Both the position numbers and the translations under genes were made by a program. 35,945 nucleotides of DNA from Promethearchaeia archaeon (GTDB lineage Archaea > Asgardarchaeota > Lokiarchaeia > Sigyniarchaeales > SOKP01). The notes below the pieces were generated by a model. That model was not told the origin of the DNA. It made no database searches and worked only from the letters and a program-made list of their open reading frames with translations. The DNA lies in contig JAHQWH010000096.1 in NCBI GenBank assembly GCA_029856105.1, positions 1-35,945 on the forward strand, given 5' to 3'. Below, one piece after another: positions 1-35,945 of the stretch; the stretch's first letter is position 1, and each line of letters begins with the position of its first letter.

Positions 1-2
1 AC

Positions 3-158
3 TTAAAACTAGGGATATGTGGTGAACATGGAGGCGAGCCGAGCTCAATTAAGTTTGCTCATTCGATAGGTTTGGATTATGTATCGTGTTCTCCATTTAG
101 AATTCCTGTCGCAAGAATTGCCGCTGCTCAAGCAGAGATTGAACAAAAGAATAAATAA
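3..158 (+). CDS. ppdK: Pyruvate, phosphate dikinase, C-terminal end (partial, runs off window)
   Basis: Frame 3 reads [59 protein letters not shown] and [16 protein letters not shown] are the PPDK C-terminal signature. Confidence 0.95.
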
Positions 159-256
159 ATTATTTTCTAATATTAGATTAAATTTCTTATTTTACTATTT
201 ATATATTCTATTTCTTTTAAAATTAAACTGATAACATAATTTTAAGCAAATGTTCC

Positions 257-345
257 TTGAACAACCATAACCTTAAGGTTATGGATTCGTAGGTTATACT
301 TTCAACACTACCGGATGGTTCAAGCATCCTCTATCCCCTATCCAC
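257..345 (-). ncRNA. Putative TnpB omegaRNA/reRNA scaffold (3' part), guide would be the flank from 256 leftwards
   Basis: Hairpin GGATG-CTTGAAC-CATCC (329-313) whose loop TTGAAC is complementary to terminal GTTCAA (262-257), a pseudoknot. Perfect 20-bp palindrome CCATAACCTTAAGGTTATGG at 265-284. The 5' end is not determinable. Confidence 0.65.
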
Positions 346-1481
346 TTGGATTTAGGGACTCCTTTTTGTAGAATGTTTATTGAAGCGTTCACATCGGCGT
401 TTAGAACAACTCCACAATCTTTACAAATGTATAGTCCACGATACTTGCGATTTGACTTGCTTACGACTCCACACGAAGAGCACGTTTGCGAAGTGTACTC
501 TTCGCCGGTTCTAATTACTTGAATTCCGACCATCTCAGATTTATATTCAATTTGTTGAACAAGTTTTAAAAACGGCGCGGAAACAAAGTTCTGGTTGTTT
601 CTTTTCCCTATCGTGATTTTCTGCTTCCACCCTTCGTTATATCCGATAACGATCGTTCCGATATCGTTAGAGATACAGTGATTGACTACTTTTCGGGAAG
701 TCTTGTGAAAGAAATCCCTCATTTTATTGTTTCGCTTTCGATGGAACTTCAAGATGCGTCCCGTGACATCCGTGTTGTTGCACTTTTTCGCCATGGACTT
801 GTATTTTGACAGTTGCTTATTGTAGAATTGATTGATTGACTTTACAACACCGCCCTTGATAATCAATGGCTTGTTTCCAATGTTATCTGATGCAGTTACG
901 ATATTGTTAAGTCCTAGATCGATTCCTAAAGCGTTATTCTCGTTCAAATGCAAGTTTTTTGGCTCATAATCGTATATTAACTCAATATTGTATCGATCTC
1001 CGAAAGGAACGATGCGAACGCCTTTCACGCTTTTTAACGCGGTTTTTATTTTAGGAAAACCTAAGTTCTCCATCTTTTGCGTGAGTAGTACGTGTCCATC
1101 CTTTAGCCTACATTGTAAGGAAGTGAAATAGACTAAATTATGGCCGGTCTTACGCTTGTAACGAGGAATTTTTGGCATTCCCTTAAATTTAGACCGTTCA
1201 CTTTTCCAAACTTTGATTGCTTTAAAGAAACTCTTGAAATTTCTATCTACTTGTTTTAGGACTTGCTGTGGCGGATGAGATCCGCACGATTCTTGTAGTT
1301 TTCTATACGATTCGTGAGTTTTTAGCGATTTCCACAACTCGTTATATCGAATCCAATGACGGTCCTTGAAAAATCGTTGTCGCACGGTATATGTCGCCAC
1401 ATTAAACAGGTTTTTTGAAAGAAAAGTTATCTCATCTAAGAGAGTTGATCGTTTGAATTGAACTTGTTGAACGAGTTGCAT
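294..1481 (-). CDS. tnpB: RNA-guided endonuclease TnpB (IS605 OrfB)
   Basis: 395 aa. RuvC-I GIDLG (D188), IVIGYNEGWKQ, EEYTSQTCSSC..CKDC zinc ribbon, RuvC-III NADVNAS (D363). Confidence 0.95.
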   Translation of the reverse strand: MQLVQQVQFKRSTLLDEITFLSKNLFNVATYTVRQRFFKDRHWIRYNELWKSLKTHESYRKLQESCGSHPPQQVLKQVDRNFKSFFKAIKVWKSERSKFKGMPKIPRYKRKTGHNLVYFTSLQCRLKDGHVLLTQKMENLGFPKIKTALKSVKGVRIVPFGDRYNIELIYDYEPKNLHLNENNALGIDLGLNNIVTASDNIGNKPLIIKGGVVKSINQFYNKQLSKYKSMAKKCNNTDVTGRILKFHRKRNNKMRDFFHKTSRKVVNHCISNDIGTIVIGYNEGWKQKITIGKRNNQNFVSAPFLKLVQQIEYKSEMVGIQVIRTGEEYTSQTCSSCGVVSKSNRKYRGLYICKDCGVVLNADVNASINILQKGVPKSKWIGDRGCLNHPVVLKV

Positions 1482-1650
1482 TAATTATAACACGGGATAT
1501 TTCGTATTTAAAGAAAGAGGGGTATACTTTTTACTGATTAAGGCAAAATTCATAACAACCCTAAATAAAGGGACGTGTTTTCTTTTGCGAAAAATGATAA
1601 AAAATATATCTTAATGACTGATATAATAATATACAATACAAATTGTAGAT

Positions 1651-2763
1651 GTGAAAATGACCTTAACTATAGATGAGAGAATTTCGTTATTAAAAGAAGT
1701 AGGCGAAGAAATAATAAATATAGACGAATTAAGACAATTACTTCAATGGAAGCAAGATAATAACGAAATAATCTACGCATACGATGGTTTTGAACCATCA
1801 GGGAATATTCACATAGCCCAAGGTCTTTTAAGGGCGCTAAATGTAAATAAGATAACTAAAGCGGGTGTTAGATTTAAGTTTCTAATTGCAGATTGGCACG
1901 CAGCTGCGAACCATAAATTTGGTGGAGATTTAGATGTAATTAAGAAAGTTGGCGATTTTTTCATGGAAGTTTGGAAAGTTTGCAACATGGACCTAAGTAA
2001 AGTAGAATTTATTTATGCTTCAGAAATAGTGAAAGATCCTGCTTATTGGGAATTAGTATTAAAGATAGCAATCAATAGTTCTTTAAATAGAGTAAAAAGA
2101 TGTACCCAAATCATGGGAAGAGAAGATGTCGATACATTAACAGCTTCTCAAATAATGTATCCTTTAATGCAAGCAGCAGATATTTTTTATCTTCCCGGGA
2201 ATATTTGTCAATTGGGATTAGATCAACGTAAAGTAAATATGTTAGCGAGGGAAGTTGCACCAAAGATAAATAAACCAAAACCAATTTCACTTAGCCACCA
2301 TATGTTAATGGGATTAGGAAAACCACCCGATACGGATTTGACGGGAATTGATAGAGCTGTAAAACTCAAAATGTCAAAATCAGACCCGGACTCAGCTATT
2401 TTTATGTTAGATAATCCCACAGATGTGAAACGTAAAATTAATAAGGCGTATTGCCCTCCAAAAGAAACGGTTGAAAACCCTGTCCTAGAATATTGCAAAT
2501 ATATAATATTTGAGCTCATAGATACGTTTGAAATAGAAAGACCCGATAAGTATGGAGGAAATATAAAATACAAAAGCTACGAAGATATGGCAAACGATTA
2601 TGCTCAAGGTAAGCTAAACCCCCCCGATCTAAAACCAGCAGTGATAAAATACCTAAATCAACTACTGCTACCTATAAGGGAACACTTTGAGAAAGACGAA
2701 AAAGCTAGAGCACTTTATTTATTTGTAGAAAGATTATATATGAAGAAAAATACGAAAAAATAA
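1651..2763 (+). CDS. tyrS: Tyrosine--tRNA ligase, archaeal/eukaryal type
   Basis: YDGFEPSG-HIAQ (HIGH equivalent), YPLMQAADI, QLGLDQRKVNMLARE, KMSKS. Start is GTG 1651 or ATG 1657. Confidence 0.95.
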   Translation: MKMTLTIDERISLLKEVGEEIINIDELRQLLQWKQDNNEIIYAYDGFEPSGNIHIAQGLLRALNVNKITKAGVRFKFLIADWHAAANHKFGGDLDVIKKVGDFFMEVWKVCNMDLSKVEFIYASEIVKDPAYWELVLKIAINSSLNRVKRCTQIMGREDVDTLTASQIMYPLMQAADIFYLPGNICQLGLDQRKVNMLAREVAPKINKPKPISLSHHMLMGLGKPPDTDLTGIDRAVKLKMSKSDPDSAIFMLDNPTDVKRKINKAYCPPKETVENPVLEYCKYIIFELIDTFEIERPDKYGGNIKYKSYEDMANDYAQGKLNPPDLKPAVIKYLNQLLLPIREHFEKDEKARALYLFVERLYMKKNTKK

Positions 2764-2764
2764 C

Positions 2765-3391
2765 ATGATTAAGCTATTAGCGATTGGCGATTCTCACTTA
2801 CCACGTAGGGCTAAAAGCGTTCCAGATCAAATTATCAAAAAGTTAGAGCAATTAGTTGAACTTGAAAAATTTGATTACACTTTTTTTACTGGCGATATAG
2901 TAAATGCTCCAAAATTCATGAATTTTTTAAACTTAATTACAAAGAGAAATTTGTTTGTTGTAATAGGAAATATGGATTATTACGGGGGGAACCGTGATGC
3001 TCCAATTTATCGAAATTTAAATATTTCTATGGGAAACAATAATAATTTAATTATTGGATTAACTCATGGTCACCAAGTATCTCCTAGAGGAGATCGTTCT
3101 CAACTTGAGTTGATTGCTATCGAAAAAAGTTTTAACATTTTAATATCTGGACATACGCATAAAGAAGAGATTTTTCTTCAGAAAGATGTATTACTATTAA
3201 ATCCCGGTAGCGTTACTGGAGCCTGGTCTTTTGTAGCAAGCGGTAATCCTTCGTTTATTACTTTAAATATAATTGAAAAAACGGGGGAGATCGATGTGGT
3301 TTTATATCAATACGATATAAGAGCTGGAAATCTTAAGGATTTAAAATCCTATTTTGTTTTTGAAAACAACAAAATTCGACATAAATATTAA
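2765..3391 (+). CDS. Vps29/YfcE-family metallophosphoesterase (Vps29-like)
   Basis: IGDSHLPRRA, TGD, GNMD, THGHQ, SGHTHK, LNPGSVTGAW. The GD-H-P-R and NPGS-TGA motifs are Vps29-like. Confidence 0.85.
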   Translation: MIKLLAIGDSHLPRRAKSVPDQIIKKLEQLVELEKFDYTFFTGDIVNAPKFMNFLNLITKRNLFVVIGNMDYYGGNRDAPIYRNLNISMGNNNNLIIGLTHGHQVSPRGDRSQLELIAIEKSFNILISGHTHKEEIFLQKDVLLLNPGSVTGAWSFVASGNPSFITLNIIEKTGEIDVVLYQYDIRAGNLKDLKSYFVFENNKIRHKY

Positions 3392-3425
3392 AAGAAAATA
3401 GATAAAAAAATAATTCGTAGTAATT

Positions 3426-3851
3426 TTATTTTGGCGCTTTAAGCTTGTCTAACACGAGGACTTTCGGTAGTTTTAACAATATACCAAAATTTCTTTTTCC
3501 GTCGCTGCTTTTATCATATCTTAACTTTTTAAATCCGTATTTATTCTTTTTTAGCATCATGTGGAGCGTTGAGTTTTCACCGCTAGAAAAACCCATTAAA
3601 TCTTCTGGAGTTGCCATTATTTCTAAATCGTACTCTTCCAATTTACCTTTACCAAGGGTGTATTTTCCATTCTCGGCGGTAAGATTAACCCATAAGTAAA
3701 AATCCTCTTCAATTTGAAGCCCCATGTTTAACCTTGCTCGAAAGTTATCAAGCACATTTGCGTTCTTTGGATTTCTGCGTTTATCTAAGATTATGCTTTC
3801 GATAACGCCCTTAAAAGTAACAAATAAGTTTTCTTTCTCAGATTCTTCCAT
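3426..3851 (-). CDS. Hypothetical protein, possible SCP2 sterol/lipid-binding fold
   Basis: 141 aa. Pattern WVNLTAENGKYTLGKG..YDLEIMATPEDLMGFSSG resembles the SCP2 beta-hairpin plus D-x-x-I segment. Fold call is by eye only. Confidence 0.5.
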   Translation of the reverse strand: MEESEKENLFVTFKGVIESIILDKRRNPKNANVLDNFRARLNMGLQIEEDFYLWVNLTAENGKYTLGKGKLEEYDLEIMATPEDLMGFSSGENSTLHMMLKKNKYGFKKLRYDKSSDGKRNFGILLKLPKVLVLDKLKAPK

Positions 3852-3984
3852 AACTCTTTACCATTGATCACTTTTTTAAGAAATATTATTAAAATAATCT
3901 CTATTGCAATTAATTAATATTTTATGGATCGTAAATAATAATATTAAATATAACTCCAAAAATAAGTATTAGGTGAAAAACTAA

Positions 3985-5184
3985 ATGTGGTTTTTTTATA
4001 GTCCAGGTATTATATATGGCGAAGATGCCATAGATTTTCTTGAATTTATTCCTGGCGAAAAAGTTTTTGTTGTAACAGATAAAGTGTTAGAAGAATTAGG
4101 TCATTTAAAGATATTAACTGAAAAATTAGATAAATTTGGAAAAAAATATAAAGTTTTTACTGATGTACAACCAGACCCTCACGAAGATGATGTACTATCT
4201 GCGAGAAAACAATGTATCGATTACGCCCCAGATTTGGTCATAGCTTTAGGCGGCGGCTCAGTTATGGATACTGCTAAGGTTGTATGGTGTTTAAATGAAT
4301 TCCCTGAACTTGTTCTTGATGATATCCATCCCTTTAACGGGGAACTGTATAAACTGAGAAATAAGTCAAAATTTGTTGCTATCACTACTACATCTGGGAC
4401 TGGATCGGAAATTACTAATGCAAGTGTTATCTCTAGGTTTGTTGATGGAATATGGAAAAAACACTTTTTCTTGCATAAGAGTATAATGCCCTCCTTTGCT
4501 ATAGTTGACCCAATTTTTACAGTAGGAATGCCACCAAAACTGACAGTAGATACCGCTTTTGATGCTTTAACACATTCATTAGAAGGTATTACATCTCTTT
4601 GGAAAAATGAGTTTAGTTACGCAATGGCTTTAAAAGCAATTGAATTGATTTTCAAGTATCTACCAATAGTTGCTAAGGATGGTAAAAATATGGAAGCACG
4701 AGATTATATGCATCAAGCAGCTACAATGGCAGGATTAGCTTTTGGTAATTCTCAAGCACAACTTGCGCATACTCTTGGGCATTCATGGGGCTCCGTTTTC
4801 CATGTTCCTCATGGTAGAGCCGTGGGTATTTTTCTCCCTTATGTATTACAATACAGTTTAAACAACCCAGATGAGGCAGATAAAACTGAAGATTTACTTG
4901 GAAAAGTGGCGAAACAGTTAGGGTGGGCAAATTGGGACGAAGACAACAAAAAAGCAGCGGATATTGTCATAAAAAAAGTAAAAGAACTTCAAGAAGAAGT
5001 TGGATTTTCTTCTAATTTAAAGGAACTGGGAACTACAAAGGAGGATTATGATAAACATATTGATGTTTTAGTAAATCTATGTTTTGAAGATTCTACAAGC
5101 GTTCTTGGTCCAAGATCTGCCAATTCCGAGGAATTTGGGAAACTCTATGAGTATGCGTTTGAAGGAAAGGATGTAGACTTCTAA
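3985..5184 (+). CDS. Iron-containing alcohol dehydrogenase
   Basis: ALGGGSVMD, TTSGTGSE, metal ligands in DALTH, LAHTLGH, PHG. SD-like AGGTGA at 3971-3976. Confidence 0.95.
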   Translation: MWFFYSPGIIYGEDAIDFLEFIPGEKVFVVTDKVLEELGHLKILTEKLDKFGKKYKVFTDVQPDPHEDDVLSARKQCIDYAPDLVIALGGGSVMDTAKVVWCLNEFPELVLDDIHPFNGELYKLRNKSKFVAITTTSGTGSEITNASVISRFVDGIWKKHFFLHKSIMPSFAIVDPIFTVGMPPKLTVDTAFDALTHSLEGITSLWKNEFSYAMALKAIELIFKYLPIVAKDGKNMEARDYMHQAATMAGLAFGNSQAQLAHTLGHSWGSVFHVPHGRAVGIFLPYVLQYSLNNPDEADKTEDLLGKVAKQLGWANWDEDNKKAADIVIKKVKELQEEVGFSSNLKELGTTKEDYDKHIDVLVNLCFEDSTSVLGPRSANSEEFGKLYEYAFEGKDVDF

Positions 5185-5331
5185 ACATAATTCATTTACT
5201 ATTTTTTTTAAATCTTTAACATTCTAAACTGATTTTACCTAAATGTTAAACAATAAATATATGCATTTTGATTATATTTTTAGATATTTTGATAATTGAT
5301 CAATGAATTGCATAACTATCAAAAATAACGC

Positions 5332-7062
5332 ATGACTCTTCCCGAAGAAGAACTGAAATTTCTCGAATATTTAGAAAAATTAATAGGGGAGCCCATTCCC
5401 GAAGTACAAGAGCTACAAAGTTATACTTTTGGGTATACTATTAAAGATAACCATGTAGAAGGCCTAAGCTTGTTTTCGTGTAGATTAACAATAATACCCG
5501 AAAAAATTACCATACTCACTTATCTAAAAAAGCTATTAGTTAGGGGTAATAAGTTAAAAGTAATACCAGAGGAACTTTGTTTTATTTCAGCTCTCAACAC
5601 TTTAGATTTAAGCGAAAATAAATTAGTAAAACTACCAAAAGCGATCTATTCTTTAGTTTCGCTAAAAGAATTGCATTCAGAATCGAATCGATTAACAATT
5701 TTACCAGAGACGATAAGTTCGTTATCTTCTCTTACATTATTGGACTTAAGTGATAATTCATTAAATGAAATTCCTGAGAGTATAGGATCGTTAAAAAATC
5801 TAGAATCTTTAGATCTTAGCCAAAATAAAATTGATGAACTTCCGGATTCTTTTGAGCATCTTAAATCTTTGGAACTGTTATATTTAGGAAAAAATAATTT
5901 AACAGCGCTTCCAGAGTCAATAGGTTCTCTAAGTTCTTTAAAAAGGTTAAATTTAAGAAATAACAAATTAAGTAAATTACCTAATGCTATTGGTAATTTA
6001 TCGTCGTTGTCGTCACTATTCTTAAAAGGAAATAATTTAACGTATGTGCCTGAATCAATAGGTAATTTAAAAAATCTTAAATATTTAGGATTAGCGTCAA
6101 ATAAACTACCTTTACTTCCTGAAACAATTGGCTCTCTTAAATCGTTAGAAAGCTTAAATATATCTTCTAATTATCTAACGGAACTTCCTGATTCAATGGG
6201 TCATCTTAAATCTCTTCTAAGATTAGAGATCTCTAGTAACGAATTAACTCAATTACCGGACATGGATAATTTAAGTTCAATTAAAATATTAAAGTTTGAT
6301 AGAAACAATCTTAAATTCCTTCATAATTCTATAAGTAATTTAACTACTCTTGAATCGTTGAAAGTTGATCGAAATGAATTAAAAGAGCTTCCCGATTCAA
6401 TTGGGCAACTAAAATCCTTAAAAGAATTGGATTTATACGATAATAAGCTTACAAAACTTCCAGAATCCATAGGAAATTTATCTTCTCTTGAAGTCTTAGA
6501 TTTAAGTAAAAACCAATTATCAATTTTACCTGAGTCAATAGGATTATTGTCATCTTTAAGGGAGCTCGATATTTCTACTAATAAATTAACCAATTTAGTA
6601 TCAACCATCGGTAAATTACCGCTTTTAAAGAATTTAATAGTAGGATTTAACCGATTAGAAACAATTCCAGATGCTATAGGCGCTTTATCTACTTTAGAAA
6701 CCCTAGATTTAGGGAAAAACACGATAAAAGAAATTCCCGTTTCAATTGGTTCTCTACGATCTCTCAAAAGACTATACTTATACTATAACGACTTAAAAGA
6801 AATACCTGCTTCGATTGGTGATCTTGAAAAATTAAAGTATTTATACTTAGGAAACAATAAATTAACAAAAATTCCAGAAACAATTGGAAATCTAAAATCC
6901 TTGAAATATTTATTTTTAAGAACAAATTACATAACAGAAATACCAGAATCAATAGATTCCCTTACTTCACTTCGGCATTTAAATATTGAACGTAATAACC
7001 TTACTAAATTTCCTCCTTCGTTAGAAAAACTAGAAGATCGTGAAGTGAAAATCCTTAAGTAA
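5332..7062 (+). CDS. Cytoplasmic leucine-rich-repeat protein (~22 repeats of 23 aa)
   Basis: Tandem LxxLPESIGxLxxLxxLxLxxNx repeats over almost the whole length. No signal peptide or TM segment. Confidence 0.95.
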   Translation: MTLPEEELKFLEYLEKLIGEPIPEVQELQSYTFGYTIKDNHVEGLSLFSCRLTIIPEKITILTYLKKLLVRGNKLKVIPEELCFISALNTLDLSENKLVKLPKAIYSLVSLKELHSESNRLTILPETISSLSSLTLLDLSDNSLNEIPESIGSLKNLESLDLSQNKIDELPDSFEHLKSLELLYLGKNNLTALPESIGSLSSLKRLNLRNNKLSKLPNAIGNLSSLSSLFLKGNNLTYVPESIGNLKNLKYLGLASNKLPLLPETIGSLKSLESLNISSNYLTELPDSMGHLKSLLRLEISSNELTQLPDMDNLSSIKILKFDRNNLKFLHNSISNLTTLESLKVDRNELKELPDSIGQLKSLKELDLYDNKLTKLPESIGNLSSLEVLDLSKNQLSILPESIGLLSSLRELDISTNKLTNLVSTIGKLPLLKNLIVGFNRLETIPDAIGALSTLETLDLGKNTIKEIPVSIGSLRSLKRLYLYYNDLKEIPASIGDLEKLKYLYLGNNKLTKIPETIGNLKSLKYLFLRTNYITEIPESIDSLTSLRHLNIERNNLTKFPPSLEKLEDREVKILK

Positions 7063-7232
7063 AAAAAAATATCAATTTATTTAGGAAAATATATATGAAT
7101 TCTTATTAATTTTAGATAAGATTATTTAATATTTAAAGAATTAATAATCGTATATAGATTAATATAATTAATCGAAATCCCTACGATTAAAATTAAGAAT
7201 ATTAAACATAAAACTTGAAAGGTGTTATTTAA

Positions 7233-9071
7233 ATGAAAGGTTTTGTTGGAAAACTTTTAGTAGTTAATTTAAGCAGCAAAGAGATTAGTGAAGAATTGAT
7301 TGACGATTCTATCGGAGAGAAATTTCTCGGAGGTGCTGGATACGCGTGTAGATACTTATACGACAAGATTGACAAAGATACTGACCCAATTTCGCCAGAT
7401 AATATATTAATGTTTATGACAGGACTTTTTTGTGGGTCTAATGTTCCTACTAGTGGAAGGTTCGTTGTCTGTTCTAAATCTCCTCTAACAGGAATTTGGG
7501 GCGAATCCAATTGTGGTGGTTTCTTTGGTCCAGAATTAAGAAAAACAGGTTTCGACGGAATTATTATTAAAGGAGCCTCTGAAAACCCTGTCTATTTAGA
7601 AATAAACGAAAGTGGAGCGGAGATTAAAGATGCTTCTAACTTATGGGGGAAGGGAATATTTGATACTTCGAAAATATTAAAGGAAAAATCAGGGTCACAA
7701 CTAACGCGAGTTGCGTGCATAGGACAAGCTGGCGAAAATCTTGTAAAATTCGCGATTATTGGGTCAGAGGAAAAAGCTGCGGGAAGAACAGGTATGGGTG
7801 CCGTAATGGGCTCAAAAAAATTGAAAGCAATAACAGTTAGAGGAGCAAAGAGAAAGTATGAATCTGCTGAACCAGAGGAATTTAAAGAAGCAGTTAAAGC
7901 AGCAACCGATAATCTGATGTCTTCGTTTGCGACACAAATGATGGGAAGTCTTGGTACATCTGGAGTTGTTGATATGTACAATGCATCAGGTGAATTACCA
8001 ATAAAATATTGGACTTTAGGGACATGGGAGGCGGCTTTCAATATTTCAGGAGCTACTGCTTTTGAAAAAGTATTTTCGGGAAGCTTTCCCTGTTTTTCAT
8101 GCCCTATTGGTTGCGCTAAGAGAGCAGTGATTAAAGAGGGTGAATATAAAACTGATAATGAGATTGAAGCAGCTGAATATGAAACCGTGGCAGGATTTGG
8201 TTCTATGCTTTTAAACGATAATCTCGAAGCAATCCAGAAAGCGAATTATTTATGCAACGATTACGGAATAGATACAATTAGCGGCAGTAGTACAATAGCA
8301 TTTATCTATTATCTATTTAATAGCGGAAAAATAAATTCCGATGATATTAATGGATTAGACCCAAAATGGGGCGAGATTACTCCTGCTCTTGAATTAATTA
8401 AAATGATTGCGTTTAGAGATGGCATTGGAGATGTAATGGCTGAAGGTTCAGATAAAGTTGGACAAAAATTTGACATTCCTCAAGATGAGATTGCTACAGT
8501 TTATGGTATGGAAATACCATACCATGATTTGCGGAGAATGTTTGGAATGGTTGTTAGTTATGCCTTGGCAACTCCTCGAGGTCCATGCCATACATCATGT
8601 GATCCCTATTATGTTCTATTAGGAATACCCCTTGACGACTTTGGAATTAAATCAAATGTAGATTGGTATCAAGATGATGCAGCAATGGCAGAATACTGTG
8701 CTCGCATTCAAGATTATCGTGCGATATATAGTTCATTAATAGTGTGTTCGTTTGCTAATCAACCTCCCGCGATGATTCTCGATATGTTAACTAAAGCAGC
8801 AGGATTAAACTTAACTATGGAGGACTTTAAAATATTAGGAGAACGTATATACATGGTTAAGAGATTATTTAACTTAAAGATGGGAATATCTCCGGAGGAC
8901 GATAGATTACCAAAAATTGTATTAAATCCTTTAAATGAAGGAGGTTCAGCAGGAAAAACACCTAATTTTCAGCTATTAAAAGAAACTTATTACGAATATA
9001 GAACATTTGATTCTAAAACTGGTTATCCAAAACAAGATAAACTAGAAAAATTAGGACTAGATAATCTTTAA
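7233..9071 (+). CDS. aor: Aldehyde:ferredoxin oxidoreductase family (W/Mo-pterin)
   Basis: KSPLTG, AGRTGMGAVMGSKKLKAI, CFSCPIGC Fe-S motif, EYET, DTIS, DDRLP. Confidence 0.93.
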   Translation: MKGFVGKLLVVNLSSKEISEELIDDSIGEKFLGGAGYACRYLYDKIDKDTDPISPDNILMFMTGLFCGSNVPTSGRFVVCSKSPLTGIWGESNCGGFFGPELRKTGFDGIIIKGASENPVYLEINESGAEIKDASNLWGKGIFDTSKILKEKSGSQLTRVACIGQAGENLVKFAIIGSEEKAAGRTGMGAVMGSKKLKAITVRGAKRKYESAEPEEFKEAVKAATDNLMSSFATQMMGSLGTSGVVDMYNASGELPIKYWTLGTWEAAFNISGATAFEKVFSGSFPCFSCPIGCAKRAVIKEGEYKTDNEIEAAEYETVAGFGSMLLNDNLEAIQKANYLCNDYGIDTISGSSTIAFIYYLFNSGKINSDDINGLDPKWGEITPALELIKMIAFRDGIGDVMAEGSDKVGQKFDIPQDEIATVYGMEIPYHDLRRMFGMVVSYALATPRGPCHTSCDPYYVLLGIPLDDFGIKSNVDWYQDDAAMAEYCARIQDYRAIYSSLIVCSFANQPPAMILDMLTKAAGLNLTMEDFKILGERIYMVKRLFNLKMGISPEDDRLPKIVLNPLNEGGSAGKTPNFQLLKETYYEYRTFDSKTGYPKQDKLEKLGLDNL

Positions 9072-9123
9072 ACACTTTTTTTTTATTATTTTCTAATATC
9101 CATTCTATTCTACAATTATTATG

Positions 9124-9321
9124 TTAAAAGTTAACTATTTTTTTTACTCGTCCAATTTCACCACTCCTCAACCGAACCTTAATCCCATGATGGTGGTTAG
9201 GTGAATTTGTAAGCACATCTTTGACTATGCCCTCGGTTAACTTACCAGATCGCTGATCTTTCTTTAATACGATTAAAACTCGCATGCCTGACTTGATGTC
9301 TGCTCGCTTTGTTCCCTTCAA
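9124..9321 (-). CDS. ywbE: YwbE (DUF2196) family small protein
   Basis: IVLKKDQRSGKLTEGIVKDVLTNSPNHHHGIKVRL-GEIGRV is the family signature. TTG start. Confidence 0.9.
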   Translation of the reverse strand: MKGTKRADIKSGMRVLIVLKKDQRSGKLTEGIVKDVLTNSPNHHHGIKVRLRSGEIGRVKKIVNF

Positions 9322-9515
9322 TTTAATTGCTCAAGTTATTTGTAGGTCTTTTTTAGTACGAAAATAGTTCCCTTCATTTTATCTTTTGCCTTTATCTCCT
9401 CATTATTGCTAATACTTCAAGAATATTTTATTTTTGTAATATCTTCGAATTTGAATTCCATTTGAAACATTTTTTAGTGGTATGATTCAATAACTTTAAA
9501 AAATATATACAAATT

Positions 9516-11531
9516 ATGGATCCTTCAAAAGCCATGAAAATTAAATTATCAGACGAATTACCTCCAAATCCCGTCTTTAAAGAGGATATCCGAAGGGCGC
9601 CTAATCGTGGTTATGACTTGAATCGTGACGAGACATTAATTGCGTTAAAAAATGCTTTGCGATATATACCTAAAAAATTACACGAAATTCTAGCACCAGA
9701 ATTTTTAAATGAGTTAACCGCGAGTGGAAGAATTTACGGTCATCGGTATCGTCCAGAAGGAGAGATTAAGTCTAAACCTGTTGACGAGTACAAGGGTATT
9801 TTAGAAGCTCGTGCGATACAATTAATGATCGACAATAATTTAGATTATAATGTAGCTCTTTATCCATATGAACTCGTTACGTATGGCGAAAGTGGACAAG
9901 TCTGCCAAAATTGGATGCAGTACCGATTAATCAAAAAATATCTCGAAGTAATAAATGAAGAACAAACCCTTGTGGTTATGTCAGGCCATCCTCTTGGCTT
10001 ATTTCCCAGCAAAAGAGAAGCTCCGAGAGTGATTATGACGAATGGTTTGATGGTTGGTATGTTTGATACGCCAGAAGAGTTCAAACGAGTTTCAGCTTTA
10101 GGTGTGGCAAATTACGGTCAAATGACTGCGGGAGGATGGATGTATATAGGACCTCAAGGGATTGTTCATGGAACTTACATTACGCTGCTAAATGCAGGTC
10201 GGCTTTATTTAAAAATACCTAAAAGTGAAGGACTTAAAGGAGTTCTCTATTTAACTTCTGGATTGGGAGGGATGAGTGGAGCTCAAGCGAAAGCAACCGA
10301 AATTGCAGGTGGTATAGGTGTTATCGCTGAAGTTGACGATTCTCGAATTAAAACTCGCTATGAGCAAGGATGGGTTAGCAAAGTTTCGAGCAATCTTGAA
10401 GAAATTTTTAATTGGGTTGAGGAATATAGAAAAAAGAAAGAACCAATTTCAATTGCATTTCATGGTAATATTGTTGATGTCTGGAAATATGTAATGGATA
10501 ACAACATTAAAGTGGAGCTTGCATCAGACCAAACTTCTTGTCACGCGCCTTATGAGGGCGGATATACTCCCGTTGGATTAAGTTTCGAGGAAGGTAGGGC
10601 GTTATTAAAATCTGATAGAGAGAAATTTGAAAGGTTAGTTGACGAATCTTTAAGGGAACAATATAACCTTATCAAAATGATGGTCAGTAAAGGTACTATA
10701 TTCTGGGACTATGGAAATTCGTTTCTAAAAGCAATTTACGACGCTGGAGCTCATGATATTGCAATTAATGGCGATCCAAAAAATGGTTTCATATTTCCCT
10801 CTTATGTAGAACATATTATGGGTCCAATATGTTTTGATTATGGATATGGACCTTTCCGATGGGTGTGCTTAAGCTTAAAACATTCAGATTTAATAAAAAC
10901 CGATCAAGTTGCAATTTCTTCTATCGATCCTAATCGGAGCTCACAAGATAGAGATAACTGGCATTGGATAAAGAATGCCGAAAAGAACAACTTAGTAGTT
11001 GGTTCTCAAGCTCGTATATTATATGCCGATATGGAAACTCGAGTAAAGATTGCTTTAAAATTCAACGAAATGGTTAAAAATAGAGATATTGGAGCGATTA
11101 TGTTAGGACGGGACCATCACGATGTTTCTGGGACCGATAGTCCCTTTAGAGAGACATCAAATATAAAAGATGGCAGTAATGTTATGTCTGACATGGCTCA
11201 TCACAGTTGGGCCGGTAATATAGCAAGAGGAATGACTATGTGTGTACTATCGAATGGAGGGGGTGTTGGTACGGGGAAAGCAATCAACGGCGGTTTTGGT
11301 CTAGTGTTAGATGGTTCAGAACGAGTAAATAACATAATTCGCTCTGCAATTGAGTGGGATGTAAACTGTGGTGTCGCTAGGAGAGCTTGGGCTAGAAATG
11401 AAAACGCGTTAGCAACAGCTTATGCTTGGAATCTTAAAAATCAAGATAGAGGGCACATCACTTTACCTTTTTTGGTAAAAGATGATTTATTAAATGATGT
11501 TATTAATGTGTATTTAAAAAAGTATAAATAA
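9516..11531 (+). CDS. hutU: Urocanate hydratase, long (~670 aa) type
   Basis: YPYELVTYG, YGQMTAGGWMYIGPQGIVHGT, GLGGMSGAQ, SDQTSCH, GRDHHDVSGTDSPFRET. Confidence 0.97.
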   Translation: MDPSKAMKIKLSDELPPNPVFKEDIRRAPNRGYDLNRDETLIALKNALRYIPKKLHEILAPEFLNELTASGRIYGHRYRPEGEIKSKPVDEYKGILEARAIQLMIDNNLDYNVALYPYELVTYGESGQVCQNWMQYRLIKKYLEVINEEQTLVVMSGHPLGLFPSKREAPRVIMTNGLMVGMFDTPEEFKRVSALGVANYGQMTAGGWMYIGPQGIVHGTYITLLNAGRLYLKIPKSEGLKGVLYLTSGLGGMSGAQAKATEIAGGIGVIAEVDDSRIKTRYEQGWVSKVSSNLEEIFNWVEEYRKKKEPISIAFHGNIVDVWKYVMDNNIKVELASDQTSCHAPYEGGYTPVGLSFEEGRALLKSDREKFERLVDESLREQYNLIKMMVSKGTIFWDYGNSFLKAIYDAGAHDIAINGDPKNGFIFPSYVEHIMGPICFDYGYGPFRWVCLSLKHSDLIKTDQVAISSIDPNRSSQDRDNWHWIKNAEKNNLVVGSQARILYADMETRVKIALKFNEMVKNRDIGAIMLGRDHHDVSGTDSPFRETSNIKDGSNVMSDMAHHSWAGNIARGMTMCVLSNGGGVGTGKAINGGFGLVLDGSERVNNIIRSAIEWDVNCGVARRAWARNENALATAYAWNLKNQDRGHITLPFLVKDDLLNDVINVYLKKYK

Positions 11532-11559
11532 AGTAAGAGTCCTATTGGGTTTTGTTAAC

Positions 11560-13077
11560 ATGGAAAATGATTTTAAATACGGTCAAGATCACTTGACTGT
11601 TAATTTGGCTCTGAAGATTGTTAGAGGTCAGATTAATGGTGTCCTAACGGAAGAAACCAAAATAAAAATAGAAAAAAACTATAATGTTGTTCAAGATATT
11701 GCAAATGGTGAAGTCTTAGTATACAGCATTAATACGGGATTTGGGTCTTTGTGTACAACTAGAATATCCAAAGAAGAAGTTGGTAAATTACAATCAAATT
11801 TGCTTAAGAGCCATAGCGTAGGCGTTGGTTCACCTATTGGCAAGGAAATTGCAAAATTGATGTTGATTCTTAAAGTCCACGCGTTAAGCATGGGATATTC
11901 TGGGATTTCTTTAAATTTGATTGAAAGAATTCTCTGGCACATCAACAACGATTTTATTCCGTTGGTTCCAGAACAAGGCTCAGTAGGCGCATCCGGAGAC
12001 CTTGCTCCGTTAGCTCATTTATTTTTACCTTTAATTGGTTTAGGTTTTCTGTCAAAAGATGGTAAAAATTATAAACCAGCAATAGAAGTTTTAAACCAAA
12101 ATGGATTAAAACCTCTTGAACTTCATGCAAAAGAAGGTTTGGCGTTAATTAATGGAACACAATTCATTACAGCTCATGGGGTTATTGTCGCTGAAAAGTT
12201 TTTTAGTTGTTTAGAGCAAGCCGATCTAATCGGAGCAATGATGCTTGAAGGGTATTTAGCATCGCCTCAACCTTTCAATGAGAGATTAATTGCTTTACGT
12301 CCTCATGATGGTGCTAAAACTGTTGCTAAAAGAATCAGGAAGTTTTTGAAGAATTCTCAATTTGTAGAATCGCATGCAGATTGTGATCGAGTTCAAGATC
12401 CTTATTCTATTCGATGTATCCCCCAAGTCCATGGAGCCTCAAGAGATGCTTTTTCACATTTAAGCGAGAAGTTGGAATGTGAATTAAATTCAGTTACGGA
12501 CAATCCTATAGTTTTTGATGAAGATACTGCTATCAGCGGTGGAAACTTTCATGGACAACCTCTTGCCTTACCTCTGGATTATATTAGCTTAGCCGCTTCT
12601 GAGCTAGGAAATATCTCAGACCGGCGAACATATCTTCTTTTAGAAGGAAAGTGGGGCCTTCCCCCATATTTAATTCAAGAATCTGGTTTAAATTCCGGTT
12701 TTATGATTACCCAATATTGTTCAGCAGCATTAGCTAGCGAAAACAAAACAATGTGCTTCCCAGCAAGCGCGGATAGTATCCCAACATCAATGGGACAAGA
12801 AGATCATGTCAGTATGGGATCGATTAGCGCTAGAAAAGCGCTTCGAATTATTTTTAATCTTGAAAAAATACTAGCAATAGAACTCTTGTGTGCCGCTCAA
12901 GCGTTTGATTTTAGAAGACCGTTAAAATCTAGCGCAACTTTAGAAGCATGCCATACCTATATTCGTAAAAAAATCCCCCATATTAACGAAGATGTAGTTC
13001 TTTCGGAATACATCGAAATTGCTTTGGAAATTATAAAAAGTGAAGAATTAATTAAAATTGCAAACGAAGTAAAATGA
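11560..13077 (+). CDS. hutH: Histidine ammonia-lyase
   Basis: YSINTGFG, GSVGASGDLAPL (MIO-forming ASG), KEGLALING, VQDPYSIRC, GGNFHGQP, QEDHVSMG. ATG at 11560 preferred over TTG at 11545. Confidence 0.97.
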   Translation: MENDFKYGQDHLTVNLALKIVRGQINGVLTEETKIKIEKNYNVVQDIANGEVLVYSINTGFGSLCTTRISKEEVGKLQSNLLKSHSVGVGSPIGKEIAKLMLILKVHALSMGYSGISLNLIERILWHINNDFIPLVPEQGSVGASGDLAPLAHLFLPLIGLGFLSKDGKNYKPAIEVLNQNGLKPLELHAKEGLALINGTQFITAHGVIVAEKFFSCLEQADLIGAMMLEGYLASPQPFNERLIALRPHDGAKTVAKRIRKFLKNSQFVESHADCDRVQDPYSIRCIPQVHGASRDAFSHLSEKLECELNSVTDNPIVFDEDTAISGGNFHGQPLALPLDYISLAASELGNISDRRTYLLLEGKWGLPPYLIQESGLNSGFMITQYCSAALASENKTMCFPASADSIPTSMGQEDHVSMGSISARKALRIIFNLEKILAIELLCAAQAFDFRRPLKSSATLEACHTYIRKKIPHINEDVVLSEYIEIALEIIKSEELIKIANEVK

Positions 13078-14405
13078 CAGTAAGATCTACTCCATCGCCA
13101 CAAAGAATAAAAAGAAAAGATGTTGATAACAAGGTTCGAACACTCAAATTAGATTTGATTATAATTCACATCAACGAATTAGTAACCATGGATTCTAAAT
13201 ATGGGGTTCCAAGAAGAGGCAAGAACATGGCAGAGTTGGCACCCATTCACGATGGCGCAATAGCAATATCTGGTAATTCTATAGTTTTCGTAGGAACGAC
13301 AAATGAATTATTTTCTAGCTTTTTTCCTAAAGGAGAAACAGTAATAATTGATGCTACAAATCGTTTAGTAACTCCTGGATTTGTTGATCCGCATACTCAT
13401 ATTATCTTCGATGGTTTTAGAGAAAATGAACTTGAAATGAAACTTGCTGGTAAGACCTACCTTGAAATCTTAGAGGCTGGGGGCGGGATATTAAAAACTG
13501 TTGAAGCGACGAGAAAGGCTTCGTTAGAAATCTTAATTCAAAATGGGAAAAAGATTCTTAATAGGATGATGGAATATGGAACGACTACAATGGAAACGAA
13601 ATCTGGATATGGACTCGATGTCGAGAACGAAATTAAGTCGTTATTAGCAGCAAAAGAGTTAAACCTCGTGCATCCCATGGATGTAATATCAACGTTTTTA
13701 GGCGCTCATGCAGTACCGCCAGAATACGAGGGTGAAACAGACGGTTATGTAGAATTAATTATTTCAGAAATGATTCCAAAAGTCGCACAAGAAAAATTAG
13801 CAGAATTTTGCGATGTATTTTGTGAAGAGGGGATTTTTTCAGTTGTTCAAACAAAAAAAATATTAAATGCGGCTATGAAATACGGTCTAAAACCGCAGAT
13901 TCATATCGATGAAATTATCGACACGAATGGGGCATTATTGGCAGCAGAGTTAAACGCTGTGCAGACGGGACATATGTTAAAATCTAACGACGAAGGTTTA
14001 AGAGCAATGAGAAAAGCACAAACAATTGCTACACTATTACCCGGGACGCCTTTTTGTTTAATGATGAGGGACTATGCTCCTGCAAGAAAGATGATCGAAT
14101 ACGGTATTCCAATAGCCCTTGCTACCGACCTTAATCCAAATTGTTGGACAGAATCGATGCAAATCATAATTGCTTTAGCATGCTATCACATGAAACTTTC
14201 ACCAGCTGAAGCTCTAACAGCAGCTACGATTAACGCAGCTTGTGCACTTCAAAAACAAGATCAAATTGGAAGTATAGAAGTAGGTAAGAAGGCAGACTTA
14301 ATAATTTTTGATGTACCGAACCATAATTTTCTTCCTTACCAATTTGGTGTAAATCTAGTTTCAAAAGTTATAAAAAATGGTAAAGTTGAAGTAGATTTTG
14401 ATTAA
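13074..14405 (+). CDS. hutI: Imidazolonepropionase
   Basis: PGFVDPHTH, GGGILKTV, KSGYGL, TFLGAH, DVFCE, ATDLNP. ATGA overlap with the hutH stop. Confidence 0.96.
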   Translation: MTVRSTPSPQRIKRKDVDNKVRTLKLDLIIIHINELVTMDSKYGVPRRGKNMAELAPIHDGAIAISGNSIVFVGTTNELFSSFFPKGETVIIDATNRLVTPGFVDPHTHIIFDGFRENELEMKLAGKTYLEILEAGGGILKTVEATRKASLEILIQNGKKILNRMMEYGTTTMETKSGYGLDVENEIKSLLAAKELNLVHPMDVISTFLGAHAVPPEYEGETDGYVELIISEMIPKVAQEKLAEFCDVFCEEGIFSVVQTKKILNAAMKYGLKPQIHIDEIIDTNGALLAAELNAVQTGHMLKSNDEGLRAMRKAQTIATLLPGTPFCLMMRDYAPARKMIEYGIPIALATDLNPNCWTESMQIIIALACYHMKLSPAEALTAATINAACALQKQDQIGSIEVGKKADLIIFDVPNHNFLPYQFGVNLVSKVIKNGKVEVDFD

Positions 14406-14419
14406 TTTGTTCTTAAAAT

Positions 14420-15337
14420 TTAGAAATCAAAATAATTCTCTAACAGATGTTTTGGCTCAAGTTTTTTAGGATTTTCAAGTTGTAAATAATAACCTAAAGA
14501 ATTAAGCACAGCACCTAAGGGTAACACGCCGATTAATTCTGTACCAACAATGGGTACACCATATCGAGCGGCTTCAATTCGTACGAGTTCCATCTGACGA
14601 TATAGAGGGGTTTTTTTATAATTAATATTACTAATCCCTACTTGGACGCAATCTCTCGTTTTTAAATCTGTCCCCATTGCTTTAACGTTTACAAGTCCTC
14701 CCGAGCGTAAATGAATTGCTTTTGCTACTTTTTTCGCAACTTTAACGTCTTTAGTCCCAAGGTTGATATTAAAACTAATTAAGGGATATCTTGCTCCCGT
14801 TATTATTGCACCTGCCGTTGGATGAAATTCTGAAGGACCATAATCCGGTTTCCTTTCAGGGTTAGTCTTAATGGTTTCTTTTAATCCTTCATATTCTCCG
14901 ACTCTTATGTTATCAATATTTTTCCTTTCAAGGTTCCTTGCTGAATCTTCGTATAAATATACTGGAACGCCTTCTTTTGCCATTTCTTCAGCAAATTGTT
15001 TTGACAATTCTATGCATTCTTCAATTGTTATATTTTGAGCGGGTATAAACGGAACTACGTCAATTGCTCCTATTCGAGGATGCTGACCTTTGTGTTTATT
15101 CATGTCAATTAGTTCTATCGCTTTTTTAGCTGCGGCAATATTTGCTTTCAACACGGCTTCTGGAGTACCAACAAAAGTAATTACAGCTCGGTTGTAGTCA
15201 GAGTCGTATTGAATGTCTACGATGTTAGTTTCGGGAGTGTTTTTAATTTCTGCTACAATTCGTTCGACTTTATCTCCATCTGTACCTTCGCTATAATTAG
15301 GTACCGACTCAACTATTTTTTTATTTTTAAATGCCAT
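14420..15337 (-). CDS. ftcD: Glutamate formiminotransferase (stand-alone FT domain of FTCD)
   Basis: ESVPNYSEG, DSDYNRAV, HKGQHPRIGAIDVVPFIP, PVYLYE, IRVGEYEG, GAR. Convergent on hutI. Confidence 0.93.
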   Translation of the reverse strand: MAFKNKKIVESVPNYSEGTDGDKVERIVAEIKNTPETNIVDIQYDSDYNRAVITFVGTPEAVLKANIAAAKKAIELIDMNKHKGQHPRIGAIDVVPFIPAQNITIEECIELSKQFAEEMAKEGVPVYLYEDSARNLERKNIDNIRVGEYEGLKETIKTNPERKPDYGPSEFHPTAGAIITGARYPLISFNINLGTKDVKVAKKVAKAIHLRSGGLVNVKAMGTDLKTRDCVQVGISNINYKKTPLYRQMELVRIEAARYGVPIVGTELIGVLPLGAVLNSLGYYLQLENPKKLEPKHLLENYFDF

Positions 15338-15456
15338 AATTATCTCCTTAAAACAACATTAATTCTAATTTTTAATAATATAAATTTATTTACTTAAAAG
15401 TAATTTTAAATTTTTATAGATTGAATTAAATTAGCTTTAGATTCTGCCATATTTGT

Positions 15457-16713
15457 TTATGGTAAAGCATAATCTCTTCCATAGGTTTTATCAGTAAAGA
15501 TGTAGATTTTATCTTCGCCATTACCAATTGCTTTTCCATTAATTCGTAATTTTGCGAATATAGGCTTTTCTTTAGTTCCTCTTGGAGTTTTACTAACTTG
15601 TTTTTCTTTGAATTTAATAACTTCTGCTTTTTGATGAATGTATGTGTCTGTATTATTACCCATAATAATTAAATCGTCATTTTTAGTTAAATATCCGTTA
15701 TCCAACGAAATTTTAGTATAATCTTTCGTATAATCCTCAATTTGACCAACTTTGATATATCTGAAATGTGATAAATTTGAAGGGGATTTATGTTGATGGT
15801 CTTCTTCAGTCATTCTCTTAAAGTAAAATCCGGGAGTAAATCCTCGATTATAAACTTTCTTCAAGTCGGTAACCCATAGACCTACTTTTTTTTTTGAAAA
15901 AGTACCGTTATAATATGCCTCAATAGCTTCTCGGTAGATTTTTGCAACCACCTCGACATAGTGAGGGTGACGCATCCTACCTTCAATTTTAAAAGCATCA
16001 ACCTTGGCTTCAATGAATTTAGGTATGTGGGCAATTGTACAAAGGTCTCTTGAATTCATGAACCTAACACCATCGTAGATGTATTCTGCTCCAGACTCCT
16101 CCCTTACCCACCAGCGTCTTCTACAAGGTTGTATACAATTACCTCGGTTTGCTGATTTCTCTTCGGTTCCACAAATATCTTGAGAAAAATAACATCTGCC
16201 ACTTATGGAAGTGCACATCGCTCCATGAATGAAAATTTCAATTTCAGTTTTTGACAGATTCCTCTTAATTTCTTTAATCTTCTCTAAAGATAACTCCCGT
16301 GCTAAGATGATCCTTTCTGCTCCTAATTTTTCATAAAATTGAGCAGAAAGTGAATTTGAAACATTACATTGCGTGGATATATGAAAAGGGATTCCAGTTT
16401 CTTTAGCTACTTGAGCCGCTGCTATATCATGTACGATTACAGCGTCTATCCCTGCATTTTTACTCTCTCTTATTATATTTCTCAGAATTTTTATTTCATT
16501 ATCATAAACCAAAATATTGGTTGCTAAATATGATTTTAAATTATTATTATGACAAAAATTAACAATTTTATCTAAGTCTTCTAAAGCAAAATTCTCCGAA
16601 CGCATCCTCATATTAAACTTTTCAATTCCAAAATATATGGAATCAGCATATTTTGAGGCAGCTTTTATTGCCTTAAAGTTTTTAGCAGGTGCCAATAATT
16701 CAACCTTTTCCAT
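15457..16713 (-). CDS. Peptidase U32-family protein (TrhP/RlhA/UbiU-like Fe-S hydroxylation factor)
   Basis: ELLAPA, HISTQ, ILAREL, EIFIHGAMC-SGRC, NRGNCIQPCR, KIEGR. Confidence 0.92.
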   Translation of the reverse strand: MEKVELLAPAKNFKAIKAASKYADSIYFGIEKFNMRMRSENFALEDLDKIVNFCHNNNLKSYLATNILVYDNEIKILRNIIRESKNAGIDAVIVHDIAAAQVAKETGIPFHISTQCNVSNSLSAQFYEKLGAERIILARELSLEKIKEIKRNLSKTEIEIFIHGAMCTSISGRCYFSQDICGTEEKSANRGNCIQPCRRRWWVREESGAEYIYDGVRFMNSRDLCTIAHIPKFIEAKVDAFKIEGRMRHPHYVEVVAKIYREAIEAYYNGTFSKKKVGLWVTDLKKVYNRGFTPGFYFKRMTEEDHQHKSPSNLSHFRYIKVGQIEDYTKDYTKISLDNGYLTKNDDLIIMGNNTDTYIHQKAEVIKFKEKQVSKTPRGTKEKPIFAKLRINGKAIGNGEDKIYIFTDKTYGRDYALP

Positions 16714-16859
16714 ATATAATGTTTTAATTTCTTTTCAAAAAAATATATCTACTTAAAACCTAAATACAATATTGAAAATGTGAAAATTCTCTTTTTTAAA
16801 ATAGTTCTCCTAGAAATTGAAAAAATTTAAGATAAAAAGACAATTTTGAATTTTAATTT

Positions 16860-17909
16860 ATGAGTGAAGAAAAAAATAGTCAATTCATCGTTTGGATAAA
16901 AAGAAGAAAACGTCTAATCATTGGATTAGGTACCATTTTACTATTAATTTTTATGACGTTTTTCATAGATTTTTTGCAATTTATTCAAAAATTAATCGCT
17001 GTAGGTTTTTTCGGGTTAATAATTTTTGTAATAACATACACTATTGCGTTTATATTAAGAGCATATAAATTAAAATTAATTTTTAAAGGTCTTAATCTAA
17101 ATATTAAATATTCAACCGCGTACTTCTCAACTGGAGCTTCATTTGTTATTAATGATCTAACTCCCGGTAAATTAGGAGATTTAGCTAAAATATTTATAAT
17201 AAAAGATGAAGAAAATATCAATCTTAGCGAATCTGTAGCAGCGATTGCGATTGAAAGAATACTAGATTTAATCCTACTTTTTATTATCAGTTGTTTTGCG
17301 TTAATATATCTTTATATTAGTAATTTCAGTGGATCGACCTCTGGGCAAATTTTAGGTCAAAATATTCAATTTTATTTAGCTATTGGGGCGATAATTATTA
17401 TTGGAATACTAGTGATCTTAATTTTACTCCTATATAAAACTGAGTTCATAATTAATATTTTAAAGAAAATATCACCAAAACTAGCTCATTATTTGGGACG
17501 ATTTGTGATAAATTTTAAAGAGGGTATGAAGAAATTCAAAGATCATAAACGAGAATTAATTTACATAATCTTGCTGGGTTTTCCAACCTGGATAATAGAT
17601 GCATCTATTGTTATTATATTTTTTTACATACTAGGGTTTCAATTAAACATGTTATTATTGATATTTGCCATTATACTTACTTTTTTTAGTAAAACTTTTC
17701 CTATTACTCCGGGGGGTTGGGGAATTTCAGAAAACGTAGGAGCTGCATTTATTTACTTCTTTTATTCTCTCACAATTACATTCCCTGAGATTTTATCAAT
17801 ATTTATAATAGATCACTTATTCAGAAGCGCCTATCTCTTATTTTTTGGAGGGTACTCTATTTTTCATTATAACTTTAGCTTAAAAAAGATTGAGCCAATT
17901 AATAATTAA
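16860..17909 (+). CDS. Lysylphosphatidylglycerol-synthase TM / UPF0104 flippase-like membrane protein
   Basis: Multi-TM. NDLTPGKLGDLAK, ERILD, PITPGGWGISE motifs. Confidence 0.85.
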   Translation: MSEEKNSQFIVWIKRRKRLIIGLGTILLLIFMTFFIDFLQFIQKLIAVGFFGLIIFVITYTIAFILRAYKLKLIFKGLNLNIKYSTAYFSTGASFVINDLTPGKLGDLAKIFIIKDEENINLSESVAAIAIERILDLILLFIISCFALIYLYISNFSGSTSGQILGQNIQFYLAIGAIIIIGILVILILLLYKTEFIINILKKISPKLAHYLGRFVINFKEGMKKFKDHKRELIYIILLGFPTWIIDASIVIIFFYILGFQLNMLLLIFAIILTFFSKTFPITPGGWGISENVGAAFIYFFYSLTITFPEILSIFIIDHLFRSAYLLFFGGYSIFHYNFSLKKIEPINN

Positions 17910-17954
17910 TATGATTTCCATAAAAATTTAGAAATTAAAATTAGTTAAGTAAAT

Positions 17955-18659
17955 ATGGATTACAGAGATTATATAGACGGGCAAACTGGAGAGCAATTTT
18001 GGTTTAGGGGTAAAAAAGATTTAATTAATATACTAATGAATAAAATTGGTCGTAAAAACCTAAAAATCTTAAATATTGGAGCCGGAACTGGCGTCGATCT
18101 TGAAATAATGAATCGATTTGGCAATATATTTATTATTGATGTTAATAAAAAAGCTTTAGATTTAATCCCATCAAAGTTATATGCTGAAAAAAAAGTATGC
18201 GATGCGATAGCTTTACCTTATCCAAATGATTTTTTTGATATCGTGTGTTCATTTGATGTTTTTGAACATATAAAGAATGATAAAAAAGCGGTTTTAGAAG
18301 CTCATAGAGTATTAAAAAAAAAGGGACACCTTTTACTCATGGTTCCTGCCTTTAATTTTTTATTTAGTGCACACGATAAAGCGTTACTACATTATCGAAG
18401 ATATAGCAAAAAGAAATTATATGAATTATTGAGAATTTTCAAATGTGAATATCTTAGCTATTGGAATTTAATTTTATTTATCCCTCTTTCTATCTTAAGA
18501 ATATTAAAAAAAAGAGCAAAACCAAAAACAGATTATTTTAACCTTCCCTCCTTACTAGAGAAAATCTTTTTAAATTTCTTAAGAATTGAAAATAAATTAA
18601 TTTTGAAAGATTATCGACTCCCATTTGGTCTTTCCTTAGTCGGAGTTTATAGAAAGTGA
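17955..18659 (+). CDS. Class I SAM-dependent methyltransferase (glycosylation-cluster type)
   Basis: ILNIGAGTG, LPYPNDFFD, DVFEHI, VPA..LFSAHD..HYRRY. Confidence 0.88.
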   Translation: MDYRDYIDGQTGEQFWFRGKKDLINILMNKIGRKNLKILNIGAGTGVDLEIMNRFGNIFIIDVNKKALDLIPSKLYAEKKVCDAIALPYPNDFFDIVCSFDVFEHIKNDKKAVLEAHRVLKKKGHLLLMVPAFNFLFSAHDKALLHYRRYSKKKLYELLRIFKCEYLSYWNLILFIPLSILRILKKRAKPKTDYFNLPSLLEKIFLNFLRIENKLILKDYRLPFGLSLVGVYRK

Positions 18660-19391
18660 CTTTTGTTTTTTTCTATTAATCTTTCTTTCCATAATTAGTC
18701 TAAATTTCAGTGTTAGTATATATCTTACCATAGATTTTTCTTTTTTAATTGAAATATAGGATTTAGGGCCTTCCACCCAAATAACCGGAACCTCTTTTAT
18801 TCGGTAACTCTTCTGTTGGGCTCTAATTAACATTTCAGAGTCCCAAAATGCTCTTCTTTGTAAATTCCATCCCATATCCTTTACCAAATCACGAATAACT
18901 TCATATTTAAATAATTTAAAACCACATTCGTGGTCTCTAACACGAGAACCAAAATATAGATTTAAAAATGTATTAAAAATTTTTGATACAATAAACCTAT
19001 ATGGAGTCCTATTTAGTTTTGCTCCTTTTTGATATCGACTTCCTATTACAATATCAAATCCTTTTTTCATTTCAGCAATCAATTGGGGGAGCGAACTCAT
19101 ATCTGTTGAAAGATCAGCATCCATAAAAAATATTAAGTCCCCTTTTTTACCCTGTTTTACAAACATTTTAGCAAGATTTTCTCTAACTGAAGGGCCATTG
19201 CATTTTAAATGTATAACATTATCGATGTTAATAGAATCTAGTATATCACCAGTTCGATCAGTGCTTCCATCATTAACAACATAAATCTTATAATCATTTG
19301 TTAATAGCTTGGAAAACTTGGGAGCCATGTAACGAAGGTTTTGTTCTACAAATTCCTCTTCGTTGTAAACAGGAATGAAAATTTTAATCAT
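18636..19391 (-). CDS. GT2 polyprenol/dolichol-phosphate glycosyltransferase (DPM1/Alg5-like)
   Basis: IPVYNEE, VNDGSTDRT, FMDADLS, IVIGSRY, DHECGFK, EVPVIW. ATG at 19391 preferred over TTG at 19424. Overlaps the convergent methyltransferase by 24 nt. Confidence 0.9.
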   Translation of the reverse strand: MIKIFIPVYNEEEFVEQNLRYMAPKFSKLLTNDYKIYVVNDGSTDRTGDILDSINIDNVIHLKCNGPSVRENLAKMFVKQGKKGDLIFFMDADLSTDMSSLPQLIAEMKKGFDIVIGSRYQKGAKLNRTPYRFIVSKIFNTFLNLYFGSRVRDHECGFKLFKYEVIRDLVKDMGWNLQRRAFWDSEMLIRAQQKSYRIKEVPVIWVEGPKSYISIKKEKSMVRYILTLKFRLIMERKINRKKQKSLSINSD

Positions 19392-19491
19392 AATAGAGTA
19401 ATTCCGATGTAAGCAGAAATTCAAGGTTTATATAGATTAATAAATTTTATAATTTAATTAAATTTTAGAATTACTGTTTTACAAGATAATC

Positions 19492-20553
19492 ATGCGAGAA
19501 AATTCAGAACAGTCAGAATTAAGCTTAATTAATCGTATCCTATCTCATAAAGCTCTTATTTTTATTTTAGCTGGAATTCTTATTAGGGTTGTAATGTTAA
19601 TTTTTTATTATGTCATTCAAATTATAGAACCTGGGAGGAGTTGGGGTGATGTAGAAATCAATTACTACATTTTTGAGACATATCCTCCTCTCTCACAAAT
19701 ATTTCTATTTGTCTTCAAATTCTTGTCATTTGGGATACTCGAAATTTTCGCATTCTGGGCATTTTTCTTTGACATGCTAATCATGATTGTATTTTATTAT
19801 GTCTTAAAAAGCTTCGATATTCCTAAAAAGCTATACGCTTATGGTTTATTTTTTATTAATCCATTTCTCTTTTTAAATAATGTTTTTAGTTTATCTAATT
19901 GCGGTTATCATATAACGGACTCGTTTTTTTTCTTACTTTTCTTTATGGCATTGTATTATTTTCCTAAAACTAAAAAAATTCACAGATATTTATTCTATTC
20001 CTTCTTAGCACTCTCAATATGCGCAAAGTTATATACTCTACCAGTAATTGGACTTCTCTTTCTAAAATTGTTGTATGATAAGAATTGGGATGAATTAAAG
20101 ATATTTCTTATAACAACAGTTATAATTATGTTTATCTTTTTAATATCACCCGTTTTTTACTTGGAAGGTTATTTGGAATTCTACGCATTTTGGAATCAGA
20201 GGGGCGAGGGTTATTTACCACTCTATATTAGAATTATCCCTGCAGCTGTTTTAACCGTATCGTATTTGATAATTAGGTTTAGAAAAGCAGATTCATTTGA
20301 AATCGTCTTTATCTCAATATTCATTATGGCATCTTTTATATTTTTCAGTAATCCTTACATAAGATACTTTCAACCATTCATCTTTTTTGGAATATTAAAA
20401 CCTAAAGAATTCTTTGACTTAAATCTAAATTTACGATTTACTAAACTCAAGATAAAAATTGATAATAATTTACTCGTTTTTATCGTTTCAATAATTTGCG
20501 TCTTTTTGGCTATAATATTAATTATGTTCATATTAGACCCAACTTATTTCTAA
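19492..20553 (+). CDS. Polytopic membrane protein, probable GT-C fold glycosyltransferase (GT87/PIG-M-like)
   Basis: About 10 hydrophobic segments. Acidic GDVE plus YPPL in the first loop, FINPF, K in SICAKLY. Confidence 0.55.
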   Translation: MRENSEQSELSLINRILSHKALIFILAGILIRVVMLIFYYVIQIIEPGRSWGDVEINYYIFETYPPLSQIFLFVFKFLSFGILEIFAFWAFFFDMLIMIVFYYVLKSFDIPKKLYAYGLFFINPFLFLNNVFSLSNCGYHITDSFFFLLFFMALYYFPKTKKIHRYLFYSFLALSICAKLYTLPVIGLLFLKLLYDKNWDELKIFLITTVIIMFIFLISPVFYLEGYLEFYAFWNQRGEGYLPLYIRIIPAAVLTVSYLIIRFRKADSFEIVFISIFIMASFIFFSNPYIRYFQPFIFFGILKPKEFFDLNLNLRFTKLKIKIDNNLLVFIVSIICVFLAIILIMFILDPTYF

Positions 20554-20654
20554 TTTTTTTTAGAGTCTAATCTAAAACCCATAATCATAGAATAATTTGA
20601 TCTAAAGAATACCTTAGTTTTGCCAAATTTTAAATTATAATTTAAAACCTAAAT

Positions 20655-21890
20655 TCATTCTGATAATTGAATACTAGTAGGGATTATAGCCGCCTTTGGA
20701 GTATTTCCATGAAGTTTTTCTAAATCTTCGATTAAGTTTTTCCATTCATTAAACAATTGGACGGATTTTGGATAGAAATGATATAAATCTGGTTTACTAA
20801 TATTTGGAGAAAAGAAATATACATTTCTTCTCTTTACAAACGCTTTCCATAGAATTCCATTCCCGAAATTGTTATATAATTTAGCACCCGTCTCAGCAAT
20901 TAAACTATGAAAACCCTTGCCTTCGTACGAAGATGACATTATAACAATCGTGCCTTTTCTATCAAGAAATCTATTTGAAGCCGTCATTAAAATGTTAAAC
21001 GCTTTTATCGATTGGTTCAATTCAGAATCTTCTGGGTAAGAATTTAAGAAACAAATTTGATTTTCTAGGGTTATTTCTGTCGAATAAGATTCCTTTGCGG
21101 CTTCCATAGCTTTTCTATGTGCGTCTCGATAATGACCTGAATAGATATCAGTTATTTTGCCAATTTCATTCATTACTACATTGACTGAAAAATCTAAGCC
21201 AACATTATCAGCAATATCCTCAATATCTTCCCTTATTTCAGTCATTCTTCCGATTCCTGCTCCAATTCCTCGCATTCCTGCAGAATGATTTGCCTCGAGC
21301 GTGCGAATACCACATACTCCTGGCAACACTATTTTGGCACCGCCCCCAAAGCCAGCTAAAGGGTGGGGAATAACACCACCTACAGCAATTTTTAAATCTG
21401 CGTTGTAATAAGTTCTATTTACATCAATAGGCGTCCCTATCTTAGAATCTCCTAGATGTACAAGGTTCTCGTAAGGATGGTGATTTTCGATTTTAAACCT
21501 ACTTACAATTTCTTTTCCTAGTTTTAATAAGCAATCGTTTTTATTCATTGGTCTATGAGCACCAAGTGCAAATAAAATTGTGATTTGCTCTTCTGAGATA
21601 TCAGCTTTTTCTAGTTCTTCAAAAACAAACGGAAGAATTTTCGATGATGGCGTCGTTCTTGTCATATCGTCTACAACGATTACCACCCTTTTTCTCCCTT
21701 GGGCAATAACAGATAAGTTAGGAGTTCCTATTGGGTTTAGTATCCCTTTTCTAATATCTTCACTTGATAATTCTGGAGCGTCAGCATCTTTCATTCTACA
21801 GATGGAAGCCTCCCAAGAATCGGGGAATTCTAACTCTAAATAACGTGGGTCCCTCCAAGCTGCCCACGGAACTTTATATTGTTTAACCAT
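20655..21890 (-). CDS. LarA-family nickel-pincer-dependent racemase/epimerase
   Basis: VDDMTR, ALGAHR, PHPLAGFGGGAK, LPG, ANH. Confidence 0.9.
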   Translation of the reverse strand: MVKQYKVPWAAWRDPRYLELEFPDSWEASICRMKDADAPELSSEDIRKGILNPIGTPNLSVIAQGRKRVVIVVDDMTRTTPSSKILPFVFEELEKADISEEQITILFALGAHRPMNKNDCLLKLGKEIVSRFKIENHHPYENLVHLGDSKIGTPIDVNRTYYNADLKIAVGGVIPHPLAGFGGGAKIVLPGVCGIRTLEANHSAGMRGIGAGIGRMTEIREDIEDIADNVGLDFSVNVVMNEIGKITDIYSGHYRDAHRKAMEAAKESYSTEITLENQICFLNSYPEDSELNQSIKAFNILMTASNRFLDRKGTIVIMSSSYEGKGFHSLIAETGAKLYNNFGNGILWKAFVKRRNVYFFSPNISKPDLYHFYPKSVQLFNEWKNLIEDLEKLHGNTPKAAIIPTSIQLSE

Positions 21891-22029
21891 TCATATTCAC
21901 TACATTTGAAAGAATTACTTAATAATAATAATCGCTTTTATTCTTAATAAAACATCAATAATAACACTAAAAATCCAAGTGATTCTTTAATTTTTTATAC
22001 AATGAAAATTAAAAAATAAAAACAAGAAA

Positions 22030-22527
22030 ATGAACCAAAAAAATAAAGATAGAATTTCTAAAGACGAGTATTTCATGAAAATAGCGAAAGTCGTCTCAGA
22101 AAGAAGTACGTGCATAAAGCGTAAAGTTGGCGCGGTGTTAGTAAAGGATTCTCATATATTGTCGACAGGATATAATGGCGCTCCGTCTGGATTTAAACAT
22201 TGTACTACAGAAACATGCGTTCGAAAAAATCTAAAAAGCGGTGAAAGACCCGAACTATGCCGAGGAGTACATGCCGAAGCTAATTGTATAATACAAGCTG
22301 CTATACATGGTACTTCAATTAAGGGTAATACAACTCTTTATACTACGATTTTTCCTTGTATGACTTGCTTAAAATTAGTTATCAATGCTGGGATTAAAAA
22401 AATTGTGTATATAGAAGGTTATAATATGGAAAATGAAGTTAAGAAAGATTTGTTAAACGAATCAGGTTTAATAATTATTCCTTTAATGATAAAACAACAT
22501 TTGACTGACACTAAAACAACTTTCTAG
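22030..22527 (+). CDS. dCMP deaminase (ComEB family)
   Basis: RSTC-KRKVGAV, STGYNG, HAE and PCMTC zinc motifs. Confidence 0.93.
   Translation: MNQKNKDRISKDEYFMKIAKVVSERSTCIKRKVGAVLVKDSHILSTGYNGAPSGFKHCTTETCVRKNLKSGERPELCRGVHAEANCIIQAAIHGTSIKGNTTLYTTIFPCMTCLKLVINAGIKKIVYIEGYNMENEVKKDLLNESGLIIIPLMIKQHLTDTKTTF
22369..22486 (+). repeat. 118-bp direct repeat, copy 1 (3' part of the dCMP deaminase gene)
   Basis: TTAAAATTAGTTATCAATGCTGGG...ATTATTCCTTTAA, identical by eye to 24154-24271. Confidence 0.95.
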
Positions 22528-22563
22528 TGCAACTAACAATTTTTAAGTGCAACTAACAATTTT
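22526..22563 (+). repeat. Tandem repeat, 20-bp period (AGTGCAACTAACAATTTT x2)
   Basis: Copies at 22526-22543 and 22546-22563, with a degenerate partial unit just upstream. Confidence 0.85.
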
Positions 22564-22644
22564 AAGGAAAAAATGTTGATGAGTTTTTTAAATAAGTCTT
22601 GGAATGAATTTAAGAATATTTTGGAATGACAAATACTTTTTGGA

Positions 22645-23031
22645 ATGTCTTGGAATATAGGAATTTATATGATAGTTACATTAATGTTAATCCCGAATTT
22701 TTTTCTAATGATATGTATCTTTACTGCCACTGGTGGTTTGATGGTTTCTTACTTATTATACCAATCAAAACTTGTTCCACGATTCATTTCGATTATTGGT
22801 TTAATTGGGTATGGCTTGTTTTTAATCGCAACTCTCCTTGAATTGTTGGGTTACAGTAGTTTTAATGCTTTAAATTTTCCAGGAATGATATTTTATATTC
22901 CAGGGGGAATATTTGAAGTAATTCTACCAGTATGGCTGATTATAAAAGGTTTTAATAATGAGACTCTCATTTCTGCATCCGAAAAAATGGAAATAAGCTA
23001 TAAATTAGAGTATCTTAAATCTATTACCTAA
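22645..23031 (+). pseudogene. Membrane protein fragment, DUF4386-like C-terminal half
   Basis: YLLYQSKLVPRFISIIGLIGY and PGGIFEVILPVWLIIKGFN match my recollection of the DUF4386 C-terminus. 128 aa appears truncated. Confidence 0.6.
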
Positions 23032-23245
23032 TTTTTTTTATATTAAAAAAAAGTAAAAATTTAGTTATTTACCTTTCAAGAGCCCTCCATATTAATTTTG
23101 ATTATATTTTGAGAAGATATTTTTCGAAAAAGAATGACTGAAAATACTAATACCCATAAAAGATAATTCTTAGAACGTTTCATCATAATTCTCGATGAAG
23201 AAATTCAAAAACTTAAAGAGGTTCTAAACATTACAAACTTAAACT

Positions 23246-24010
23246 ATGGATTTTTGGAAATATTACGATGTTACGCACAAGGAGCATCTCGTGTGCAATC
23301 CTATGAGCATCGAAAAATTAAACGAGCTTATCACCCTCTTGGCGTTAAAATCAGGTTCAAAAGTGTTAGAAATCGCCACCGGTAAAGGAGAGTTTCTGAT
23401 TCGGCTCGTCGAAAAGTATAATGTATCCGCAATAGGCGTTGATATCTCGCCCTACCATCTCGGTGATGCTAAAAGAAAAGCGAAAGAGCGTGTCCCGAAT
23501 GCCGATTTAACACTAATTGAAATGGACGGTGCCAATTATAAGCCCGATACACCAGAGAGCTTTGACCTCACATGTTGTTTAGGTGCCAGTTGGATTTATA
23601 ACGGACATGAGGATACACTTAAGTATTTGATGAGCCAAACAAAGCGCAACGGACTCGTCGTTGTGGGAGAACCATTTTGGATCAGCAAGCCACCAAAAGA
23701 GTATTTCGATCTCTCGGAAATAAAATATGAGATGTTCAGCAAGCACGCTGGGAACGTGCAAATTGGGGAAAATCTCGGTCTAAAACTGCTATACACTTTC
23801 GTGAGCACCCATGATGAGTGGGATAGATATCTCGGGCTCCAGTGGTATGCAATAGACAAGTATGCTCAGGTATATCCAGAAGATCCCGACCTTCCCGAGT
23901 TTTTGGCCAAATTAAATAAAGAGAAAAAATTATATCTGAAATGGGAGCGGGAGGCATTAGGGTGGGCTATTTATGTGTTTAGAAAGACGTTGGAAAGACT
24001 GGATTGCTGA
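23246..24010 (+). CDS. Class I SAM-dependent methyltransferase
   Basis: VLEIATGKGE, GVDISP, FDLTCCLGASW, VVGEPFW, REALGWAIYVFRK. Confidence 0.9.
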   Translation: MDFWKYYDVTHKEHLVCNPMSIEKLNELITLLALKSGSKVLEIATGKGEFLIRLVEKYNVSAIGVDISPYHLGDAKRKAKERVPNADLTLIEMDGANYKPDTPESFDLTCCLGASWIYNGHEDTLKYLMSQTKRNGLVVVGEPFWISKPPKEYFDLSEIKYEMFSKHAGNVQIGENLGLKLLYTFVSTHDEWDRYLGLQWYAIDKYAQVYPEDPDLPEFLAKLNKEKKLYLKWEREALGWAIYVFRKTLERLDC

Positions 24011-24153
24011 GTTCTTTTGTGATTTGTTTGCATGTTGTATTCTAGGTCCCTCTTATGTTTGGTGTCATTATCATATTAGTTCAAAAATCTCTCAAAATAT
24101 ATATTCGCTACATGAAAGACATCCCTCTGACGATGCGAGAATGAAAATTTTCA
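23988..24153 (+). pseudogene. Internal fragment of an M48/gluzincin-like protein
   Basis: WKDWIAEFFCDLFACCILGPSY...HPSDDARM resembles the E-x2-[AC]-D...HP-x4-R signature. No HExxH. Truncated by the direct repeat. Confidence 0.45.
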
Positions 24154-24271
24154 TTAAAATTAGTTATCAATGCTGGGATTAAAAAAATTGTGTATATAGA
24201 AGGTTATAATATGGAAAATGAAGTTAAGAAAGATTTGTTAAACGAATCAGGTTTAATAATTATTCCTTTAA
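24154..24271 (+). repeat. 118-bp direct repeat, copy 2 (orphan 3' end of dCMP deaminase, ends ...IIPLNC*)
   Basis: Identical to 22369-22486, followed by a short in-frame stop (TAA 24277-24279). Confidence 0.95.
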
Positions 24272-24440
24272 ATTGTTAATTAAACTTTAAATCGCAATTT
24301 TTTCATCTTTATTTAGCAACTCTAAATGCAGCCTATATTTTTTTTTAATAAATTCTGAATAAATTTAAAGCATAATACGTAGAAATAATTTATACATAAT
24401 AATAGAGAATAAATAAATAACAGTTTGGAGAAAATAAAAA

Positions 24441-24740
24441 ATGTCAGACAAAAGAAAAAGAATGGAAGGTCAAGAAAACGCGGTCTTTGTTGGGCGTCGT
24501 CCTACGATGAATTACGTAATGGCAGTGATGATGGTCTTGAATAAAGGAGAAGATTGTACGGTAAAAGCTCGTGGCAAGGCGATTTCTCATGCCGTTGATA
24601 TCTGCGAGATTTTAAAAAATCGTTTCTTGAAGGGAGTTGAATATCAGGATATTAAAATTACCACGGAGGTACTTACGGGCGAGGAAGGTCGCCAAAATAA
24701 CGTAAGCTCTATGGAGATCGTTTTGTCCGCTCCTAAATAA
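24441..24740 (+). CDS. albA: DNA/RNA-binding protein Alba
   Basis: VFVGRRPTMNYV, VKARGKAISHAVD, NVSSMEIVL. Followed by T-tracts. Confidence 0.96.
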   Translation: MSDKRKRMEGQENAVFVGRRPTMNYVMAVMMVLNKGEDCTVKARGKAISHAVDICEILKNRFLKGVEYQDIKITTEVLTGEEGRQNNVSSMEIVLSAPK

Positions 24741-24851
24741 ATAGAACTCGAATTTTTTGAAATTTTTTTTTAAATATTTTTTAGTTGATTAGCTTGTTAT
24801 TCGACTTTTTTTAAAAAATAACAATTAAAATTAAAAAAAAAGTAAAATAAA

Positions 24852-25274
24852 ATGGAAAAATTATTTCCTATAAGCGTTAACCCGCAATTTTGCGTCCGAT
24901 GCCAAAAATGTATGTATTCTTGCCATCCAAAAGCTATTTTTTTTAAAGATTCCTTAAGGTATGTGGATTATAATAAATGCAAAGGGTGCCTTAAGTGCGT
25001 AGATGTGTGCGAACACAACGCAATTGAAGTAATATCGATGGAAGACGGGCAATTAATAGATTTTGAAATAGATAGCGAAAGATGTACGATTTGTAAAAAG
25101 TGCTTAGAAGAGGGTTTTTGTTTCCAAAACTTATATGTTCTAATTATAGACCCCGATTCGGATAAAAAACAGATTAGTTTTAATAAGAAAAATATGGATT
25201 TATGTCAGAATTGTTTAAAATGTTTCGTTAATTGTCCAAATAATGCGATAATTCCCATCATTTCTCAGAAATAA
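24852..25274 (+). CDS. Polyferredoxin-like protein (four 4Fe-4S motifs)
   Basis: CVRCQKCMYSC, CKGCLKCVDVC, CTICKKC-x5-C, CQNCLKCFVNCP. Confidence 0.9.
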   Translation: MEKLFPISVNPQFCVRCQKCMYSCHPKAIFFKDSLRYVDYNKCKGCLKCVDVCEHNAIEVISMEDGQLIDFEIDSERCTICKKCLEEGFCFQNLYVLIIDPDSDKKQISFNKKNMDLCQNCLKCFVNCPNNAIIPIISQK

Positions 25275-25371
25275 AAATTATTGTGGAATTCCAACTTATT
25301 TATAAGTTTTCGATTTTTTCTATTCATTAATATCTCAATTTAACTCAATAATTTTGTGTTTTATGGTTAGA

Positions 25372-26787
25372 ATGGAAAATCTAGTTGTAATGAAATTTGG
25401 AGGTTCTTGTTTAAAAGATGAAAAATCTTTTAGTCAAATACATTATATTGTTAAAAAATATAGAGAATTCTCTAAAATTATAATTGTAACATCTGCGTTA
25501 AAAGGAATAACCGATAAATTAATAGATTTTTATAAAAAATCTTGTAAAGAAGAACCTAAATGCGATTACATTATTGACGATATTTTTACTATCCACAAAA
25601 ATGTGATTAATCAAATTCTTATCAACGAAGAAAGCGAATTTAAAAAGGCTTTTGAATTTTTAAAAAAAGAAATTGGCGAATTAAAACAGATTGGAAGCGT
25701 AATTAAATTAATCCGGCCAAGTATGGAAATTCAGGATATAATTATTTCCTATGGAGAAAAACTTAGTACATTTATTTTGAGCCAATATTTAAAATCAAAA
25801 AACCATAAAGCAAAATATATCTCTTCTGATGAGATTCTCCTTACAGACGATAACTTTGGGAGAGCTCTTCCGTTATTAGAGGAATCTGAGATATTAGTCA
25901 CTGATAAAATAATCCCCTTGTTCCAATCTGAATTAATTGAAATAATCTGTGTAACTGGGTTTTATGGCTCTACGAAAGACAAAAAAATTACTACATTTGG
26001 GCGAGGGGGAAGCGATTTAACAGCAGCAATTTTAGCATACTGTCTTAGGAATAACTTTATCTTAAAAGTAATTTACTGGAAAAATGTTAAGGGTTTTTTA
26101 AACGCAGACCCAAGAATCGCTGAAAAAACAGCCCTCTTAAAAAGAATTTCTTACAAAGAGGCAAAAGAACTTGCGTTTTTTGGTTCAAAAGTTCTACATC
26201 CATTGTGCCTTGATGTTAACGAAAAAGGAAACATTCCCTCTGAAATCAAGTTTTTCAACGATCCTGATTCTGACGAATTTACAGCGATAACGAAAGAAAT
26301 CGTTAGAGACGAGAAAGTAATTAAAGCAATTACTTCAATATATAAACTCTCAATGGTGACCGTTGAAAGCGATACGATGGTTCCATTATCGGGGACTGCT
26401 TCTAAAATTTTTTCTCTTTTGGGAGATAATAACGTTAATATTGTGTTTATATCACAGAGTTCCTCAGAAAATAATATAACTTTTGGTATAGAATTTGAAG
26501 ATTCAATGAAAGTTAGTTTCTTATTAAGGAATTCAGATCTTTTTGGTAAAAAATGGTTTAAGATTAAAATTGATAACGATATTTCATTAGTTGCCGTCAT
26601 CGGCGCAGGAGTCCTCCACACACCTGGTATAGCTGGAAGGGTCTTTACTTCGCTAGGAGATGGCAATATAAATATTAAAGCAATTGCACAAGGGTCTTCT
26701 GAATTGAATTTTACCGCTATAATTGATAGAAAAAATTGCGATAAAGCAATTAATGTGCTGTATAATGAGTTTATTAATCAGAAGTAG
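25372..26787 (+). CDS. lysC: Aspartate kinase with two ACT domains
   Basis: VMKFGGS, SYGEKLS, TTFGRGGSD, ADPR, ELAFFGSKVLHP, ISQSSSE and IAQGSSE ACT motifs. ATG 25372 or 25363. Confidence 0.93.
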   Translation: MENLVVMKFGGSCLKDEKSFSQIHYIVKKYREFSKIIIVTSALKGITDKLIDFYKKSCKEEPKCDYIIDDIFTIHKNVINQILINEESEFKKAFEFLKKEIGELKQIGSVIKLIRPSMEIQDIIISYGEKLSTFILSQYLKSKNHKAKYISSDEILLTDDNFGRALPLLEESEILVTDKIIPLFQSELIEIICVTGFYGSTKDKKITTFGRGGSDLTAAILAYCLRNNFILKVIYWKNVKGFLNADPRIAEKTALLKRISYKEAKELAFFGSKVLHPLCLDVNEKGNIPSEIKFFNDPDSDEFTAITKEIVRDEKVIKAITSIYKLSMVTVESDTMVPLSGTASKIFSLLGDNNVNIVFISQSSSENNITFGIEFEDSMKVSFLLRNSDLFGKKWFKIKIDNDISLVAVIGAGVLHTPGIAGRVFTSLGDGNINIKAIAQGSSELNFTAIIDRKNCDKAINVLYNEFINQK

Positions 26788-26805
26788 AAAAAAGTAAGAA
26801 ATTGA

Positions 26806-28053
26806 TTAATTAATTCCAAAAAAATCTCGATGAAATTTACGTTCAGCCAGTTCTTTTCTGATTTTTTCTCTTTCTTCAGGGAGAATTCTATTTTTTAAGG
26901 CTTCGATGCCAATTTTTTTTCCTATGACTACTTTCGGATTGATTGACCAGTTTACATCTAATAATAAACATAAATAATAGACTGTCGATTGAATAAAAGC
27001 GATAAGATTGCCTATGTTATATTCGTCACAGCGTTCAATTGAGATTTTAGCTGACGGAACCCCTTGTTCTATTAGGGCTTGAAAAGTAGCGTCTGCTTGA
27101 TAATTTACTATGGTTTGGGCCGTTTGGTCGTTCACGTAATCTATTGAGGAATCTAAGTTAAAATCTGAGAATTCGTTTTTTATAGTCCACAATATCGGGA
27201 CTACAGCACCCTTAGTTCCACCTAATAGATATTCTAAAACTGAATGCTGACACAGTGGAGCAGATTGATAAGCACCCATTAGACCTTTCTCGTTCTTCCC
27301 AGTGCTTTCTGATGTTTCTTGCACGAATAATCCTACACTTCCTTCAAGATTCAGAGAATATGGCATAGAAAATACAGTCTTGTAACCTTTTTTGTACAAA
27401 TTATAAAGAAAAGCTGAAAAAAGGAATGCTGGGTTCTCGTCAAAACTCATAAATTCTTTATAAGCATCGTTTAACCCTTTTAAAAAATCTTCGATGTTAA
27501 CTCCTAACAGAAAAGCTGGGACAATTCCAACGTTAGAGATCGATCCCGCAAAACGACCTGAGATATCAGGAACCTCCAGAATGGGGCAACCTATTTTTTC
27601 TAATATTTGACGCATCGTACCCTTTGAAGAGAGCCCTAGAAATTTGTAATTGTTTTTTAAGAAAGTTCCTATAGTAGAGTTTACATCTAAAGTTTCGCCC
27701 CCTCTAGAGATAGGAATTACAACCGAATTTTCAGGATCTGTTGCGTCAAGGCATTGTTTTAATTCTACAGCCCTAGAACTTGTAATAGAATATAGATTCT
27801 TTTTAGATAAATGCCTTAAAGCAAGTAAAGTTTGAATTGAGCCTCCCGTCCCTAAAACTATAATGTTCTTTATTTTCTCACCCAGAAATTCTTTAGTCGT
27901 TTGGCGAATTGCTCCCATGTCGATATACGATTCAGTATCAATAAAAAATGGAGGATCCCAATGAGGTTTATTGGATTTAGAGATTGAAATTAGTTTTTCC
28001 ATTAAATTGGCGTTAATTTTTGGATAATATTCGAAATTTAAACCTAAACTCAT
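26806..28053 (-). CDS. pgi: Glucose-6-phosphate isomerase family (double SIS), divergent
   Basis: LGTGGS, SRGGETLD, SGRF, QETSESTGK, QHS, C-terminal GKK. Start at ATG 28053 is supported by SD-like GGTGA (28065-28061). Confidence 0.75.
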   Translation of the reverse strand: MSLGLNFEYYPKINANLMEKLISISKSNKPHWDPPFFIDTESYIDMGAIRQTTKEFLGEKIKNIIVLGTGGSIQTLLALRHLSKKNLYSITSSRAVELKQCLDATDPENSVVIPISRGGETLDVNSTIGTFLKNNYKFLGLSSKGTMRQILEKIGCPILEVPDISGRFAGSISNVGIVPAFLLGVNIEDFLKGLNDAYKEFMSFDENPAFLFSAFLYNLYKKGYKTVFSMPYSLNLEGSVGLFVQETSESTGKNEKGLMGAYQSAPLCQHSVLEYLLGGTKGAVVPILWTIKNEFSDFNLDSSIDYVNDQTAQTIVNYQADATFQALIEQGVPSAKISIERCDEYNIGNLIAFIQSTVYYLCLLLDVNWSINPKVVIGKKIGIEALKNRILPEEREKIRKELAERKFHRDFFGIN

Positions 28054-28190
28054 TTTTAATTCACCTATTAAAGTAGTATTTTTTTTTCTAAATATGACTT
28101 GTGACATATCCTATTTAAATAAACATTATTAGAAAAGGAATACTTTATATCATTAATGGTTTAAAATCATACTACGGGGTTACAGTTTCT

Positions 28191-28550
28191 ATGTCAGAAG
28201 AATATCTCTTTTTATTGGAAGATTTATATGGGTGTATCGATGGTATAAGATCTGCTGCGATCGTATCAATAGAAGGTTTAATTGTTCACTCGATTTTAGA
28301 AGAAGAGATTTCTGATTTAAATTTAGCTGCGATGACGGCAACAATTCTATCTGTTGCGGAGCGTGTATTGATAGAATTAAAATCTGGTAAGCTTGATCTC
28401 TGTATTTTACAAGGTGATATAGGTAATTTTGTAGTTATGGAGGCTGGGAGCGATTTGATTTTAGCAGTGTGTTTAGATATTGACGCTCGAATGGACACTT
28501 GCTTCGTTGAAATGAGAAAAACCTCTGAACAAATTAAAAGCCTGTATTAG
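28191..28550 (+). CDS. Roadblock/LC7 (MglB/LAMTOR-like) domain protein
   Basis: 119 aa. GIRSAAIVSIEGLIVHS, LAAMTATILSVAER, beta-meander ILQGDIGNFVVMEAG, C-terminal helix. Confidence 0.9.
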   Translation: MSEEYLFLLEDLYGCIDGIRSAAIVSIEGLIVHSILEEEISDLNLAAMTATILSVAERVLIELKSGKLDLCILQGDIGNFVVMEAGSDLILAVCLDIDARMDTCFVEMRKTSEQIKSLY

Positions 28551-28689
28551 TCAATTATTAAAGGATTAATACGTCTAAAAATTGAAAAATTCGAAGTCTA
28601 TTTTCTTTAAAATAGCTTTTGTTATATTTATAAAATAATCATTAAGAACTATAAAAATTACACTAAATTTTAATTAATTGTGATTTATA

Positions 28690-29958
28690 ATGGCTAAAGC
28701 AAGCGAAATGAATAATGGAGGCCAATCCGGGAATGGAGAGCCTTATTTCTGTAAAGAATGTAAAAGAAACCATACTAAAGGCAAAATTTACAAGGAGCAT
28801 TTAAAATTTGCTCGGTTCGAAACAGATAAAAAAGAAATCGAAGAAGAATCTGAAAGTAGTGAAAAAGGACTTGAATCTGAAGTAGAAGAAATTTTTGAAG
28901 GTTTAGATGAAGAGGAAAAAGAAGATGAAGATGACATTATTGAATTAAATGAGATGGAAGAAGAAGAATTAGATTCAGATCCAGATAGTAGTAAAGTTAT
29001 AATCAATGACGCAAATATGTGTGTAGAAGCTGTTAAAAGGCTTCCTGGGGTAGGTGAGGCTACGCTTAAAAAACTAATTAAGGCTGGATTTAGTAGCCTT
29101 GAATCCATCGCTTATACACCCCCAAAGATAATTCAAAATGAATCTGGACTCGGAGATAAAACAATCGCTAAATTAATTAAAGCTAGTATGTCCCAGTTAA
29201 AAATCGGCTTTAAGTCTGCTGAAGATGTATGGGAGTATAGAAAAAATATTTCGAGAATTACGACAGGTAGTCAAGAACTCGACGATCTTTTTGGAGGTGG
29301 AATTGAAACTGGTTGCGTTGTTGAGTTTTTTGGAGAGTTCAGGACCGGTAAAACCCAAATAGCCCATCAATTATGCGTTAATGTTCAATTACCCATGGAA
29401 GATGGGGGTCTCGATGGAAATGCATTGTATATAGATACTGAAGGAACATTTAGACCTGAAAGAATAGTACAGATGTCTGAAGGACTTGATTTAGATCACA
29501 AAAAGATTTTGAAAAATATAATATTTGGTCGTGCTTACAATTCTGATCATCAAATTCTCCTAATAAAAGAAGCTGCTAATCTTATCAAAGAGAAAAACAT
29601 TAAACTAATAATAGTTGATTCTTTAATTGGACATTTTCGAAGCGAATACGTAGGTAGAGGTACGTTAGCAACCAGACAACAAACTATTAATACCCACTTA
29701 CACGATTTATTACGTCTAACAGATATTTTCCCAGAGCTATGTATCATTGTAACAAATCAAGTTCAATCAAAACCTGATGTTTTTTATGGAAACCCAACAG
29801 TCGCGGCAGGAGGAAATATAGTTGCTCATGGATCAACAATAAGAGTATATTTAAGAAAAGGTAAAGGCGAGCAGAGAGTAGCGAAAATGATTGATGCGCC
29901 TCATCTACCCGAAGGAGAAGCTGTATTTTCAATAACAGAAAATGGAATTGGCGATTAA
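28690..29958 (+). CDS. radA: DNA recombinase RadA with ~110-aa N-terminal extension
   Basis: HhH LPGVG, FKSA (FxxA), GGGIETG, Walker [21 protein letters not shown], Walker B LIIVDS, TNQV, GGNIVAH. Confidence 0.96.
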
Positions 29959-30032
29959 ACTATTTAAAAAATCTCTTTTTTAAAATACTAATGTAAAAAA
30001 ATAGAAAATAAAAAGAATAATAATAATAAAAT

Positions 30033-33000
30033 TTATTTTAATTTTTCGTATTCATTTGCTTTTTTGGTTAATCTCTTGACTTCTTTTGTCATATCACTAG
30101 CACCTAATTTGAAAATTTCTGACGCCATTTTAGACGCATATTTATACCTCGCGCTGGCTTCAGCGTAGTTTTTGTTTTTAACAGCATCTTTTGCTTCTTT
30201 TTCTAAATCCTTCTTTTTCCCGCTTAAATCTTCAATTTTAGTTTTTCGAATAATTTCCTCTATTTGAACGAATTCATTTGACAATTCCCAATTTGAAGCC
30301 AACATAGCGGCGCTTTGATACAATTCAATAGTTTTTTGATAATTTTTCTTTCCTTTCGCAATTTTGGCTCGTTTGCTTAACTCATTAACCCCTTTTTTTG
30401 CAGATTTCTTGTTATCAACTATAATAGTACCTATAGTAGTTTTAATTGGGGCAGAGACGATTTCATGTTGTTTAGTCAAGCTAGAAAGATAAGCTTCTCT
30501 TTCTATTGGACCCAATTGGCCTAAATCGTTCACCAATTTCTGTCTTTCATTGTTAGTTAGCGTGGTTAATGATGCGACTTTTTGACTAATAAGATTCAAT
30601 TCCTGCTGAGAAATAGGTTGAGCTTCAATTGTAGAGATTTCTATTGGCATTAGAATTTTCTTATCTCTTAATTCCTTAATTCCCATAAAAATTTCTGCGG
30701 TATCCTTACTCGTTTTTTCGGATGCTTCCTTTAATAACGTTGCTACAAAGAAAAATTCTCGTTCTGCTTCTTCACAACAGCTATGTGCTATCTTTAACAC
30801 ATCTTTTGAGAAAGAACCTTTTAACTCTTTAACGCTTGAGAAATCGTACGATATCTGATGTGGAAGAATAATGGATGTATTCAAAATCTCATCAACTATA
30901 ATACCGGCATTTCTAAAGTGGTTTAATTGACCTCTCCAAGTTGGCAATACTTCTTTGTAGGTTTTTTCAAAAGAATCTATAAATTCTTTTAAATGACGAC
31001 GAAGAATCATAGATGCTTTTTTACCTAAAACCAAAGCAACTCTAATATATTGACCATCAGCTAATAATAACATTTTATCGCCGTAAGAAATTTCGTTTAA
31101 TGTTTCTTGAGTAGCCATTTCTTTACCAAAAGAAGATACTGCCGTTAAAAACCCTCCTATCAATTCAGGATCTATCTGTTCTGAGCCATAGGATTTAAAG
31201 AAAATACACGTTCCAGTTCCTTTGTATAATACTAATATGTGCTCTAGATTAATAGCGTCGTCGAAAATAGTCTTAACATCGGTCAAAATGCGTTGTTTTT
31301 CCCTCTTTTTGGGAACGACTACACCACGATAAACTGCTAAAGAACCACCAGCAACAGCAACAATAGCTCCGATTAGTATGATATAAGGGAGCAGTTCTTC
31401 AAAGGCTAAACCGAGCGGAATAACATCGATATCGGAAATTGGCAATATGTAAGCTAAGTGGTCGTATTCAACTTGTAATTCAAGAGATATATTCATCGTC
31501 CTAGCATCGCTTCTTATTGTTATATCGAACGATACTCCACCAGTGCTATTAGTAATTTTAGTCTGAATTTCAGTTGACGCAGTTCCATCAAAGTAAGGCG
31601 TCATGATAACGGTATTACCTTGAAGAATTAGCCAATCAGAACCATTATAAAACTCTGCTAGAAGTACGATTGAAAATAAATCTCCTGCGTTAACCTCAGT
31701 TGGTTTCAGTACAACCGTCAGACGAGTTTGATATTTTTCAATTACGGTGAGATTGAAAATGAAAGATGTATTTTCGTAATTTGTCTTAGAAACTGTAATA
31801 TTAATTAAATAGCGTCCAGCAACTAAATTAATATTCGAAGTAGATATTGTTCCTATGTGTCTATTGGTTATAAAATTTATATCGTAAAGAAGTGTCCCGT
31901 TCGAACTGGTATCAAGATTTATATAGGTTATATAATATGAATTGACGGCTCCTAATACTAAATTGTTGCTGAATTCTAGATCAGTTATATTGAATTCGAT
32001 ATCAAGATCGCTTTCTTCGAAGATTGTAAAATTGTATCCTAATCCAGATGGTGTTAATTCTCCTCCCGGATCCTCCAATGAAATCAAATTTATTTGAGTG
32101 TAATTTCCTCTATAATAGAAAGTTACGTTAAATAGACTGTAGTCATAATTAGGAAATTTTGATGCGTTGATTTCTAACGTGTACAATCCTGAATTTCGAG
32201 TTCCCATAGTAATATCTAAAATATAGGTTCCGTTGCTGAATGGATCAAAAAGCCAAAATTCCCCGTCACTAAATGGAGTTCCAGTAGCGTAATTTTTAAC
32301 CACAATATTTTCTGTTATGACATTGAGAACCGGTAGGTTATTTGTAGTATCATTGAAGTAAAATCTAACTGATTGATTCAAACCAGAATTTCTTGCAATT
32401 TCTGGTATCGAAAATACATCAATAACTTCCGTTTGAATTGTTAATACATTTACTGTTAATCTTATAATTTGAGTCTCATTGCCGGTGGCATAAACATTAA
32501 ATTCATAATCGTACGCTGAACCTGTGACTAAAACATTTGTTGTATCTAAATGCATGGTATAATTTCCATTTCCCAAATTCTCTAAGAATGCTGTAAATCC
32601 GACAGGGCTACTTAATCTTGACCATGAAACTTCTTCAATTGGTTTGTCATTAGTATCGGTATAGTTGAATGTATAAGATACATTTAAACCTTTCATAACA
32701 GATCCTAAATCTATTATGTTAAAAGGAGTAATTTGGGTTGTAATTTGTCGGTGAAATGTGTAAGTTGTTGATCTGTTTTCATAGAATTGTTTGGAAGCAT
32801 CAATAAAAATATCAACAAAACCGTATTTTATGAAATCAGTATCATTTACGTTGATGTTTATATTATATTTGCCATCTCCAATGTAATTAACATTATCTTG
32901 TCTGTAAGTACTCCCTTCATCAAGACTATATTCAATTGTTGCTCCATCGATTCCAACATCCTTAATCGTATCATTATACTCAACTGTAACATCGAAGTTT

Positions 33001-35720
33001 TGACCTTCAATATATACAGCCCCACTTGTAGGTGCTAATACAAACAATGTTTCATTTCCAACAATTAATGTATTTAAGGTAGTGGATTGATTATGATAGT
33101 TCACTAAACTTACATTAACTCGAATAGAAAACAGTTTATAATTACTAAAAATCGAATCGCTGCAATCAATGGTAATGTTATAATAACCATCTGCATTATC
33201 AGTCCAAACTGGATTATAGATTGTACCATCAACATCAACAACTACTTCTGCTCCAGTAATTCCTAAGCTTTTAACAGTATTTCTATAATAAACCGAAATG
33301 CTGAATGTTTCGGCAGCAGTATAGTATGATTGATCTGGGATCCTCGTAGCAGATAAAGAAGTTTCACCTAGTATATTTATGTTAATCGAATTGCTCTGAT
33401 TGTAATAATTTTGCTTGCTTGCATTAACAATTATAGTATTTAATCCATATCCAATAAAATCTCCATCATTACAATCAATTGTTATATTGTATTTACCACT
33501 TCCAAGAGGAACAATATTGATGGACTTGTAGGAAGCACTTGGATCAAGTTGATATTCAATAATAGCGCCATCAATTCCTTGATTTTTCACCGTGTCATTG
33601 TAAAGAACTGTTACGTTAAAAGTATCACCGGAATTAAAAACAGTTAAGTCAGGGGGGTTCAAGATTGTTAATTCAGTTTCGCCATAAATTGTGATTTGAA
33701 CTGTTTTGGTTTGATTGTTATAATACTGCTTACTAGCACTAATTTCAATGTTCTTTGGTCCATAACCGTTGAAATCTGTATCGTTACAATCAATAGTAAT
33801 ATTGTAATAACCATTACCAAGATCAAATACATTATCTGTTCTAGTAGAACCACCTTCAATGTTATAAGTAAACAAATCAGCGACAATACCCGTATCTAAT
33901 CCGGTATCGTTAAAATACACTGTTATATTAAATGTATTGCTCGCGTCAAAATTGGTTAATGGTAAACTAGGAATCAAATCAGTATCTCCGAAAATTGTTA
34001 TATTGGATTCTAAAAATCCCGCTGCTGTGTCGTTGTTCCAAGACATTTGAATTTTAAAAATACCATATTGAGTAACATTAACCGATACATCCCAATTTGA
34101 AACGAGAAATTCGGTATCAGCACTTGAAATGCTCAAAATCTTTGAGTGATTTAAATATTGCATTAATGGGCTGTACACACTTAAGTTTAAATCTCCATTT
34201 TTAATAATTTCGTTAAATGTAGCATTTAGTTCTACGATATTTGAATGATTGGCGATGCTCATAGCAACTCCGCTTACATAGGTATCAATCGAATATAATA
34301 GATTAGTAGAATTTGCTTTTAGATGCCAAAATGTTCCATTTCCCGCATTAAAAACATTGACCTCCCTATATCCATTCCCTAATGAACGGTTAGTACTATC
34401 TGATGTTTTTGGAACACCACCATTAAATACTCTGATAGTATCTTCATACCAAGTATCCGGTATCGTAAAATTAATTTGATAATTATCGAAGCGCGAGTCA
34501 AAATAATTTAATCCGCCTGTTCGTGTAACATTCCATTCTACTATTTGATCGCTTTCAGCAATAATAAATTCAGCACTAGCACTTAAATCTGTTTTAGTAT
34601 AATTTACTTGAATTTTTGTAATATTACAAGACACATTCCACCAACCTGCCGTTAATTCAAAATCTAACTGATTTGTTAAAATTGAAAATTTTTTTGAACT
34701 ATTCCAGTTTCCAGAACCTTTTACATTCCCCCATGCCTCAGTTCCATTAATTCTGAGGTCAATTTCGGTTGGTAATGGTACATTATCTATAGGACTAAGA
34801 TCAACTATTAATTCTAAATCAACAGATGGGCAAAAAGAGCTGCTTACTATTAAATTCCAAGCTACTCCTGTAGGGTTTTCATAACTCCACGTTTCATCAT
34901 TACTATCTGTATTACCTCCACCAGCATTAGAATCATCAACATAACTCCAAGCTCCATTACCACTTGATGTATCGTATAAACCAATAAACCAGGTATTATT
35001 TTCAGTTTTGGAGTTATCTAAAAAATAGTGTTGATTTGAGATATTGCGCCAAGCACGTCCTCCACCTGTAAGCGCACCTGGTATATCAAAAGTATCTAAA
35101 TCAGTTTCTGAATCTAAATCTGGTTCACTTCTGGTGCCAATCCAAGTAGAATTATATATGACAACTTTTACTGTAGCTGTATTGGTTGCATGGTTATTCC
35201 TACAAAAAAAAGTAGCATTTTCTAAATAACCATCTCCTTTAACTATAAAAGAGGTTGCAGCTGGATTAGAATTTGTAAATGCAAAATCATCATGAGGGTT
35301 ACTATAATCCTCTACTATTAAAGAAGCGTTTGGGGCATAAAGGTCCTCAACAGAAATCTCACTAAGGGTAGAACTAAATGTCTGTTCACTCGGACTAATA
35401 ATACTGAATGTATTATTATCATAATCAGAAGCATTGCTGATTTCAAATAGAGGTAATCCCGTTTGTATTATTGATTGATGTAATGAAATATTAACATTGT
35501 CTCCAAATCCGTTAAAAGAGGTTAGAGCATCTGATGTCTCTAGCGTTTGATTTTGAAAATCTAGCGGATTGTCGTAATTAATTTCTTCATCATTTTTGTT
35601 TGAATTGTCGATGATAAGCAAATTTAATAAGGGTGAGCTATAATTAGCTAAGATCATCCCAAAAAACAAGAAAAGAAGACTATATATTTTTTTATTTTTA
35701 TTAGATTTAAACATATTCAT
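30033..35720 (-). CDS. Giant single-pass membrane protein: signal peptide, Ig-like repeat ectodomain, TM, cytoplasmic longin-like and helical-repeat domains
   Basis: Basic plus hydrophobic N-terminus. ~8 beta-rich ~100-aa repeats (nt 33989-31420). TM at 31394-31329 followed by KKREKQR. Longin-like segment at 31247-30879. ATG at 35720 or 35714 preferred over TTG 35729. Confidence 0.85.
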   Translation of the reverse strand: MNMFKSNKNKKIYSLLFLFFGMILANYSSPLLNLLIIDNSNKNDEEINYDNPLDFQNQTLETSDALTSFNGFGDNVNISLHQSIIQTGLPLFEISNASDYDNNTFSIISPSEQTFSSTLSEISVEDLYAPNASLIVEDYSNPHDDFAFTNSNPAATSFIVKGDGYLENATFFCRNNHATNTATVKVVIYNSTWIGTRSEPDLDSETDLDTFDIPGALTGGGRAWRNISNQHYFLDNSKTENNTWFIGLYDTSSGNGAWSYVDDSNAGGGNTDSNDETWSYENPTGVAWNLIVSSSFCPSVDLELIVDLSPIDNVPLPTEIDLRINGTEAWGNVKGSGNWNSSKKFSILTNQLDFELTAGWWNVSCNITKIQVNYTKTDLSASAEFIIAESDQIVEWNVTRTGGLNYFDSRFDNYQINFTIPDTWYEDTIRVFNGGVPKTSDSTNRSLGNGYREVNVFNAGNGTFWHLKANSTNLLYSIDTYVSGVAMSIANHSNIVELNATFNEIIKNGDLNLSVYSPLMQYLNHSKILSISSADTEFLVSNWDVSVNVTQYGIFKIQMSWNNDTAAGFLESNITIFGDTDLIPSLPLTNFDASNTFNITVYFNDTGLDTGIVADLFTYNIEGGSTRTDNVFDLGNGYYNITIDCNDTDFNGYGPKNIEISASKQYYNNQTKTVQITIYGETELTILNPPDLTVFNSGDTFNVTVLYNDTVKNQGIDGAIIEYQLDPSASYKSINIVPLGSGKYNITIDCNDGDFIGYGLNTIIVNASKQNYYNQSNSININILGETSLSATRIPDQSYYTAAETFSISVYYRNTVKSLGITGAEVVVDVDGTIYNPVWTDNADGYYNITIDCSDSIFSNYKLFSIRVNVSLVNYHNQSTTLNTLIVGNETLFVLAPTSGAVYIEGQNFDVTVEYNDTIKDVGIDGATIEYSLDEGSTYRQDNVNYIGDGKYNININVNDTDFIKYGFVDIFIDASKQFYENRSTTYTFHRQITTQITPFNIIDLGSVMKGLNVSYTFNYTDTNDKPIEEVSWSRLSSPVGFTAFLENLGNGNYTMHLDTTNVLVTGSAYDYEFNVYATGNETQIIRLTVNVLTIQTEVIDVFSIPEIARNSGLNQSVRFYFNDTTNNLPVLNVITENIVVKNYATGTPFSDGEFWLFDPFSNGTYILDITMGTRNSGLYTLEINASKFPNYDYSLFNVTFYYRGNYTQINLISLEDPGGELTPSGLGYNFTIFEESDLDIEFNITDLEFSNNLVLGAVNSYYITYINLDTSSNGTLLYDINFITNRHIGTISTSNINLVAGRYLINITVSKTNYENTSFIFNLTVIEKYQTRLTVVLKPTEVNAGDLFSIVLLAEFYNGSDWLILQGNTVIMTPYFDGTASTEIQTKITNSTGGVSFDITIRSDARTMNISLELQVEYDHLAYILPISDIDVIPLGLAFEELLPYIILIGAIVAVAGGSLAVYRGVVVPKKREKQRILTDVKTIFDDAINLEHILVLYKGTGTCIFFKSYGSEQIDPELIGGFLTAVSSFGKEMATQETLNEISYGDKMLLLADGQYIRVALVLGKKASMILRRHLKEFIDSFEKTYKEVLPTWRGQLNHFRNAGIIVDEILNTSIILPHQISYDFSSVKELKGSFSKDVLKIAHSCCEEAEREFFFVATLLKEASEKTSKDTAEIFMGIKELRDKKILMPIEISTIEAQPISQQELNLISQKVASLTTLTNNERQKLVNDLGQLGPIEREAYLSSLTKQHEIVSAPIKTTIGTIIVDNKKSAKKGVNELSKRAKIAKGKKNYQKTIELYQSAAMLASNWELSNEFVQIEEIIRKTKIEDLSGKKKDLEKEAKDAVKNKNYAEASARYKYASKMASEIFKLGASDMTKEVKRLTKKANEYEKLK

Positions 35721-35945
35721 GTTTATCAAAAATTTATTTATTATTTTGTTATAAAGTATATCATTATATTAAATCATTAATCGCGTAATTTGAATTTAAA
35801 ATTACTTTTTTTATTCTAAGTTAATATGAATATTTGAATTAATTCAATAAATGTGAATAAAAACTATTTCATAATATGTTCAAAAAATTGGTAAAAAAAG
35901 ATACAGAATTTATCTTATTTTTCGGGTTTTTTCAGAATAATCCTC

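Follow-up and report, generated by a model that had tools for sequence, protein, structure and literature searches.

The window analysed here, a 35,945-nucleotide stretch of a genome from the Promethearchaeia, carries on its minus strand a gene that is a mosaic: the distal 1,200 residues of its product have been swapped between lineages by recombination, and the stalk, transmembrane (TM) helix and 431-aa tail that follow are vertically inherited and conserved. The mosaic is a new finding of this work and adds new information on the population biology of Asgard archaea. The product is a single-pass type-I surface protein, probably with heavy N-glycosylation, and its tail is modelled as a compact stack of a juxtamembrane helix, a longin fold, a non-basic winged helix, a helical linker and two MIT-type three-helix bundles. 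The open reading frame occupies 30033-35729(-) and would comprise 1898 codons if started at TTG; the ATG at 35720 is the likely start, in view of the length of 1895 aa in public gene calls. The gene, its outer portion and the membrane span are laid out as follows.

30036..35720, minus strand: CDS of a probable 1,895-aa type-I surface glycoprotein, stop codon at 30033-35 (ORF analysis and public gene call)
35640..35720, minus strand: putative N-terminal signal peptide or anchor, aa 4-30, with a basic n-region and then a hydrophobic stretch (hydropathy)
33951..35639, minus strand: distal ectodomain, aa 31-593, sequon-rich, with conserved Trp/Cys/Asn columns among orthologues
31713..33950, minus strand: seven tandem beta-rich repeats of ~100 aa each, probably Ig-like or Big-like (seeded search and HMM iteration)
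32085..32147, minus strand: recombination breakpoint relative to the closest relative, L014, at about aa 1195-1215 (nucleotide identity 57% distal, 91% proximal)
31395..31712, minus strand: membrane-proximal stalk, aa 1340-1445, conserved along with the tail in L014
31329..31394, minus strand: single TM helix, aa 1446-1467, followed by a basic stop-transfer stretch (hydropathy and charge)

Strong hydrophobic 19-mers occur at two places only, aa 1436-1467 (KD up to 2.2) and the N-terminal aa 17-40. Net charge per 15 residues changes from -4 ahead of the TM helix to +5 behind it, as expected for a positive-inside stop, and of the 64 N-x-S/T sequons 1 stands in the tail and 63 stand before the TM helix, where composition alone would give about 29. 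The layout proposed in the initial annotation (a signal peptide, a sequon-rich ectodomain of ~1,400 aa, one TM helix with a positive-inside stop and a tail of ~430 aa, here 431 aa with a basic beginning) holds on all three counts of hydropathy, charge and sequons, and we are highly confident of this architecture and topology.

The ectodomain had been described as built from Ig repeats. Its repetitive part indeed consists of seven tandem units of ~100 aa within aa 594-1339, with limits at aa 594-693, 698-797, 803-901, 906-1006, 1012-1107, 1114-1217 and 1240-1339. Repeats 1-4 are mutually 35-47% identical, and HMM iteration adds the other three; the repeats escaped a simple self-BLAST of the ectodomain and emerged with the seeded search and HMM iteration. 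The Ig-likeness itself comes from weak matches, namely the repeat profile against invasin (E 0.077) and single repeats against Big_7 (0.0012), Big_3_5 (0.0005), Big_13 and Ig_3, and the repeats are probably Ig-like or Big-like. Their number ranges from 1 to 15 among relatives. The distal ectodomain gave no match in PDB and Pfam searches, including a search of PDB sequences with an N-terminal ectodomain profile. Giant repeat adhesins of archaea and bacteria, with Big or fibronectin-like domains, likewise combine a signal peptide, ~100-aa beta-rich tandem repeats in variable number and a C-terminal membrane anchor. Their cytoplasmic tail is short or absent, whereas in the present protein no part is better conserved than the tail, with its 431 aa and four modules.

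Comparison with L014 divides the gene sharply. Residues 1-1200 are 46% identical (57% at the nucleotide level), with saturated synonymous sites and a third-position identity of 50-61% at identical residues; residues 1201-1898 are ~90% identical (91% nucleotide), with a third-position identity of 85-89%. The break between the two regimes is confined to ~20 codons. Across related genomes (n = 43), tail identity follows that of RadA (rho 0.67) and ectodomain identity does not track it (rho 0.19). Identity among relatives spans 50-92% in the tail versus 32-54% in the ectodomain. A search of the same genome (a 92%-complete assembly) with this query found no silent copies of the distal ectodomain; on this basis we interpret the mosaic as the outcome of exchange between lineages rather than of intragenomic cassette switching. 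So sharp a mosaic points to a pressure for variation in the outer part, whether from viruses, partners or kin recognition.

Turning to the cytoplasmic side, Pfam and NCBIfam searches with the whole protein and the tail returned nothing significant, and neither did PDB sequence searches with the single tail and with a mid-domain profile. The assignments below come from an AF2 model of aa 1468-1898 (mean pLDDT 86.3, pTM 0.75) and from fold searches.

31248..31328, minus strand: juxtamembrane helix, aa 1468-1494 (AF2 model, helix at tail residues 7-27)
30867..31247, minus strand: predicted longin-fold domain, aa 1495-1621 (AF2 model and fold searches)
30624..30851, minus strand: predicted winged-helix domain, not basic, aa 1627-1702 (model and fold searches)
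30417..30623, minus strand: predicted three-helix linker and beta-hairpin, aa 1703-1771 (AF2 model)
30222..30416, minus strand: first predicted MIT/TPR-like three-helix bundle, aa 1772-1836, motif at aa 1791-1807 (AF2 model and fold search)
30036..30221, minus strand: second predicted MIT-like three-helix bundle, aa 1837-1898, motif at aa 1849-1865 (AF2 model and fold search)

The juxtamembrane helix precedes a domain, aa 1495-1621, with the element order beta-beta-alpha-beta-beta-beta-alpha(-alpha), in which a five-stranded sheet is combined with helices as in longins (DSSP, tail numbering: E28-35, E40-46, H54-66, E77-82, E85-91, E95-101, H107-123, H141-154). The model superposes on Sec22b (Z 10.9, rmsd 2.6 Å over 118 residues), synbindin (Z 10.8, 3.0 Å), AP2 sigma (Z 10.0, 3.1 Å), VAMP7 (Z 9.9, 3.0 Å) and the Lokiarchaeal longin 8yqg_B (Z 10.3, 3.5 Å over 131 residues). 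The top Foldseek and VIA ranks are all longins (rmsd 2.6-3.3 Å; Foldseek TM 0.57-0.71), with adaptor small subunits and zeta-COP among the best matches. Roadblock/LC7 domains (LAMTOR, MglB) fit worse, at 7-10 Å in Foldseek, and Pfam Robl_LC7 did not match the tail; the juxtamembrane helix does stand ahead of the sheet, and in roadblocks an N-terminal helix packs where longins have their last helix. The model supports a longin at the fold level, in agreement with the earlier call of a longin at aa 1495-1617. GATOR1/SEA chains aligned over 338-381 columns, but an NPRL2/NPRL3-like identity for the whole tail was rejected on their TM of 0.16-0.19 and rmsd above 22 Å in Foldseek, and on their position outside the top 50 of an exhaustive aligner.

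Eukaryotic longins (the SNAREs Sec22b and VAMP7, AP sigma, zeta-COP, TRAPPC4/synbindin and the SRX domain of SR-alpha) share the fold and element order of this domain (Z 9.5-10.9, rmsd 2.6-3.1 Å over 116-123 residues). They differ from it at the sequence level, since none of the curated Pfam longin profiles (Longin, Sybindin, Clat_adaptor_s, SRX and others) matched the whole protein or the tail at E<=1. Longin R-SNAREs consist of a longin, a SNARE heptad motif and a C-terminal TM helix, and are thus tail-anchored. Here, by contrast, the longin comes after the TM helix, at the cytoplasmic C-terminal end of a giant ectodomain protein, and no synaptobrevin or SNARE profile matched, so that a longin SNARE was rejected. 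Nearer at hand are the Asgard longin and roadblock proteins, such as the Lokiarchaeota Roadblock-Longin (PDB 8yqg; PMC10933270), which have a similar fold. In a 293-aa protein of the same genome, an Arf/Ras-like G domain is fused to a longin that shares the signature of this one (38% identity over 48 aa, E 1e-9), and Asgard longin-GTPase fusions have been described (Klinger et al. 2016, as cited in PMC4917890). Published Asgard longins are soluble or GTPase-fused; none with a TM helix and an ectodomain was found in the literature searched.

The second domain had been noted as a winged-helix-like segment at nt ~30815-30640, and the model (pLDDT 83.5 for the mid-domain) and fold search place a winged helix of topology H1-S1-H2-H3-S2(-S3) at nt 30624-30851. 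It superposes on Cdc6 (Z 7.7, rmsd 2.6 Å over 71 residues), ORC1 (7.3), SAMD1 (6.9) and MCM (6.8); the best Foldseek match is the winged helix of RPC39 (prob 0.75), and KAT6A and the MarR and Fur families also match. Neither the recognition helix nor the wing is basic in the manner of DNA-binding types: the domain has a net charge of -3, and at the recognition-helix position the mean over 49 relatives is -0.8. The absence of basic character favours protein binding over DNA binding. In the linker that follows, which could be assigned to no family, a Vps28-C-like identity for the three helices (aa 1703-1753), suggested by PMC10936438, gave no profile match.

The C-terminal bundles share a repeated motif, A-x3-KNY-x2-[AT]-x3-Y-x2-A, which in the first bundle reads A-x3-KNY-x2-T-x3-Y-x2-A. 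The initial annotation had recognised both copies, which are real, and transcribed the motif slightly wrongly; the motif core occurred zero times in 20,000 shuffles of the tail. As a fold, the asymmetric three-helix bundle superposes on the MIT domains of VPS4A (2jq9_A, Z 10.2, 1.7 Å, 64 residues, 22% identity) and Sulfolobus Vps4 (2w2u_B, Z 10.1, 1.4 Å, 69 residues, 19% identity), and on 4a5x_B (Z 10.1, 1.5 Å) and 2cpt (Z 9.5, 1.9 Å). Taken over Vps4, MITD1 and katanin p60, the fit is 1.4-1.9 Å over 64-69 residues at 14-22% identity, with Z values not unusual for helical bundles, for which a Z below ~13 may mean no more than a common arrangement; bundles of three helices are widespread. Matches extend to calpain-7 (Z 9.7) and LIP5 (Z 8.9), tandem-MIT proteins that likewise carry two bundles in a row.

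By sequence, MIT family membership is borderline. Pfam MIT (PF04212) scores 10.9 bits (E 0.5), below its 30-bit gathering threshold, and no MIT at E<=1 was found in a six-frame family scan of this contig. Alignment by hhalign to the Vps4 MIT of the same order gave a probability of 56% (E 1e-4, 32 columns). The C-terminal profile reached E 0.046-0.088 for Sulfolobus Vps4 MIT and 0.099 for VPS4B among PDB sequences, and 8e-19 for consensus TPR. A soluble 457-aa paralogue aligns along the entire tail (E 7e-20) and scores 22.6-27.4 bits on Pfam MIT, also sub-threshold. The earlier MIT/TPR-like call is therefore right as regards the fold, which the model supports for both bundles, and borderline as regards the family. 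Apart from the sub-Pfam score, the region differs from known MIT proteins in a helix-1/2 motif nearer to consensus TPR and in having no AAA ATPase or protease attached.

A survey of the window's own phylum (201 genomes, 59 genera) found the combination of TM helix, longin and winged helix in 185 genomes and 55 genera, in several copies each, with 1,219 cluster representatives at E<=1e-3. A hydrophobic 19-mer lies immediately ahead of the module in 120 of the 126 members with sufficient upstream sequence. Judged from these profile matches, it is a phylum-wide Asgard module. Most members are without the MIT-like extension, 47 of 145 stopping right behind the winged helix, and in the phylum survey the full MIT-bearing tail was confined to the window's own family and Lokiarchaeial order. 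All homologues are annotated as hypothetical, and the literature searched contained no specific description of the TM-longin-winged-helix-MIT architecture or mention of the locus tag of the GC14_75 orthologue, in keeping with the earlier remark that no functional description exists; multidomain proteins with longin, TPR, Ig-like and HTH domains are mentioned (PMC10936438). Those Asgard ESCRT-related proteins come from the same phylum and draw on the same vocabulary of longin, TPR, Ig-like, HTH and PCI domains. Their defining features are a Vps28-C or steadiness-box domain plus an adaptin appendage, and profile search detected neither here; the authors, too, deduce GTPase activation from the longin, and the text consulted describes no surface protein with a TM-anchored tail (Makarova et al. 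2024, PMC10936438).

We propose that the tail serves to dock partners at the membrane, as an anchored platform beneath a surface glycoprotein; this is the best explanation of the protein as a whole and one to which we give about even credence. Asgard genomes encode dozens of small GTPases along with longin and roadblock proteins, and we know of no way in which the GTPases are placed on membranes, CAAX motifs and prenyltransferases being missing. The genome analysed here encodes 17 Roadblock proteins, two of which flank the gene, and 12 longin paralogues, among them a soluble one of 457 aa. Partners of the longin-winged-helix core could be a second longin or a roadblock protein, a small GTPase, or the two together, and such docking would place at the membrane GTPases that are without lipid anchors; the loss of CAAX motifs and prenyltransferases has been reported for Loki (PMC4917890). 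Docking of a GTPase or of a longin or roadblock partner is plausible, with our confidence somewhat short of even. The longin-GTPase fusion of the same signature supports the GTPase link indirectly; longins are part of a broad PAS/GAF-like superfamily and also work without GTPases (PMC4917890, PMC10933270).

For the order-specific MIT-like pair, helical motifs of the MIM type are candidate ligands, the conserved C-terminus of ESCRT-III among them. The same genome encodes two ESCRT-III proteins and Vps4, and ESCRT-III of this order ends in an invariant L-E-x-E-[LI]-x-x-L-K of MIM1-type spacing. The soluble paralogue, with its whole tail architecture and sub-threshold MIT match, lends this link indirect support; modelling of the tandem MIT-like region in complex with the last 70 residues of this genome's ESCRT-III scored 0.00 without controls and weighs neither way. 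ESCRT-III binding by the pair is a tentative proposal, in which our confidence is low. A variable recognition or adhesion surface would thereby be coupled to membrane-remodelling or sorting machinery underneath.

An alternative that we consider unlikely, though it has several points in its favour, is that the protein belongs to an irregular, non-S-layer coat, with a tail that only dimerises or clusters, ties the protein to the cell cortex through longin-longin pairing plus winged-helix and helical contacts, and recruits no GTPase or ESCRT component. Cultured Lokiarchaeia bear dense, unordered surface proteins and no S-layer (PMC9834061; bioRxiv 10.1101/2025.07.22.663070), a Lokiarchaeal longin has been solved as a dimer according to the title of 8yqg, and the gene is single-copy in a conserved housekeeping neighbourhood with no dedicated partner gene conserved alongside. 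A four-module tail of this length, kept at the identities given above while the ectodomain diverges, is nevertheless much for a mere anchor, the same tail architecture occurs in a soluble protein, where anchoring is needless, and a related longin is fused to a GTPase. If the tail merely anchors, the family would still define a major class of envelope proteins in Asgard archaea that has so far gone without annotation.

Improbable, in our judgement, is that the protein is self-sorting cargo rather than a receptor, its MIT-like pair and its longin, akin to adaptor sigma and zeta-COP, being built-in sorting signals for ESCRT-dependent vesicles or protrusions that deliver or remove the glycoprotein. 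The adaptor-type longin matches, the MIT-type bundles, the conserved ESCRT-III C-terminus in a genome with Vps4 and the shedding of envelope-vesicle chains by Lokiarchaeia (bioRxiv 10.1101/2025.07.22.663070) all fit this reading. Yet no ESCRT gene lies nearby, and because most members are without the MIT-like extension, ESCRT binding cannot be the core function of the family. A membrane-tethered regulator of the ToxR/CadC one-component type, in which a PAS/GAF-like longin (PMC4917890) would sense a small ligand or an outside conformational signal and the winged helix would bind DNA as its best matches do (Cdc6/ORC, SAMD1, KAT6A, MarR and Fur families), is very improbable given the acidic winged helix, its placement in a compact model, where another domain flanks it on either side, and the lack of a conserved target gene nearby.

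The docking-platform reading bears on questions of wider interest. To our knowledge, nobody knows the role of the abundant, irregular surface proteins of Asgard archaea; current models of eukaryogenesis centre on protrusion-mediated cell contact, and eukaryotes dock small GTPases and ESCRT-III with longin, winged-helix and MIT-type parts. The family joins a variable surface protein physically to what is predicted to be a membrane-anchored longin platform, with MIT-type bundles added in this order, and its tail could be the connection that is missing between the cell exterior and the trafficking-like machinery inside, a concrete proposal that is open to test. More speculatively, and with correspondingly low confidence, the phylum might possess type-I 'receptors' throughout, in which hypervariable, recombining ectodomains recognise partners, viruses or surfaces, longin-winged-helix tails recruit anchor-less GTPases at the point of contact, and the MIT pair adds ESCRT-III in this order. 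Such a system, if real, would give receptor-coupled membrane trafficking and outside-in signalling a forerunner among prokaryotes.

The gene neighbourhood does not bear out the genomic association with GTPase or ESCRT partners that had been anticipated. Among 80 orthologous loci, the conserved neighbours are housekeeping genes, namely RadA (71), a divergent glucose-6-phosphate isomerase (68) and aspartate kinase (48), with an ATP-grasp gene upstream in 39, and no ESCRT gene was found among the neighbours. An adjoining 119-aa gene of the window matches Pfam Robl_LC7 (E 1.2e-9); a stand-alone Roadblock gene recurs in only 16 of the 80 loci, and an operon-type tie to it was rejected as a conserved feature. 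Roadblock neighbours of any kind occur in 27 loci, and a fusion of Roadblock to a Ras-like GTPase lies two genes upstream in 15. The 3.66-Mb genome contains 64 Ras-family matches, and we estimate that a Ras-family gene would be expected within a few kb of any gene in about 1 case in 5.

The receptor gene is real and well defined. A single uninterrupted frame of 1898 codons, from which residues are numbered here, occupies 30033–35729 on the minus strand, and public gene models begin at the ATG at 35720, yielding 1895 aa. Hydropathy identified only an N-terminal signal or anchor and one transmembrane (TM) segment, aa 1446–1467, with a net charge of −4 before it and +5 after it; 63 of the 64 N-x-S/T sequons lie ahead of this segment (composition predicts ~29). 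Hydropathy, flanking charges and sequon placement thus agree on the topology proposed in the initial annotation, in which an outside portion is followed by the TM segment and a 431-aa cytoplasmic tail (aa 1468–1898).

No domain was recognised in the tail by Pfam or NCBIfam, and 1,219 relatives of it were retrieved at E≤1e-3 from 1.84 billion cluster representatives. The AlphaFold2 model, built from an alignment of 50 sequences, was confident (pLDDT 86.3, pTM 0.75). Within it, aa 1495–1621 display the element order of a longin domain and superpose on Sec22b (Z 10.9, rmsd 2.6 Å, 118 residues) and on 8yqg_B (Z 10.3), a Lokiarchaeal longin of known structure, as well as on synbindin, VAMP7 and AP sigma subunits; Roadblock domains fit far more poorly than longins. 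The middle part, modelled separately (pLDDT 83.5), contains a winged helix at aa 1627–1702 that matches Cdc6 (Z 7.7, rmsd 2.6 Å), with further matches to ORC, MCM and SAMD1. DNA binding by this domain is unlikely, because its net charge is −3 and the recognition-helix position is non-basic across the family. The model continues with a three-helix linker and a beta-hairpin.

Two three-helix bundles complete the tail (aa 1772–1836 and 1837–1898), each bearing one copy of the motif A-x3-KNY-x2-[AT]-x3-Y-x2-A. The second superposes on the MIT domains of VPS4A, Sulfolobus Vps4, MITD1, katanin and SKD1 (rmsd 1.4–1.9 Å, 14–22% identity), and in fold comparison the two bundles together match calpain-7 and LIP5, both tandem-MIT proteins. 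Sequence evidence for an MIT assignment is borderline: with Pfam MIT, the receptor protein reaches 10.9 bits against a cut-off of 30, and a soluble 457-aa paralogue from the same genome that aligns across the whole tail (E 7e-20) reaches 22.6–27.4 bits. Profile–profile comparison with the Vps4 MIT of the same order gave 56% probability, and profile searches with the C-terminal bundles gave far stronger matches to consensus TPR helices than to MIT domains. Thus, we refer to these elements as MIT-type bundles, without a family assignment.

The receptor gene is one member of a large family that extends across the Asgard phylum and has gone unannotated. Tail matches occur in 185 of 201 sampled genomes of the phylum and in 55 of 59 genera, mostly several per genome (13 places in the receptor's own genome), with the full tail restricted in this sample to the window's own family and order. 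Among the matches listed, 145 relatives match the longin–winged-helix part; 126 of these have at least 40 residues upstream, and in 120 of the 126 a strongly hydrophobic 19-mer lies immediately ahead of the module. Their N-terminal parts are 53 to 2,400 aa long; 47 of the 145 stop right behind the winged helix, and 52 carry a ~200-aa MIT-like extension. Public homologues, including a 2,731-aa protein from the first Lokiarchaeum genome, are labelled 'hypothetical protein' and have no Pfam domain. In some relatives (P0004, 1865 aa; P0048–P0050, 2566–3025 aa), 200–320 residues lie past the MIT-like pair; since P0004 aligns to the tail in three separate stretches, longer tails with further modules exist.

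Asgard longin, roadblock, small-GTPase and ESCRT proteins are amply documented (bioRxiv 10.1101/2020.10.19.343400; PMC10933270; PMC10936438), and the last of these sources includes multidomain proteins combining longin, TPR, Ig-like and HTH/PCI domains around Vps28-C. Plentiful surface proteins of unassigned identity have been reported from cryo-ET (PMC9834061; 10.1101/2025.07.22.663070). In the main texts of freely accessible literature, we found no description of a surface protein with a TM-anchored longin–winged-helix(–MIT) tail; the architecture is new, assembled from known folds.

The ectodomain is a mosaic. Seven tandem repeats of ~100 aa each span aa 594–1339 (1 to 15 repeats in relatives), with weak Ig-like or Big fold signals, and the distal 560 residues gave no match. 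Orthologues share 50–92% identity in the tail and just 32–54% in the ectodomain; tail identity tracks RadA identity (rho 0.67) and ectodomain identity does not (rho 0.19), both values being descriptive only (n=43, related genomes). Relative to the closest relative, L014, whose RadA is 97% identical, the receptor gene breaks sharply near aa 1200. The proximal part (stalk, TM and tail) shares ~90% aa and 91% nt identity, with third-position identity of 85–89%; the distal part shares 46% aa and 57% nt identity, and just 50–61% at third codon positions of identical residues. Saturation of synonymous sites on one side of a break ~20 codons wide points to recombinational replacement, beyond mere fast protein evolution. 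Breakpoints differ in other relatives, and another locus, L020, combines a tail of lower similarity (79%) with an ectodomain of higher similarity (73%). The receptor's own assembly yielded no additional copy of the distal ectodomain.

Topology, folds, family distribution and mosaic are established by these analyses. Turning to function, we hypothesize that the longin–winged-helix core would act as a docking platform fixed in the membrane, and that the MIT-type pair would bind helical motifs, for instance the conserved C-terminus of ESCRT-III with its MIM1-type spacing. In the ESCRT-III adjoining Vps4 (loci L104–L133; own genome, L094:1438–2064, minus strand), a C-terminal L-E-x-E-[LI]-x-x-L-K with this spacing is invariant across the order, and a second ESCRT-III (L095:1393–2043) has a similar terminal motif. 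Longin pairs of eukaryotes serve as GTPase platforms. The best support for a GTPase link of the tail is indirect: a 293-aa longin–Arf/Ras-like GTPase fusion in the same genome (L012:763–1644, minus strand, contig C10), the longin of which shares the tail signature. Such fusions are already known from Asgard archaea (PMC4917890, PMC10933270). Three further Ras-family genes lie on C10 within 7 kb of the 293-aa fusion gene. Lipid-anchor signals are absent from Loki GTPases (PMC4917890); a longin anchored in the membrane would therefore fill a real gap. The membrane-bound tails have a candidate heterodimer partner in the soluble 457-aa paralogue (L005:1306–2676, plus strand, contig C11); behind a Cys-rich N-terminus, a possible zinc ribbon, this paralogue has the full tail architecture of longin, winged helix, linker and two MIT-like units. 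Alternatively, the tail may be a passive coat anchor, or may provide built-in sorting signals; the acidity of the winged helix speaks against a membrane-tethered regulator.

The window is the complete contig C96 of a 3.66 Mb, 92% complete assembly, and the archaeon it comes from has genes for RadA, Alba, Roadblock, LRR and TnpB. All 80 loci found with the tail query are Promethearchaeota (Asgard) MAGs, for the most part Lokiarchaeia-type.

Features of the window
294–1481, minus strand, contig left end: TnpB/Cas12f-like IS605-family ORF (OrfB_IS605 and TNB domain)
5332–7062, plus strand: 576-aa protein, nearly all leucine-rich repeats (LRR_8 E 3e-92), a fold class reportedly expanded in Asgard archaea and eukaryotes
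9516–15337: full histidine-utilisation set (urocanase, histidine ammonia-lyase, amidohydrolase, opposite-strand formiminotransferase)
26806–28107, minus strand: 433-aa gene
28690–29958, plus strand: RadA, 422 aa
30036–35720, minus strand: receptor gene

Downstream, the receptor gene is followed by convergent radA, a Roadblock gene of 119 aa, the 433-aa gene and aspartate kinase. Pfam gave no match for the 433-aa gene; clear matches to PDB sequences of glucose-6-phosphate isomerases (E 6e-17) identify its product as a divergent glucose-6-phosphate isomerase (PGI). The final 127 bases (35819–35945) are 100% identical to positions 1–127 of C208 (locus L134) of the same assembly. The two contigs therefore join, which places upstream an ATP-grasp_5 gene (minus strand, as the receptor gene, ~190 nt distant, stop near 35915) and a divergent gene encoding a roadblock-like domain fused to a Ras-family GTPase.

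Neighbours of the receptor gene across orthologous loci
RadA: 71/80
Glucose-6-phosphate isomerase: 68/80
Aspartate kinase: 48/80
ATP-grasp gene: 39/80
Stand-alone Roadblock: 16/80
Roadblock–GTPase fusion: 15/80

From these counts, the conserved context is a housekeeping stretch of chromosome. Roadblock genes on both flanks are suggestive in the receptor's own genome but do not form a conserved association; the whole genome holds 64 Ras-family and 17 Roadblock matches. The HhH domain of RadA begins at residue 114, behind ~110 additional N-terminal residues that are absent in many orthologues (tblastn matches span ~312–320 residues).
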